The translations under genes and the position numbers were made by a program. Source: Lachnospirales bacterium (GTDB taxonomy: Bacteria; Bacillota; Clostridia; Lachnospirales; CAMZNU01). From it: 64,000 nt of DNA. Position 1 is the stretch's first letter. Every line of letters starts with the position of its first letter. The notes under the pieces were generated by a model. It was not told where the DNA came from, ran no database searches, and was given only the letters and a program-made list of their open reading frames with translations. Location: NCBI GenBank assembly GCA_047974375.1, contig JBKECF010000014.1, positions 1 through 64,000 on the forward strand, read 5' to 3'. Shown here in pieces: positions 1-64,000 of this stretch.

Positions 1-528
1 ATGTATACAGATGATAACGAGAATAGAATATATGAAGGTGAAGTTATAGAAATAGGAAATGAAGCAGAAGAAGCTAATATTAATAATGGTACAATTGATG
101 TAATTCCTATTAAAATTTCAATAAATGATGATGATACTAGTTTATTACGTTCTGGTTTTAGCATTAATATTGATATAATAGTTGCGAATGAAAGCAATGT
201 GACGGCTGTTCCAACTACATCTATTATTACTGATAACACTGGTTCCTATGTGTTTGTAGTAGAAAATGAAGTTTTAGTTAAAACACCTGTAGCCACTGGT
301 GTATCAAATGACAGCATGACAGAGGTTTCAGGCATCAATGAAGGCGTGGAAGTTGTAACAACTGGAAGTATACTTTATACAGATGGAATGAGTGTAAATG
401 ATATACAGCAAAGCGAAAATGCTGGTGGAAATGAAGAAGCTCCTATGGAGATGCAAACATTTTCTATGACGCCAGCAGCTGGAGGTGGTTCAATGCCTTC
501 AGGTGGCGGTCCAAGAGGTGGTTTCTAA
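1..528 (+). CDS. Efflux membrane-fusion (HlyD/MacA/YknX-like) periplasmic adaptor subunit, C-terminal part; the 5' end lies outside the window
   Basis: The ORF is open from base 1. Low-complexity Gly/Ser-rich C-terminus. The TGA stop at 526-528 overlaps the ATG (528-530) of a MacB-type ABC ATPase, the usual yknXYZ/macAB arrangement. Confidence 0.55.
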   Translation: MYTDDNENRIYEGEVIEIGNEAEEANINNGTIDVIPIKISINDDDTSLLRSGFSINIDIIVANESNVTAVPTTSIITDNTGSYVFVVENEVLVKTPVATGVSNDSMTEVSGINEGVEVVTTGSILYTDGMSVNDIQQSENAGGNEEAPMEMQTFSMTPAAGGGSMPSGGGPRGGF

Positions 529-1229
529 TGGCTATTATAGAAATTAATAATTTAAGAAAAGAATATAACCAAGGTGTTGAAACTATTATTGCATTAAATG
601 GCATATCAATGACAGTGAAAAAAGGTGAGTTTGTTTCAATTATGGGTTCTTCTGGTTCTGGTAAATCAACTATGATGAATGTCCTCGGATGTTTAGATAA
701 TGAAGCCAGAGGACAATATATATTAGATAGTGTGGATGTAACAAAAGCTAATGATGATAGCTTAACAGATATAAGAAATAAAAAAATAGGTTTTATATTT
801 CAAAATTTTAATTTATTACCCAAATTTTCAGCTTTAGAAAATGTAGAATTACCATTACGCTACGCTGGTTTAAAAGGCAAGGAAGTTAAAGAAAAAGCTA
901 ACAATGCATTAAGCAAAGTTGGTCTTTTAGATAGAGCTAACCACAAACCTAATGAACTATCTGGTGGTCAAAGACAGCGTGTAGCTGTTGCAAGAGCATT
1001 AGTAAACAACCCTAGTATTTTATTAGCAGATGAACCAACTGGAAACTTAGATTCCAAATCAACTAATGAAATAATAAAAATATTCCAAGATTTAAACAAT
1101 AATGGAGCAACAATTATTATGGTAACCCACGAACATGAGGTCGCTGTACATACTAAAAGGGTTGTTACATTTAAAGACGGCTCGATAATAGAAGATAAAA
1201 TAATAGCACAAAAGCAAATAGAGATTTAG
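528..1229 (+). CDS. ABC transporter ATP-binding protein, MacB/YknY/LolD family
   Basis: Walker A GSSGSGKST, ABC signature LSGGQRQR, Walker B ILLADEPT, 233 aa. Confidence 0.85.
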   Translation: MAIIEINNLRKEYNQGVETIIALNGISMTVKKGEFVSIMGSSGSGKSTMMNVLGCLDNEARGQYILDSVDVTKANDDSLTDIRNKKIGFIFQNFNLLPKFSALENVELPLRYAGLKGKEVKEKANNALSKVGLLDRANHKPNELSGGQRQRVAVARALVNNPSILLADEPTGNLDSKSTNEIIKIFQDLNNNGATIIMVTHEHEVAVHTKRVVTFKDGSIIEDKIIAQKQIEI

Positions 1230-1237
1230 GAGGATGT

Positions 1238-2452
1238 ATGGCGTTTAAGGATATCTTTAAAACAGCTTTTTATAGTGTTTTTTCCAATAAAGTAAGAACT
1301 TTTTTAACGATGCTAGGCATAATAATAGGTATAAGCTCTGTTATAATAATAAGCTCTATAAGTGCAGGCAGTCAAGCAAATATTGATGATCAATTTAGTT
1401 CCATAGGTGCGGGAAATATAACGGTATCAATGAACACTTTTCGCGGAGTAGAAGATAAATATTTATTAAGCGAAGATGAAATGAATGTTGTATCAAAGTT
1501 AAAAGAAATTAATTACGTAAGTCCAGTACAAAACTATACTACCGAAATTAAGCTTTTAGATAAAACTAATAGGAATACTGCCATACTAACAGGGGTAAAT
1601 GAAAATTATTTTTATTTTGATAATCCAGATTTAATATACGGCGAGTACATAAGTGAAAATGATGTAAAAAATAAATCGAAAGTTGCTGTTATAACAAATA
1701 CAACTGCATTAAAAGTTTTTGGTGAGGCATCTAAAAATATAATTGGAAAAGAATTTTCATTAAACAGTTGGAAAGGAGATGTAAAATATACTGTAGTAGG
1801 CATAGTTCATAATGAAAATACTGAGGAAGAAATGCTATATCCAAATGAATATAATGAAGAGATAACGGTTCCATATTCAAGCCTTTACGATTTAACTTAT
1901 AGTGACACCTTTAGCTCTTTAGCTGTAGTAGTAGCAGACCCTGAGTCAGACACAGATTTCTCTACATTGATAACAGATAGATTGAATTCTTACCATGATG
2001 TAGAAAGCTATTATAGAGTTATGAACTTGATGGATATTGCGGATAATATTAATTCAGTAACATCAACAGTAGCAGCTTTAGTTTTATTTGTAGCATGCAT
2101 ATCTCTATTTGTTGGTGGGGTAGGGGTTATGAATATTATGCTGGTAACTGTAACAGAAAGAACTAAGGAAATAGGAATTAGAAAATCCATAGGTGCTAAA
2201 AAACATGATATACTAATTCAATTTTTATTAGAAGCGTTAACCTTAACAAGTGTTGGAGGGGTTATAGGGATTATTATAGGAATTATCGGTGGCGAAGTTA
2301 TAGGATACTTTATGGGAACAGGCAGTGTTGTTTATCCGTCTAGTATTATAGTTTCTGTGGGAGTTTCTACTTTTGTAGGTATTGTGTTTGGTGTTTATCC
2401 GGCAAACAAAGCAAGTAAGCTTAATCCTATAGATGCATTAAGGTACGAATAG
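1238..2452 (+). CDS. ABC transporter permease, FtsX/MacB family (YknZ-like)
   Basis: N-terminal transmembrane segment, large extracytoplasmic domain, C-terminal FtsX-type transmembrane bundle. RBS GGAGGA upstream. Follows the ATPase gene. Confidence 0.8.
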   Translation: MAFKDIFKTAFYSVFSNKVRTFLTMLGIIIGISSVIIISSISAGSQANIDDQFSSIGAGNITVSMNTFRGVEDKYLLSEDEMNVVSKLKEINYVSPVQNYTTEIKLLDKTNRNTAILTGVNENYFYFDNPDLIYGEYISENDVKNKSKVAVITNTTALKVFGEASKNIIGKEFSLNSWKGDVKYTVVGIVHNENTEEEMLYPNEYNEEITVPYSSLYDLTYSDTFSSLAVVVADPESDTDFSTLITDRLNSYHDVESYYRVMNLMDIADNINSVTSTVAALVLFVACISLFVGGVGVMNIMLVTVTERTKEIGIRKSIGAKKHDILIQFLLEALTLTSVGGVIGIIIGIIGGEVIGYFMGTGSVVYPSSIIVSVGVSTFVGIVFGVYPANKASKLNPIDALRYE

Positions 2453-2515
2453 GCGAATTAAAATAAGCTATCTATAAATTGGAAATTAATACAATTTATA
2501 GATAGCTTAAATATT

Positions 2516-3877
2516 TTACTTAAGGAATATATCAATCAAGAAAATTGTAGCAATGATATACATAAGTGGATGAACCTCTTTTTTCTTACCAACAGCTAAT
2601 TTTACTAAAACATATGAAATAAAACCGAAAGCCAATCCTGTAGAAACGTTGTATGTCAATGGCATCATAACAATAGTAACAAAGGCTGGAATAGTTTCTT
2701 CTAAATGGTCAAATTTAATGCTACGTATAGCATCAAACATAAAAATACCAACTACTATAAGTGCTGGAGCAGTGGCAAATGAAGGAATAGCTCCTACAAG
2801 AGGGATAAAAAATAAAGTAAGTGCCATACATATAGCAACCACTACAGAAGTTAATCCTGTTCTACCACCAGCTGCAACACCAGCAGAACTTTCCACATAT
2901 GTTGTTACTGTAGATGTACCTAAAACACCACCAACAGTTGTGCCAATAGCATCAGCTAGTAGAGCTGGTTTTACTCTTGGTAATTTGCCATCTTTGTCTA
3001 ATAAACCTGCTTTTGTAGATACACCAATAAGAGTACCAATAGTATCAAAGATATCAACAAATAAAAGTGTAAATAAAATTGGTAATAAATCTAATATAGA
3101 AATAGATGTAAAAGCGCCACTTTTTAGTGCAGCAAATAAATTGTATCCACCTACATACTTTGGTATTTCGGCTATAGCAAATTGCCCAGCACTATTTGTT
3201 GGATATAAACTGTACATACCAATTTCTGGATTTGGTACATATAGACCTGTCATTTGGCAAATAATACCTAGTACATAAGTTGTAACTATACCAACAAGTA
3301 TAGCTCCTTTTACTTCTTTTAATAATAAGAATAATGTTACCATAACACCGATTATTGTTAATAAAACAGTAATAGACGAAAAGTCACCTAGAGCAAGAGT
3401 AGTGTCTGGATTAGGTACTACAATGCCAGATTGAGTTAATCCAATAAAAGCAATAAACAAACCTAAACCAACTGTAACTGAATGTTTTAAGGTTGACGGT
3501 ATTGCATCAAAAATAGCTTCACGTACATTTAAAAAGGATAATAAAATAAAAATTATACCTTCTATAAATACCGCTAAAAGTGCAACTTCCCATCCGTATA
3601 CAGATGCTACACTAAAAGCAAAAAATGCGTTTAGTCCCATACCTGCTGCCAAAGCGAATGGGTAGTTTGCCATAAATGCCATAGCTAGCGTAGCTATAAC
3701 GCCGGAGATTACTGTTGCAAAAAATACTGCTGTTGGATCCATGCCGGCACTGGATAAAATCTGTGGATTAATTATAAAAATATAGCCCATTGTCATAAAT
3801 GTAGTTATACCTGCATTAATCTCCGTGCCGACTGTCGTACCATGTTCCTTGAGTTTGAAAAATTTTTCTAAGTTCAT
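2516..3877 (-). CDS. NCS2-family purine permease (AzgA/PbuG-like adenine/guanine/hypoxanthine permease)
   Basis: Polytopic membrane protein with NCS2/AzgA-type sequence. The start was trimmed to the ATG at 3877 (MNLEKFF), which is preceded by a GGAGAGG RBS. The tracked ORF extends 15 codons further with no RBS. Confidence 0.75.
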   Translation of the reverse strand: MNLEKFFKLKEHGTTVGTEINAGITTFMTMGYIFIINPQILSSAGMDPTAVFFATVISGVIATLAMAFMANYPFALAAGMGLNAFFAFSVASVYGWEVALLAVFIEGIIFILLSFLNVREAIFDAIPSTLKHSVTVGLGLFIAFIGLTQSGIVVPNPDTTLALGDFSSITVLLTIIGVMVTLFLLLKEVKGAILVGIVTTYVLGIICQMTGLYVPNPEIGMYSLYPTNSAGQFAIAEIPKYVGGYNLFAALKSGAFTSISILDLLPILFTLLFVDIFDTIGTLIGVSTKAGLLDKDGKLPRVKPALLADAIGTTVGGVLGTSTVTTYVESSAGVAAGGRTGLTSVVVAICMALTLFFIPLVGAIPSFATAPALIVVGIFMFDAIRSIKFDHLEETIPAFVTIVMMPLTYNVSTGLAFGFISYVLVKLAVGKKKEVHPLMYIIATIFLIDIFLK

Positions 3878-4090
3878 AATCCTCTCCTTAAAATATAATT
3901 TTGTATATACAGAATTATACAAAACAAAACAAAAAATGTAAAGATATTTCTTAAAGAGTTAGTAAACATAGATTAACTTATTTTCATTAGGCTAGTTTAC
4001 ACCAAAAAGTATAACAATTTTATGGACTCATGAAAGGTTTATTTAATAATTTTTAGTTCAATATAAATTTTTTTTGTATAGTTAAAATAA

Positions 4091-4131
4091 TTAAAAAAAG
4101 ATATATAGATTATAGAATCAACATATCTTTT
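4091..4131 (-). terminator. Rho-independent terminator after the small Cys-protein gene
   Basis: Inverted repeat aaaagatat (4096-4104) / atatctttt (4123-4131) followed on the minus strand by a U-run (plus-strand A-run 4091-4099). Confidence 0.55.
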
Positions 4132-4138
4132 GTGATAG

Positions 4139-4435
4139 CTATGGAGTTTTTACAACATCTAATAAAAAGACATTTATAACATCTGGATCAGAGCAACAGA
4201 CGCGAATATCTCCATGCTCCTTGCCAGTTGGAATAGTACCACCATAGCGCAGAATATCAATATAAGGAAATAGGGTGTGCATTGCCATGGGGCAAAGCTT
4301 TCCGCGATCTTTATCAAAATCAAAAATATCTCCAATTTGATGCCCGCGATGGCATCCATACTTACCTTTACGTTCTACTAGCTTTATCTTTACTTGAGGC
4401 TTATTCAAATAGCATATCTCCTTTCTTTTTTTCAT
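4139..4435 (-). CDS. Small cysteine-containing conserved hypothetical protein (resembles the TIGR04076 family from memory)
   Basis: 98 aa with spaced Cys/His (GCHRGH, LCPMAMH, RVCCSDPD). Own terminator, monocistronic. Confidence 0.4.
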   Translation of the reverse strand: MKKRKEICYLNKPQVKIKLVERKGKYGCHRGHQIGDIFDFDKDRGKLCPMAMHTLFPYIDILRYGGTIPTGKEHGDIRVCCSDPDVINVFLLDVVKTP

Positions 4436-4545
4436 AGAATAACAGAAACTTTGAAACCTATATGTTGTATCAGCAACAAAGATGAGAATATTTTACTAAC
4501 AGATAAAAATCTATAGGTCTTTTACTTAAAAAGTAAAAGATAAAT

Positions 4546-6588
4546 CTATAAATATTGGTGTATATTCTCAAATTCCACTTTCCAATTACCATCTTTAGGA
4601 AATCCTGGGGTTTCAACTCCACAACCTGTATACCCAGCCGTCATAAGAGCAATTGCTATAAGTAATGAACCGTTGCCTGGTAAATAGAGAGGCAAGTCCT
4701 TTCTGGTAATTTGCATATTGTTACCACTTTTTAAATAGCAATTTTTAGGCGTAGTTTTTAATAGTATATCGATTGCTATTTCAGGTTTATTAAGCCTTAC
4801 AGCTGTCATCGCCATTACTGCGAAATCCCAGCCCCACATTGTTTCGTAATTCCAGGAGTTTAATACAAAATTTAATGTATTTTCCATAATTCTTTTATTA
4901 ATTCTATCACTTGGTAATACACCATAGGTTAGCATGGATGGATGATCTATATTAAATTTTGTAAAGGTATCCAAGCATCTTTCATGTGCTAAATAAACTC
5001 CGTTGTATTCTTTAAGTTCAGCCATGTTATTTGCCACATGTAGCCATTTTTTTTCAGTTTTAATTTTTAACCGTCTAGCCCAGTTTAAAGCAATCTTTAG
5101 TGTTACTCTCCAATATTCAATTTCAAAAGCAGGGTTTAGGGTGTTTATTTCTTTATGGCATTCTTGTACAGGAATAACCGGTGGTTCTATATTATATTTT
5201 TTGGTTTCATTATTCCATTGTACAAAGTCGACCATAAATATAGCTGTTTCTTTTACTATCTCCCAATATTTTTCTAAGTACTTATGGTTTTTATTTTCCT
5301 TGTACCCTAGTTCAAGCATAAAGATAATATGAGGTTGTTGCCAAATAAGTAAAGGGGCAATAGGAGAGGGACTGTCAATGGCTTCTGCTGAAACCATTTT
5401 TGGCCATCTAGCACCTTTATATCCATTAATTTTCGCATTGTCAATAGCTTCATTTAGATGCTGCCTATACCAATTTATACTTCTTTCAAGCATATTTGTA
5501 TGATTCCAAAGAGCTAGCCAACTACAATGCCAAAAGTACATTTCTAGGTGCATTTTACCATACCAACTATTACAAGTTAATCCTGTTTCTTGTGGAGGAG
5601 CAGAACCACTTGAATTTATTGCCATAAGGTACTGAGACAAAATAATCCTTCTTTCTAACTCTATGGCTCTTTTATCTGCACTCTCATTGAGCTTTACAAT
5701 TCCGCCTTTGTTCCAGAAATTTTTAAAATATAATTTAGATTTTTCAAAAATACTAGTACTATTAGATGAATTTTGAACTTCATTTTTCCCGAATTTAATA
5801 GTAAGGTTCAAATTTGTGGAATTACAAGAAATGTATATACAATGGTTACTTAAATCAGTTTTTAAATTGCCATTTGAATTAATAGTCATATAGTATATGT
5901 CTTTATCTAAAATTCGCATAATACTAATATTACCTCTGCTTTCATTAAGGATTAGGGTCTTATGTTTTTCTTTATTTACCCAATCTGAACCTGAAATCAG
6001 GTGAGAGCCATAGGGAAAGTCAATAGCAACATTTAACTTATCTTCAATAAAACCTTTAGTTTCAATATTAAAGCCTAGTGTATCATCTCCATATTCGCTA
6101 CAGGCCGTTTTGACCTTTACAGAAGTGCCTAAAATTTTATATTTGCTATTTAATATTCCAGTATATAAATCTAATTCTTGATTTATTTCACTTAACATAG
6201 AAGTGTTTATATCTGTATTATCTTTTTGTAATTTAATTCTTGATAAATTTAATCTATGTGGGTTATGCCTTAACCAATGGTAAATGTATTCGTTTCCTTT
6301 AAATTCTCTTTGTGGGTAAATCACTTGTTTACCTGTACAATTATATTTAGTCATTTTTAAGTCTTTTAAAGTATAAGTTTCTTTATCTGCATTAGTAGGA
6401 GAAGTATGCCAGCCCCATTGTGACATAGTGCAAAGCGGCACATCTTTATATTCATTATAAAGAGTTTGTAATCCTGTTACATCGGCAGTAAATGCTATTT
6501 CACCATTACCTACAGTTAATGGACTATACTTATCAATTTCAAAAAGCTTTGGATTGTGTAGACTAGTTAGTTTTTTTCTATCAATCAT
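4546..6588 (-). CDS. Glycoside hydrolase, probable (alpha/alpha)6 six-hairpin family; family not assigned
   Basis: 680 aa with a Trp-rich C-terminal half typical of six-hairpin glycosidases (WYGKMHLEMYFWHCSWLALWNH). Last gene of the sugar ABC/GH operon. Confidence 0.45.
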   Translation of the reverse strand: MIDRKKLTSLHNPKLFEIDKYSPLTVGNGEIAFTADVTGLQTLYNEYKDVPLCTMSQWGWHTSPTNADKETYTLKDLKMTKYNCTGKQVIYPQREFKGNEYIYHWLRHNPHRLNLSRIKLQKDNTDINTSMLSEINQELDLYTGILNSKYKILGTSVKVKTACSEYGDDTLGFNIETKGFIEDKLNVAIDFPYGSHLISGSDWVNKEKHKTLILNESRGNISIMRILDKDIYYMTINSNGNLKTDLSNHCIYISCNSTNLNLTIKFGKNEVQNSSNSTSIFEKSKLYFKNFWNKGGIVKLNESADKRAIELERRIILSQYLMAINSSGSAPPQETGLTCNSWYGKMHLEMYFWHCSWLALWNHTNMLERSINWYRQHLNEAIDNAKINGYKGARWPKMVSAEAIDSPSPIAPLLIWQQPHIIFMLELGYKENKNHKYLEKYWEIVKETAIFMVDFVQWNNETKKYNIEPPVIPVQECHKEINTLNPAFEIEYWRVTLKIALNWARRLKIKTEKKWLHVANNMAELKEYNGVYLAHERCLDTFTKFNIDHPSMLTYGVLPSDRINKRIMENTLNFVLNSWNYETMWGWDFAVMAMTAVRLNKPEIAIDILLKTTPKNCYLKSGNNMQITRKDLPLYLPGNGSLLIAIALMTAGYTGCGVETPGFPKDGNWKVEFENIHQYL

Positions 6589-6597
6589 TTACATCTC

Positions 6598-7950
6598 CTA
6601 ATTTTGTTGCTTTATAACTAAAACCCAATCATTATGTCCACTTTTTTTATTTGGTGGAATGAATTTAAAAATTTCTTTCAATTCAATTTGGGAGATATAA
6701 TTATAAATACCACTAATAGGGTCAAACCAATAAACATCTCCATGATTAAATTCAGACATGGATAAATCTAATTTAAAAGGGTTACCTAAGTAGGTATAAG
6801 CAAAAATAAAGTCGTTTCCACTGAAAACTGAAATACGTTCATATTTTTCTTGTTGTTTATTAACTAAAAAAGTATCATTATATGTACCATTAATAAAATC
6901 AACAGAAGTTAATAAATTTTTCAAGTGGCTCATTTGACCACTTCCAATATCATTTATAGCTATCTCCCAAAATTCTTTAGCACCATAAGCTGGTTTTTTA
7001 TCAGTTGTTTTATAAAATTGCATTATTGAGTTATGTCCGTAGGTGTGTCCACAAGCCCCTTGAAAAACGGACCAGTATGCGTATCTTCTAACATCATTAT
7101 CGTGCCAATAAGGTTCCTCGGAATCGTGTAAGCCTTGGGGTATTTCTTCGTAGGATGGTTCACCGTCTAGAGTTGGCTTTTTAATAGATTTGGCGTAATC
7201 TTGCTGAACATATTTCCAGGAATCCTCGCCAAAAAAACTTTCTGTTTCCTTATTATCATCCCATTGGCCTAATGAGAATTGATCATAACGCCTGTGCCCA
7301 GATTGAAACATATTAAAATCTAACCAAGGCTCCTTATTAAACCACGCTGAGGAAGAAGTTCTTCCAAAAGGATGATACCCCACTAAGTGATTTGGACAAA
7401 TCTTTTTCAAAGTAGACCCTATTGTATTAAAAACATTTAAGTTTACATCTCCACGAACATCTCCACCTACAAGCCATATAATGTTCTTATTATTTTTATA
7501 TCTATTTCCTAAAAATTCGCTATAAAACTTTGCATTGTCTTGGTTAAGAAAATTTTCTTTCACCATAGAGCCCCAAGCTGGAAGAAGTGCTAAATACATA
7601 TTTAAATTTTCTGCTATTTTTAATACTTCGTCTATATGTGTCCAAAACCCTCCATCTAAATTTGGGTTCGAAAAATCATTATTATATAGCGGAGAATTAT
7701 TTTCTTTCCATACTTCAGGAAGAGAAGATTTTTCTTTATCTAATGCAGGTAGGGCATGTATTATTGTAACTTGAATTACGTTATAGCCTTTTTCTTTTCT
7801 ATTACGCAAGTAGTTGTATGTTTCATCTAAATCTAACTTTGTAAACATTAGCCAAGCTGTATCTCCTAACCAAAAGAAGGGCTTATCCCCATTTTTTAAA
7901 TATCTGTTATTTTCACTAACCTGTAAATTTCCATAGTCCCAAAATTTCAT
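6598..7950 (-). CDS. DUF4038-type glycoside hydrolase (GH140-like, apiosidase family)
   Basis: N-terminal FFWLGDTAWLMF motif, which I recognise as characteristic of DUF4038/GH140, about 450 aa. The start was trimmed to the ATG at 7950 (MKFWDYG), so that it no longer overlaps the upstream permease gene. Confidence 0.55.
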   Translation of the reverse strand: MKFWDYGNLQVSENNRYLKNGDKPFFWLGDTAWLMFTKLDLDETYNYLRNRKEKGYNVIQVTIIHALPALDKEKSSLPEVWKENNSPLYNNDFSNPNLDGGFWTHIDEVLKIAENLNMYLALLPAWGSMVKENFLNQDNAKFYSEFLGNRYKNNKNIIWLVGGDVRGDVNLNVFNTIGSTLKKICPNHLVGYHPFGRTSSSAWFNKEPWLDFNMFQSGHRRYDQFSLGQWDDNKETESFFGEDSWKYVQQDYAKSIKKPTLDGEPSYEEIPQGLHDSEEPYWHDNDVRRYAYWSVFQGACGHTYGHNSIMQFYKTTDKKPAYGAKEFWEIAINDIGSGQMSHLKNLLTSVDFINGTYNDTFLVNKQQEKYERISVFSGNDFIFAYTYLGNPFKLDLSMSEFNHGDVYWFDPISGIYNYISQIELKEIFKFIPPNKKSGHNDWVLVIKQQN

Positions 7951-7964
7951 AATTTTACCCTTTC

Positions 7965-8858
7965 TTATCCTTTTAAGGATCCTATCATAACGCCTTTTAC
8001 GAAGTGCTTTTGTACAAATGGATATATGCATATTACTGGTATACTACCTACAACTATTACAGCGTATTTCATAACTTCTACATTTGCAAGTTTTTGTGTT
8101 TGGTCTGCACTGGCGTTGATCATTTGCTCTACCATATTTGCATTTGCCATAATATTTCTTAAAACAACTTGCAACGGAAATTTATTTTCAGAGCTCATAT
8201 AAATAAAAGCGTCAAAATATGAATTCCAGTGTCCAACTGCATAATACAATATTAATACAGCCATTATAGATTTTGAAACTGGTAAAACTAGTTTTAGCAA
8301 AAGTTGTATATCACTTGCCCCATCTAATTCACCCGCTTCCATCATTTCATCAGGTACTATATTCATAAAAAAAGTTCTAGCTATAACCATATTATAAACT
8401 GATATTGCATTTGGAATTACCAGTGCCCAGATTGAATTTAACATATTTAAATTTTTCACATTTAAATATGTAGGTATAAGGGGAGCCGTAAAAATCATTG
8501 TAAAAACAAATAGACTCATTATTAATTTTCGACCTACAAAATTTTTTCGAGATAATGGATAGGCTGCAAGTATAGTAAAAACTATATTAATACTAGTTCC
8601 TATTACTGTATATTTTATAGAGTTTAAGTATCCACCTTTTATCATAGAAGAATTAAATATTTGTTTATACGCATCTAAAGTAAAACTTTTAGGTAAAATA
8701 AAAATTCGTCCAGCAATAACCTCTTTAGGTGAAGAAAATGACTGTGCTATTACATTTAGTATAGGCAAAGAAACAATCAATAAAGCAAAAGTTAATAGTA
8801 GCGAATTTATAAAGAAAAAAATTTTATCTCCATTTGTATCATTGTAATTAATTAACAT
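7965..8858 (-). CDS. Carbohydrate ABC transporter permease (LplC/YesQ-like, MalG family)
   Basis: 6-TM permease with an EAA-like loop, 297 aa, in an operon with a second permease and a large SBP. Confidence 0.8.
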   Translation of the reverse strand: MLINYNDTNGDKIFFFINSLLLTFALLIVSLPILNVIAQSFSSPKEVIAGRIFILPKSFTLDAYKQIFNSSMIKGGYLNSIKYTVIGTSINIVFTILAAYPLSRKNFVGRKLIMSLFVFTMIFTAPLIPTYLNVKNLNMLNSIWALVIPNAISVYNMVIARTFFMNIVPDEMMEAGELDGASDIQLLLKLVLPVSKSIMAVLILYYAVGHWNSYFDAFIYMSSENKFPLQVVLRNIMANANMVEQMINASADQTQKLANVEVMKYAVIVVGSIPVICIYPFVQKHFVKGVMIGSLKG

Positions 8859-8873
8859 TTTAAATTTCCCTTT

Positions 8874-9881
8874 CTACCATAAGCTAGTTTCATTAACCTT
8901 TTTAGAAATTTGGTTTACCATTATTAGCATTACTAAAGAAACAACTGACTGAAATAAACCTATTGCTGTAGAGTAACTGTATTGCATGGATTCTAAGCCA
9001 ATTCTATACACGTAGGTGGATATTATATCAGCAGTTTGCATATTTAAAGGGTTTTGCATAAGCAACGCTTTCTCATAACCCAATGTAAGTACACGACCAC
9101 ATGCCATTATTAATAGTATAACAATAGTAGGGGTGATACTTGGAACATCAATATGTAAAACTCTTTTCCATGTTGAAGCTCCATCAACTATAGCTGCTTC
9201 ATAAAGTTCTTGAGGTATAGAAGCTAATGCTGCAATATATATAACTGCACTATATCCCGCTCCTTGCCAAACGCCAGAAAAAACATACAACGTTCTAAAC
9301 CATTTTGGTTCTCCCATAAATTGTATGGGTGCAAATCCGAAAAAATTTATTATATTATTTATAGGACCTTGCAGTGACAGTAATTGAGTCATTATGCCTA
9401 CAACTAAAACCGTTGAAATGAAGTATGGCATGTATGTAATCATTTGAACTACTTTACCAAACTTCTTTTTTCTGCAACAGTTCAATGAAATAGCAAGAAT
9501 AATAGGCGGAAACATACCTATAAAAATATTGTAGACCGATAAAATTATTGTATTCTTCATTAGTTCACTAAATTTAGGAGAATTAAAAAATGTAATGAAG
9601 TGTTTTAATCCGTATTGCGTAGTCCAAGGGCTTCCGGCTATGCCGTTACTAAAATTGTAGTCTTTAAAAGCAATACGTGAGCCCCACATAGGTATATATC
9701 TAAATACAAATAGATATATAAGAGGCAAGGCGATTAGTATATATAGCTGCCAATGCCTGAGTATTTTTTTGTAAATTTCCTGATACTTATACCTATAAAT
9801 TACCTTTAGTTTTTTATTTTTTATATTGTTCAAAATAACACCTCTTAAAAAATTTTTAAAAAAAGTATTCCAATGCCTCAC
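8874..9881 (-). CDS. Carbohydrate ABC transporter permease (LplB/YesP-like)
   Basis: 335 aa polytopic permease. GTG start at 9879-9881 preceded by GGGAG. Confidence 0.8.
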   Translation of the reverse strand: MRHWNTFFKNFLRGVILNNIKNKKLKVIYRYKYQEIYKKILRHWQLYILIALPLIYLFVFRYIPMWGSRIAFKDYNFSNGIAGSPWTTQYGLKHFITFFNSPKFSELMKNTIILSVYNIFIGMFPPIILAISLNCCRKKKFGKVVQMITYMPYFISTVLVVGIMTQLLSLQGPINNIINFFGFAPIQFMGEPKWFRTLYVFSGVWQGAGYSAVIYIAALASIPQELYEAAIVDGASTWKRVLHIDVPSITPTIVILLIMACGRVLTLGYEKALLMQNPLNMQTADIISTYVYRIGLESMQYSYSTAIGLFQSVVSLVMLIMVNQISKKVNETSLW

Positions 9882-9925
9882 ATCAGAATACTCCCATTTA
9901 CTTATTATAATTTTAGGATACTAGT

Positions 9926-11608
9926 CTAATTTGAAAATGCTGATTCATCATATGCTACTTGTAACAATTCAATATACCTATCTAAACCTACAGAATTTAA
10001 TTGAGATAGATAATTTTCCCAACCATCATCAATATTAATATCACCAGTAATAAATCTAACCAAAGCATCATTTTGATAGTCCATAACATTTGTTTTTACC
10101 AATGCCATTTCTTCAGCTGCATCAAGGCTTTGATACAAGTCAGGTAGCACTGATTCAAGAGGTTGTTTTACTTTTTCATGGTCTAGTGAGGATTTATACA
10201 TTAAAACCTGTCGTCCCGCAAGAGGCTTAACATCATCGCTGTATGGGTCTTGATTAGTTGTGGATGACACTGTATCTTTCGGGAGGCGCACTAGGCCTGA
10301 TAGCTGGTTCCAAGTTTGTCCTGTTGTATCAGAACCGGGAATCGAAGTTAATTCTGCTTGTAAACCATCTAGACCTAGTTCGCCTTCATTAGCTTTTCGC
10401 CAGTGTGTGCCCTCGATACCTGCAGCTGTTCGCAGCATTCCTTCATGTGTTGCTAATCCATCTATTAATCTAAATGCAGCCTCTGGATATCTTGAAGCAG
10501 AGGAAATAAATGTCATACCTGTTTGGTACATTGCATAAGGTGACCAAGCAGATATAGCAGTTCCGTCATTTCCTTCTAAAGGAGGAATTGATTGGTATTG
10601 TTCCCATTTTTTACTATTTGGTTCTGACGTAAGGTCGGCAGCATACCCTGGCCTTTGAGCTAAAAAAGCTCCTATTACTGTATAATCGCCGTTTTCATTA
10701 ATATTTACTTGATTATTTTTATCTTGAGTAAAGGATTCTGGATTAATTAATCCTTCTTTATATTTGTCTTGTGTAGGAGCAAAAATTATTTTACCATTAT
10801 CCACATATAGTTTATTAACTTCAGGTGTCAATTGAAATGGATTCATTAAAAAACCATCTATTTGTGTACCTGCTCCAGAAATAACTGTTGATAATGGAAT
10901 TTCATCATTAACATCTCCATTGCCATTGGCATCTTTTTCTTTGAACGCTTTCATTACTTCGTAAAATTCATCAATTGTTTTGGGGATTTCAAGTTCTAAA
11001 TTATTTAACCACTTAGTATTTAACCAAAGCTTATTGTTAAATTGTACATGGAGAGAACCGTCTACATTAGGCATATTATAAATATTACCGTCAGGAGTTG
11101 TTATATATTCACGCATGCCATCAAGTTCTTCAAAGGCTCGTTTATACCCGACACTAATTGTATCGTAATATTCATTTAAAGGGAGAATTAACCCCTGTGC
11201 ACCTAAAAGAGCTTCGCTAGATTTATCTAATCTAGAATTTTTACTTACACCAGTCATTATTATGTCTGTAACGTCACCAGAAGCAAACATCAAATTCATT
11301 TTACTTTTTATATCAGCATTGGGTGCAATCTGCCATTGAATTTTTATACCAGTTTTTTCTTCTAGTTCAATAGTTTGAGCATTTTCAGAACGATTATTTT
11401 CTCCATCATCTGGAGCAAATATAGATAGTGTTATTTCTTCGTTTACAATAGGCATTGAACCAGGTTCTGAATATAATTGTGATGTATTTACATCTTTATC
11501 ATTAGTGGATATATTATTATTTTCCCTAGTAGTACATCCATAGAATGTGGATGTTATTATTATAATAACTATAGCTAATGATGTCTTTAGGTTTCTTTTT
11601 TCTTTCAT
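9926..11608 (-). CDS. Extracellular solute-binding lipoprotein of a sugar ABC transporter (LplA/YesO-like, large SBP)
   Basis: The start was trimmed to the ATG at 11608 (MKEKRNLKTSLAIVIIIITSTFYGC, a lipobox), preceded by an AGGAGGA RBS. The tracked ORF runs 41 codons further into the repeat element. Confidence 0.8.
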   Translation of the reverse strand: MKEKRNLKTSLAIVIIIITSTFYGCTTRENNNISTNDKDVNTSQLYSEPGSMPIVNEEITLSIFAPDDGENNRSENAQTIELEEKTGIKIQWQIAPNADIKSKMNLMFASGDVTDIIMTGVSKNSRLDKSSEALLGAQGLILPLNEYYDTISVGYKRAFEELDGMREYITTPDGNIYNMPNVDGSLHVQFNNKLWLNTKWLNNLELEIPKTIDEFYEVMKAFKEKDANGNGDVNDEIPLSTVISGAGTQIDGFLMNPFQLTPEVNKLYVDNGKIIFAPTQDKYKEGLINPESFTQDKNNQVNINENGDYTVIGAFLAQRPGYAADLTSEPNSKKWEQYQSIPPLEGNDGTAISAWSPYAMYQTGMTFISSASRYPEAAFRLIDGLATHEGMLRTAAGIEGTHWRKANEGELGLDGLQAELTSIPGSDTTGQTWNQLSGLVRLPKDTVSSTTNQDPYSDDVKPLAGRQVLMYKSSLDHEKVKQPLESVLPDLYQSLDAAEEMALVKTNVMDYQNDALVRFITGDINIDDGWENYLSQLNSVGLDRYIELLQVAYDESAFSN

Positions 11609-11647
11609 AATGTCCTCCTTGTTTAAATAGTGGTATGTTTTATCGGT

Positions 11648-11915
11648 AAGAATTAGACTCATACCTTCAATGCTGGCATCTAAATTTTGCTTTAGGCAAA
11701 ACCAAACACTGTGAGTTTGGCAGCTGTTCATTGCTGTTTTACTCTGAATTTTTGTTTCACAAAAACCAAATGCTACGCATTTGTCTGATCGGAAGTTACA
11801 CTTCCTGCTCGACTATGCAACCAAGTCTGGTCGGAAGTTACACTTTCTGTTCGACTATGCAACCAAATTCGTCGCTCAGTTGGGGTACAGGCCTCCACTG
11901 ACGGATAGGCCTATT
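11648..11915. repeat. Copy A of a two-copy hairpin-rich ~270-bp element (contains a ~42-bp internal tandem duplication, 11789-11872)
   Basis: About 95% identical over a 125-nt core to 28501-28774. The core is a chain of six short perfect inverted repeats (ttttgc/gcaaaa, ccaaaca/tgtttgg, cagc/gctg, tttttgt/acaaaaa, aaatgc/gcattt, ggaagt/acttcc). Confidence 0.8.
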
Positions 11916-12165
11916 AACTTGTAGTTTAAAATTAAATGTTAATAATAATAACAACAAGGCACAATGAGTAAGGTATAGTTCTTTTCAGTACAAAAGACTA
12001 GGTGCATTTTATGTCATAGGTACAATATCTGTGGTTAGTATGCCGAAATATAATTTTAGTATATAATGTTGCTATGACACAGAACGCAAATTATAGTGTA
12101 TAGCCACAAAAAAATTAGTTTTTTAGAAATAAAATAAAGACAACTGATATTTACTGAGGTGAAAA

Positions 12166-14418
12166 ATGAAAAAAAGAAAATTTAAGTTTAAAAAGATATT
12201 TACGAATTTTTTAACATCCTACATTGTATTATTAATTGTACCAATTATTTTTATGTTTTTTTTATATAACGATACTGTAAAATTAAACACAAGAAGCACT
12301 ATAGATACTAAAATGGACATGCTTATACAAAGCAGTAATGAATTTGATAGTTTAATTAGCCAATTAGATGATATATCTATAGAACTAAATGACAGTTACA
12401 ATGTTAAATCTTTAGTATATATAGACAGTCCCAAGGCTGGTGATGAACATGTATACGACTTTTATTCTTTTAAGAGGTGGTTAACTAACAAATTATCTTT
12501 TTTACATAAAAATTTAGATTATTATGTTATGTTTAAAAAAAGCCAATCTATTTTTACATATAGTAGTATAAGTTATGGTTTTGAATTTAATTTTAATTCA
12601 TCAAGAAAATACAAAAAAACATCATATAAAGAATGGTATGATGAAAGTTTTAAAACAAGTAGTAGAAATTTTATTGAGCTACAGGAAATTGAGTTTGATA
12701 ATTATAATGAGAAATGTATTACATATAATTATCCTTTAAAATCGGCATATAATAACACAATTGGAGCTATTCAATTTATTATTAATAATAAATATTTAAA
12801 CAGAGTATTTGGTGGAATCGTAGACGACAACAACGGCTCGGTGTATATATTAAATGAGGATAAAAGTTTAATCGGCCAAATTGGCACAAATAATTATCAA
12901 TACATTAATTTTAATAAAGTAAATAATAATAATGGTCACTATTATACAAAAATAAACGGAATAAAAAATATTGCTATTTATTCAAAAAGTTCAAGTAAGG
13001 AACTGATTTATCTTATAACTATACCTGAACACGTACTACTTAAGGATGTAAATAAAATTAAATACTGGTCATTTTTTGCTATATTAACTTGTATTTTTCT
13101 AGAATTATTATTTGCATATTACTTAGCAAAAAAATATGCAACACCCTTAAGAAATATAGTTGTAAATTTGAAAAATATTTTTAAAGAGGAAGAAGTGTCG
13201 GATTATGAATATTTGGAAAATGGTGTTTCCAATTTGCTAGATACGAGAGTTAACATGGTTAATTCTTTGCAAAAAGAGGAAGAGAAATTCAGAAGATATT
13301 TTTTGGAAATGATTTTAGAAGGTAAATATAAAAGCGAAGAAGAAATTTATAAAATAGCAAATATAAATAAAATAAACTTGTTATTTACTTACTACGTTGT
13401 TGTTTGTATAAAAACAAAAGATGCAGCAAATTTAAATACTATAGTAGAAAAATATGAAGATGAATTTTTTTATTATGAAATTGATGAAGAAAATTTAATT
13501 TTACTTATATGTTCAAATAAAAGTATTAATTATTTTCAAGAATATTTAATTAATAAACTAGAGGAAATTAATAACACAAATTTTAGAAAAAACGGTGAGT
13601 GCTTAAAAATTGGTGTTGGTAATATTTATAAAGATATAGCAAATGCTTTTTTTTCAAAAAAACAAGCTATTTATTCGGCAAGGTACAGTTTATCAACAAC
13701 AACAGAAATAACAAGATATGAGAAAGTATCTACAGAGGTTCACTATATATATTATCCTCCAGAAATAGAAATTAAATTAATACATTATACGAAATATTAT
13801 GATATTGGGAATATAGAGAAAATATTTACTATTGTTAAGGAAGAAAATATTATTAAACGAAAATTATCTAGAGATTTTGAAAATATATTGTTTTCAAACA
13901 TAGAAGCAACTTTATTTAAAGTTTACGGAGAAGTAACAGCTGACGTGAATATGGATTCTTTAATTCAAAGATTTTATAAAGTTTCCGATTTTTCGGAAAA
14001 AATCAACTTAATAGAAAATGAATTTATAAAAATAGCAACTTATATTAATGATAAAAGACCTAATAACGAGGATGAATTTATAAATAATTGTAAAGAATAT
14101 ATTAAGGAACATTATGAAAATCCTCAATTATGTGTTGCACTAATTGCTGAACATTTTAAGCTTTCAGAATCATATTTTTCTCGTAGCTTTAAAAATAAAA
14201 TGGAAATACCTTTCAGTAATTATTTAGAAGTTATTCGGATGGAAAAAGCTAAAATATTAATAATAGAAAGTAATGAATCTATTGAGAATATAGCAACAAA
14301 AGTAGGGTACAATAGTAGTAGCTCATTTAGAAGAGCCTTTAAAAGAGTTGTAGGACTTTCACCTTCAAAATATAAAATTGAGGAGGATGGCAAAAGCATA
14401 ATGCCTATGAATAAATGA
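12166..14418 (+). CDS. Membrane-bound AraC-family transcriptional regulator (YesS-like)
   Basis: 750 aa with an N-terminal TM, an extracytoplasmic region, a second TM and a C-terminal AraC HTH (SSSSFRRAFKRVVGLSPSKY). Divergent from the sugar ABC operon. Confidence 0.7.
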   Translation: MKKRKFKFKKIFTNFLTSYIVLLIVPIIFMFFLYNDTVKLNTRSTIDTKMDMLIQSSNEFDSLISQLDDISIELNDSYNVKSLVYIDSPKAGDEHVYDFYSFKRWLTNKLSFLHKNLDYYVMFKKSQSIFTYSSISYGFEFNFNSSRKYKKTSYKEWYDESFKTSSRNFIELQEIEFDNYNEKCITYNYPLKSAYNNTIGAIQFIINNKYLNRVFGGIVDDNNGSVYILNEDKSLIGQIGTNNYQYINFNKVNNNNGHYYTKINGIKNIAIYSKSSSKELIYLITIPEHVLLKDVNKIKYWSFFAILTCIFLELLFAYYLAKKYATPLRNIVVNLKNIFKEEEVSDYEYLENGVSNLLDTRVNMVNSLQKEEEKFRRYFLEMILEGKYKSEEEIYKIANINKINLLFTYYVVVCIKTKDAANLNTIVEKYEDEFFYYEIDEENLILLICSNKSINYFQEYLINKLEEINNTNFRKNGECLKIGVGNIYKDIANAFFSKKQAIYSARYSLSTTTEITRYEKVSTEVHYIYYPPEIEIKLIHYTKYYDIGNIEKIFTIVKEENIIKRKLSRDFENILFSNIEATLFKVYGEVTADVNMDSLIQRFYKVSDFSEKINLIENEFIKIATYINDKRPNNEDEFINNCKEYIKEHYENPQLCVALIAEHFKLSESYFSRSFKNKMEIPFSNYLEVIRMEKAKILIIESNESIENIATKVGYNSSSSFRRAFKRVVGLSPSKYKIEEDGKSIMPMNK

Positions 14419-16091
14419 AAAAACTAAAAATTAAACAGCAAATTTTATTTTCTTTGGTATTTATAACATTTTTGTCTGTTACGTTACTAGGACTAATTGT
14501 ATACAATGTATCAAAAAAAACTATGATAAATCACTATATTGCTTCACAAAAACAAAATTTAGAAATATCAAACAATGTTTTAGATATGCAATTAAAAGAG
14601 GTAATTGACAACATAAGAAATGAACTTTTTAATGAAAATTTAATTTCTGTATTAAATTTTCATTACTCATCAAATATTGGTGAATTTTTAATGTCAGATA
14701 AATTTGCTTTACAAAGCTATGTGAAAGGAATAATTGAAGACCATAGTATAGTAGAAGGTATGTCTATTGTTTCAAAAGATGGAAAACGATTTTTTTATTA
14801 TAAAAGCGTGTTAAGTGGTAATTTAAATAAATTTTACTACAATAATGATATATTGAAGGCTCATTGGATAAAAGATACATACAATGCCCAAGGAAGAGAG
14901 GTTTTTTATCCAAATGACATTTTGCAAGACAAAAATGCACCATATTTTTCCATGTCCAAAAAGATAATTAATCCAAATAACCAAAAGTTTTTAGGATATA
15001 TGGTAGTTACCTTTAAAAAAGATATGTTTAAGGATACTTTTGGCAGGAAAAAACTAGCTGAAAGTAAAGACTCTGTGCTAATTTTAAATAATAAAGAAAT
15101 TGTATTTGAAGATAAAAAACTTGATAACATATTGGACTTTATTAATGGCAGTAGAGAGAAGTATATATATTCTTCCTACTATAACGTAACGACAGGCTGG
15201 GAATTATATAATATTATTAGTTTATCTAGTTTAAATGATGAATTAAATAACATAAAAGCAGGAGTTATAATGGCTGCTGTGTTGCTCTTAGTTGTTAGCA
15301 TTATTTTATCTAATATAATAGCGAGTACAATAAACACTCCACTTAAAGAGCTAGAAGTATCTATTGAAAAAATAGGCATTGGTGATCGCCAAATACAAAT
15401 GAATTTCGATAATAGTGAAATAGGATTAATTGGTCAAAAATTTCAAAGTATGGTGCGAACAAACATTGAACTAAAAGAAGATATTTTATCTAAGGAAATA
15501 AATGAAAAAGAAGCTCAATTATTACTATTACATGCACAAATCAACTCGCATTTTTTATATAATACTTTAGATTCAATATATTGTATGGCTATAATAGATG
15601 ACAATAATGACATTGCTAATATGGTTGAGGCATTAGCTAATGTATTTAGATTTAGTTTAAATAAAGGTGAAAAAGAAATTTCTATTGCTGATGAAATAGA
15701 TTTTATTAAAAATTATATAAGGATACAAAATATTAGATACAAAAATAGATTTTCTCTTTTAATTAATGTAGATAAAAATTTATATAGCAGAAAAATTATA
15801 AGATTTTTAATACAACCATTTGTGGAAAATGCAATGTACCATGGTCTTGAACCTAAAGTTGGTAAGGGTGAGCTGCATATTATTATAAAACCCTCCAAAG
15901 ACGGTGTAAGTATTACCGTAAAAGATAATGGCGTTGGAGTGGAAAATATAGATGTATTTTATAGCGGTTATGGTGTTAAAAATATTAAAGAAAGATTAGA
16001 ATTATATTATAAAAATAAATACGAACTTACATTTGAAAGTAAAAAAAATGTTGGCACAAAAGTAAATATTGTGATTCCTTTAGAAAGTTGA
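14415..16091 (+). CDS. Sensor histidine kinase, YesM/LytS-like (His_kinase + HATPase_c)
   Basis: Two TM segments flank a sensor domain, followed by a HAQINSHFLYNTL H-box and an ATPase domain (VKDNGVGV). The start overlaps the stop of the upstream gene. Confidence 0.8.
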   Translation: MKKLKIKQQILFSLVFITFLSVTLLGLIVYNVSKKTMINHYIASQKQNLEISNNVLDMQLKEVIDNIRNELFNENLISVLNFHYSSNIGEFLMSDKFALQSYVKGIIEDHSIVEGMSIVSKDGKRFFYYKSVLSGNLNKFYYNNDILKAHWIKDTYNAQGREVFYPNDILQDKNAPYFSMSKKIINPNNQKFLGYMVVTFKKDMFKDTFGRKKLAESKDSVLILNNKEIVFEDKKLDNILDFINGSREKYIYSSYYNVTTGWELYNIISLSSLNDELNNIKAGVIMAAVLLLVVSIILSNIIASTINTPLKELEVSIEKIGIGDRQIQMNFDNSEIGLIGQKFQSMVRTNIELKEDILSKEINEKEAQLLLLHAQINSHFLYNTLDSIYCMAIIDDNNDIANMVEALANVFRFSLNKGEKEISIADEIDFIKNYIRIQNIRYKNRFSLLINVDKNLYSRKIIRFLIQPFVENAMYHGLEPKVGKGELHIIIKPSKDGVSITVKDNGVGVENIDVFYSGYGVKNIKERLELYYKNKYELTFESKKNVGTKVNIVIPLES

Positions 16092-16098
16092 ATATAAA

Positions 16099-17142
16099 AT
16101 GAAAAAAATTGTAGTAGTAGATGACGAGTTACTTGTAATTGAAGCAATTGGCAAAATTATAAAGAAAACGGAAGAAGCATATGAAGTTGTAGGCAGTGCA
16201 AATTCAGGCAAGGAGGCTTTGGATGTTATAAAGGAATATAAACCAGATGTGGTTATAACAGATATTCGAATGCCTGGAATTACTGGATTGGATTTAATTA
16301 AAAAAGTTAAATTAATAGACACTAATATACTATTTGTAATAATTAGTGCCTATGAGGAATTTGCCTATGCTAAAGAAGCTATAGAGCTAGGAGTAGTTGA
16401 TTATATAAGCAAACCAATTACAGTAAGCAAATTAAAAAGTGCATTAGAAACTTGTAATAAAAAGTATAAAAACTTGCAAATAAATACGGCGGAAAATTTT
16501 GTTAAAATTCTAAATAAAAAAGCAGAGGAAATTGTAAATTGTATAGATAAAGAGCAACTAATGTTAGTTCCTTTAATAAGTGAAACAGCGGATCTAATTA
16601 GCAAATACACAACAGAGTTAAATATGTATAAAAGTGAGGTATATAAAATTTTATGCCTTTGTACAAGTAAATATTTTGAAAAATATAACATAAATGATTG
16701 TGAAAAAAACTTCCCATCTATATCAAATTTAGACATTTTAAGCAGTGTAAGCGAGGTTAACGAGTATACTTTGGTTTATATAACACGCCTAGCTGGTAAA
16801 GTACAAGCAAGAATTAATGGTATAACTCATATAGTAATTGTAAATATATTAAATGATATAAATGTAAATTACGCCGAGGATATGGGTCTTAATGAATATG
16901 CATTAAAGTATAGTTTAAATCCAAATTACTTAAGTTCACTTTTTAAAGAGGAAGTAGGAGAAACTTTTACAAAGTATGTCACTAAAATTAGAATAGAAAA
17001 AGCTAAAATAATGTTAAAAAAAGGTTATAAAATTGGTAAAGTAAGTACAATGGTAGGGTATATGAACTATAGATATTTCTCGGAGATTTTTAAAAGAGAA
17101 GTGGGAATGAGCCCGAAAGAATATAAAGGCTTGAAAAACTGA
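16099..17142 (+). CDS. Response regulator with AraC-type HTH output (YesN-like)
   Basis: N-terminal receiver (VVDDE ... D ... K) and C-terminal AraC HTH (MNYRYFSEIFKREVGMSPKEY). Confidence 0.85.
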   Translation: MKKIVVVDDELLVIEAIGKIIKKTEEAYEVVGSANSGKEALDVIKEYKPDVVITDIRMPGITGLDLIKKVKLIDTNILFVIISAYEEFAYAKEAIELGVVDYISKPITVSKLKSALETCNKKYKNLQINTAENFVKILNKKAEEIVNCIDKEQLMLVPLISETADLISKYTTELNMYKSEVYKILCLCTSKYFEKYNINDCEKNFPSISNLDILSSVSEVNEYTLVYITRLAGKVQARINGITHIVIVNILNDINVNYAEDMGLNEYALKYSLNPNYLSSLFKEEVGETFTKYVTKIRIEKAKIMLKKGYKIGKVSTMVGYMNYRYFSEIFKREVGMSPKEYKGLKN

Positions 17143-17257
17143 AAATAGCATTTATATTTTAAGTAATTGCAAATTCACTTCTTGCAAAATGCTTCGTTGC
17201 TATTTATGCATATATATGCTAACATAATTGCATATAATAGTTGTGAAAGAAGGAAAA

Positions 17258-17755
17258 ATGTTAACATTAGCAATTGTACTTACAGTTATATATATAATAA
17301 AAGTAATTATTTCATTAGTCGGCTTAGATAGTGATATAGATTTTATAGACTTTGAAGAAATTAGTTTTTTATCCATAAGTCTAGATGGTTTATTAGCGAT
17401 GGCAACTTTTTTCTGTTGGTCCATGGTTCTTACTTCCCAAGGAATTGAAAATACTATTATTGTAGTAGTAATATCAATTATTAATGCATTAGCCTTTGGT
17501 TTTATTTATGGTAAGATTACTGAGTTAATTTTAAGTATAGCTAAACCAGAAGTTAAATATATATTACCGAAAATAGGTGATACATGTAAAGTGGATTATA
17601 CTTTACAAAATGGTGCACAATGTATATTTATTATAGGAAATGAAAGGTACGATTATAAAGTTCATACTAACGATAAAATACAAAGTGGTGATATACTTGA
17701 AGTAACAAGTATATCAGATATACACAACATTTTAGGTAAAAAAACCGAAAATTGA
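17258..17755 (+). CDS. NfeD-like membrane protein (YuaF-like, partner of flotillin)
   Basis: Two TM helices plus a C-terminal OB-fold-like beta domain. It lies immediately upstream of flotillin, as in the yuaF-floT arrangement. Start trimmed to the ATG at 17258 with an AGAAGGA RBS. Confidence 0.55.
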   Translation: MLTLAIVLTVIYIIKVIISLVGLDSDIDFIDFEEISFLSISLDGLLAMATFFCWSMVLTSQGIENTIIVVVISIINALAFGFIYGKITELILSIAKPEVKYILPKIGDTCKVDYTLQNGAQCIFIIGNERYDYKVHTNDKIQSGDILEVTSISDIHNILGKKTEN

Positions 17756-17768
17756 TAGGAGGATTTAT

Positions 17769-19331
17769 ATGTTTACAAATACTTTAATAACAATAGCTGT
17801 AGTGTTCATTTTATGTTTATTAATTATTTTATTAAGTAGATATAAAAAATGTAGAAGTAACGAGTTGCTTGTAGTTTACGGTACATCTAAAGATAAGGCA
17901 GCTAAAGTAATACATGGCGGCGGTGCGTTTATATTGCATGTTATTCAAGGTTACGGTTATATGTCCCTTAAGCCATTAGCAATAAGCATTACCTTATCGT
18001 AAGCTATAGCAAATAATGGTATACCACTTAACGTAAAGTCAAATTTTACTGTTGCTATTGGAAATTCTCCCGAACTACTAAATTCAGCAGCAGTTAAATT
18101 ATTCGGTAGAGAAGAATCGGAAATAATTTCCGATGCAAGAGATGCCATAACTGGACCATTAAGAGCAAGTATAGCGTCAATGACTGTGGAAGATATTATT
18201 AGAAATAGAAATAAATTTTTACAAACAATAAACGAAAATGTCACAGACGACTTGGCTAAATTAGGTTTAGAAATAATTACAACAAATGTAGAACAAATTA
18301 CAGATGATGCAGACTATATTAACAATATGGGTAGAGAGGCAGCATCTCGTGCTCAGGCTGAGGCAGATGTAAAAGTAGCCGAACAAGATAAAATAGGTCA
18401 ATCAGGCGCAGCAGAGCACACAAGAGCAAAGGAAATAAAAGTTGCTCACGAAGCATCCATTATGGAACAAGGTAAACAGGAAGCTCTTAAGGAAAAAGAA
18501 ATTAGAATAGCAGAAATGAATTCTGAAAGAGAAGTAAGAGTAGCAGAAGAAGCATCTAAACAATCTCAAGGTAAACAAAAAGCTATTAATGAGCAAGAAA
18601 TAAGAATTGCAGAAATGAATGCAGAGAAAATATCTATAGAAAATTTAGCTAGAACAAAGGCAGCTACATCTGAAGCTGAGTATCTTACTAAAAAAGCTGA
18701 ATTGGATAAAGCATCGAGAGTTGCTCAAGCAAGAGCTAATAGAGATATTTTAGAGGCTGAAAAGGAAGAAGAACTAGCTAAACTTAGTAAACAACAAATT
18801 GTACAACAAGAAATTGAAAAACAAAAAGCAGTAATAGAAGCTGAAGCAAAAGCAGCAACAGTTATTGCTGAGGCAAGAGCAGAAGCTGAAACCATAGAAC
18901 TTAAAGCGAGAGCAAAGGCCGAGGCTATTGCATTAACAGCAAAAGCACAATCGGAAGCATATAGTAACATGGTTGAATCAGTAGGCGGCAATATAAACGC
19001 GCTTATTGAATTAACTTTAGTTGAACATGCTGAAAAATTAGCTGAGATAAATGGACAAACTATAGCATCACTAAAACCAGACCAAGTTATGATTTGGGGT
19101 GGTGGTGGTGGTGACGGTAATAATGTAAGTGGCTATGTTGATGATATGTTAAAGTCATTGCCTGCTTATAGTGAACTTTGGAAAATGGCTGGCAAAAAAA
19201 TGCCTGATTGGTTAATTAGCGAAAAGGATGAAGAAACAAAAACAGAGGAAATCAAAACTGAAGTAAAAGTTGAAGCACCTGTCGAAGTTCCCATAAAAGA
19301 AATAAGCGAGAAAATAGTAGAAAATGCATAA
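17769..19331 (+). pseudogene. floT: Flotillin (SPFH/band-7, FloT/YuaG-like) interrupted by one in-frame TAA at 18000-18002
   Basis: ORFs 17769-18002 and 18180-19331 are in the same frame. The intervening 18003-18179 translates without a stop into conserved SPFH sequence (AIANNGIPLNVKSNFTVAIGNSPELL...). The C-terminus is Ala/Glu/Lys-rich coiled coil. Confidence 0.7.
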
Positions 19332-19333
19332 AT

Positions 19334-19386
19334 AAAACGGAGCTGTCATGAAATAGATTGATTCTATTTTAGGACAGCTCCGTTTT
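19334..19386. terminator. Bidirectional terminator between the convergent flotillin and exonuclease genes
   Basis: 14-bp perfect inverted repeat aaaacggagctgtc / gacagctccgtttt with A/T runs on both flanks. The loop itself contains the inner inverted repeat aatagat/tctatt. Confidence 0.7.
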
Positions 19387-19453
19387 AATAATATTGGGGT
19401 GTATAGGGATTATTATTTCACTTTTTTATTATTATATCTTTCCTTTGCATTTA

Positions 19454-20194
19454 TTAATCATTTTTTTTATTAAAATATTTATTCATGCCAAGGAAATAAA
19501 TGTTTTTAATAACTTTTTGAGTTTTTTTGCCTAAGGGTTTGCCAAATTCCTTTTCTGCATACTTATATAAGCTACCTAAGTCTACGGTTTTGTTGGTAAC
19601 TTTTTGTTTTTTATGCGGATTATATGTATTATGGTTTAAAGGTTGTTTGGATAAAGATTTTAATAATTTACCTGTATATTTTGCATCATTAAGTGCATTA
19701 TGAAAACTATTGTCAATATTAATATTTAATTCTCTTATAGCATTTTCTAGTCCAATAACCTGTCCTTTTGGTAATTTTAAATTTTTGCTAATTAATGATT
19801 GTACATCAATATAATTTGTTGGTAATAAATTTATATCGATATCATAAAATTCCGCATTATTAAACAACAATTTAACGTCATTTTTTCCCCATACGCATAA
19901 GATAGATTCATCATCAACAAAGTCTAAAAATTCAGGAAATATTTCTTGAAAACTCCGGCTGTCTTTGAAAGTCTCATCGGTAAAATGAGTAATTTTTTTT
20001 ACATATGGATGTAGTTTTTTATATATTTGTGGTTTAATAAATAAACTTAGTTCATCTATATATTCAAATTTATTATTATATTTTATAGCGCCAATTTGTA
20101 TTATTTCGAATTTGCATTGAGGATTTGGTATTTTATTTTTTTTATCAAATGGAAAAGCTTGATTAAATTCTAAATCAATTATAATATAGTTCAC
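19454..20194 (-). CDS. DEDDh 3'-5' exonuclease (DnaQ-like; KapD-like)
   Basis: N-terminal IIDLEFNQ Exo I motif, with HNALNDA near the C-terminus (Exo III), 246 aa. Confidence 0.6.
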   Translation of the reverse strand: MNYIIIDLEFNQAFPFDKKNKIPNPQCKFEIIQIGAIKYNNKFEYIDELSLFIKPQIYKKLHPYVKKITHFTDETFKDSRSFQEIFPEFLDFVDDESILCVWGKNDVKLLFNNAEFYDIDINLLPTNYIDVQSLISKNLKLPKGQVIGLENAIRELNINIDNSFHNALNDAKYTGKLLKSLSKQPLNHNTYNPHKKQKVTNKTVDLGSLYKYAEKEFGKPLGKKTQKVIKNIYFLGMNKYFNKKND

Positions 20195-20357
20195 GATATT
20201 CTCCTTTAAGTATTTTTTTTAATTATATTAGAAAAATAGAAAAATTAAAAGTTATTACAATAATTATTCCCTTTATTAGTAGTTTTAAAAATAACAGGAA
20301 ATATATTTATGTGAAAAATATTTTATGGTAAAATCATTTTAAAGAAGGAGGATGTTT

Positions 20358-22001
20358 ATGGGAATAGATTTTTTAATAAACAATAAACTAAATGGCTCTA
20401 CCAATTTAAAAGAAGGTGTAAGGGAAAACGCTAAATTAGTAGAGGGCAAAAATATTACTTCCATAGCCGAAGGGAAAACAACTGGGGAGGTGTTAGATGT
20501 AAGTAATTCTATAGCTAAAATACTAACTAGTAGTGGACAAATTGTAAATGGACAACTTAGTAATCCGACTCAGCTAAATATAGGAGATATAAGAAATTTT
20601 ATAATTAACCAAAATGCTAACGGCTCATATACATTTAATATAGTTCAAGAAGACGAGGGGAAGTTACTATTAGATACGCTAACAAAGGCACTTAAAGACT
20701 TAGGCTTAACTCCTACAGAAAAAAATATATCAATAGCTAAAGAACTAATTAAAAATAGTTTACCTTTAAATAATAGTCAATTTAAGGACATGAGCAGGGC
20801 GATGGCTTTGCTAGGCGACAGTTGTGGTGAAAAATCGGCATTCCTTCTTAAAAATGAAATACCACTCAACACAAAAAATGCAAATATCTTCACTGAATAT
20901 GTTAATAAAACATTTTCAGTACTGAATGAAATAAATTCCTTAGAATCGGCAATTAAAAGTATGACAGATTCTAGTACAAAAAGTAAAATATTAGATATAT
21001 TAATTGGTTCTAAAAATATTAACAGTGGCATTGTGAAAGATATACTGCCAAAGGAAACAGTTTCAGCCCATACTAACCAAAGAAGTTCTTCGCAAATTTT
21101 AAACTCTGAGGTGAATTTGAAGCAAGATTCAGTATCAACCAAAGAAAATAGTTCAGTAACTAATTTAGTAAAAGAAAATTATACTAAAGAGAATAGTCAT
21201 TCAAATATTGCTCCAAAAGGCAATGAATTAACTAAAGTTAATGTTAATAATCAAGATTCAAATAAAACTATTCTAAATGACAGCATTAAGGGTGGAAGTA
21301 CTGAACCAGCTAATGTTTTAAAAAATATATCTGAAACAATAATTAAAAATACGGATTTAGAAGATACATCAAAAGCTAGTCCCGAAAAAAGCGATAGTGT
21401 AAATAATAAAAGTAACGAAACATTTAATAAACTGAAATTTGACCCAACAAATACAACCATTAAGGATTTAGAAAAATTCACAAAAGATTTTAGTAATAAA
21501 ATAGAAAGAATTATAGAAGAATTAAAAGATAGCGGTGATGAAAGTTCTCAAAAAGTATTGGAGCAAGCTACATCATTTAAAGAAAGACTGGACTTTAATA
21601 ACTTGCTAAAAGAGAATTTTTATGCTCAAATACCTATAAGCGTAAATAATAGTCAGAAAAACACTGAGTTGCTAGTTTTTAAAGATAAAAACAAAAAGAA
21701 AACTAATGGAGGGAGTGCATCAGCGATAATAGGCCTTGATACACTGAACCTAGGTAGATTTGAAACTTATGTAGAACGAATAGAAAATAATATAACGTTG
21801 CAATTTAGGCTTGAAAATAATGATATAATAGATTTAGTAAAATCTAATTTAAATAAGCTAGATAACTTACTTAAGGAAAAAAATTTGTACATTAATAATG
21901 TTGCATACAAAAATACTAAGGAAAGCTTTACAATTATGTCAAAAAATGAAGACGAAATTGAAATTAAATCAAATAATATTAGATTAGACGTGAGGATGTA
22001 A
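20358..22001 (+). CDS. Hypothetical Asn/Ser/Lys-rich protein with a FliK (Flg_hook)-like C-terminal domain
   Basis: The last ~90 aa (LNLGRFETYVERIENNITLQFRLENNDIIDLVKSNLNKLDNLLKEKNLYINNV) match the pattern of the FliK C-terminal domain. The rest is low complexity. Start taken at the second ATG (20358), 6 nt after the AAGGAGG RBS. Confidence 0.35.
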   Translation: MGIDFLINNKLNGSTNLKEGVRENAKLVEGKNITSIAEGKTTGEVLDVSNSIAKILTSSGQIVNGQLSNPTQLNIGDIRNFIINQNANGSYTFNIVQEDEGKLLLDTLTKALKDLGLTPTEKNISIAKELIKNSLPLNNSQFKDMSRAMALLGDSCGEKSAFLLKNEIPLNTKNANIFTEYVNKTFSVLNEINSLESAIKSMTDSSTKSKILDILIGSKNINSGIVKDILPKETVSAHTNQRSSSQILNSEVNLKQDSVSTKENSSVTNLVKENYTKENSHSNIAPKGNELTKVNVNNQDSNKTILNDSIKGGSTEPANVLKNISETIIKNTDLEDTSKASPEKSDSVNNKSNETFNKLKFDPTNTTIKDLEKFTKDFSNKIERIIEELKDSGDESSQKVLEQATSFKERLDFNNLLKENFYAQIPISVNNSQKNTELLVFKDKNKKKTNGGSASAIIGLDTLNLGRFETYVERIENNITLQFRLENNDIIDLVKSNLNKLDNLLKEKNLYINNVAYKNTKESFTIMSKNEDEIEIKSNNIRLDVRM

Positions 22002-22003
22002 AA

Positions 22004-23272
22004 ATGGAAATAAACGAACTTATAGAATTTATAAATGAAAGTCCAACTATTTTTCAAACTGTAAATAATTTGGCAAATATCCTAAGTAAAAGTGGATACA
22101 GAGAAATTAAAGAAAATGAAAAATTTCAGTTAAAAAATAAAGAAAAGTTTTTTATTCGTAAAAGTAATAACATGTTAATAGCTTTCGATATAGAAAAAGA
22201 TTTACTTAAAGATGGCATGAAAATAGTTGGAAGTCATGGGGATGCACCTAGTTTTAAAATAAAGCCAAATCCATTGTGGGATAAGTCTGGATATATGTCA
22301 ATAAATGTTGAAAGCTATGGTGGTTCAATACTTAGTACTTGGTTTGATAGAGCTCTTAGTGTAGCTGGAAAGGTCATAGTAAATAACAATGGAGAAACTG
22401 ATTGCCGACTAGTGGACGTAAAAAAAGCTGTATTGACAATACCTAGTTTAGCTATTCATTTAAACAGGAAAGTAAATGATGGTTATAAATTTAATAAACA
22501 GGATGAAATGCAACCTATTTGCGGATTATTAGAAGGTGGAAAAGATTTTGATGACTTTTTACATTTTATTTCTAAAGAACTTAATGTAAATAAAGGTGAT
22601 ATTTTAGATTTCGAACTTTATTTGTATGATAAAAGCATTGGTGAAGTAATTGGCATAAATAACGACTTTTTACAGTCTAGTCGTTTAGACGACTTAGTAA
22701 TGACATATAGTTCATTAGTTTCTTTTATAAATTGTAATGGCAGGTCTAAGGCATTAATATGTGCAGATAATGAAGAGGTTGGCTCTGTATCTTTTGGAGG
22801 TGCTACATCATCTTTTATAGAGAATACCCTAGAAAGAATTTTCCTAAGTTATGGAATGAATAAAGAAGATTTTTTAATTGGAATAAGTAATTCCATTGTT
22901 ATATCTGCAGATGTAGCTCACGGAGTTCATCCTAATTATGGTGATAAACATGACCCAACTAACAGACCTATGTTAGGTAAAGGAATTGTTATTAAATACA
23001 GTGCAAATCAAAGTTATAGTACAAGTTCAGAGTTTAGCAGTAAGCTTAAGCTAGCTTGTAAAAAACGAAAGGTAGCCTATCAAGATTATGTTAATCATTC
23101 TAATATAATTGGAGGAAGTACTATTGGCCCAAGGCTTTCAAGTAAATTAGGAATACCAGCAATTGACCTGGGCATTCCTTTACTAGGTATGCATTCAATT
23201 AGAGAACTTTGTGCAATAACAGATATAGATAATGCTGTAGAAGCTTTTAATGCTTTTTATGAAGTGGTGTAA
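22004..23272 (+). CDS. M18-family aminopeptidase (aspartyl aminopeptidase-like)
   Basis: 422 aa with GSHGDAPSF, HLNR and DVAHGVHPNYGDKHD motifs of M18/M42 dinuclear-zinc aminopeptidases. Confidence 0.75.
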   Translation: MEINELIEFINESPTIFQTVNNLANILSKSGYREIKENEKFQLKNKEKFFIRKSNNMLIAFDIEKDLLKDGMKIVGSHGDAPSFKIKPNPLWDKSGYMSINVESYGGSILSTWFDRALSVAGKVIVNNNGETDCRLVDVKKAVLTIPSLAIHLNRKVNDGYKFNKQDEMQPICGLLEGGKDFDDFLHFISKELNVNKGDILDFELYLYDKSIGEVIGINNDFLQSSRLDDLVMTYSSLVSFINCNGRSKALICADNEEVGSVSFGGATSSFIENTLERIFLSYGMNKEDFLIGISNSIVISADVAHGVHPNYGDKHDPTNRPMLGKGIVIKYSANQSYSTSSEFSSKLKLACKKRKVAYQDYVNHSNIIGGSTIGPRLSSKLGIPAIDLGIPLLGMHSIRELCAITDIDNAVEAFNAFYEVV

Positions 23273-23274
23273 AA

Positions 23275-24213
23275 ATGAATTGGTTAGAATGCAAAATATA
23301 TACAACCCATTATGGAGTGGAAATAGTAACAGGTCTATTAATAAACGTCGGAATTAATGGCATGCAAATTGAAGACGAACATGACTTCCAAGAGTTTATA
23401 GAGAACAAAACATGGGATTATGCAGATGAGGATTTTCTAAATAGAAAAATACCAGAATCCATTGTGACTTTCTATATAGAAGATTCCATTTATGGCAATG
23501 AAACTTTTATTAGCGTTAAAAATTCTATGCACAATCAGACGGAATTAGTTAATGCTAGAATTGAAATTAGAAATATAAATGAAAACGAGTGGGTTAATAA
23601 TTGGAAAAAATATTATAAACCCTTTAAAATTAATAATATAGTTATAAAACCACAATGGGAAGATTATACAAAAAGCAAAGAAGAAATAGTATTTACCATT
23701 GAGCCGGGTAACGCCTTTGGAACTGGGTTACACCATACAACAGCCCTTTGCATTGGAGAAATAGAAAATTATGTCAATTCAAATACAGAGGTATTAGATT
23801 TAGGATGTGGCAGTGGTATACTTTCTGTTATATCTCTTTTATGTGGAGCAAAAGAAGCAACAGCAATAGACATTGAGGACATAGCAATAAAGTCAGCTAG
23901 AAATAATGCTTACCTTAATAAAGTAAATAATTTGTACCAAGGTATATGTGGTAATGTGTTAGATGATGAAGAATTAGTTAATAACATAAGTAGTAAAAAA
24001 TATAATTTAATATTTGCTAATATTATTGCAGATGTTATTATACCTATAACGCCATTAGTCGAAAATTTAATTTCCGACGATGGTATTTATATAACATCGG
24101 GAATAATCGATCATAGAGTTGAAGACGTAAAAAATGTTTTAAATAAAAAATTCAGAATAATTAAACATGTTGAAAAAGAAGGTTGGCACATGTTTGTAGC
24201 TAGAAAGGAATAG
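23275..24213 (+). CDS. prmA: Ribosomal protein L11 methyltransferase
   Basis: GTGLHHTT and SAM motif LDLGCGSGILS. Conserved prmA-rsmE pair. Confidence 0.85.
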   Translation: MNWLECKIYTTHYGVEIVTGLLINVGINGMQIEDEHDFQEFIENKTWDYADEDFLNRKIPESIVTFYIEDSIYGNETFISVKNSMHNQTELVNARIEIRNINENEWVNNWKKYYKPFKINNIVIKPQWEDYTKSKEEIVFTIEPGNAFGTGLHHTTALCIGEIENYVNSNTEVLDLGCGSGILSVISLLCGAKEATAIDIEDIAIKSARNNAYLNKVNNLYQGICGNVLDDEELVNNISSKKYNLIFANIIADVIIPITPLVENLISDDGIYITSGIIDHRVEDVKNVLNKKFRIIKHVEKEGWHMFVARKE

Positions 24214-24214
24214 T

Positions 24215-24913
24215 ATGCCGAAATTTTTTGCTGATAATGAAGTATGTAACGACTATATTGAGTTAGTAGACGAGGCGAAACATATACAAGTTTTACGTTA
24301 TAAAGTAGGCGATGAAATTATAATTGGTGACGGAAAAGGATACGACTATATATGTACAATTGAAAAAATAGAAAAAAACAAAGTAATATCTAGGATTAAT
24401 GTTAAAAATAAATGTTTAAGCGAACCGGATGTAAGTATAACTCTTTTTCAAGCTTTGCCAAAATCAAGTAAAATGGAAAATATAATTACTCAAAACATAG
24501 AAATGGGGGTGAAAGAAATTGTTCCCATAGAAACGAAATTTACAATCGCCAAATCTAAAGATAATAAAATTGATAGATGGCAAAAAATAGCCGAAAGTAG
24601 TAGCAAACAATCTATGAGGGGAATTATACCGAAAATACATAAAACTATATCTTTAAAGGAATCGTTGGAGTATAATGATTTTGACTTAAAAATTGTAGCT
24701 TATGAAAAAGAAAAAAATCTTCGTATAATTGATGTCTTAAACAAAAATATAAAGAAGATAGCTTTATACATCGGTAGTGAAGGTGGTTTTTCGCTAGATG
24801 AAATAGAATTGTTCAAGGAAAATAATTTTAAAATAATAACACTAGGCGAAAGAATACTACGTACAGAAACTGCAGGTATAGCATGTACAAGTGTAATAGT
24901 TAATATAACTTAA
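24215..24913 (+). CDS. rsmE: 16S rRNA (uracil1498-N3)-methyltransferase
   Basis: 232 aa RsmE-like (PUA-like N-terminus, SPOUT C-terminus), directly downstream of prmA. Confidence 0.8.
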   Translation: MPKFFADNEVCNDYIELVDEAKHIQVLRYKVGDEIIIGDGKGYDYICTIEKIEKNKVISRINVKNKCLSEPDVSITLFQALPKSSKMENIITQNIEMGVKEIVPIETKFTIAKSKDNKIDRWQKIAESSSKQSMRGIIPKIHKTISLKESLEYNDFDLKIVAYEKEKNLRIIDVLNKNIKKIALYIGSEGGFSLDEIELFKENNFKIITLGERILRTETAGIACTSVIVNIT

Positions 24914-24932
24914 AGAATGAATGGTGGTTTAA

Positions 24933-25205
24933 TTGATTAAATACGAAATTAATGAATTTATTGATCTTATTGAAGAGGAACTAAGAGTTTACGAACATCT
25001 GTCGGAAGATGAAATTGATGATTGGAAACATATTTTTTTACAGCTTGTTGACGAAAATAAAGTTAGTAAGCAAAATTTGGCAAAAGAGGGCGGAATATTT
25101 TATTTTAAAATTGAGGACGAAATGGAAATTTTTTCAATAGTTGATGACTATTCATTTGCTATAGAAAATAACTCCCTGAAAGATTATTGGGATAGTTTTT
25201 ATTAA
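24933..25205 (+). CDS. Small acidic hypothetical protein
   Basis: 90 aa with a TTG start and a weak RBS. No recognisable domain. Confidence 0.3.
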   Translation: MIKYEINEFIDLIEEELRVYEHLSEDEIDDWKHIFLQLVDENKVSKQNLAKEGGIFYFKIEDEMEIFSIVDDYSFAIENNSLKDYWDSFY

Positions 25206-25218
25206 AAAGGAGTTTATC

Positions 25219-25695
25219 ATGAAAATTCAAAGTTTTACCGTAGATCACGATAAATTATTACCTGGAGTTTATGTTTCTAGAAAAGATAATGTTGGCAATC
25301 ACGTTGTAACTACATTCGACATAAGAATGAAAATACCTAATAAAGAGCCTGTATTAGATAACCCAGCTATACATACATTAGAACATCTAATCGCAACATA
25401 TTTACGCACACAAGAAAACCCTTTTATAGATAAAATAATTTATTTTGGCCCAATGGGTTGTAGAACAGGTATGTACCTAATAGTAACAGGTGATTACGAT
25501 TCAATAGACGTGCTTGAGTTAGTTAAGTCAATGTATAAATTTGTTATTGATTTTCAAGGTGATTTACCAGGAAATACTTCCATCGAGTGTGGAAATTACT
25601 TAGACCATAATATAACAACTGCAAAGTGGGAAGCAGCTAAATATATGGGTGTATTAAATACAGCTAAGGAAATGAACTTAGTATATCCGAATTAG
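25219..25695 (+). CDS. luxS: S-ribosylhomocysteine lyase (autoinducer-2 synthase)
   Basis: HTLEHL metal-binding motif and conserved Cys (GCRTGMY), 158 aa. Confidence 0.9.
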   Translation: MKIQSFTVDHDKLLPGVYVSRKDNVGNHVVTTFDIRMKIPNKEPVLDNPAIHTLEHLIATYLRTQENPFIDKIIYFGPMGCRTGMYLIVTGDYDSIDVLELVKSMYKFVIDFQGDLPGNTSIECGNYLDHNITTAKWEAAKYMGVLNTAKEMNLVYPN

Positions 25696-25704
25696 GGAGA
25701 TAAA

Positions 25705-26511
25705 ATGGAAGACAAGGGAATACGCCTAAAAGCGTCAAATCCAAATTTAGAAAGTAAAATACATAGAAAAATTGACCGAAGCAAGGATACAGTATATTGG
25801 TATATAAAGTTCAATATACCTTTAGATCCAAACTCTGTTAATGGAGGGTCCATGTATGTTACAGATATTGGCGGATATGTTATGGAAACTTTTATAGAAT
25901 ACTCTGAAAAAAGTAACCTCATATCAATATCACCAATAGATACTTATGAGCAAAAAGTCTACTATATTTTAAATATAACTACTAGCGTTCGTTCTGCAAA
26001 AGGCAACAGATTACCACGAAAGGTTTACATTTTATTTAGATTGGAAAATGATGCCATTTCGGAATATGAGCTGCTAAAAAAAGATGTTGTAGTTCCTGTC
26101 CCACAAAAAAGACCTAAAAATTATAATATCAATAATGTACGCTCAAAAATATATGGATTAAATAAAGATTTAAATCACGCTAGTGATGTCCAACTAAAAA
26201 CAGTACCTTTTCGTGTTAATATTATTTTAGGTTTAATTGGACTAGCTATATTAATACTTTCCATTGTAAGTAAAAATTTAAATTTAATAATCACAGGAAT
26301 AATTATCTCGGTAGGTGGAATAGCGCATATTATATGGCAGATTATAAAAAAAGAAAAACGTGCCGCCATATATTACAATTTAGCTATGCTTAATTATAAT
26401 AAAGATAATTATCTTCAAGCAAATAAATACTTTAATAAAGCTTTTGAAATGGATCCATATAACGAACTATATGAATATGCTACAAATAAAATCAAGTATT
26501 ATTTAGACTAA
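25705..26511 (+). CDS. Hypothetical membrane protein (N-terminal beta-rich domain, 2 TM, C-terminal TPR-like tail)
   Basis: Hydrophobic segments at about aa 170-215. No catalytic motifs. Confidence 0.35.
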   Translation: MEDKGIRLKASNPNLESKIHRKIDRSKDTVYWYIKFNIPLDPNSVNGGSMYVTDIGGYVMETFIEYSEKSNLISISPIDTYEQKVYYILNITTSVRSAKGNRLPRKVYILFRLENDAISEYELLKKDVVVPVPQKRPKNYNINNVRSKIYGLNKDLNHASDVQLKTVPFRVNIILGLIGLAILILSIVSKNLNLIITGIIISVGGIAHIIWQIIKKEKRAAIYYNLAMLNYNKDNYLQANKYFNKAFEMDPYNELYEYATNKIKYYLD

Positions 26512-26550
26512 ATAGTACTTGATTTTATTTTATATCAATGGGAGGGGATT

Positions 26551-27009
26551 ATGATTATACGGAGGTATGAAGAAAGTGATTGTAAGGAGATTATTGAACT
26601 TTTTAACAATACAGTTCATATAGTTAACGCAAAAGACTATACAAAAAAGCAACTAGATGTTTGGACTTGCAATGCAAACATAGGGGAATGGAATAAATCT
26701 TTTATGAATAACTATACTTTGGTAGCTTTATATGATAGTAAAATAGTAGGTTTTGGTGATATAACAGAAACAGGGTATTTAGATAGATTGTATGTTCATA
26801 AAAATTATCAAGGCAAAGGAATTGCAACAGCATTATGTGATGAACTAGAAAAATTTGTTGAGTACAAAAGCATAAAAACTCATGCATCAATAACGGCAAA
26901 AAAATTTTTTATAAAAAAAGGATATAAAATAATTAAGGAACAGGAAGTTCAACGTAATAGCGTATTTCTAAAAAATTATATTATGGAAAAGGATATTAAG
27001 ATAGATTGA
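26551..27009 (+). CDS. GNAT-family N-acetyltransferase
   Basis: Acetyl-CoA-binding motif (YVHKNYQGKGIATAL), 152 aa. Confidence 0.7.
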   Translation: MIIRRYEESDCKEIIELFNNTVHIVNAKDYTKKQLDVWTCNANIGEWNKSFMNNYTLVALYDSKIVGFGDITETGYLDRLYVHKNYQGKGIATALCDELEKFVEYKSIKTHASITAKKFFIKKGYKIIKEQEVQRNSVFLKNYIMEKDIKID

Positions 27010-27033
27010 CGCTAAAATAGAGGAGTGTTAAAG

Positions 27034-27543
27034 ATGGTTATTCAAAGTGAAGAAGAAAAAGATTGTGAGGAAATTTATGATGTAGTTAAAATAGCATTTT
27101 CTACAGCAGAACACACAGATGGTAATGAGCAAGATTTAGTAATCGACTTGAGAAGAAGTGAAGCTTATATACCTGAGCTATCTTTAATTGCTGAGGTTGA
27201 TGGAGATATAGTGGGGCATATAATGTTTACAAAGGCAATTATAGGCGACAATGAAGTATTAGCTTTAGCTCCATTATCTGTCCTGCCAAAACATCAAAGG
27301 CAAGGAATAGGTGCTAAACTAATTAGTGAAGGCCATAGAATAACCATAGAACTAGGGTATAATTATTCAGTTGTAGTAGGTAGTGAAGTATACTATCCTA
27401 AGTTTGGCTATATACCTGCTTATAAATTTGGTATTGATGACTTAAATGGTGTACCAAAAGAAAATCTTATAGCAATTAAACTTAAAAATAAAGCAAAAAA
27501 ACTTTGTGGAAGAATAATATATTCAAAAGAATTTGGTATTTAG
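27034..27543 (+). CDS. GNAT-family N-acetyltransferase
   Basis: HQRQGIGAKLI motif. Start at the ATG at 27034 after an AGGAG RBS; the tracked GTG at 27025 is unlikely. Confidence 0.7.
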   Translation: MVIQSEEEKDCEEIYDVVKIAFSTAEHTDGNEQDLVIDLRRSEAYIPELSLIAEVDGDIVGHIMFTKAIIGDNEVLALAPLSVLPKHQRQGIGAKLISEGHRITIELGYNYSVVVGSEVYYPKFGYIPAYKFGIDDLNGVPKENLIAIKLKNKAKKLCGRIIYSKEFGI

Positions 27544-27613
27544 TTAAACTTATGGTTAAACTGTACCCTAACCATAGTGAATTCAATGTAGAATTTATGG
27601 TTAGGGCTATTTA

Positions 27614-28456
27614 TTATTTAGATTTGCCAAGTACTAATGAAATACCAACACCAGATACAAAGGTGATAACACCACCAATTAAATTCAAAAACCCAAAATC
27701 TGAACCATATGTAGACGGATTAATAAATATAGACACTAGAGAACCAAATATTAAGCCGAGTATAATAAAATAAGTAGAAGAATAAGCTTTATTAAAAGCA
27801 ATTTCTATTAATTTACTTACAAGAAAAATTCCAATAATAATACCAACTCCTAGAGGTGCTATGGTAAATATAATATTTAATAATAATGAAATATTTTTTA
27901 TTTCAACTAAATAATCGCCTATACTCGCTAGTGCATTAATTATAATTGGATAAAGTCCCATCAAAATAAGTAAAAAAGAACCACTTATTCCTGGAATAAT
28001 CATAGCACTTGATGCAATTAATCCGCCAAAGAAAAGTCTAATAACTAATCCTTTAGATGTCATGCCTGTAGTAGTAGGGTCTTGCAATTCAATAATAGTT
28101 AAAACACATATAATAGCAAAAGATAAAAGGAATAAAAGGAAATTATATTTTTTACTTTCACCTTTTTTCGTATTACCATAAATTAAGGGAATACTACCAG
28201 CAACTAAACCAGCAAAAAGCATATTTGTTATAAATGGATAATTAGTTAATCCAAAATTAATCAACGAGCTAAATGCAATTATGCCAAATACTGCACCTAA
28301 TCCAATTGGAATTAAAAATGTACAGCTCTTTTTAAAATCTTTAAATAAATTATTAATGGAAAATATAAGCTCATCGAAAATATTTAAAACAACCGCTAGT
28401 GTTCCACCACTAACACCTGGTATAATGTTGGCAACGCCTACTAAAATACCTTTCAT
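27614..28456 (-). CDS. DUF368-family polytopic membrane protein
   Basis: Conserved N-terminus MKGILVGVANIIPGVSGGT. Start trimmed to the ATG at 28456; the tracked ORF extends 35 codons into repeat copy B. Confidence 0.7.
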   Translation of the reverse strand: MKGILVGVANIIPGVSGGTLAVVLNIFDELIFSINNLFKDFKKSCTFLIPIGLGAVFGIIAFSSLINFGLTNYPFITNMLFAGLVAGSIPLIYGNTKKGESKKYNFLLFLLSFAIICVLTIIELQDPTTTGMTSKGLVIRLFFGGLIASSAMIIPGISGSFLLILMGLYPIIINALASIGDYLVEIKNISLLLNIIFTIAPLGVGIIIGIFLVSKLIEIAFNKAYSSTYFIILGLIFGSLVSIFINPSTYGSDFGFLNLIGGVITFVSGVGISLVLGKSK

Positions 28457-28500
28457 AAATAAAAAAAAATTTTTAATTTTTAAACACCCCTTTAATTGAT

Positions 28501-28774
28501 AAGAATTAGACCTCCTCCTCAATGCTTGCACCTGAATTTTGCTTTCGGCAAAACCAAACACTGTATGTTTGGCAGCTGTTCATTGCTGTTTTACTCTGAA
28601 TTTTTGTTTCACAAAAACCAAATGCTATGCATTTGTCTGGTCGGAAGTTACACTTCCTGTTCTGGTCATAAAACTTTGCTTTATTGCTGGAGTAAGAACC
28701 AACTCGACTATGCAGCCAAATAGGTGGCAGGACTGGCCAGTAGGGGTACAAGCCCCAGTGACGATAGGTCTATT
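28501..28774. repeat. Copy B of the two-copy hairpin-rich element (carries a 41-bp copy-specific segment 28662-28702)
   Basis: Same six-hairpin core as copy A, in the same orientation. It lies 45 bp upstream of a minus-strand gene start, as copy A does. Confidence 0.8.
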
Positions 28775-28991
28775 GATTTAATAAATATACACGTTTTAGA
28801 TTCTATTATAAAAAATAATATTTGTATATATTTATTTTTCTGTTACAATTAAGTAAAGTTACTATTTAATAAAAAATATTAAGTAGTTGTTTATGTATAA
28901 TTGTATGAGATTTAACTAACTATCTCAACTTTGAATTATATAACACTTTTAATATTTTTATATAAAAAATTATATTATAAAGGAGATTATT

Positions 28992-30338
28992 ATGGAAAAA
29001 GTAATAGTAATTGGTACAAATCACGCTGGTACACATGCTGTTTTAGAAGTTGCAAATAAGTATAAAGCAACTCACGAAGTTGTAACTTATGATAAAAACA
29101 GTAATATTTCTTTTTTAGGTTGTGGTATGGCTCTTTGGATAGGTGGTGTTATAAAAGAGCCTGATGGGCTATTTTATGCAACACCTGAGTCTTTGGAAGC
29201 TGCAGGTGTAAATGTAAATATGGAACACGAGCTAGTTGACTGTGATTTTGATAAAAAGACTGTAACTATTAAAAATTTAAAAACTAACACAACTTTTGAT
29301 GATAGCTATGACAAACTTATACTTGCTGTAGGCTCATGGCCGATATTGCCTAAACTTCCTAATTCTGATTTATATAATATAATCTACGCTAAAATTTTTC
29401 AAAATGCCCAGTTGGCAATTGAAAAATTAAAAGATCCATCTATTAAAAAAGTGGCAGTGGTTGGAGCGGGATATATAGGTGTTGAATTAGCAGAGGCATT
29501 CAAACAAAATGGTAAAGAAGTTACACTTATAAATGACTTTGAAGTATTAAATAGATATTACGATAAAGAATTTCAAGAAGAAATGCACAAAAATATTGAG
29601 AATAATGGAATTACCGTTAGTGTAGGGGAGTTAGTAACAGGTTTTGAAGGTGAAGGTGGAAAAGTTAAAAAAGTTATAACTAATAAATCTTCATATGATG
29701 CAGATCTAGTGTTAATGTCCATAGGATTTAGACCACTTACGTCAATATTTGCCAATAAACTTGACATGTTGCCAAATGGGGCTATAATTACAAATGATAA
29801 GATGGAAACATCTGTTAAAGACGTTTATGCAATCGGCGATTGTTGTACTGTAAAAAGTAATGTTACTAATAAGCCAGCGCATATTGCTTTAGCAACAAAT
29901 GCAGTTCGTACTGGTATAGTAGCTGGTAACAATGCCTGTGGTGCAAATCTTGAAATGTTAGGTGTTCAAGGTTCTAATGCTATTCATATTTTTGGTCTAA
30001 CACTCACTTCTACGGGATATACTGAGTGTGAAGCAAAAAATGCTGGGTTCGATGTAGATTATGTAGAAGTAACAGACATAATACGCGCAGGCTTCATGCC
30101 AGACCCAGGAGAAGTTACTTTGAAAGTTGTTTGGGATAAAAAAACTTTAAGAATTCTTGGAGCTCAAATTATGTCAAAAGAAGACATAACTTTGGCAATA
30201 CATTTCTTCTCTTTGGCAATACAGGAAAATTATACAATTGATAAATTGGCATTAACCGACTTGTTCTTCTTGCCGCATTTTAATCAACCACATAATTTTA
30301 TTACTAAAGCTGGTTTATTAGCACTAAATAAATTATAA
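28992..30338 (+). CDS. FAD-dependent NADH oxidase / CoA-disulfide-reductase-family pyridine nucleotide-disulfide oxidoreductase
   Basis: N-terminal FAD fold (VIVIGTNHAG), redox Cys in SFLGCG, NAD fold (VAVVGAGYIG), 448 aa. Confidence 0.8.
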   Translation: MEKVIVIGTNHAGTHAVLEVANKYKATHEVVTYDKNSNISFLGCGMALWIGGVIKEPDGLFYATPESLEAAGVNVNMEHELVDCDFDKKTVTIKNLKTNTTFDDSYDKLILAVGSWPILPKLPNSDLYNIIYAKIFQNAQLAIEKLKDPSIKKVAVVGAGYIGVELAEAFKQNGKEVTLINDFEVLNRYYDKEFQEEMHKNIENNGITVSVGELVTGFEGEGGKVKKVITNKSSYDADLVLMSIGFRPLTSIFANKLDMLPNGAIITNDKMETSVKDVYAIGDCCTVKSNVTNKPAHIALATNAVRTGIVAGNNACGANLEMLGVQGSNAIHIFGLTLTSTGYTECEAKNAGFDVDYVEVTDIIRAGFMPDPGEVTLKVVWDKKTLRILGAQIMSKEDITLAIHFFSLAIQENYTIDKLALTDLFFLPHFNQPHNFITKAGLLALNKL

Positions 30339-30347
30339 TTTTAGTTT

Positions 30348-30387
30348 GGGCTGTTACACTTATTTGTGTACAGCCCATTTTACTTTT
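30348..30387 (+). terminator. Rho-independent terminator after the NADH oxidase gene
   Basis: gggctgt / acagccc stem with a nested tacac/gtgta inner stem, followed by attttactttt. Confidence 0.6.
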
Positions 30388-30421
30388 ATACTTTTAAGAT
30401 AGAAAGGAAATAGGAAAATAC

Positions 30422-32101
30422 ATGTTATTAGTAAGCTTAAATGCAAAGTTTGTCCATTCAACTCTTGCTTTACATAGTATAAAAAGGTACAACCAAGAGT
30501 ATTCAAATATTAAAATTAAAGAATATACAATTAATAATAATTTAGACTTTATATTAGATGATATATATAAAGAAAACGAGGACGTAGTTTGCTTTTCTTG
30601 CTATATATGGAATATTAATGAAACAATAGAAATTTGCAAAAATCTAAGAAAAATAAGCAAATGTGAGATCTTGTTAGGCGGACCAGAAGTCAGCTTTGAC
30701 CCAGAGGAATACATGAATTATGTAGATTATGTAATAAGAGGTGAAGGGGAATTAGCTTTTAAAGACTTTATTCAATATAAGCTAGGGTTAAAAAAAATTG
30801 AAGATGTGAGTTCATTGACTTACAATAAAGGTGGAATTGTTAGTAATAGACAATCTTTGCCTATAAATTTAAATGATTTACCCTTTGTATATAATGATTT
30901 AAAGAAGTTTGAAAATCGGATATTATATTACGAAACCACAAGGGGATGCCCTTTCAATTGTCAATATTGCCTATCATCAACTTTCAACGGTGTTAGGTTT
31001 TTAAATATAAAAAGAGTATATGAAGAGTTAAGCTTTTTTTTGGATAATAAAGTAAAACAAGTAAAATTTATAGACAGAACATTTAATGCTAGTAGTGAAC
31101 ATAGGTATAAAATATGGGAATTTATAATAAAAAGCGATAATGATATAACAAATTTTCACTTTGAAATAGCAGCAGATTTATTTGAACAAAGAGATTTTGA
31201 TTTGTTAAAAACAGCGAGAAAAGGCTTAATACAGTTTGAAATTGGTATACAAACAACTAATGGAAAAACTCTTGAGCTGGTGGCACGAAAAACAAATTTA
31301 AAGAAAGTTTTTGAAAATATAAATAAAATATTTAAAATGGGTAATATTCATTTACACTTAGACTTAATTGCAGGTTTGCCTAGCGAAAACTATGAAAGTT
31401 TTAAGAACTCATTTAATGACGTTTATAAAATGCAATGTGAACAGCTACAATTAGGCTTTTTAAAGGTTTTAAAGGGTTCAGGTATGCGGAAGAATGCTAA
31501 TGCTTTAGGTCTAATGTATAGAGAAAAAGCTCCCTATGAAGTTTTAAGAACCAAGGAAATATCATTTAAAGAACTTTCAATTTTAAAAGGAATAGAAGAG
31601 CTAGTAGATATTTATTATAATTCTAATAGATTTCATACATCTATAATGTATCTAGGTGGATTATTTAAAGAATATTTTGATTTTTATTTAGCTTTACATG
31701 AGTTTTTTATATCTATGGACTATCATAAAGTTTCACATAAAAAGCAAACATATTATACAATTTTACAAGAATTTTACAGTACTTATTTTGAAAAAGATGA
31801 TAATATTTTAATAGAGCTATTACTTTTTGATTTATACTCTAATGAGAATATAAAATCTGTGCCTGATATATTAAATATACATGAAAAATTACTATTTGAT
31901 GAAAAAGATTTTACCTATATAACTAAATATACAAGAAGTCAAATAATTAAAAATACTCATAGCGAAAAATTCAACATAGATATTATACATTTTTCTAAAA
32001 ACAACGAAATTATCCACGGCGAGTTCATATATATTTTTGACTACACTAAAACAAGAGAAAATAATTATGATAATGCGTATATTTGGAGGAAATATGAATA
32101 A
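30422..32101 (+). CDS. B12-binding-domain radical SAM protein (DUF4080-like)
   Basis: CxxxCxxC radical-SAM motif (TRGCPFNCQYC) after an N-terminal B12-binding-like domain, 559 aa. Confidence 0.7.
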   Translation: MLLVSLNAKFVHSTLALHSIKRYNQEYSNIKIKEYTINNNLDFILDDIYKENEDVVCFSCYIWNINETIEICKNLRKISKCEILLGGPEVSFDPEEYMNYVDYVIRGEGELAFKDFIQYKLGLKKIEDVSSLTYNKGGIVSNRQSLPINLNDLPFVYNDLKKFENRILYYETTRGCPFNCQYCLSSTFNGVRFLNIKRVYEELSFFLDNKVKQVKFIDRTFNASSEHRYKIWEFIIKSDNDITNFHFEIAADLFEQRDFDLLKTARKGLIQFEIGIQTTNGKTLELVARKTNLKKVFENINKIFKMGNIHLHLDLIAGLPSENYESFKNSFNDVYKMQCEQLQLGFLKVLKGSGMRKNANALGLMYREKAPYEVLRTKEISFKELSILKGIEELVDIYYNSNRFHTSIMYLGGLFKEYFDFYLALHEFFISMDYHKVSHKKQTYYTILQEFYSTYFEKDDNILIELLLFDLYSNENIKSVPDILNIHEKLLFDEKDFTYITKYTRSQIIKNTHSEKFNIDIIHFSKNNEIIHGEFIYIFDYTKTRENNYDNAYIWRKYE

Positions 32102-32723
32102 AAGAGATAAAGTTAAGATAATAATCGCTCGTTTAGATGAACGTTATCCTCAAGAAGATAAATGCTATTTGAATTATACCCATGATTATGAACTGCTTAT
32201 TGCAACTATTTTAAGTGCTCAGTGTACGGATGATAGAGTTAATTTAGTTACAGAAAAATTATTTAAAAAATACAAGTCACTAGATGATTTCGCCAATAGT
32301 GATTTATATGAATTAATGGAAGATGTTAAATCCACAGGATTTTATAAAAATAAGGCTAAAAATATAAAATCCGCTTGCTACACTTTAATAGAAAAATATA
32401 ACTATATACTGCCTTATGATATTAATGATTTAACTACCTTAGCAGGTGTGGGGAGAAAAACGGCAAATGTTGTAAGGGGACATATATTTGCTTTACCGAG
32501 CATTGTAGTAGATACTCATGTAAAACGTATTTCTAATAGGTTAGGTCTAACAAAAAATGAGGATCCTGTAAAAATTGAATTCGATTTAATGAAAATTTTA
32601 CCTAAAAAAAGTTGGATTAAATACAACCAGCAAGTTATAGCTTTTGGACGGGAGATTTGCAAAGCCAGAGGACCAAAATGTAGTAATTGCTTTATGTCAG
32701 ACATTTGTATATATAGCAAGTAA
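32095..32723 (+). CDS. nth: Endonuclease III (DNA-(apurinic or apyrimidinic site) lyase)
   Basis: HhH-GPD core and C-terminal [4Fe-4S] ligands CKARGPKCSNCFMSDIC. The ATG at 32095 overlaps the upstream stop; the tracked start at 32037 lies inside the previous gene. Confidence 0.85.
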
Positions 32724-32739
32724 TTGTAAAGGGGAAGGT

Positions 32740-33423
32740 ATGAAGACTGTTTTAATTGTGGATGATGAAATAAATATTTTAGAGTTGTTAAGGTATAATT
32801 TAGAAAAAGAAGGTTACAATGTAATTAGCTGTCAAAATGGTAAAGATGTCGATGTCATATTGTCAAATGAAATAGATTTAATTATTTTAGATTTAATGCT
32901 ACCCGAGATAAATGGAATTGATATTCTGAAAAATCTTAAAAAGGGAGAATTTAAAAATATACCTGTTATACTTTTGACAGCTAAATCTGATGAAATTGAT
33001 AAAGTAATAGGGTTGGAACTTGGTGCAGATGATTACATTTCTAAGCCTTTTGGCACTCGTGAATTAATGGCTAGAATAAAAGTTGTATTTAGAAGAAGTA
33101 ATAATGTTAAATGTAATAATGACATAATAAAAAGATACAATATAGAAATGGACACAGCTTCATATATCGTAACAAAAGATAATGAAAAAATCGACCTAAC
33201 TTTAAAAGAATATGAACTACTTAAGCATTTAATAACTCATGAAGGTAGAGTTGTTTCAAGAGAAATATTATTGGAAAAAATTTGGGGCTTTGATTATTTA
33301 GGCGAAACAAGAACTGTAGATGTACATATTCGTCAATTAAGAAAAAAAATAGAAGACGATGATAAAGAGCCATATTTTATTGAAACTGTAAGGGGTGTTG
33401 GTTATAAATTCCGCAAAGAATAG
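32740..33423 (+). CDS. OmpR/PhoB-family response regulator (PhoP-like)
   Basis: Receiver (LIVDDE, DLIILDLMLP) plus winged-helix output (VDVHIRQLRKKIE). ATG at 32740 after a GGGGAAGG RBS. Confidence 0.8.
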   Translation: MKTVLIVDDEINILELLRYNLEKEGYNVISCQNGKDVDVILSNEIDLIILDLMLPEINGIDILKNLKKGEFKNIPVILLTAKSDEIDKVIGLELGADDYISKPFGTRELMARIKVVFRRSNNVKCNNDIIKRYNIEMDTASYIVTKDNEKIDLTLKEYELLKHLITHEGRVVSREILLEKIWGFDYLGETRTVDVHIRQLRKKIEDDDKEPYFIETVRGVGYKFRKE

Positions 33424-35044
33424 TTTTATATCGCTTTTTTATTATGTAGCTATTTTTTTAATAACATTTATTATCTTTAGTGGACTATATTTCGGTGTAA
33501 TGAATAATTATTTAAATCATGATTTTAAAGTGTTAAATACTTTAAATACAATTGCTATAGAAAATGAAAATATAAAAATTGAAGATAATTATCATTTTTT
33601 TGTTTTAGAAGAAGATAATAGCATTTTACTGAAAGAACTGGAAACATTATATCCTTATATAAAGTATAAAACTTTTATAAACAAAAATAACTTTTACAAT
33701 GATGCACATGGCGATTTTATTTATTCAGCAATTAATAAAAACAATAAAACATATTTGTTGATTTCTAAATATGATAAAGCATTTGGGGTGCAAACATATT
33801 TTGCTTTGTACTATTTAATATTTGCTTTTTTTGCTGTTTTGTTATTATTAATTATTAGGGATAGAGTTTTTAAAACTTTTATTGAACCACTTGACTTTTT
33901 ACAAAATAAAATCCGAAAATTTTCTGTTAACAACAGAAATGATATTATTTTGAACAATTATATTTATGAAGAACTTATTAATTCTATTAATGGATTTAAA
34001 AATTTTGCTTTAGATAGTTTGGATAAAAAATCTACAATTAATAATAATCAAAAGTTCTTATTAAATTCCATGGAAAACGGTGTAATTGCTGTAGATTTAG
34101 AAGAAAAAATTTTATTGTATAATAATTCAGCTAAAGACTTGTTGGAGTCTGATAAAATAAATAAAGGCGCTTTTATATACAAAATAATAGATGATAGCGA
34201 CTTTATAAATTATTATAGTTCTTACAATAATAGAGAATCTATAAAAGATTTACAATATGAGAAAAATAGTAATAAAAAAACATTATGTGTTAAAATTAAT
34301 AAATTATTAAATAATAAGGAAGAAATTATTGGTAAAATTATTTTAATTCAAGATGTAACTAATATAAGAAAATTAGAAAACATGCGTAAAGATTTCACAT
34401 CAAATGTATCTCATGAATTTAAAACACCTTTAACATCTATTATAGGCTTTGTGGAAACCTTAGAGGATGGTGCTTTAGAAGATAAAGCAATAGCAAAAAA
34501 ATTTTTAGGTATAATAAAAATTGAGGCTTATAGACTAAAAAGGCTAATAGGAGAGGTTTTATATATATCTGAAATCGAGCACAGAGCCGAAAAAATACAA
34601 GAAGATAAAAATTTATCGGAAATATTAAATCATGTTGTTAATATTTTAAACCAAAAAGCTTTGGACAAAAATATAATAATTGAAGTTAACATAGATGATA
34701 AAATATATTTTCCTTGTGAGAGTGATGCTTTTTCACAAATATTTATTAATATAATAGACAATAGTATTAAATATACTAAGGAGGGTAAAATATCAATTAG
34801 TTTAAAATTAGAAAATAAATGTATTGAATTTAAAGTTAAAGATACTGGCATCGGTATCGATGATAAATATATAGATAGAATCTTCGAAAGATTTTACAAA
34901 GTGGATAAAAGTAGGCAAGGAGTGAATAGTACAGGTCTTGGTTTGTCCATAACAAAGCATTTAGTTAACCGTTATAATGGGGAAATATTTGTTGAAAGCG
35001 AAAAAAATAAAGGTTCAACATTTGTTATAAAGTTTAATATATAA
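33395..35044 (+). CDS. Sensor histidine kinase (PhoR-like; TM, PAS, HisKA, HATPase_c)
   Basis: H-box SHEFKTPLTSI and ATPase boxes (DTGIGI, GLGLSI). The exact start is uncertain; the ORF overlaps the end of the response-regulator gene. Confidence 0.75.
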   Translation: MLVINSAKNSFISLFYYVAIFLITFIIFSGLYFGVMNNYLNHDFKVLNTLNTIAIENENIKIEDNYHFFVLEEDNSILLKELETLYPYIKYKTFINKNNFYNDAHGDFIYSAINKNNKTYLLISKYDKAFGVQTYFALYYLIFAFFAVLLLLIIRDRVFKTFIEPLDFLQNKIRKFSVNNRNDIILNNYIYEELINSINGFKNFALDSLDKKSTINNNQKFLLNSMENGVIAVDLEEKILLYNNSAKDLLESDKINKGAFIYKIIDDSDFINYYSSYNNRESIKDLQYEKNSNKKTLCVKINKLLNNKEEIIGKIILIQDVTNIRKLENMRKDFTSNVSHEFKTPLTSIIGFVETLEDGALEDKAIAKKFLGIIKIEAYRLKRLIGEVLYISEIEHRAEKIQEDKNLSEILNHVVNILNQKALDKNIIIEVNIDDKIYFPCESDAFSQIFINIIDNSIKYTKEGKISISLKLENKCIEFKVKDTGIGIDDKYIDRIFERFYKVDKSRQGVNSTGLGLSITKHLVNRYNGEIFVESEKNKGSTFVIKFNI

Positions 35045-35188
35045 TAATAAAGCGATTAGTTGTTTTTTTAACTAGTCGTTTTTTTATTGAGATTAAGTGT
35101 AATGAGATTGTATTTTATAAATTTTATGTTAAAATAATATCGGATAATGAGTACATAGCTCATTTTTAATCGTTAATGGGAGGAAAAA

Positions 35189-36847
35189 ATGATTGATTCA
35201 GTAAAAATGGTAATATCTTTAATAGGTGGCTTAGCTCTATTTATATTTGGTATGGAAATAATGGCCGAGGGGCTACAAAAAATAGCTGGTGAAAAATTAC
35301 GTACCTTGTTAAGCAAGTTAACTGCCAATAAATTTTTAGCAATAGGTGTTGGTGCTGCCGTTACAGCGATTATACAAAGTAGTTCGGCAACAACGGTTAT
35401 GGTTGTAGGTTTTGTAAATGCAGGTATTATGACATTAACTCAATCCGTAGGAGTTATAATGGGTGCCAATATTGGTACTACAATAACAAGTTGGCTTATT
35501 TCTATTTCGGATTGGATGACATTTTTAAAGCCTACAACAATAGCTCCAATGGCAACAGCTGTAGGTGTTGTTATACGTCTGTCTACCAAAAGTAATAAAT
35601 TAAAACAATTTGGCGAAATACTTATAGGTTTTGGATTGTTATTTTTAGGTATAGAATCAATGTCAAATTCAATGGAACCATTACATGATAATCCATTGTT
35701 TACACAAATCATGACAGAATTCGGTTCAAATCCCGTGTTAGGTATATTAGCAGGTGCTGTTATAACTATGCTAGTACAAAGTAGTTCTGCTTCTATGGGT
35801 ATATTATTATCTATAGTTATAGCTGGAATAGTTCCTTGGAGTGCGGCGGTTTATATAATTTTAGGCCAAAATATTGGTACATGTATTACGGCTTTACTAT
35901 CAAGTATAGGAGCTACAAGAACGGCAAAAGCAGCTTCATATATTCATTTACTTTTTAACATAATTGGATCTTTAGTATTCGCAATTTTTGCCTTTATATT
36001 CTTTAAAATTAGGCCGGAAATAGCTTCATCATACATAAGTCAATTAGGTGTTAGTATATTCCATACAGCTTTTAATATTTCGGCTACAATAATGTTAATT
36101 CCTTTTTCTAACCAGCTAGTTTCATTAGCGATAAAAATGGCAGGAATTACTAAAGAAGATGCTGAAAGAGATGATGTAATTAAACTAGATGATAGACTTT
36201 TAGAAACTCCAGAAATAGCTATTGAAACAACTTTTTATGAAATTGAAAGATTAGGTAGTTTAGCTATAGATGCTTTAACAAAGGCAAGTAGAGGTATATT
36301 GGAAAAAGACATGGAGTCAGCACGTTCCGTTGCCTTAATTGAAGATGAAATAGATTTAATGGATGAATCTTTAGCAGATTTTTTAACTAAAATATTAAGA
36401 AAGCAGGAATTATCTCTATCAGGTAATAATAACGTAAGTAGATATTTTCATATAATAAACGATATGGAGCGTATTGGTGACCATAGTATGAATATTAGTG
36501 AAACAGCGTTGTATTTATCTGAGGCTAATGTTAGTTTTTCAAAAGGTGCATACAGCGAGCTAGCACAATTAACCGAAACAACATTAAATTGTTTAAATTC
36601 AGCTATTGTTAGCTTAAAAGAAAATAATTTACAAATGGCAGAGGATGCCTGTCGGCTAGAAGAAATTATTGACGATTTTACTTTAGATGTAAAAAATAAA
36701 CATATTGAACGTTTAGGAAAATCAGAATGTGATATTAAATCAGGAATAGCCTTTTTAGACTTAATATCAAACCTTGAAAGAATATCTGACCATGCAAGGA
36801 ATATTGCCGAGTCAATTAGTAGATTTACAGAAGAAGAAGTAAATTAA
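35189..36847 (+). CDS. Na/Pi-cotransporter family protein with C-terminal PhoU-like repeats
   Basis: 552 aa. The N-terminal 300 aa are polytopic and NptA-like; the C-terminal part has two PhoU-like helical repeats. RBS GGGAGGAAAAAATG. Confidence 0.8.
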   Translation: MIDSVKMVISLIGGLALFIFGMEIMAEGLQKIAGEKLRTLLSKLTANKFLAIGVGAAVTAIIQSSSATTVMVVGFVNAGIMTLTQSVGVIMGANIGTTITSWLISISDWMTFLKPTTIAPMATAVGVVIRLSTKSNKLKQFGEILIGFGLLFLGIESMSNSMEPLHDNPLFTQIMTEFGSNPVLGILAGAVITMLVQSSSASMGILLSIVIAGIVPWSAAVYIILGQNIGTCITALLSSIGATRTAKAASYIHLLFNIIGSLVFAIFAFIFFKIRPEIASSYISQLGVSIFHTAFNISATIMLIPFSNQLVSLAIKMAGITKEDAERDDVIKLDDRLLETPEIAIETTFYEIERLGSLAIDALTKASRGILEKDMESARSVALIEDEIDLMDESLADFLTKILRKQELSLSGNNNVSRYFHIINDMERIGDHSMNISETALYLSEANVSFSKGAYSELAQLTETTLNCLNSAIVSLKENNLQMAEDACRLEEIIDDFTLDVKNKHIERLGKSECDIKSGIAFLDLISNLERISDHARNIAESISRFTEEEVN

Positions 36848-36963
36848 AAGTTAAGATTATACAGAAACATTTATAAGTTGTTATACAAATCTTGATAATG
36901 TCTAAAAATCTATGTAAAAAAAGTCTACCATATAAACTCAATTAACTAATTTAAAAAATAGAT

Positions 36964-36992
36964 TTGACTTTTAAATAAAAAATGTATACAAT
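36964..36992 (+). promoter_or_regulatory. Sigma-A-type promoter of the leuS T-box leader
   Basis: TTGACT (36964-36969), 17-nt spacer, TACAAT (36987-36992). Confidence 0.5.
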
Positions 36993-36999
36993 AGTGAAA

Positions 37000-37235
37000 T
37001 ATTAAATAGCTATGAACAGAAGTATTAAGCAAAGTTTATTTTTCAGAGAGTTGTTGTTTGGTGTAAAACAATAAATAACTTTGCCCAACTTAGCTGGGAG
37101 CTTTTTAGGTCATACCTAAACGTATATCTGCGTTAAAGTAAAAAGTGTAATATTTGTATTGTGGCAAATATTAAAGTAGGGTGGTACCGCGGAATTTTCG
37201 TCTCTAATTTTTATTAGGGATTTTTTTTATTATAC
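37000..37235 (+). promoter_or_regulatory. T-box riboswitch leader (tRNA-Leu responsive, predicted) controlling leuS
   Basis: Conserved T-box sequence aaagtagggtggtaccgcgg at 37175-37192. It overlaps the terminator hairpin tctctaat...attaggga plus a U8 run (37198-37228). An AGAGA box lies near 37040. Confidence 0.85.
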
Positions 37236-37257
37236 TTTATTTAATTATGGAGGAATC

Positions 37258-39657
37258 ATGAATTACGAATTTTATAAAATTGAAAAAAAGTGGAGAAAAA
37301 AATGGGGAGACAATAATATTAACCCACAGGATGATAAAAAAGAAAAATATTTTTGTTTGGATATGTTTCCTTATCCATCAGCCAGTGGTGTTCATGTAGG
37401 TCACTGGAGAGGATACGTACTTAGTGATGTAATATCTAGATATAAAATTTTACAAGGATATGAGGTTTTGCATCCAATGGGATGGGATGCTTTCGGATTG
37501 CCAGCAGAAAATTATGCAATAAAAATGGGTACACACCCTGCTAAAAGTACGGAAGAAAGTATTAAAAACTTTCGCCGTCAATTAAAAGAAATAAGCGCTG
37601 TATATGATTGGGATAAAGAAATAAACACGACAGACCCCGATTATTATAAATGGACACAATGGATTTTTGTACAAATGTATAAAAAAGGTTTAGCTTATGA
37701 AAAAGAAATGCCTTTAAACTGGTGTAACTCATGTAAATGTGTGCTAGCTAACGAAGAAGCAACCAACGGAGAGTGTGATAGATGCGGAAGTACTGTTACA
37801 AAGAAAAATCTAAGACAATGGATGCTTAAAATAACCGAATACGCTGAAAGATTATTAAATGATTTAGATGCTTTAGAATGGCCTGGAAAAGTTAAAAAAA
37901 TGCAAAAAGAGTGGATTGGCCGTAGCTATGGTGCAGAAGTTGATTTTAGTGTAGACGGAATAAAGGAAAAAATAAAAGTATACACTACACGACCCGATAC
38001 TCTATATGGAGCAACCTTTATGGTAGTATCACCAGAGCATCCCTTAATAGAAAGCTTAACAACTAATGGGCAAAGGGATGTTGTAAAGGAATATTGTTTT
38101 AAGGCAAGTACAAAATCTAGTGTAGATAGAATGTCAGATAAAGAAAAAACAGGTGTTTTTACAGGTAGTTATGGAATCAACCCATTTACAAATAAAAAAA
38201 TTCCTATTTGGGTGTCGGATTATGTATTAGTAGACTATGGTACAGGGGCTATTATGTGTGTGCCTGCCCATGATGATAGGGATTTTGAATTTGCAAAAAA
38301 ATTCGATTTAGAAATAGTACAAGTAATAGAAAATGCAGAAGCAAAGGGTGCTGAATTAACAGAAGCTTATATTGGTGATGGAGTTCTCATTAATTCTGAT
38401 GAATTAAATGGCTTAAATGTAAAAGAAGCAAAAGAAAAAGCTATAAAAATAATTGAAGCTAAAAAAATAGGGATAAAAACAACAAACTATAAATTACGTG
38501 ATTGGGTTTTTTCTAGACAAAGATACTGGGGAGAGCCAATTCCAATTGTGCATTGCGAAAAGTGTGGAATAGTAACAGTTCCAGAGGAAGACTTACCGGT
38601 ATTACTACCTGAGATAGAATCATACGAGCCTACAAATACAGGGGAATCACCACTAGCAAATATAGAAGAATGGGTAAATACCACTTGTCCTTGTTGTAAA
38701 GGTCCAGCTAAAAGAGAAACTAACACAATGCCACAATGGGCAGGCTCATCTTGGTATTTTTTAAGATATGCTGATGTAAATAATAGTAAGGTTTTAGCTG
38801 ATCCAGAAGCGCTTAAAAAATGGTTGCCTGTAGATATGTATGTAGGTGGAGTTGAACACGCTGTTTTACACTTGCTTTATGCAAGATTTTATACAAAATT
38901 TTTATATGATATAGGTGTAGTTGATTTTGAAGAACCTTTTAAAAAACTATTTAATCAAGGGATGATTAATAAGGATGGTTCAAAAATGAGTAAGTCCAAA
39001 GGAAATGTTGTATCACCTGATGAATTAGTTGAAAATTACGGATGTGATTCTTTACGCATGTATGAATTATTTGTAGGTCCTCCAGAGCTAGATGCTGATT
39101 GGGATGATAGCGGTATAGACGGTGTATATAGATTTTTAAACAGATTATGGAAATTAATTTCTAAAAATGAATTTATTGAGCCAAATAAAAAACTTGAGCA
39201 AGTACGTCATAAAATGATTTACGATATTACAACTAGACTAGAAAATTTATCATTAAACACAGTTGTTAGTGGATTTATGGAATATACAAATAAATTTAAT
39301 GATTTAGTTAAAGAATATGGTTCTATAGATTTAGAAACTGCAAAAACAATACTTGTATTGCTATCTCCATTTGCCCCCCACATAGCAGAAGAGTTGTGGG
39401 AAATTTTAGGCAATAATAAAACCATATTTGCAGAAAACTGGCCTGTATGTGATGAAGAAAAAATGAAAGAAGATACCGTAACTATCGCTATACAAGAAAA
39501 CGGTAAAACAAGAGGTAGTATTGAATTAGATGCGAATATAACTAAAGAAGATGCATTGCAAGCAGCTAAAGATTTTCTAAAGGACAAAATAGAAGGTAAA
39601 ACTATTGTAAAAGAAATATATGTTCCTGGAAAAATTGCTAATATAGTTGCTAAGTAG
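37258..39657 (+). CDS. leuS: Leucyl-tRNA synthetase
   Basis: 799 aa with HVGH (HIGH-type) and KMSKS motifs and class-I LeuS architecture. Preceded by a T-box leader. Confidence 0.95.
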   Translation: MNYEFYKIEKKWRKKWGDNNINPQDDKKEKYFCLDMFPYPSASGVHVGHWRGYVLSDVISRYKILQGYEVLHPMGWDAFGLPAENYAIKMGTHPAKSTEESIKNFRRQLKEISAVYDWDKEINTTDPDYYKWTQWIFVQMYKKGLAYEKEMPLNWCNSCKCVLANEEATNGECDRCGSTVTKKNLRQWMLKITEYAERLLNDLDALEWPGKVKKMQKEWIGRSYGAEVDFSVDGIKEKIKVYTTRPDTLYGATFMVVSPEHPLIESLTTNGQRDVVKEYCFKASTKSSVDRMSDKEKTGVFTGSYGINPFTNKKIPIWVSDYVLVDYGTGAIMCVPAHDDRDFEFAKKFDLEIVQVIENAEAKGAELTEAYIGDGVLINSDELNGLNVKEAKEKAIKIIEAKKIGIKTTNYKLRDWVFSRQRYWGEPIPIVHCEKCGIVTVPEEDLPVLLPEIESYEPTNTGESPLANIEEWVNTTCPCCKGPAKRETNTMPQWAGSSWYFLRYADVNNSKVLADPEALKKWLPVDMYVGGVEHAVLHLLYARFYTKFLYDIGVVDFEEPFKKLFNQGMINKDGSKMSKSKGNVVSPDELVENYGCDSLRMYELFVGPPELDADWDDSGIDGVYRFLNRLWKLISKNEFIEPNKKLEQVRHKMIYDITTRLENLSLNTVVSGFMEYTNKFNDLVKEYGSIDLETAKTILVLLSPFAPHIAEELWEILGNNKTIFAENWPVCDEEKMKEDTVTIAIQENGKTRGSIELDANITKEDALQAAKDFLKDKIEGKTIVKEIYVPGKIANIVAK

Positions 39658-39670
39658 TTAAGGAGATTAA

Positions 39671-39973
39671 ATGTCATATTTATTACCTGTATCTATGGAA
39701 TACTTTATATTTTGGACAACAATTTTTTTGGTATTTCAGTGGTTAAAGTATTTAAGTTTTATTTTATTTAAAGAGAAAAGCAATATAGTGATTAGTCTAA
39801 ATGGAAAAATAACTACTGTTAAAATGTCGGGAGGCATAAAGCTAATAATTGCATTTGCATCCTTAATAATATTTTTTATACCATTTATTAACATTTTCTA
39901 TGGATTTTTTTGCCTTTCAATAATTGCAAAACACTATTTGGATAATATAAATAAAATATTAAAACTCAAATAA
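39671..39973 (+). CDS. Small hypothetical membrane protein
   Basis: 100 aa with two hydrophobic helices, RBS AAGGAGAT, apparently co-transcribed with leuS ahead of the terminator. Confidence 0.4.
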   Translation: MSYLLPVSMEYFIFWTTIFLVFQWLKYLSFILFKEKSNIVISLNGKITTVKMSGGIKLIIAFASLIIFFIPFINIFYGFFCLSIIAKHYLDNINKILKLK

Positions 39974-40026
39974 AAAAGGGCTGTCTTGAAATAGAAATTA
40001 ATCTATTAAAGGCAGCCTCCTTTTTT
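39973..40026. terminator. Bidirectional terminator with a nested hairpin
   Basis: aaaaaagggctgtc ... ggcagcctcctttttt outer stem. The loop contains aatagaaattaatctatt, the same aataga/tctatt inner stem as the terminator at 19334-19386. Confidence 0.6.
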
Positions 40027-40785
40027 ACTTATAAAATTTACAAACTGCTTTACAAAGGCAATTTTTGCAATGATTAAAATTCGGTTCACATTTGCCGGAG
40101 CCTGTTACTAACATTCTATTCATTTGAGAAATAATTCTTTTTAATTTAAATCTTAAGTACCATGTATTTTTAACAATGTACATACAATCACTATATATTA
40201 ATTTTCCAAACTTCGGCTTTTTAAATAAATCCTCAGTAATTAAAAAATAAGTCACCAATTGCATTAGATCGTTACTTTTAGGTTTTTTATCTTTTAAAGA
40301 ACTCCCACTTTTTAGCTCCACAACTACGTAATTATTACATTGGAAATGTTTTAAAATTAAGTCCGGTTTACCTTGGAGCAAATATTTTTTGGACTTCAAT
40401 AATTTATTACATATTTGGCAATTGTCTGTATTACTATCACTATAAAAAATTTTATATCCCATAATGTTGGCCTTGATTTTTTTTGTTTTATAGATAGTAG
40501 GAAGAAAAAACCTCAAAATTGGAATTAAATAAAATAAAACCATAGTATCACCACTATTATACTAATTAAAATTATTATTGGTACAATACTTCTTTTATCT
40601 TTATATTTTTTGTGAAATTTACTACCATGAATAAAGTTCTTTTTAATTTCGCTATTTTTATAATATGGATATTTTTTTTTTGCAATTTCAACTATTTTTT
40701 TTCTGCCATATTTTTTTTCATAGTACCACTGATAGTTGCAATAAACATAACGGTTTACTTCGCTAGCAGAAATATATTTACTCAT
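40025..40785 (-). pseudogene. Cas4/DUF83-like PD-(D/E)xK nuclease with Fe-S cysteines, split into two frames (N-fragment 40525-40785, C-fragment 40025-40543)
   Basis: The N-fragment carries the Cas4-type N-terminal Cys (ISASEVNRYVYCNYQWYY). The C-fragment carries motif II GKPDLI, motif III VVELKSG, QhxxY (MQLVTYF) and C-terminal CEPNFNHCKNCLC. The frames differ by one nucleotide across an A/T homopolymer-rich junction. Confidence 0.55.
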
Positions 40786-41725
40786 TTTCTATGGACCTTC
40801 TTATATTTGTACCTAAAACTCTATCGTATCCTACCCATTTTGCATTGGTGCTATCATTTTCAATTGCAGTTAGGTACATTTTAGACTTAGCATCAATATT
40901 ATCTGCCATATGAAGTAAATAAGCTTCTAAGGTAGCTGGTTTTTTAGGTGAGCCATATTCTAATTCGCCATGGTGAGCTACTAGACAGTGTTTTATTAAA
41001 TTTTTATATTCCTTAGGAAAAGACTCAATTTTTTTTGATTCATAAGTTACTAATTCTATACCTATTATTAAGTGACCCAATAATTGACCTATATCAGTAT
41101 AATCATTTTCTGGGAAAGAAGAAAGCTCATATACTTTTCCAACGTCATGAAGCATTGCACTGGCTATTAACACATCTCTATTAACAGATGAATATTGATT
41201 AGCTAAAAAGTTACATATTTCCACAATGCCGAGGGTGTGTTCTAAAAGCCCACCTAAATAATTATGGTGCATAGACTTAGCAGCAGAATGTGTTTTAATG
41301 GCTTGAGAAATTACAGAATCATGAACAAAAATATTTAACAACATTTCTTTAACTTTATCATTAGAGATTGTATCAATATATGAAATGAATTTATTGTACA
41401 TTTCATCAATATTCTCCTTTGTTGCTGGAATTAAATCTGTTGGATCGTATTCACCGTCTTCACTTTTACGAATTTTTACAACTTTTATTTGTATATCGTT
41501 TTGATAGGACAAGGAAGTACCATCTATTTTAATTACATCATTTTTTTCAAAACTTTGGATATCTTTTGTTAAATCCCAAACTTTAGCATCAATTGTTCCT
41601 GTTTTATCTTGCAATTTAAGAGAAAAATAAGTTTTACCATTTCTTGATTTTAGGCTCTGCTTATCTTTACACATAAAGTGATCTGTGACTCTTTCATCTG
41701 CTTTTATTTCATTTATATATCTCAT
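40778..41725 (-). CDS. yhaM: 3'-5' exoribonuclease YhaM (OB-fold + HD domain)
   Basis: N-terminal OB fold and HD-domain motifs (MLHDVGK, HHGELEYGSPKKP), 315 aa. Confidence 0.8.
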   Translation of the reverse strand: MRYINEIKADERVTDHFMCKDKQSLKSRNGKTYFSLKLQDKTGTIDAKVWDLTKDIQSFEKNDVIKIDGTSLSYQNDIQIKVVKIRKSEDGEYDPTDLIPATKENIDEMYNKFISYIDTISNDKVKEMLLNIFVHDSVISQAIKTHSAAKSMHHNYLGGLLEHTLGIVEICNFLANQYSSVNRDVLIASAMLHDVGKVYELSSFPENDYTDIGQLLGHLIIGIELVTYESKKIESFPKEYKNLIKHCLVAHHGELEYGSPKKPATLEAYLLHMADNIDAKSKMYLTAIENDSTNAKWVGYDRVLGTNIRRSIENE

Positions 41726-41743
41726 TTTTCCTCCAAAATTTGG

Positions 41744-42931
41744 TTATTTACAGTTTTGAATAAATTCATTTATTCTAGTTACTCCAGCTTTTATATCCTC
41801 CATAGAAATAGCGTAGGAGAGCCTTATTGCATTCGGTGCTCCAAAGTCTTTACAAGGAATAACAGCAACATTATACTCATTTAATAATATATCTGCCACT
41901 GTGGCAGCGTCAGTAATTTTATTATTTTTATGAGTTTTATTATTTAACTCCTTGGTATCAATCAGTAAGTAAAATGCTCCTTTAGGTTCATTACAATCTA
42001 AAAATGGTAGTTTTTTAATTTCTTTAAATAAATATTTACGTCTTCTATCAAATTCTTTTACCATATCTTTTATTTCTATAAGCTCATTTGTAAGTCCACC
42101 AAGTGCAGCGTATTGGCTTATACTAGATGGATTTGATGACATATGACTTTGTATTGCAGATATAGCTTTAGAAATTTCTAATGGTGCAGCTGTGTATCCT
42201 AATCGCCAACCAGTCATTGCATAAGCTTTACTAAAGCCGTTTACAATAATAGTTCTTTGGTACATATCTTCTAGTTGTGCAATACTAATGTGCTTTTCAT
42301 TATCATAAATTAAATATTCATATATTTCGTCAGATATAATAAATATATTTTTTTCCTTGGCGAAATTTGCAATTTCTTCTAATTCCTGTTTTGCGTAAAC
42401 AATTCCAGTGGGATTCGATGGTGAGTTTAAAATTAGAACTTTACATTTTGGTGAGTAGTATTTATTTAAAAGCTCTTTATTAACTTTGTATTGATTTTTT
42501 TTATCTGTTTCAATAATAATTGGTATTCCATCATTTAATTTTACCATTTCTACATAACTTAGCCAGTAAGGTGCTACTATTAGCACCTCGTCGCCAGCAT
42601 TAATCAACACAGCTAGTGCATTAATTAATGCATGTTTACCACCATTAGACACAACTATTTCATCCTTAGTATAACTCAACGAATTGTCTTTTTTTAATTT
42701 ATTGGCTATTTCTTGTTTTAATTCATCAATACCAGAACTTTTTGTATATTTCGTAAAATTAGAGTGTATTGCATTAATTGCACTTTCTTTAATTTTGTCT
42801 GGTGTGTTAAAATCTGGTTCGCCAGCTGTAAATGCAACTACATCTATTCCTTTTGATTTCAATTCTTTTGCTCTGGCTGTAATAGCTAAAGTTGTTGAAG
42901 GTTTCACATTCATTGCTTTGTGAGATAACAT
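41744..42931 (-). CDS. Aspartate/aromatic aminotransferase, PLP-dependent class I
   Basis: 395 aa with the PLP-lysine region NGFSKAYAMTGWRLGY. Confidence 0.8.
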   Translation of the reverse strand: MLSHKAMNVKPSTTLAITARAKELKSKGIDVVAFTAGEPDFNTPDKIKESAINAIHSNFTKYTKSSGIDELKQEIANKLKKDNSLSYTKDEIVVSNGGKHALINALAVLINAGDEVLIVAPYWLSYVEMVKLNDGIPIIIETDKKNQYKVNKELLNKYYSPKCKVLILNSPSNPTGIVYAKQELEEIANFAKEKNIFIISDEIYEYLIYDNEKHISIAQLEDMYQRTIIVNGFSKAYAMTGWRLGYTAAPLEISKAISAIQSHMSSNPSSISQYAALGGLTNELIEIKDMVKEFDRRRKYLFKEIKKLPFLDCNEPKGAFYLLIDTKELNNKTHKNNKITDAATVADILLNEYNVAVIPCKDFGAPNAIRLSYAISMEDIKAGVTRINEFIQNCK

Positions 42932-43103
42932 AAATCCTCCTTGGATGTAAATATTTTTTTAGTTATTATAGAATATTTGTGCAAGGTTGGCAAATATTGG
43001 TTGCAAAAAACAAAAAAAAACAAAAAAAATTATATAAAAACTTGAAAACTATTTCATATGTAGTATTATATAAGAACGTAGTAGTTAATTTTAGGAGGTA
43101 TTT

Positions 43104-44754
43104 TATGAAAAAAGATATTGAAATCGCAAAGGAAATTAAACTGCAAAATATTCTAGAGGTTGCTAAGGAATTTAATATTCCTGAAGATAGTTTAGAATTA
43201 TACGGTAACTACAAAGCTAAAATTGATGATGAAAAAATTGTAGGGGATTTTGGAAAATTAGTTTTAGTAACAGCTATTAACCCGACTCCAGCAGGGGAAG
43301 GGAAGACAACAACAACTATAGGTTTGTCTCAAGCTTTAAATAAATTGGGCAAAAAATCAGTTGTAGCATTAAGAGAACCATCTTTAGGACCTTGTATGGG
43401 TATGAAAGGTGGCGCAACAGGTGGTGGATATTCGCAAGTTCTTCCAATGGAAGAAATTAACTTACATTTTACAGGTGATATTCATGCCGTTACAGCTGCT
43501 AATAATTTACTTTCAGCAATGATTGATAACCATATACACCAAGGAAATAAAGCTGGTATACATAAAGTTGTGTGGAAAAGAGTACTAGACGTAAATGACA
43601 GAGAGCTTAGAAATATTGCAATAGGTCTTGGTGGTGACTCAAATGGTGTAGTTAGAGAAGATTCATTTATGATAACAGTTGCCTCGGAAATAATGGCAAT
43701 TTTGTGTTTAAGTGAAGATATTCAAGATTTAAAAAATAAATTAGGTGAAATAATTATTGGTTATAAATTTGATAAAACACCTGTTTATGCTAAAGAAGTA
43801 GACGCTAATGGGGCAATGACAGTTTTATTAAAGGAAGCTTTAAAGCCAAACCTTGTACAAACAATAGAAAAAACACCTGCTATTATACACGGTGGTCCAT
43901 TTGCTAATATAGCCCATGGTTGCAACAGTGTAAAAGCAACTAAAGTAGCCCTTAAATTATCTGATATTGCTATTACAGAAGCTGGATTTGGTGCAGATTT
44001 AGGAGCTGAAAAATTCTTTGATATTAAGTGTAGAAAAGCTGGACTTAAGCCGGATTGTGTTGTTATAGTAGCAACTATTAGAGCACTTAAGTATAATGGC
44101 GGACAAAAAGTAAATGATTTAAAAAATGAAAATTTATCAGCGTTGGAAAAAGGATATTGTAACATAGAAAAACATATAGAAAACTTGAAAAAGTATAATT
44201 TACCAATAGTTGTAGCTTTAAATGTTTTTGATACAGATTCAGAAGAAGAGTTAGAATTTGTTAAAAACAAATTAGATAAAGAAAATGTATATTTTGCAAG
44301 GTCATATGTACATGCTGATGGCGGTGACGGTGGTATTGAACTAGGTAAAGCAGTAATTCAAGCTTTAGAAAACGAAAATAACTTTAAACCACTTTATGAC
44401 TTAAATCAATCAATTGAAGAAAAAATAAATAAAATAGCTAAAGAAATTTATGGTGCATCTTCAGTTGTATTTACTTCTAAAGCGAAAAAAGTTTTAAAAC
44501 AAATAGATGAAATGGGATTAAATGATTTACCAGTGTGTATAGCAAAAACTCAGTATTCTTTTTCAGATAATAAAAACTTATTAGGTAGACCAGAAGGGTT
44601 TGAAGTAACTGTTACAGAACTGAATATTTCCAATGGAGCAGGATTTATAGTTGCATTATTAGGCAATGTAATGACTATGCCAGGTCTTCCTAAAATACCT
44701 GCAGCAAATGAAATTGATATTGATGCAAATGGCGAAATTGTTGGTCTTTCATAA
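43104..44754 (+). CDS. fhs: Formate--tetrahydrofolate ligase
   Basis: [16 protein letters not shown]-loop and overall FTHFS sequence. ATG at 43104 after a TAGGAGG RBS; the tracked start at 42979 is in the leader. Confidence 0.9.
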
Positions 44755-44766
44755 AAAGGAATATAT

Positions 44767-45597
44767 ATGTTATTAAATGGAAAAGAAGTTTCAAAAGAAA
44801 TAAAAGAAGAAATAAAAAAAGAAGTTGAACTTTTAGAAAAAAAACCAACTTTAGTTGTAGTTTTAGTTGGAGATAACAAAAGTTCAGCAGTTTATGTAAA
44901 AAATAAAGAAAAAGCGTGTGATTACGTTGGGTTTAACTCTAAAACCTACAGGCTAGGAGAGGAAACTACCGAAGATGAACTACTAAGCCTTATAAATAAT
45001 CTTAATAAAGATAAAGAGGTTGATGGGGTACTTATTCAATTACCATTACCTAACCATATTAATGAAAAAAAAGTTATATACTCAATTGATCCTAAAAAAG
45101 ATGTGGATTGCTTTAACCCATACAATGTAGGATTAGTAAGTATAGGCGAAGGTGATTTATTACCTTGTACTCCAGCTGGTGTAATTCAGTTACTTAAAAG
45201 AAACAAAATAAATATGTCAGGTAAAAACGTAGCTGTTGTAGGCAGGAGTAATATAGTCGGTAAACCTATGGCACAGCTTTTATTAAAAGAAAATGCTACA
45301 GTTACAATTACACATTCAAAAACTGAAAATATAGAAAAAATATTATCATCAATGGATATTATTGTTGTAGCTTGTGGTATGCCAAAATTCTTAAAAGAAG
45401 ATATGGTAAAAGATGGTGCGATTGTTGTGGATGTTGGCATACATAGAGAAGATTCCGGAAAACTTGTAGGCGATGCTGATTTTGAAAATATATCAGATAA
45501 ATGCTCTTATATTTCACCTGTACCAGGAGGAGTAGGTCCTATGACCATAGCCATGCTACTTCAAAATTGCTTGAACTTATATAAACTTAAGAAATAG
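44767..45597 (+). CDS. folD: Bifunctional methylenetetrahydrofolate dehydrogenase/methenyl-THF cyclohydrolase
   Basis: 276 aa FolD with the NAD(P) site (VVGRSNIVGKP), directly downstream of fhs. Confidence 0.9.
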   Translation: MLLNGKEVSKEIKEEIKKEVELLEKKPTLVVVLVGDNKSSAVYVKNKEKACDYVGFNSKTYRLGEETTEDELLSLINNLNKDKEVDGVLIQLPLPNHINEKKVIYSIDPKKDVDCFNPYNVGLVSIGEGDLLPCTPAGVIQLLKRNKINMSGKNVAVVGRSNIVGKPMAQLLLKENATVTITHSKTENIEKILSSMDIIVVACGMPKFLKEDMVKDGAIVVDVGIHREDSGKLVGDADFENISDKCSYISPVPGGVGPMTIAMLLQNCLNLYKLKK

Positions 45598-45609
45598 AAA
45601 GAGGTAGAT

Positions 45610-46938
45610 ATGAAAGTATCTTTTGTATCATTAGGATGCGATAAAAATTTAGTAGATAGTGAAATAATGCTAGGCTTAATTAAAGAAGAAAACCATACAA
45701 TTGAAGATGACTATAGTTGTGCTGATATTATAGTTATTAATACATGCGGCTTTATTATGGACGCTACGCAAGAAGGAATTGATACAATTCTTGACTTGGC
45801 AGAATATAAAAAAAATGGTAGTTGCAAAGGCTTAATAGTAACTGGTTGTATGGCTCAAAGGTATAGAGATGAAATTTTTAATGAACTACCAGAGGTTGAC
45901 GCTGTTGTTGGTACAAGTGATTTTGACAAAATAGGTGAGGTTATTAAAAACATTTCATCCACAGAAAAAATAAATTTAGTAACTAGTGGAGAAAGTAACA
46001 TACAAGAATTATTTGCTCATAAAAGAGTTTTGTCCACAGGGCATTATGGCTATTTAAAAATTGCAGAAGGTTGTAACAATAGATGTACCTATTGTACAAT
46101 ACCGAGCATTCGTGGTGGATACAAAAGTAGAACCATGGATACCTTAATAAAAGAAGCAAAAGCCTTAAGTGAAAAAGGGTTAAAAGAATTAATTTTAGTT
46201 GCACAAGACACCTCCTTGTACGGAACAGACATTTATGGTGAAAAAAAATTGCATGAATTAATGCGAGAGTTAAGTAAAATTAACGGCATAGAATGGATAC
46301 GTCTACTGTACTGTTATCCAGAACATGTTTACGATGAATTAATAGAAGAGATTAAAAATAATAAAAAAATATGTAAATATATTGATATGCCAATTCAACA
46401 TAGCCATAATAGAATTTTAAAGCGTATGGGCAGGAGAAGTACAGAGCAAGAGCTGAAAGAAATAATAAAAAAAATCAGGACAATACCAAATATGTCTATA
46501 AGAACAACACTAATAGTTGGTTTTCCAGGTGAAACAAATGAAGAATTTTCAGCTCTTGCTAAATTTATTGAAGATATGAAGTTCGATCGACTAGGGGTAT
46601 TCAAATACTCTAAGGAAGATGGAACGCCAGCGGCTATTATGGCCGATCAAATAGACGAAGATATAAAAGAAGAACGCTATAATTATATTATGGAAGTTCA
46701 AAAAAAAGTTTCTATGGAGATATTCAAAAAGTATCAAGATACAGTTGTAAGGGTTATGGTTGATGGTAGGTTGCCAGAGGATGACGTTTATACTGGAAGA
46801 ATGGAAAGTGACTTAATTGATGTAGATGGTGCTGTGTTTTTTAAATGCGATTACGAGCTTTATAGCGGTGATTTTATAAATGTTAAAATTACTAAAACAT
46901 CTGACTATGACTTAATGGGGGTAGTTTATGAATCTTAA
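45610..46938 (+). CDS. rimO: Ribosomal protein S12 methylthiotransferase (MiaB-family radical SAM with TRAM domain)
   Basis: N-terminal MTTase Cys triad (LGCDKN...C...C), radical-SAM CNNRCTYC and a C-terminal TRAM domain, 442 aa. Confidence 0.75.
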   Translation: MKVSFVSLGCDKNLVDSEIMLGLIKEENHTIEDDYSCADIIVINTCGFIMDATQEGIDTILDLAEYKKNGSCKGLIVTGCMAQRYRDEIFNELPEVDAVVGTSDFDKIGEVIKNISSTEKINLVTSGESNIQELFAHKRVLSTGHYGYLKIAEGCNNRCTYCTIPSIRGGYKSRTMDTLIKEAKALSEKGLKELILVAQDTSLYGTDIYGEKKLHELMRELSKINGIEWIRLLYCYPEHVYDELIEEIKNNKKICKYIDMPIQHSHNRILKRMGRRSTEQELKEIIKKIRTIPNMSIRTTLIVGFPGETNEEFSALAKFIEDMKFDRLGVFKYSKEDGTPAAIMADQIDEDIKEERYNYIMEVQKKVSMEIFKKYQDTVVRVMVDGRLPEDDVYTGRMESDLIDVDGAVFFKCDYELYSGDFINVKITKTSDYDLMGVVYES

Positions 46939-47473
46939 CTTACCAAATAAACTTACTTTGTTACGTGTATGCATGATACCCGTTTTTCTGTGTGTTTTAT
47001 TAGCAACTCCGTTTGGTATGTCATCACGTTTAATTGCTTCAGTTATATTTATATTAGCAAGTGCAACAGACGCACTTGACGGTCATATTGCTAGAAGTAG
47101 AAATTTGGTTACAAATTTCGGTAAATTTATGGATCCTTTAGCTGATAAACTATTAGTGGCAGCGGCACTTATAAGTCTTGTTGAACTAGGTGACCTATCA
47201 GCTGTTGTTGTAATAATAATTATAAGTAGAGAGTTTATAATAACAGGATTTAGAACAATAGCTGCCGATGCTAATGTAGTAATTGCGGCTTCAAAATGGG
47301 GAAAGTTTAAAACTATAATTCAAATGATTATGATACCGGTACTTATTTTAAATATAGAGTTTTTGGCTTTAATTGAAATTATTTTAGTAACATTAGCTGT
47401 AGTATTAACCATCGTTTCTATGGTAGATTATTTAGTTAAAAATAAAAATGTGTTAAAAGATACAGAGGTATAA
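46928..47473 (+). CDS. pgsA: CDP-diacylglycerol--glycerol-3-phosphate 3-phosphatidyltransferase
   Basis: CDP-alcohol phosphatidyltransferase motif DGHIARSRNLVTNFGKFMDPLADK, 181 aa. Confidence 0.85.
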   Translation: MNLNLPNKLTLLRVCMIPVFLCVLLATPFGMSSRLIASVIFILASATDALDGHIARSRNLVTNFGKFMDPLADKLLVAAALISLVELGDLSAVVVIIIISREFIITGFRTIAADANVVIAASKWGKFKTIIQMIMIPVLILNIEFLALIEIILVTLAVVLTIVSMVDYLVKNKNVLKDTEV

Positions 47474-47474
47474 A

Positions 47475-48707
47475 ATGAACTGTGAGATTTTATCTATTGG
47501 AACCGAACTATTGCTAGGTAATATAGCTAATACTAATGCACAATTTCTTTCTAAAGAATTGGCAAACATAGGTATAAATGTTTACAGGCATATAGCTGTT
47601 GGAGATAATAAAGAGCGAGTTATAAAAGCATTGGATGAAAGTTTTTATAGAGCAGATATAGTAATTACTACTGGCGGCTTGGGACCAACAAAGGATGACT
47701 TAACAAAAGAGGCAATAGCAGAATATTTCGGATTACCTCTTGAATTAAATATTGATGAAAAAAATAGTCTTGAAAACAAAATGAAGGGTAGTGGATATAA
47801 ATTCGCTGAAAACAATTATAGACAAGCCTACTTTCCAAAAGATTCCATAATACTAAAAAACAATTATGGTACTGCTCCAGGCGTTTTAATTAAAAATCAT
47901 AAGATTTTAGCTATGTTACCAGGACCGCCAACAGAATGCAAAGGTATGTTCAAAGATAGTTTGTTACCTGAACTAGCAAATTTAAGTAAAGATAAATTTG
48001 TTTCAAGGTTTATTAATTTTTTAGGCATAGGCGAAAGTGGACTAGAAGAAAAAATAATGCCTATTATAGAAAATCAAAGTAATCCAACTGTTGCACCCTA
48101 CGCTAAAGGCGGATATGTATCAATAAGGATTACAAGTAGATGCAAAACCGAAGATGAAGGCTATAATTTAATGGAGCAAACTATAAAAGATTTATATAAT
48201 TTAGCTGGAGAATTTATAATTTCCGAGGAAGACCTAGCACCGGAATTTGTAGTTGTGAATAAATTAATTGAAAAAAAAATGGAGATTTCCATAGCAGAAT
48301 CTTGTACTGGTGGTATGCTAGCAAGTAAAATAATAAATGTACCTAATGCATCAAAAGTACTAAACGAAAGTCTTATTACTTATTCAAATGAAGCTAAAAT
48401 CAAGTATTTAGACGTAACAAAAGAAACTTTAGAAAAATTTGGCGCTGTAAGTAATGAAGTTGCTATGGAAATGTCTTTAGGAGTATTAAAAAAATGCAAT
48501 TGTAACATTGGAGTAGGCATAACAGGCATTGCTGGTCCAACAGGTGGTTCAGCTGAAAAACCAGTAGGTTTAGTATATATTTCCGTGGCAACATCTACGG
48601 GAAGTGAAACAAAAAAATTTAATTTTAAAGGCAGTAGGGAAAATATAAGAAGAAGAAGTGTTTATAGTGCTATGAGAATGATTTTAGATAGGTTGAATTA
48701 TGAGTAA
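47475..48707 (+). CDS. cinA: Competence/damage-inducible protein CinA (MoCF-binding + CinA C-terminal domain)
   Basis: N-terminal MoaB/MogA-like domain (ILSIGTELLLG) and C-terminal CinA domain, 410 aa. Confidence 0.85.
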   Translation: MNCEILSIGTELLLGNIANTNAQFLSKELANIGINVYRHIAVGDNKERVIKALDESFYRADIVITTGGLGPTKDDLTKEAIAEYFGLPLELNIDEKNSLENKMKGSGYKFAENNYRQAYFPKDSIILKNNYGTAPGVLIKNHKILAMLPGPPTECKGMFKDSLLPELANLSKDKFVSRFINFLGIGESGLEEKIMPIIENQSNPTVAPYAKGGYVSIRITSRCKTEDEGYNLMEQTIKDLYNLAGEFIISEEDLAPEFVVVNKLIEKKMEISIAESCTGGMLASKIINVPNASKVLNESLITYSNEAKIKYLDVTKETLEKFGAVSNEVAMEMSLGVLKKCNCNIGVGITGIAGPTGGSAEKPVGLVYISVATSTGSETKKFNFKGSRENIRRRSVYSAMRMILDRLNYE

Positions 48708-49587
48708 AAAGACAGCAACAATATTATTACTAGTAGTAGCTATAGTTTGGGGTGCAGGTTTTATTGCAACTCAGTTTGTTTTAGATGCAGGCTTTTCTCC
48801 TTTAGAACTATTAACAGGTCGTTTTTTCTTTGGAGCTATTACGCTATCTATTATATTTAAAAAAGAGTTTAAAATTAATAAACAGGAATTAATATCAGGT
48901 ATAGTAGTAGGTATAATATTAGCCATGGCATTTACCTTGCAAACCTATGGACAACTTTATACTACACCATCTATAGCAGCTTTTTTAACTGCCGTATATG
49001 TTGTTTTTGTGCCTTTTATTGATTCTATTTTCTTTAAAACAAAAATTGACGTTTATACAAAAATTGGCGCATGCCTTACTTTGTTTGGAATAGGATTTAT
49101 TTCTTTAGATTCCTTTAGTTTGACTGGTAATGGAGCCTTAGGAATTTTTTTAATTCTACTATGTGCGGTTGCATATGCTTTGCATATTATATCTGTGGAT
49201 AAATACACAAGTTTTGGTATTTCACCAATTAAAATAAGTATAATAATGTTATGGGTAGCTTTTATTATTACGGGTATTTGCTCCATTACTTCATATGATA
49301 ATAGAGAAATAATATATGATATTAACTTCTTAACAGGTATAGTGGGTATGATATTTTTAGGCTTATTTAGTACAGCCTTTTGTTTTACTGCCCAAAATAT
49401 AGCCCAAAAAAGCGTTAATCCAACTAAAGTATCAATATTGCTTTCACTGGAATCAGTTTTTGGTACACTTTGGTCTTGGCTTATCTTTAATGAAAAATTT
49501 ACTTTGAAAATCATTATAGGTTTTATGGTTATTTTTTTAGGAATTTTAATCATTGAAACAAAACCGAAGTTGAAAGGGAATAAATGA
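48700..49587 (+). CDS. EamA/DMT-family transporter
   Basis: 295 aa with 10 TM helices and duplicated EamA halves. Confidence 0.7.
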   Translation: MSKKTATILLLVVAIVWGAGFIATQFVLDAGFSPLELLTGRFFFGAITLSIIFKKEFKINKQELISGIVVGIILAMAFTLQTYGQLYTTPSIAAFLTAVYVVFVPFIDSIFFKTKIDVYTKIGACLTLFGIGFISLDSFSLTGNGALGIFLILLCAVAYALHIISVDKYTSFGISPIKISIIMLWVAFIITGICSITSYDNREIIYDINFLTGIVGMIFLGLFSTAFCFTAQNIAQKSVNPTKVSILLSLESVFGTLWSWLIFNEKFTLKIIIGFMVIFLGILIIETKPKLKGNK

Positions 49588-50417
49588 TAGACTTACATTT
49601 ACATTCAAATATTTCAGATGGCACAGATACAGTTGAAGAATTAATTGCCAAGGCAAAAAAAATAGGGGTTAATGTATTATCATTAACGGACCATGATACT
49701 ATTGATGGAGTTATTAAAGCAAAAAATTTATGTGAAGAAAAAAATATAATATTTATAAATGGAATAGAACTAACTGCCACATATAAATCATATGAAATAC
49801 ACTTACTAGCCTATAATTTTTCCGTAGACAACAATATAATAAAAGATTTAGCTAATAAAATTAAGGAAATAAGAAATACTAGAAATAAAAAAATGGTTAA
49901 AAAATTTGAAGAAATAGGAATAAATATTTCTTTAGATAAGCTAAATGAAGAAAATAAAAATTCAATTATAACCAGGACTCATTTTGCCATTGAATTATTA
50001 AAACAGGGTTATGCTGAAACAAAGGAAGATGCTTTTAACAAATATTTGTTGCCTGAAAGAGGTACGTATGTAGCTAAAAACTCTGTAAGTGCTGAAGAGT
50101 GTATATTGAATGTACATAAGGCAGGTGGAGTTGTTATACTAGCTCACCCAACGAAATACGATTTTTTTGAAGATATAGGCGACGTAATAGGCGAACTTAG
50201 TGCCATAAGCTTAGATGGTGTGGAAGCTTATTATAATGATTATACAGAAGAAGAAAGTTCAATAATTATAAATGAAGCACAAAAAAACAACTTAGTCTTA
50301 ACTGGCGGTAGTGATTATCATGGTCAAAATAAAACTAATATTAATATTGGGATAGGTAAGGGGAATCTTAAAATCGCCTCCAATATGGTTTATGATTTTT
50401 TGAATATCATTTCATAA
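49584..50417 (+). CDS. PHP-domain phosphoesterase (TrpH/YciV-like)
   Basis: N-terminal IDLHLHSNISDG metal-binding motif and a late HP...GGSD..H motif, 277 aa. Confidence 0.7.
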   Translation: MIDLHLHSNISDGTDTVEELIAKAKKIGVNVLSLTDHDTIDGVIKAKNLCEEKNIIFINGIELTATYKSYEIHLLAYNFSVDNNIIKDLANKIKEIRNTRNKKMVKKFEEIGINISLDKLNEENKNSIITRTHFAIELLKQGYAETKEDAFNKYLLPERGTYVAKNSVSAEECILNVHKAGGVVILAHPTKYDFFEDIGDVIGELSAISLDGVEAYYNDYTEEESSIIINEAQKNNLVLTGGSDYHGQNKTNINIGIGKGNLKIASNMVYDFLNIIS

Positions 50418-50461
50418 AAAATACCAGAGTGAACGAAATTTTCGTGAATTCTGGTATCTTT
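50416..50461. terminator. Bidirectional terminator with a nested hairpin
   Basis: ataccagag / ttctggtat outer stem and acgaaa/tttcgt inner stem, with A and T runs on both flanks. Confidence 0.55.
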
Positions 50462-50470
50462 AGTATGTAG

Positions 50471-50876
50471 TTACTCTTTTAAATAAATTTTAAATTCTAT
50501 CTTTGGCCAATTTCCCTTCATATCTTTTTTAGATATTTTACCAAAAAGCAACTTTCCTGAACCCATCAATCTTGCAAATATTAAGTTATCTTCCGTCGGT
50601 ACATATCCTAATTTTATTCCATTTGCATTTCTAATAAGAATTGCTTTTTCATCATACTGATTATCTGGTTCGCGAAGAAACTCAATTCTATCATCAATAT
50701 TAATATATGTCTCAAGTTTCTCTATGCCTGCAATGAACAAGGTTCCTGCTATATGGCTATCAAAGAGAAAAATATCACGTTCAAAAGGCTTTGGAATGTC
50801 AATTTTTCCTTCTATCCTATTAAACCTAAATTATCATCATTCTTTACTAAATTACTCATTTTCTCACCTTAACAAT
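50471..50876 (-). pseudogene. HIRAN-domain protein gene with a disrupted 5' region
   Basis: HIRAN-like domain (LREPDNQYDEKAILIRNANGIKLGYVPTEDN) at 50471-50740. Its frame is open upstream to about 50840 with no ATG. A 15-codon ORF with a strong RBS (aaggtgagaaaATG at 50862) sits in another frame, consistent with a frameshift. Confidence 0.5.
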
Positions 50877-51392
50877 TCTTTAATTATATCATTATAAATT
50901 TCTATAGATTCTTTTAATTTTTCTATGGCTCGCCCTTTTCTTAGCTACTAAATTTTTATCTTGTATAATTGATTTTAGGCTATATGGATAGCTGTTTTTA
51001 ATGTTTTCAATTTTATATTTTACATTATCAAGTGTTTTCAATATGCGTTTCTTTTCTTTCATTAAATATATTAATTCGTTTTCATAAGCATCTACTGCAT
51101 TTTTTTAAATCATCGTGTTTAAGTAAAAGCATTGACAATTTAATATGTATTTTATCAATCTCTTTTTTTAGTGCAACACATTCTTGAAATTGAATAATAT
51201 AATATTGATTCGTGGACTCATCTTCACATAATTCTATTAAACGGCTTAGGGCTAAAATAAACCAATTGCGATTTTTGCTTTCAAGAATTTTAGTTACATC
51301 ATTTATATAATGATTAAAATAATTTCACTGGGAATAAATAGCTGAGCCAAGAAGTTGAGCATCTGTAATATCATGTGTATTTATTTTTTTCA
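50876..51392 (-). pseudogene. Decayed gene of unknown function (about 170 codons spread over at least three frames)
   Basis: ATG at 51392 with RBS GAGGTAAATT. Translation MKKINTHDITDAQLLGSAIYSQ* resumes in other frames (NYFNHYINDVTKILESKNRNWFILALSRLIELCEDE..., AVDAYENELIYLMKEKKRILKTLDNVKYKIENIK..., AIEKLKESIEIYNDIIKELLR*). Frame changes coincide with T7 runs at 51100-51106 and 51163-51169. Confidence 0.45.
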
Positions 51393-51752
51393 TAATTTAC
51401 CTCATATATTACCTTTTATTTATATCTTTAATTATACCACATTGTGCATTTTAAAATTTTAATATTTGTATAACCTATAGAATTCTTTTACCATGAAAAT
51501 GAAATTTTTAATTATTTTGTATTCAAATTCTATTGTAATTTTTATTTTTTGCTAGTATAATATGTAAGACTTCAGTTTACTATTTTAAAAATAGCTTTTT
51601 TAAATCTTATAAAAGAGCACTATTCTTACATGAGAATAACCTATAAAATAGTGAATTATGTTATATCACAAATTGAAGCTAACAAGGCTTTAGGTTGTAG
51701 CCTACGTAGCTTTTTTTAACGTGAGAAAGAAAAAACAGAGAGGAGTGTTATT

Positions 51753-52718
51753 TTGTCTAATAGCAGATTACATGATTATGCAATTTATGTTTTAAAAAGA
51801 ATTTTTTACGCTGTATTAACTCTATGGGCAGTAGTAACCATAACATTTATATTAATGAAAGCAATACCAGGTGACCCTTTTACAATTGAAGGTAATATGT
51901 CAGAGGCTGCCTACTACAATCTATTGTCTTACTACAATTTGGACAAACCATGGCCTGTGCAATATTTGGGTTATTTGAAATCAGTTGCAACTTTTGATTT
52001 TGGCCCATCTATGGTTAATGACAGGCTAGATGCAAACTATTACATTACAAATGGTTTGCCAGTCACTATGGAACTAGGAATGCAAGCTGCATTAGTTGCA
52101 GTTGCAGGTGGTTTTTTATTAGGTATACTCGCTGCTTTACATCACAACAAAGTACTTGATTATTTAACTATGTTTATAGCTATTATTGGAGTTTCCGTTC
52201 CTAGTTTTATAATGGCTAGACTTCTTACTTTAGTGCTATCACCTGAATATTTTCCAGTAGCAGGCTGGAACTCTAGGCTACATACTGTTTTGCCTACTAT
52301 TGCACTTGCTGCTCTCCCCATGGCTCAAGTCGCCAGACTAATGAGATCTAGCATGCTAGAAGTATTATCTCAAGATTATATAAAAACAGCAAAGGCTAAA
52401 GGTTTAAGGCGTTCCATAATTATTTTAAAGCACGCAGTTAGAAATGCTATTTTGCCTGTTGTATCAATACTAGGTACTGTAATAGCATCTTTGCTTACTG
52501 GTAGCTTTGTAATAGAAAAGATATTTGTAATACCTGGCATGGGTGATGCTTTAATTAAAAGCATTGGGAATAGGGACTATCCTATAATTATGGCTTCAAC
52601 AGTGGTGTATTGTATTGTTTTAGTAATACTTACTCTTATTGTTGACTTATTATATCCTATTATAGATCCCCGCATTGACTTGGTTTCGGCAGGAGGTGTA
52701 ACTAACAGTGACGAGTAA
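51753..52718 (+). CDS. oppB: Oligopeptide ABC transporter permease
   Basis: 321 aa OppB/DppB-type permease. TTG start 8 nt after GAGGAG. Confidence 0.8.
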   Translation: MSNSRLHDYAIYVLKRIFYAVLTLWAVVTITFILMKAIPGDPFTIEGNMSEAAYYNLLSYYNLDKPWPVQYLGYLKSVATFDFGPSMVNDRLDANYYITNGLPVTMELGMQAALVAVAGGFLLGILAALHHNKVLDYLTMFIAIIGVSVPSFIMARLLTLVLSPEYFPVAGWNSRLHTVLPTIALAALPMAQVARLMRSSMLEVLSQDYIKTAKAKGLRRSIIILKHAVRNAILPVVSILGTVIASLLTGSFVIEKIFVIPGMGDALIKSIGNRDYPIIMASTVVYCIVLVILTLIVDLLYPIIDPRIDLVSAGGVTNSDE

Positions 52719-53631
52719 ACATGATATTAGTTTATTTCAAAAAGTAGAAAATAATATTGTGGAGCAAGAAGATTTTTCTCGCCCCTCAATTTCTTATGGA
52801 AAAGATGTAATTCGCAGATTGTTTCAAAATCCTGTTGCAGTTATTTCTCTAGTTATTATTATTTTAATAGTAATTATGTCTGCAATTGGACCACATTTAA
52901 CTAAATTTACATATTTTGATCAAGATTACACACAAATGAATGTAGGGCCAAATGAAGGCCATTACTTCGGTACAGATGACCTAGGTCGTGACTTATTCGC
53001 AAGAGCATGGCAAGGTGGTAGAGTGTCATTATTTATAGGATTTGCTGCTGCGTTTATGGACTTTATTATAGGTGTTACCTATGGTAGTTTTGCTGGTTAT
53101 ACCGGCGGAAGAGTCGATACTATAATGATGAGAATTACAGAGATTTTATATAGCATACCATATATGCTTATGGTTATACTTTTTTCTGTAATATTAGGCT
53201 CTGGTATACCTTCACTTATTTTAGCGATGACGGTTACAGGTTGGATTCCTATGGCTAGGTTAGTACGTGGTCAAACTTTACAGCTAAAAGAACTAGAATA
53301 TGTACAGGCGGCAAAATCATTTGGCGCTCCAACAAAGTGGATATTAAGTAAACATATGTTACCTAATATGATGGGGCCCATAATTGTATCTCTTACACTT
53401 ACAGTGCCTAGAGCCATATTTGCAGAAGCTACCTTAAGCTTTTTGGGGTTAGGTGTATCACCACCAAATACAAGTTGGGGGCAAATGGCAAACGATGGTT
53501 TAGAGCAGTTAATAGTAGGGAATTATTTGAATCTTTTTGTACCATCAATTTTAATTTGTCTTACTATGCTTTGTTTTAACCTTTTGGGCGATGGACTGCG
53601 TGATGCGTTAGATCCTAGGTTGCGTAAATAG
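52708..53631 (+). CDS. oppC: Oligopeptide ABC transporter permease
   Basis: 307 aa OppC/DppC-type permease. Confidence 0.8.
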   Translation: MTSKHDISLFQKVENNIVEQEDFSRPSISYGKDVIRRLFQNPVAVISLVIIILIVIMSAIGPHLTKFTYFDQDYTQMNVGPNEGHYFGTDDLGRDLFARAWQGGRVSLFIGFAAAFMDFIIGVTYGSFAGYTGGRVDTIMMRITEILYSIPYMLMVILFSVILGSGIPSLILAMTVTGWIPMARLVRGQTLQLKELEYVQAAKSFGAPTKWILSKHMLPNMMGPIIVSLTLTVPRAIFAEATLSFLGLGVSPPNTSWGQMANDGLEQLIVGNYLNLFVPSILICLTMLCFNLLGDGLRDALDPRLRK

Positions 53632-53640
53632 GAGGGTGAA

Positions 53641-54657
53641 ATGGAAGAAAAAAAATTATTAGAAGTAGAAAATTTAGCTATTTCATTTAATACATATGCT
53701 GGCGAAGTTCAAGCCGTGCGGGGAATAAGCTTTTACGTTAATGAAGGTGAAATCCTTGGTATAGTAGGTGAATCTGGTTGTGGAAAATCAGTTACATCTA
53801 ATGCTATAATGAGAATATTACCAGAACCTCCTGCTATTTATAAAAGTGGCGCCGTTAATTTAGATGGTAGAGATTTATTAAACCTAAGCGAAAGAGAAAT
53901 GCAAGAAGTGCGTGGAAATGAAATAAGTATGATTTTTCAAGACTCGATGTCCTCATTAAACCCAACAACTAAAGTTGGTAAACAAATATCCGAAGCAATA
54001 CTTAGGCATCAAAAAATAACAAGAGCTGAAGCAAATAAAATTGCATTAGATATGCTTACAGCTGTTGGTATATCAACGCCTAAAAAGAGATTTGAACAAT
54101 ATCCTCATGAGTTTTCAGGTGGTATGAGACAAAGAGCTATGATAGCCATGGCTTTAACTTGTAATCCGAAATTATTAATAGCTGATGAGCCAACTACTGC
54201 ACTAGACGTTACTATTCAGGCTCAAATATTAACTATAATGAAAAAACTAATAAAAAGTAATAATACTGCTATTATTTTAATTACCCACGATTTAGCTGTT
54301 GTAGCTGAAACTTGTGACAGGGTTGTAGTGATGTATGCAGGTCAAATAATTGAAAGCGCAAATATAAAATATATTTTTGAAAATATGAAGCATCCGTATA
54401 CTATGGGACTTTTAGACTCCGTTCCAAGCATGACCATGGATCAAACAAAAGAGTTAACGCCGATTATAGGTTCACCACCAGATTTAATTGCACCACCAAA
54501 GGGCTGTGGATTTTATGCTAGATGTAAACAGGCATTGAAAATTTGTAAGGATTATGAACCAGAAAAAGTAGAATTTACAGAAGATGATGGTTCTTTACAC
54601 TGTGTTAAATGCTGGTTGTACCATGAAGAGTATTTAACAAGTCAGGAGGGTAAATAA
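53641..54657 (+). CDS. oppD: Oligopeptide ABC transporter ATP-binding protein
   Basis: Walker A GESGCGKS, signature FSGGMRQR and the Opp-type C-terminal extension with Cys pairs. Confidence 0.85.
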   Translation: MEEKKLLEVENLAISFNTYAGEVQAVRGISFYVNEGEILGIVGESGCGKSVTSNAIMRILPEPPAIYKSGAVNLDGRDLLNLSEREMQEVRGNEISMIFQDSMSSLNPTTKVGKQISEAILRHQKITRAEANKIALDMLTAVGISTPKKRFEQYPHEFSGGMRQRAMIAMALTCNPKLLIADEPTTALDVTIQAQILTIMKKLIKSNNTAIILITHDLAVVAETCDRVVVMYAGQIIESANIKYIFENMKHPYTMGLLDSVPSMTMDQTKELTPIIGSPPDLIAPPKGCGFYARCKQALKICKDYEPEKVEFTEDDGSLHCVKCWLYHEEYLTSQEGK

Positions 54658-55607
54658 TGAATAAACCCTTATTAGAAGTAAAAAATTTGAGTAAAAAATT
54701 CAAAATGTCTAAAGGTTATTTACAGGCAGTTAAAAACTTAAATTTAGAAATATATGAAGGTGAAACATTAGGTTTAGTAGGCGAATCTGGTTGTGGTAAA
54801 TCTACAGCAGGACGTGCTATTTTAAGGCTTTATGATGATAATATATCTGGTGCAGTTTTATATAACGGTGTTAACGTTTTAAGAATGGATAAAAAAGAAA
54901 TGGTTAACATGCGTAAAGATATGCAATTAATATTTCAAGATCCATATGCTGCACTTAATGGAAGAATGACTGTCGAGTCAATTATTGCTGAACCATTAAA
55001 TATTCATGGAATTGGTACTCCTTCCGAACGAAAAAAAAGAGTTGAGGAACTATTGCAAAGAGTAGGTTTAAAAGCTGAACATAGAAATAGATTTCCCCAT
55101 GAATTTTCTGGTGGCCAAAGACAAAGAATTTGTATTGCTAGGGCTCTAGCTGTAGGACCTAAATTTGTTGTCTGTGATGAGCCTATAGCTTCATTAGACG
55201 TTTCAATCCAAGCGCAAGTGGTGAATTTGCTTAAGGAATTACAAGACGAAGAAAACTATACTTACTTATTTATCGCTCATGACTTATCTATGGTTAAGTA
55301 TATTTCTGATAGAATACTTGTAATGTATTTAGGAAACATGATGGAACTTGCAGAAAGTATTGAGTTGACAGAAAATCCAATGCACCCATACACTAAGGCA
55401 TTATTAAACGCTGTACCTGTTCCTAATCCAGAGTATGTAAGAGATGAAGAGTTAATTGAGGGTGAAATACCTAATCCAATGAACCCACCTTCTGGCTGTG
55501 TATTTAGGACTAGATGTCCACGTGCAATGGAAATTTGCTCAAAAGAAATTCCTACTTGGCATGAAGCTAAACCTAATCATATGGTAGCATGTCATTTATA
55601 TAAGTAA
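54657..55607 (+). CDS. oppF: Oligopeptide ABC transporter ATP-binding protein
   Basis: Walker A GESGCGKST, signature FSGGQRQR and the OppF C-terminal domain. Confidence 0.85.
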   Translation: MNKPLLEVKNLSKKFKMSKGYLQAVKNLNLEIYEGETLGLVGESGCGKSTAGRAILRLYDDNISGAVLYNGVNVLRMDKKEMVNMRKDMQLIFQDPYAALNGRMTVESIIAEPLNIHGIGTPSERKKRVEELLQRVGLKAEHRNRFPHEFSGGQRQRICIARALAVGPKFVVCDEPIASLDVSIQAQVVNLLKELQDEENYTYLFIAHDLSMVKYISDRILVMYLGNMMELAESIELTENPMHPYTKALLNAVPVPNPEYVRDEELIEGEIPNPMNPPSGCVFRTRCPRAMEICSKEIPTWHEAKPNHMVACHLYK

Positions 55608-55616
55608 CAAAAAAAA

Positions 55617-55657
55617 GGGAATATAACCAATTAGTTTTTGGTATATTCTCTTTTTTG
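55617..55657 (+). terminator. Rho-independent terminator after oppF
   Basis: gaatataacc / ggtatattc stem followed by a T6 run. Confidence 0.6.
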
Positions 55658-55665
55658 TGTGCAAA

Positions 55666-55704
55666 GTAAAAAATGGTAAGTAATAAAATTTACTCACCAT
55701 TTTT
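55666..55704 (-). terminator. Terminator for the minus-strand secreted-protein gene (near-perfect 15-bp stem)
   Basis: aaaaatggtaagtaa / ttactcaccattttt, flanked by T-runs on the minus strand. Confidence 0.6.
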
Positions 55705-55723
55705 AAATATTTTAAATATAAAT

Positions 55724-56596
55724 TTACTTAATAAAATCTCTTATAGCCCTAGGAGTAAGTGCCTTACTGGCTACAATAGAATAAGTATAATTTTTACTTT
55801 TCCATGTAGCTACTTTTACCATTTCAAATTCACCTTGCATTAATATTTCCATATCACGAATTGTAATCTTAGAACTTTGTCTCCAAATAACTTCATTACC
55901 GCTAATATCATCCTCATCGCCAGGAGCCATTCTATAAACTATAGTATCTGTTCCTTTTTTGTAAGAGATTTCCCCAATATCACCTCTAGCTATATATTTA
56001 TATAACTCATAATCTTTTGGTGGCGTTGGTATAATTAGCTCGTAGCCAACTGTTTCTTGTAATTCTTCTAATGTTTCGCATTCTATTGGTGGAGTTAATG
56101 AACCATAGTCAGGCGCCTCGCCTATACGTACAGCTTTATTTTTTATAACTACTGATGTTTCATCATCAACTAAGTGCTCATATAGTGTAGCAGGAACGTA
56201 TGTAGTGTCACCTACAAGTTTTGGTCCAGAACCAAGAGAGTAAGGAACAGGTGATGTTTTGTTTTCTAAATGTAGAACTCCATCAACGTACTCGTCCAAA
56301 TTCATTTTAATAGTCACATAGCGTTCATCTGTGCTTATACGCATTGTCTTGTCTTTGTTCCATTTAGTTTTAAATTCTAAAATGTCGTTAACTTGACGTA
56401 ATGGTACCATATAAACATTTTTACCTAATTCGCTTTTTGTAATGTAACCTTTTGCAACTTCCACATCATCAATATAAATTGGAATTGTCATGGAAACAGC
56501 TGTTGACGAATAACTTACATCTTTTTGAACATTTGCATATACATTAGCTGAAGCTAATGCACATATCATACCTGCTGTAATAATTAATTTTTTCAT
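55724..56596 (-). CDS. Secreted hypothetical protein with a copper-amine-oxidase-N-terminal-like (stalk) domain
   Basis: Signal peptide MKKLIITAGMICALASANVYA after an AGGAGGG RBS (ATG at 56596). The domain pattern VYMVPLRQVNDILEF...TTYVPATLYEHL resembles Cu_amine_oxidN1. Confidence 0.4.
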   Translation of the reverse strand: MKKLIITAGMICALASANVYANVQKDVSYSSTAVSMTIPIYIDDVEVAKGYITKSELGKNVYMVPLRQVNDILEFKTKWNKDKTMRISTDERYVTIKMNLDEYVDGVLHLENKTSPVPYSLGSGPKLVGDTTYVPATLYEHLVDDETSVVIKNKAVRIGEAPDYGSLTPPIECETLEELQETVGYELIIPTPPKDYELYKYIARGDIGEISYKKGTDTIVYRMAPGDEDDISGNEVIWRQSSKITIRDMEILMQGEFEMVKVATWKSKNYTYSIVASKALTPRAIRDFIK

Positions 56597-56781
56597 AAAC
56601 CCTCCTAAAAGTTTTTTTAATAGTATCATATAATAATTCTAATAACAATAGCTAGTTTTTTTGTTTATTTAATTTTAACATTAGCTATATTTAAGTTCAA
56701 TTTAAAAATATTAGGTTATACTTAAATTGTAAATATTTTAATGATATAATGTGAAAAAGCATTTAAAACTTTGGAGGTACT

Positions 56782-57465
56782 ATGAGAATTTTATTAGTAG
56801 AAGATGAAGTAAGTTTAGCTGAAGCAGTAAAACATATATTAAGCAAAAATAAATATGTAGTAGATATGTTTCATGACGGTGAATTAGGATTGGACTATGC
56901 TCTAAGTGATGTATACGACATTATTATATTAGATATAATGTTGCCTAAAAGGGACGGAATATCTGTTTTGAAGGAGCTGAGAAAGAATAATATTGAAACG
57001 CCAGTACTTCTATTAACAGCAAAAGGAGAAGTTTCTGATGTAGTATTTGGTTTAGACTCAGGAGCAGATGACTATTTAACCAAGCCTTTTGCTAAAGAGG
57101 AACTCTTAGCTAGAATTAATGTTTTAACCAGAAGGCACGGAGCCATTTCTTTAGAAAATACCTTAATATATGGCGACATTTCATTAGACATTTCGAATTT
57201 AACTCTATCATGTAAAGGGGAAAGTTTAACAATAACATTAAAAGAAAAGGAAGTAATAGAATTATTAATAAATAGGCAAGGCATGGTTACGTCAAAAGAC
57301 TTTATGATAGAGAAGTTATGGGGATTTGATTCTATGGCTGAAGATAACCACGTTGAGGTATATATATCTTTTGTAAGAAAAAAATTAAAGTTTTTAAACT
57401 CTGATGTACAAATAAAAACCTTACGTGGATTGGGTTATAAATTGGAGCAAGCAAATGTTCAATAA
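56782..57465 (+). CDS. OmpR-family response regulator
   Basis: Receiver (LLVEDE, DIIILDIMLP) and winged-helix output, 227 aa. Confidence 0.85.
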   Translation: MRILLVEDEVSLAEAVKHILSKNKYVVDMFHDGELGLDYALSDVYDIIILDIMLPKRDGISVLKELRKNNIETPVLLLTAKGEVSDVVFGLDSGADDYLTKPFAKEELLARINVLTRRHGAISLENTLIYGDISLDISNLTLSCKGESLTITLKEKEVIELLINRQGMVTSKDFMIEKLWGFDSMAEDNHVEVYISFVRKKLKFLNSDVQIKTLRGLGYKLEQANVQ

Positions 57466-58693
57466 AACACGACGAAATTTAATGATATTAAATATGACAT
57501 TAATAACTTTGTTTATGACTTTTTCTTTTGGAGTGGTTTATTTTACAACTAAAAGTGATGTTTACTACCAAATAGAAAAAGATATAAATCAAATAGAAAA
57601 TGATTATGCAAAAGCCATGTCAGGTAAAATTAATTCACAAAGTAACAATTTACGTGGTGGAATAAGTAAGATAAATGCAAATTATTATATAACTGATATA
57701 AGCGGCCCTATACAGATTAATTATCATAATTTTGGCCTAAGTGAGGCTGATGAAACCATTAAGCGCTTTAATAATATGATTATAAAAGCGAATGAACCTG
57801 AAGGTGAATTTACACATAATGAAAAATATTATTATTTCCAATATTATAACAATCTAACCCTTAAAAGAATTATTGTTGTAGATACAACTCAAAGATTTAT
57901 TACTTTACAAAACTTAATAAGAAATTTAATATTTATTGGCATTTCAATGTTAATATTAATATTTACAATTAGTTATTTTTTTACTACAAAAAGTATTAAG
58001 CCTATTGCAAAGGCTTTTCAGCGACAAAAAGAATTTATATCTGATGCTTCACATGAGCTTAAAACACCTTTAGCAGTAATGAAAACTAACTTAGAAATAA
58101 TACTTAACGAGGTAAATAAGGATAGTGAAAAATGGGTAACTACATCTATAAATGAGGTTAATAATATGACTTATTTAGTAAATGAATTGTTAACATTAAC
58201 TAAAATGGAACAAGATGAGATTATACACGAACCCACAAGAGTTAATCTTACAGATGTAGTTAATAGATCTGTTTTAACCCTAGAAGCTGTAGCTTTTGAA
58301 AAATTAATAATTATAGAAGAAGATATAGATGAAGATATACAAACCCAAGGCAAAGAAGAAGAATTGAAAAGACTAGTAATAATACTTCTAGACAACGCTA
58401 TAAAGTACTGTAATAACAATGGCAGAGTAGTCGTAAAACTAAAGAAGGAAGAAAAAAATAGTCATTTATTAATAAGTAATACAGGAGAAATAATTAGTGA
58501 AGACGAAAAAGAATTAATATTCGAAAGATTTTATAGGACCAATAAAGAACGAGAACGTGAGAGTGGGAGTTATGGTTTAGGCTTATCTATAGCAAAAAAA
58601 ATTATTGAAAACCATAAATTTTCTATTAAAGCATATCCTGAAAATAATATGACGAATTTTAAAGTAACTTTTAAAAATCTGTCTAAAGAATAA
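57455..58693 (+). CDS. Sensor histidine kinase (2 TM, HisKA, HATPase_c)
   Basis: H-box SHELKTPLAVM and ATPase boxes (NTGEIISEDE, GLGLSIAK). Start at the ATG at 57455 with a GGAG RBS, overlapping the response-regulator stop. Confidence 0.8.
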   Translation: MFNKTRRNLMILNMTLITLFMTFSFGVVYFTTKSDVYYQIEKDINQIENDYAKAMSGKINSQSNNLRGGISKINANYYITDISGPIQINYHNFGLSEADETIKRFNNMIIKANEPEGEFTHNEKYYYFQYYNNLTLKRIIVVDTTQRFITLQNLIRNLIFIGISMLILIFTISYFFTTKSIKPIAKAFQRQKEFISDASHELKTPLAVMKTNLEIILNEVNKDSEKWVTTSINEVNNMTYLVNELLTLTKMEQDEIIHEPTRVNLTDVVNRSVLTLEAVAFEKLIIIEEDIDEDIQTQGKEEELKRLVIILLDNAIKYCNNNGRVVVKLKKEEKNSHLLISNTGEIISEDEKELIFERFYRTNKERERESGSYGLGLSIAKKIIENHKFSIKAYPENNMTNFKVTFKNLSKE

Positions 58694-58746
58694 GGTATTG
58701 CAGATATAACTCATACATAATGAATATGCCAGCTTAGGAGAATAAG

Positions 58747-61700
58747 ATGAAATACATATTAAGTAGTAAATTTTACAATACAAATAAAATTGCTAAAATG
58801 CTTTTAAAATTAGAAAAAGAGAAACAAATTATTTATATAGTTCCTGAGCAAAGTACATTACACACCGAACGTACTTTGATGGAAAAATCTGGCAGAAAAG
58901 CTATTATGCAAAGCCAAGTTTATAGCTTTAAGCGATTAGCTTTTAAAACACTTAGTGAAGTAGGTGACAACAACTTAGAGCCATTAGATGATACAGCTAA
59001 AGGATTAATTTTACGTAAAATAATTGAAGAAAAAAAAGAAAGCTTTAAATTTTATAAAAACGCTAGCAATAAAATTGGGTTTATAGAAGAAATTAGTAAC
59101 ATAATTACTGAATTTCAAAGTTATAGTATTTCGCCCCAAAATATAAAAGATAAGTTAGCAATGGATGATATTGGCATTTTAGGCTTGAAGATGTCAGATA
59201 TATATGAAATCTATATAAGTTATTGTAGCTATATAGAAAGTAGATATATTACGCCGGAGATTACTTTGGATTATTTAAATAATAAGATACAATTTTCAAA
59301 TAATATTAAAAATAGCATAATTGTTTTAGATGGATTTATAGCCTTAACACCACAAGAGTATAAAATACTAGAAAAATTACTTTTATATGCATACGATGTA
59401 TTATTTGTATTTCCTATTAATGAGGTTCCCAAAAAAGAATATTTCGATAATATAAATAAAGGTGATATTTTTTATGAAATCAAAAACATATGGAATAAAA
59501 TATACTTTTTTTCCAAGGAGATAAATCTAAATACAGAGTTTGTTGCTCTAGAAGAAGATTGTAATGAAAGCGACCTGACTTATTTACAAAACAATTATTT
59601 TAAGGAAGCTAAAGTTATAGACGGAAAAAATATTGAACTGTCTTCTTGTAAAAATAAATATGAAGAAATTACGCTATTATGTGAAAATATAATTCGCCTA
59701 GTTAGAGATAATGGTTATAGATATAGCGACATTGGCGTTTTTACAAATGCTAGAGATAAGTCAACTATTGAGGGGATACTTAGCCAATATAATATACCTT
59801 ACTTTTTGGATGAGAAAGATAAAATTATATCCCTAAGTTTACCTACGTTAATATTAGATATAGTTAATGTTGTTGTATCTAACCATTCCTATGAAAGTGT
59901 GTTTAAAATTCTTAAATCCGAACTAATGAGTTTTGACTCTCGTTCTTTGGAAATTTTGGAAAATTATGCTTTAGAATATGGTATAAAAGGCTACAAGTGG
60001 AAAAGAAAAGTAAAAAACAGTGAAAATAGTGAAAAAATATTAGATGACATATACGAGGATTTAAATTCCACAGAAAAAGAAGTATTTGATATTTCCTTTG
60101 AAGATTTTTACAATTCTAAAAAATATGATATGGAAAAAATTAATAAAACTAAAGATGAAGTACTAAAGAAGTTAATGTTTTTCACCTATAAAATTGATAA
60201 AAAAGAATATGACATTGTTTATTTAACTAAAAAAATTTTTAGATTTTTAATTAATAATTCTGTACACGAAAAATTATTAGGAATTGAAGAGTACTTAAAT
60301 GATGTAGGCGATTTCGAAAGAGTCAAAGAATACAGTCAAATTTGGGAAAAGACTATAAATGTATTTAATAAGCTAAATGAATTTTTAAAGGACACAAAGG
60401 TTACAATAAATGATTTTTATAAAATTTTAGAGGCTGGTTTTGTTAGCGAAGAATTAGCAACTTTACCATCTAAAGTTGATGAAGTATTAATCGGTGATAT
60501 AAAAAGAACTATAAGTGAACCTAAAAAAGTGGTGTGTTTAATTACACTAAATGAAGGGATAATTCCTAGTATATACAACGAAAATAAATTATTAAGTGAT
60601 GATGAAAAAGACTTCCTTTCTGATAAAAAAATATCTTTAAGTGAAAATAGCAAAAAACTATTAATACGAGAAAATTTGTATTTTTATAGAGTTCTTCAAC
60701 TAGCAGAAGAAAAATTATTTTTATCTTATTCACAAAGGCAACTAAATGGTGACATGATGTTCCCATCCCCTTATATAAATAAAATAAAGAATATTGTTAA
60801 CATAAGTGAAAAAAATTATAAAGAAGATTTAACCATAAGTGTTAGTTTATTTAAAAAAATTAGTGAGCTAATACCAAGGCGTTCAGCAGGTTTAAGTGAA
60901 AAAGAAGAAGCGATTTTCCAGTTTTTTTACAATAAGGAGGAATATAAATACATCATAGATTTACTAATTAATATGCAAAATGAAAAAAATATTAAAGAAA
61001 AACTAAGTGAAAGCTTAGTAAGTAAATTTTATGGTAATGAATTAATTACATCTGTATCTAGGCTAGAAAGGTATGTTAGATGCCCTTATTTATACTTTAT
61101 AGACTATAACCTAAAGGCTAAAGATAGAGTAATATATGAAGCTGATTATATTGATTATGGAAATTTATTCCATTACATATTAGAAAAATACGATGAATAT
61201 ATTGCAAATGAAAAGATAAAATGGAGTGACGTTGAAGATGAACAGATAAAAAATATCGTGGACTCTATTGTAATAGATTCCTTAAAAGAAAATAGCATTT
61301 ATTTAAGTAGCAGCAGATATGAAAGTTTTTTGGAAAGAATAAGCAATATAAGTAAAAAATCAATTTGGGCATTACGTGAGCACATAAGGCATGGGAATTT
61401 TCAAGTTACAGGATCTGAAGTGGAATTTTCAAAAGAAGAAAATGCCCTTACTTTAGAAGTAGATGGTAAAAAAATATACTTAGTTGGTAAAATTGATAGA
61501 ATCGATATATATGATGATAATGGGGTTAAATATGTAAAAGTTTTAGATTATAAATCTGGTAATACTGAATTTAGTATAGACGAAATATATCACGGAACGC
61601 AATTACAACTTATAGTATATTTAATGGCCATATTAGAAAGTGCAGATTTAAAAGCTGAATCTATGCCTGGTGGAATGTTTTATTTTAAAATTCAAAATCC

Positions 61701-62121
61701 AAAAGTTGAATCAAACAGTTATAGTACCTTGCTAAAAGAATTTATGTTATCTGGTGTGTTTTTAAGTGAAGAAGAAGATAGTAAAAAAGTTTTAGCATTA
61801 CTAGACAATAATTTTAAAGATGGTTCTGCAATAGTTCCAGCTGGAATAAAAAAAGATGGCGAGTTTACAACGCATTCAAATTATTTTACAGAAAATGAAT
61901 TTGAGAATGCTTTTGCATACACAAAGGAAAAATTAAGAGAAATTTGTAAAAACATATATAGTGGAAATATAAATGTAAACCCTATTTTAAAAGACGATTT
62001 TTCTACTTGTAGTTATTGTAAGCATAAAAATATATGTAAAAAAGATTTAAAGGATAAAGTAGATTATAATGTATTAAATAAAGTTAATAAAGATATTTTT
62101 AAGAATGCAGAAAATAAATAA
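58747..62121 (+). CDS. addB: ATP-dependent helicase/deoxyribonuclease subunit B (AddB/RexB)
   Basis: 1124 aa. The N-terminus aligns to B. subtilis AddB (IIYIVPEQSTLHTE versus IIFLVPDQMTFLME) but lacks the GSGKT Walker A. The C-terminal RecB-type nuclease has Fe-S cysteines (CPYLYF...CSYCKHKNICKK). Confidence 0.8.
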   Translation: MKYILSSKFYNTNKIAKMLLKLEKEKQIIYIVPEQSTLHTERTLMEKSGRKAIMQSQVYSFKRLAFKTLSEVGDNNLEPLDDTAKGLILRKIIEEKKESFKFYKNASNKIGFIEEISNIITEFQSYSISPQNIKDKLAMDDIGILGLKMSDIYEIYISYCSYIESRYITPEITLDYLNNKIQFSNNIKNSIIVLDGFIALTPQEYKILEKLLLYAYDVLFVFPINEVPKKEYFDNINKGDIFYEIKNIWNKIYFFSKEINLNTEFVALEEDCNESDLTYLQNNYFKEAKVIDGKNIELSSCKNKYEEITLLCENIIRLVRDNGYRYSDIGVFTNARDKSTIEGILSQYNIPYFLDEKDKIISLSLPTLILDIVNVVVSNHSYESVFKILKSELMSFDSRSLEILENYALEYGIKGYKWKRKVKNSENSEKILDDIYEDLNSTEKEVFDISFEDFYNSKKYDMEKINKTKDEVLKKLMFFTYKIDKKEYDIVYLTKKIFRFLINNSVHEKLLGIEEYLNDVGDFERVKEYSQIWEKTINVFNKLNEFLKDTKVTINDFYKILEAGFVSEELATLPSKVDEVLIGDIKRTISEPKKVVCLITLNEGIIPSIYNENKLLSDDEKDFLSDKKISLSENSKKLLIRENLYFYRVLQLAEEKLFLSYSQRQLNGDMMFPSPYINKIKNIVNISEKNYKEDLTISVSLFKKISELIPRRSAGLSEKEEAIFQFFYNKEEYKYIIDLLINMQNEKNIKEKLSESLVSKFYGNELITSVSRLERYVRCPYLYFIDYNLKAKDRVIYEADYIDYGNLFHYILEKYDEYIANEKIKWSDVEDEQIKNIVDSIVIDSLKENSIYLSSSRYESFLERISNISKKSIWALREHIRHGNFQVTGSEVEFSKEENALTLEVDGKKIYLVGKIDRIDIYDDNGVKYVKVLDYKSGNTEFSIDEIYHGTQLQLIVYLMAILESADLKAESMPGGMFYFKIQNPKVESNSYSTLLKEFMLSGVFLSEEEDSKKVLALLDNNFKDGSAIVPAGIKKDGEFTTHSNYFTENEFENAFAYTKEKLREICKNIYSGNINVNPILKDDFSTCSYCKHKNICKKDLKDKVDYNVLNKVNKDIFKNAENK

Positions 62122-62130
62122 GGAGTTAAT

Positions 62131-62619
62131 ATGAACATTGTATTATTAGAACCTGAGCAAGGTGGCAATACTGGCAATATAGGAAGAACGTGTATTGCAA
62201 CAAATTCTACTTTACATTTAATTAGACCTCTAGGTTTTAAATTAACAAGTAAAGAGTTAAAAAAAGCTGGAATGGATTATTGGCCAAGTGTAAATTATAA
62301 ACTTTACGATGATTTTAAAGATTTTTTAGAAAAAAACAATTACCCAGTAATATACATGGCAACAACGAAGTCTAAAAAAACCTATGCTGACATTAATTAT
62401 AAGTCTAATGATTTTATAATGTTTGGTAAAGAAAGTGGTGGTATTCCAGAGGAAATTTTAGTAGACTATAGAAAAACTTGTATAAGAATTCCTATGGATG
62501 TAAATGCCCGTTCTTTAAATCTTTCCAATTCCGTGGCAATAGTTGTTTATGAGGCTATGAGACAAAACTTTTTCCAAGGTTTGGAAATAGAAGGAGAGCT
62601 GCATAATTTGAATTGGTAA
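62131..62619 (+). CDS. trmL: tRNA (cytidine/uridine-2'-O)-methyltransferase, SpoU/TrmL family
   Basis: 162 aa SPOUT methyltransferase with EPEQGGNTGNIGRTC and LNLSNSVAIVVYE motifs. Confidence 0.8.
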   Translation: MNIVLLEPEQGGNTGNIGRTCIATNSTLHLIRPLGFKLTSKELKKAGMDYWPSVNYKLYDDFKDFLEKNNYPVIYMATTKSKKTYADINYKSNDFIMFGKESGGIPEEILVDYRKTCIRIPMDVNARSLNLSNSVAIVVYEAMRQNFFQGLEIEGELHNLNW

Positions 62620-62649
62620 GTTGAATTTACCAAAATAATAAATTACTAC

Positions 62650-62678
62650 TTGACTTAAAAAAAATATATTGGTATACT
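62650..62678 (+). promoter_or_regulatory. Sigma-A-type promoter of the pheS T-box leader
   Basis: TTGACT (62650-62655), 17-nt spacer, TATACT (62673-62678). Confidence 0.5.
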
Positions 62679-62685
62679 CCTAATA

Positions 62686-62935
62686 ATATCTTTAAAACAT
62701 TGAATGTGACACGTCATTTAGAATTTATATATAAGAGAGAAAATGTATTTGCTGTGAGCATTTTTTATATAAACTATTTGATTTCCCACAGGAGTTGATA
62801 TTTGGAACAGCTTTGCTAATTATAAGTATCCGGGTATGCCCGTTATCGCTATAGAGAGTTTGGCTTTTTTTAGCCTTAAACTAGGGTGGTACCGCGTTAA
62901 TTCGTCCCTTTGTATAAAGGGGCTTTTTTTATGCC
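62686..62935 (+). promoter_or_regulatory. T-box riboswitch leader (tRNA-Phe responsive, predicted) controlling pheST
   Basis: T-box sequence ctagggtggtaccgcg at 62881-62896, then the terminator cgtccctttgtataaaggggc plus a U7 run (62903-62930). An AGAGAG box lies at ~62864. Confidence 0.85.
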
Positions 62936-62981
62936 CAAAACTAATAATCTAGTAAAAAACTAAATAATAGAAAGGAAAATT

Positions 62982-64000
62982 ATGGAAGAGAAATTAAAAC
63001 TAATTAAAGAGTCTATAATTAATCAAGTGAAAGGCGCTAAAGATACTAAAGCTTTAGAAGATGTAAAAGTAAAATTTTTAGGAAAAAAGGGAGAGTTAAC
63101 TCAGCTATTAAAATCCATGGGTAGTTTATCTGCCGAAGAGCGACCTAAAATGGGTCAATTAGTAAATGAAGTGAGAAATTTTTCAGAAAATATTTTAAAA
63201 GAAACAAAGGAAAAAATTGAAATATATGAAATGGAAAATAAACTAAAAGAAGAATTTATCGATATATCCATGAGTGGAAATAAAAGTAAACTAGGTAAAA
63301 AGCATCCGATGACTACAGTTATTGATGACCTGAAAAATATATTTATTGGAATGGGGTATGAAATTGCAGAAGGTCCTGAAATTGAAAAGGATTACTACAA
63401 TTTCAAAGCTTTAAATATTCCAGAAAATCATCCAGCAAAAGATGAACAAGATACATTTTATTTAGGGAATGATTTATTGCTAAGAACTCAAACGTCGCCT
63501 GTGCAAGTTCGTGAAATGGAAAAAGGCAAGTTGCCTATAAAGCTAATAGCTCCAGGCAGGGTATATAGAAGTGATGAAGTAGATGCAACTCATTCTCCTG
63601 TATTTCACCAGTTAGAAGGTTTAGTTGTAGACCAAGGTATTACTATGGGTGATTTAAAAGGTGCGCTTAGTGTATTTGCTAAGGAACTATTTGGCGATGA
63701 AACAAAAACACGTTTTAGACCTCATCATTTCCCATTTACTGAGCCAAGTGCAGAAATGGATGTTACTTGTTTTGCTTGTGGCGGAAGCGGCTGTAGAGTT
63801 TGTAAAGATAGTGGATGGATTGAACTTTTAGGTTGTGGTATGGTTCATCCAAGAGTACTAGAAATGAGTGGTATCAACCCTGAGTTATATAGCGGATTTG
63901 CATTTGGAATGGGTCTTGAACGTATTGCCATGCAAAGATACGGTATAACAGACCTAAGGTTATTATATGAAAATGACGTTAACTTTTTAAAACAGTTTTA
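62982..64000 (+). CDS. pheS: Phenylalanyl-tRNA synthetase alpha subunit; the 3' end lies outside the window
   Basis: My own translation from the ATG at 62982 is open to base 64000. Class-II motifs [14 protein letters not shown] and GCGMVHP are present. Not in the ORF track because it has no stop. Confidence 0.9.

Follow-up and report, generated by a model that had tools for sequence, protein, structure and literature searches.

A G+C-rich, hairpin-built intergenic element occurs in two copies in the window, i.e., the whole stretch of 64,000 nucleotides analysed here, which belongs to a poorly sampled MAG with the NCBI label Lachnospirales bacterium. The element is real and statistically solid, new as a sequence family and of a kind already known: the evidence leans modestly towards a new BOX/BIME-like non-autonomous repeat, which would be co-transcribed into 5′ leaders and has weak terminator-like hairpins. 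The two copies lie 16.8 kb apart in direct orientation, and their recurrence, proposed in a previous sequence-only reading of the window, was borne out at the following positions:

11648..11915, no strand assigned: copy A of the element, 268 nt, 42.5% G+C (alignment to copy B)
28501..28774, no strand assigned: copy B of the element, 274 nt, 42.7% G+C (alignment to copy A)

A repeat finder delimited in the two copies an ungapped 144-nt core (11667-11810 = 28519-28662) that is 94% identical, and BLASTN aligned 165 nt at 91.5% identity (E 3e-62) plus a right-end block of ~70 nt at 74%. The identity ends sharply on both sides, and the flanks are AT-rich and unrelated, RBS regions included; adjoining the element, the left flanks of both copies have in common the short motif TTTWATYGR. 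With a G+C content of ~43%, compared to 29.7% for the 64-kb window, the copies are, besides two T-box leaders, the only non-coding G+C-rich islands among the listed intergenic gaps. The T-box leaders are located at 37003-37208 and 62691-62912 (Rfam scores 108-119 bits), while the G+C-rich gaps at ~4140-4430 and ~17770-18000 are coding, the former being a small gene and the latter the 5′ part of a Band_7-like gene.

The element had been described as a chain of six perfect hairpins, and all six are present in copy A:

11685-90/11696-701: H1, perfect inverted repeat
11702-07/11715-20: H2, perfect inverted repeat
11721-24/11733-36: H3, perfect inverted repeat
11749-55/11759-65: H4, perfect inverted repeat
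11767-73/11777-83: H5, perfect inverted repeat
11791-96/11800-05: H6, perfect inverted repeat

Five stems of at least 6 bp (6-7 bp) fall within 127 nt; 5000 shuffles gave 0.13 on average and never more than 2. The H2 hairpin exists, but the 7-bp stem ccaaaca/tgtttgg first attributed to it is formed in copy B only, the substitution at 11714 making or breaking the seventh pair. The loops reported as GAAA-type turned out to be one pentaloop (CGAAA) and one triloop (GAA); with loop lengths of 3 or 5 nt, GNRA tetraloops with a closing pair were ruled out. Every pair of the six hairpins (36/36) is Watson-Crick and none is G-U; the structure is therefore the same on either strand and does not tell a folded RNA from single-stranded DNA.

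The ungapped block contains nine substitutions, six of them inside a 125-nt core (11694, 11713, 11714, 11776, 11788 and 11808) and three more at 11675/11679/11682. The six in the core are exactly those listed before, and none of them (0/6) lies within a minimal stem. This avoidance has P = 0.006 under random placement, or 0.014 if GA/AT is taken as one event, in a test that is post hoc because the stems were defined with both copies already in view. The claim that every difference between the copies lies in a loop or linker holds within the core but not outside it, where many substitutions and indels are found: positions 11660-11672 are divergent, copy B carries a 41-nt insert and copy A has one more 42-nt unit.

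The core has an internal periodicity of 64 nt, with two consecutive units:

11680..11743 in copy A, 28532-28595 in copy B: internal 64-nt unit 1, holding H1 (11685-11701), H2 (11702-11720) and H3 (11721-11736)
11744..11807 in copy A, 28596-28659 in copy B: internal 64-nt unit 2, holding H4 (11749-11765), H5 (11767-11783) and H6 (11791-11805)

In copy B, a direct repeat of 40 nt (28532-28571 and 28596-28635, spacing 64) is 73% identical, and H1 and H2 are paralogous to H4 and H5, respectively (H1/H4 and H2/H5, offset 64 nt). This similarity marks the core as the product of an old tandem duplication, within the element, of a 64-nt unit. Two units from each copy, four in all, were aligned and 14 pairs were scored: 4/14 carry compensatory double changes (G-C to T-A, C-G to G-C, C-G to T-A and A-T to G-C), and 96% of the cells at paired positions are paired in the four-unit alignment, a shift of the 3′ partner by 1-3 columns lowering the figure to 29-54%. 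Four compensated pairs across ~27% divergence show that the hairpins have been maintained and are not accidental. This compensation between units is the strongest evidence that the hairpins matter, and it singles out the short perfect palindromes, kept by compensatory change, as the functional core of the element. The compensated pairs, drawn from two copies, are all Watson-Crick and thus support DNA hairpins as much as RNA hairpins. A degenerate CRISPR array, as a possible origin of the 64-nt periodicity, was ruled out, since the would-be ‘spacers’ do not differ between the copies and the units are palindromes.

To the right of the duplicated units, the copies differ in content up to a block that they again have in common:

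11783..11866 (11783-11824 and 11825-11866): two tandem 42-nt units of copy A, 93% identical, each with a GGAAGT-TAC-ACTT(C/T)C hairpin plus TCGACTATGCAACCAA
28663..28703: copy-B-specific 41-nt insert, splitting the single 42-nt unit of B (alignment)
11867..11915 in copy A, 28720-28774 in copy B: right-end block, ~74% identical between the copies, ending in ATAGG(C/T)CTATT (alignment, BLASTN)

The middle of the element is thus modular, with two tandem 42-nt units in A and one interrupted unit in B. Within the insert of copy B, AACTTTGCTTT and TTTATTGCTG resemble the sequences of H1 and H3 (short direct repeats). A covariance model of the 42-column hairpin unit, searched in the window and in the loci of relatives, recovered the four known units only; the best other match, at 25070-25115, scored 16 bits (E 0.07).

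The ends of the element have the motif form TAAGAATTAGAC... / ...ATAGGYCTATT. The inverted termini noted earlier do exist as a match of 7-9 nt, perfect in B (TAGACCT/AGGTCTA), but they are subterminal and degraded in A: the match is AATTAGACC / AGGTCTATT in B and AATTAGACT / AGGCCTATT in A, and the homology between copies runs ~5-10 nt past it on both sides. The two ends can pair over 7 bp in copy B, and less well in copy A. As for target-site duplications, ATTGA / TTTAAT is found on both sides of copy B, where the AT-rich flanks make a chance match possible, and no matching direct repeat occurs at copy A; a target-site duplication consistent across copies A and B was not found.

Folding of the complete copies added little to the local hairpins. 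RNAalifold predicted, on both strands, one helix common to the two copies:

11784..11879: predicted 4-bp long-range helix round the variable middle, CTGA 11784-11787 with TCAG 11876-11879 in copy A (RNAalifold, both strands)

In copy B the helix takes the form CTGG with CCAG, the change of the last pair from A-T to G-C compensating the 11788 substitution; this covariation concerns a single pair from two sequences and is weak evidence. The remaining long-range helices of the MFE folds are not common to copies A and B; among them, a 9-bp helix of copy B (GCUUGUACC/GGUGCAAGC) has three uncompensated mismatches in copy A. Fold z-scores for the minus strand were -3.4 and -3.1, those for the plus strand being weaker, at -2.1 and -2.2. 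On these predictions, the long-range structure of the element is weak.

Both copies precede a minus-strand gene:

9926..11608, minus strand: gene downstream of copy A, encoding an SBP_bac_1 solute-binding lipoprotein and heading an ABC permease / apiosidase-like operon (Pfam)
27614..28456, minus strand: gene downstream of copy B, encoding a DUF368 (PF04018) membrane protein

Copy A is located in a 557-nt divergent intergenic region, with an AraC-type sensor and a two-component system on the other side, and copy B in a 535-nt divergent region, with a pyridine-nucleotide disulphide oxidoreductase gene on the other side. The spacing to the start codons, given previously as about 45 nt, is indeed of this order: the element ends 39 nt short of the annotated ATG in copy A and 44 nt short of it in copy B. 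The homologues of DUF368 start 5-10 residues further upstream, and the ‘LF’ before the annotated Met is invariant; the true DUF368 start may be an ATT ~22 nt from the element, after AAAGGGG. The same orientation of the copies and their near-equal distance from the start codons are unexpected for random insertion, with n = 2.

A promoter scan located promoter-like minus-strand sites upstream of the element, none inside it and none between the element and the genes; an outward promoter inside the element was found neither by the scan nor by eye. With candidate promoters upstream, and none between element and gene, the element is most likely transcribed into both 5′ UTRs, and we consider it, on this prediction, most likely a part of both 5′ leaders, with two weak terminator-like modules. 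One of these was flagged by a terminator scan:

11767..11783 in copy A, 28619-28635 in copy B, minus strand: terminator-like hairpin, CAAATGC-GTA-GCATTTG then GTTTTTGTG (terminator scan)

On the minus strand of both copies the flagged sequence is CAAATGC(G/A)TAGCATTTG followed by GTTTTTGTG, and its stem is weak (7 bp, 3 G-C pairs). This hairpin is H5; its paralogue H2 is followed, on the same strand, by TTTTGC. A small ORF or leader peptide was ruled out, since the ORFs lack an RBS and differ between copies in length and frame.

The surroundings of the copies were also inspected for mobile functions. Transposase, integrase, reverse transcriptase, RAYT, TnpB and Y1 transposase genes are all missing from the 64-kb window. 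The 16.8 kb between the copies encode PrmA, an RNA methyltransferase (PF04452), LuxS, an M18 peptidase and two-component regulators, and no integrase. A genomic island bounded by attL/attR direct repeats was ruled out on the basis of this housekeeping interior and the absence of an integrase, and an att site derived from a tRNA or tmRNA on the basis of the absence of any tRNA or tmRNA gene in the window.

Evidence on further copies came from the Logan contigs of SRR30067258. Such contigs are assembled on a de Bruijn graph with k=31, where no 31-mer occurs twice (PMC12424806), and their ends were compared with those that a k=31 graph of the window alone predicts:

End of contig _3547: observed at 11744, predicted at 11744
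Start of contig _130: observed at 11804, predicted at 11746
End of contig _130: observed at 28595, predicted at 28596
Start of contig _23885: observed at 28630, predicted at 28598

Three of the four ends are at odds with the two-copy prediction. Since a discordant end means that another sequence of the sample has a 30-mer in common with the element and then diverges, breakpoints that two copies do not explain point to at least one further variant in the sample. When one hypothetical further copy was added to the graph, all three discordant ends were reproduced. In that model the left contig is also interrupted ahead of its observed end at 11744, which requires the actual variant to depart from copy A at positions left of 11714. 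Most simply, the contig ends mean that the genome probably has a further copy, or more than one, elsewhere; strain variants of A or B might give the same picture, and the Logan contig does differ from the window, at ~17813, by a 22-nt tandem unit (indel). The count of two given in the sequence-only reading, which is the number of copies directly seen, is thus probably too low.

No relatives of the element were found in the collections that we searched. As in the first inspection of the sequence, no RNA family could be assigned: Rfam 15 at gathering thresholds gave, for the whole window, the two T-boxes and nothing in the element, and at E<=10, with both copies and their flanks on both strands, no match inside it. 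BLASTN (word size 11) of copy A gave no match in PLSDB plasmids and INPHARED phages. The exact pattern TTGGCAGCTGTTCATTGCTG had 0 matches in IMG/VR and in the GTDB genomes, a collection without this MAG, in which the window's own 20-mer gives 0 matches. Other patterns gave the following: GTTTCACAAAAACCAAATGC had 6 matches in JGI metagenomes, all merely 20-34 nt and due to chance; GGAAGTTACACTTCCTG and TCGACTATGCARCCAAAT had chance matches in IMG/VR, the 31 for TCGACTATGCARCCAAAT being one phage gene across related contigs; TCGGAAGTTACACTTYCTG had 3 matches in the GTDB genomes, in unrelated phyla and presumably by chance. A degenerate pattern drawn from the internally conserved columns, GAATTTTNNTTTNNNNAAAACCAAA, had 5 chance matches in IMG/VR, none of which reached 18 bits with the unit model. 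A search of a protein collection with the translation of the element's longest ORF (81 aa), meant to pick up spurious ORF calls in other copies, gave no candidate.

The orthologous loci were also compared. The DUF368 protein of the window was otherwise found only in the Logan assembly of SRR30067258, the next homologue being 62% identical. Upstream of the gene for this nearest homologue (P0003, locus L044) lies a 309-nt AT-rich region with no BLASTN or covariance-model match to the element, a comparison that is a weak test of leader conservation, the relatives being distant. At a second locus with a DUF368 relative (L045), whose contig begins 95 nt before the gene, the resemblance to the gene-proximal end of the element was no better than that of shuffles.

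Read as a repeat, the element is laid out in three parts: on the left a conserved module, formed by two 64-nt hairpin units that have diverged; then a middle in which tandem or inserted modules vary; and on the right a second conserved module. Its ends can pair. We infer that its copies, at 94% identity, have only recently spread or been copied into intergenic DNA close to promoters; no relative turned up in any collection searched, so dispersal is putative. Lying downstream of the candidate promoters and ahead of the RBS of both the SBP and the DUF368 gene, they would form long, tightly folded, co-transcribed 5′ leaders, in which each of two minus-strand hairpins has a U-run after it, CCAAAC..GUUUGG-UUUUGC and CAAAUGC..GCAUUUG-GUUUUUGUG. 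The likely side effect would be partial transcription attenuation and/or altered mRNA stability downstream, rather than ligand-specific control.

Leader RNA and REP-like repeat had been put forward on equal terms; we favour the repeat, even though the hallmarks of a classical MITE were not demonstrated, because the 94% identity of the copies, loops and linkers included, is found before functionally unrelated genes, for a sugar-type SBP and a DUF368 membrane protein, because the nearest DUF368 homologue lacks the element upstream, and because the middle is modular, with a variable tandem unit. The strand symmetry of the 36/36 Watson-Crick stem pairs, the assembly-graph breakpoints pointing to at least one more copy and the lack of a matching Rfam family favour it as well. 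The first rival is a dedicated cis-regulatory 5′ leader RNA of the minus strand, i.e., an attenuator or a protein- or ligand-binding leader of a small regulon formed by the SBP operon and DUF368, in which the hairpin and U-run modules would be regulated terminators. We consider such a leader unlikely, if more probable than the other rivals. It would account for two copies in the same orientation, 22-44 nt before start codons and between candidate promoters and RBS, for terminator-like hairpins on the minus strand only and for fold z-scores stronger on that strand than on the other; the compensatory changes that keep the hairpins between internal units, and the high G+C in an AT-rich genome, typical of structured RNAs, agree with it, and the avoidance of stems by core substitutions (P about 0.006-0.014, post hoc) also fits a functional RNA. 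On the other hand, an identity of 94% that extends to loops and linkers indicates recent copying and not the long-term conservation of an aptamer, the SBP and DUF368 genes are functionally unrelated and the element is missing upstream of the nearest DUF368 homologue. Moreover, the absence of G-U pairs (0/36) and the strand symmetry are those of DNA palindromes, the element tolerates variation of its tandem middle and an insert of 41 nt, copies A and B do not both keep the predicted long-range helices, the terminator stems, having just 3 G-C pairs in 7 bp, are weak, and Rfam has no match. In a broader and slightly less probable version, the element would belong to a new class of structured RNA, not to a selfish repeat: a modular hairpin-array leader of the minus strand coupling a sugar-uptake operon and a DUF368-family membrane protein, whose tandem hairpin and U-run units would be regulated attenuators or a docking platform for an RNA-binding protein.

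It is improbable that the element is a multi-copy small RNA gene with its own promoter, on either strand, lying by chance in divergent promoter regions. The compact stable fold, with paired ends in copy B, the AT-rich -10-like boxes just beyond the right end of copy B and the hairpin and U-run motifs, which could be its terminators, would be in line with such a gene, but no promoter-like site occurs at the same place in both copies, the terminator-like hairpin is in the middle of the element and not at an end, the copies differ in length and middle content, and no homologue was found in Rfam, plasmids, phages, GTDB genomes or JGI metagenomes. We give just as little credit to a one-off segmental copy of one gene's regulatory region, by recombination or gene conversion, involving neither mobility nor a family. 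Only two copies were directly observed; they are direct repeats 16.8 kb from each other, placed alike with respect to the start codons, and no family member was found in plasmids, phages, GTDB genomes or JGI metagenomes, which agrees with such an event; against this, the contig breakpoints need at least one more variant, the element has an internal duplication and tandem modules, and the flanks, RBS regions included, are unrelated. Least probable of all is an end-to-end, decayed descendant of a transposon that depends on hairpins (an IS200/IS605-type PATE or a REP/RAYT-type array), in which the hairpins would be recognition sites in single-stranded DNA and a TnpB guide-RNA-like scaffold possibly retained: perfect, strand-symmetric hairpins kept by compensation, the absence of terminal inverted repeats or target duplication (as expected for such transposition), the TTTWATYGR motif at the left flanks and the same orientation of the copies agree with it, but the window has no Y1 transposase, RAYT or TnpB, the left-end and right-end hairpins are unlike, no Rfam family matches on either strand, and with two copies it is a sub-case inseparable from the modular repeat that we favour.

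The closest known counterparts of this modular repeat are the BOX elements of Streptococcus pneumoniae, which have a boxA - boxB(n) - boxC plan, folded transcripts and co-transcription with neighbouring genes (Croucher et al. 2011, PMC3049150). Like BOX, the element is a small non-coding intergenic repeat with conserved ends round variable tandem units of roughly 40-45 nt (here, a left part of 165 nt at 91.5% and a right part of ~70 nt at 74%, with a variable tandem middle); both fold tightly, with a middle that folds separately from the ends, both often precede genes and are transcribed together with them, and in both the evidence for target duplications is unclear. The likeness is in organisation alone: the host is a member of the Lachnospirales and not Streptococcus, the left module is a duplicated pair of hairpin units, and 2 copies (probably at least 3) contrast with more than 100 for BOX, with no candidate mobilising IS here. 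With the REP/BIME of enterobacteria and pseudomonads the element has in common the extragenic arrays of short palindromes, G+C-rich compared to the surroundings, with short conserved linkers and with palindromes kept by compensatory change. It differs in having six unlike palindromes instead of one alternating REP, only H1/H4 and H2/H5 being paralogous and thus copies of one palindromic unit not being found, and in the lack of a RAYT gene in the window. In addition, REPs are usually found at the 3′ ends of genes or between the genes of an operon, not just before an RBS.

Prokaryotic MITEs (Correia, ERIC, RUP, bcr1; PMC10969869) are likewise non-coding, highly base-paired intergenic sequences of 100-300 nt, and SPRITE is a terminator-like repeat with a hairpin and a U-rich tract (PMC3049150), as in the present element; when co-transcribed, MITEs and SPRITE are able to attenuate or alter expression. 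The element is, however, not a demonstrated MITE: the inverted repeats near its ends are weak and not quite terminal, its copies lack a consistent target-site duplication, a partner transposase is missing from the window, and the element is G+C-rich, not AT-rich, compared to its genome. The T-box leaders of the same window resemble it in their 5′ leader position, as G+C-rich structured islands and in their terminator-like hairpin, but they match Rfam, in which the element matches nothing. Riboswitches and other leader RNAs differ from it too, since its two copies are 94% identical and it is absent from the nearest orthologous locus.

If the element is indeed such a repeat, a new family would be added to the few modular, hairpin-built repeats of Firmicutes (BOX, RUP, SPRITE, bcr), and we know of no such repeat described in this uncultured gut-type clostridial lineage. 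The value is mainly in annotation and in providing a candidate for surveys of structured non-coding DNA/RNA in Lachnospirales MAGs, no long-standing question being opened; the four compensated pairs of the internal duplication offer a small, clear-cut case of hairpins being maintained. Repeats of this kind, when co-transcribed, alter the expression of neighbouring genes, seed recombination (the direct copies here bracket 16.8 kb of housekeeping genes) and break short-read assemblies, here in Logan.

Within copy A of the hairpin-array repeat (11648-11915), an ATG at 11731 on the minus strand shares the reading frame of the SBP gene, which encodes an SBP_bac_1 lipoprotein, and yields an ORF of 601 aa. 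The gene call on contig _3547, from the Logan k=31 assembly of sample SRR30067258, makes the SBP ORF longer still (605 aa, reaching the contig end) and, therefore, the repeat misleads gene callers on the SBP start. The 601-aa ORF is spurious; the true start is at 11608 (minus strand), which is served by an AAGGAGG ribosome-binding site.

Next to copy B (28501-28774), the annotated ATG of the DUF368 gene (28456, minus strand) seems to be placed too far downstream. The N-termini of all five aligned DUF368 homologues begin 5-10 residues before this ATG, and the in-frame residues L-F upstream of it are invariant across the five. No in-frame ATG, GTG or TTG was found upstream of the annotated start in 28457-28486 (minus strand); an AAAGGGG motif lies, with good spacing, 5' of an ATT at ~28477 (minus strand). 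Either a non-canonical start is in use, or the N-terminus of DUF368 was cut off on the arrival of the element.

The two direct copies (11648-28774) flank 16.8 kb of housekeeping genes, and homologous recombination between them would lead to the loss or the duplication of this block:

Between copies A and B: two-component system, RNase T, M18 peptidase, PrmA, RNA methyltransferase (PF04452), LuxS, acetyltransferases

The 22-nt unit ATGTTTATTAATTATTTTATTA is present in two tandem copies in a Logan contig of SRR30067258 (L043), compared to one in the window:

Window ~17813 (between 17756 and 18179), L043 ~6010: 22-nt unit difference, window versus Logan contig

This difference changes the frame and falls within the 5' portion of a flotillin/Band_7-like gene, which appears separated from the main ORF (18180-19331) in both assemblies; the Logan gene calls for the split gene are of 165, 30, 63 and 383 aa. 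Possible explanations are a tandem repeat of variable copy number, a pseudogene, or a discrepancy between the two assemblies.

The top non-self match of the 42-column covariance model of the hairpin unit, at 25070-25115 (minus strand; 16.2 bits, E ~0.07), is inside or adjoins a 90-aa ORF (24933-25205) and is probably due to chance. A G+C-rich island at ~4140-4430 (minus strand), in the 3923-4545 gap, is no non-coding element; by eye it reads as a small protein-coding gene with an RBS, shorter (<100 aa) than the 100-aa ORF cut-off of the gene map.

The 1335 nt 5' of an Opp-type permease/ATPase operon (51753-55607) contain no ORF longer than 89 aa on either strand; the solute-binding-protein gene expected near the operon is absent from this stretch (50418-51752), which may be a decayed or lost OppA-type gene.

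Two T-box leaders were found at Rfam gathering level:

37003-37208, plus strand: T-box leader, 119 bits, immediately 5' of the gene for leucyl-tRNA synthetase (37258-39657)
62691-62912, plus strand: T-box leader, 108 bits, followed by an ORF continuing past the window end
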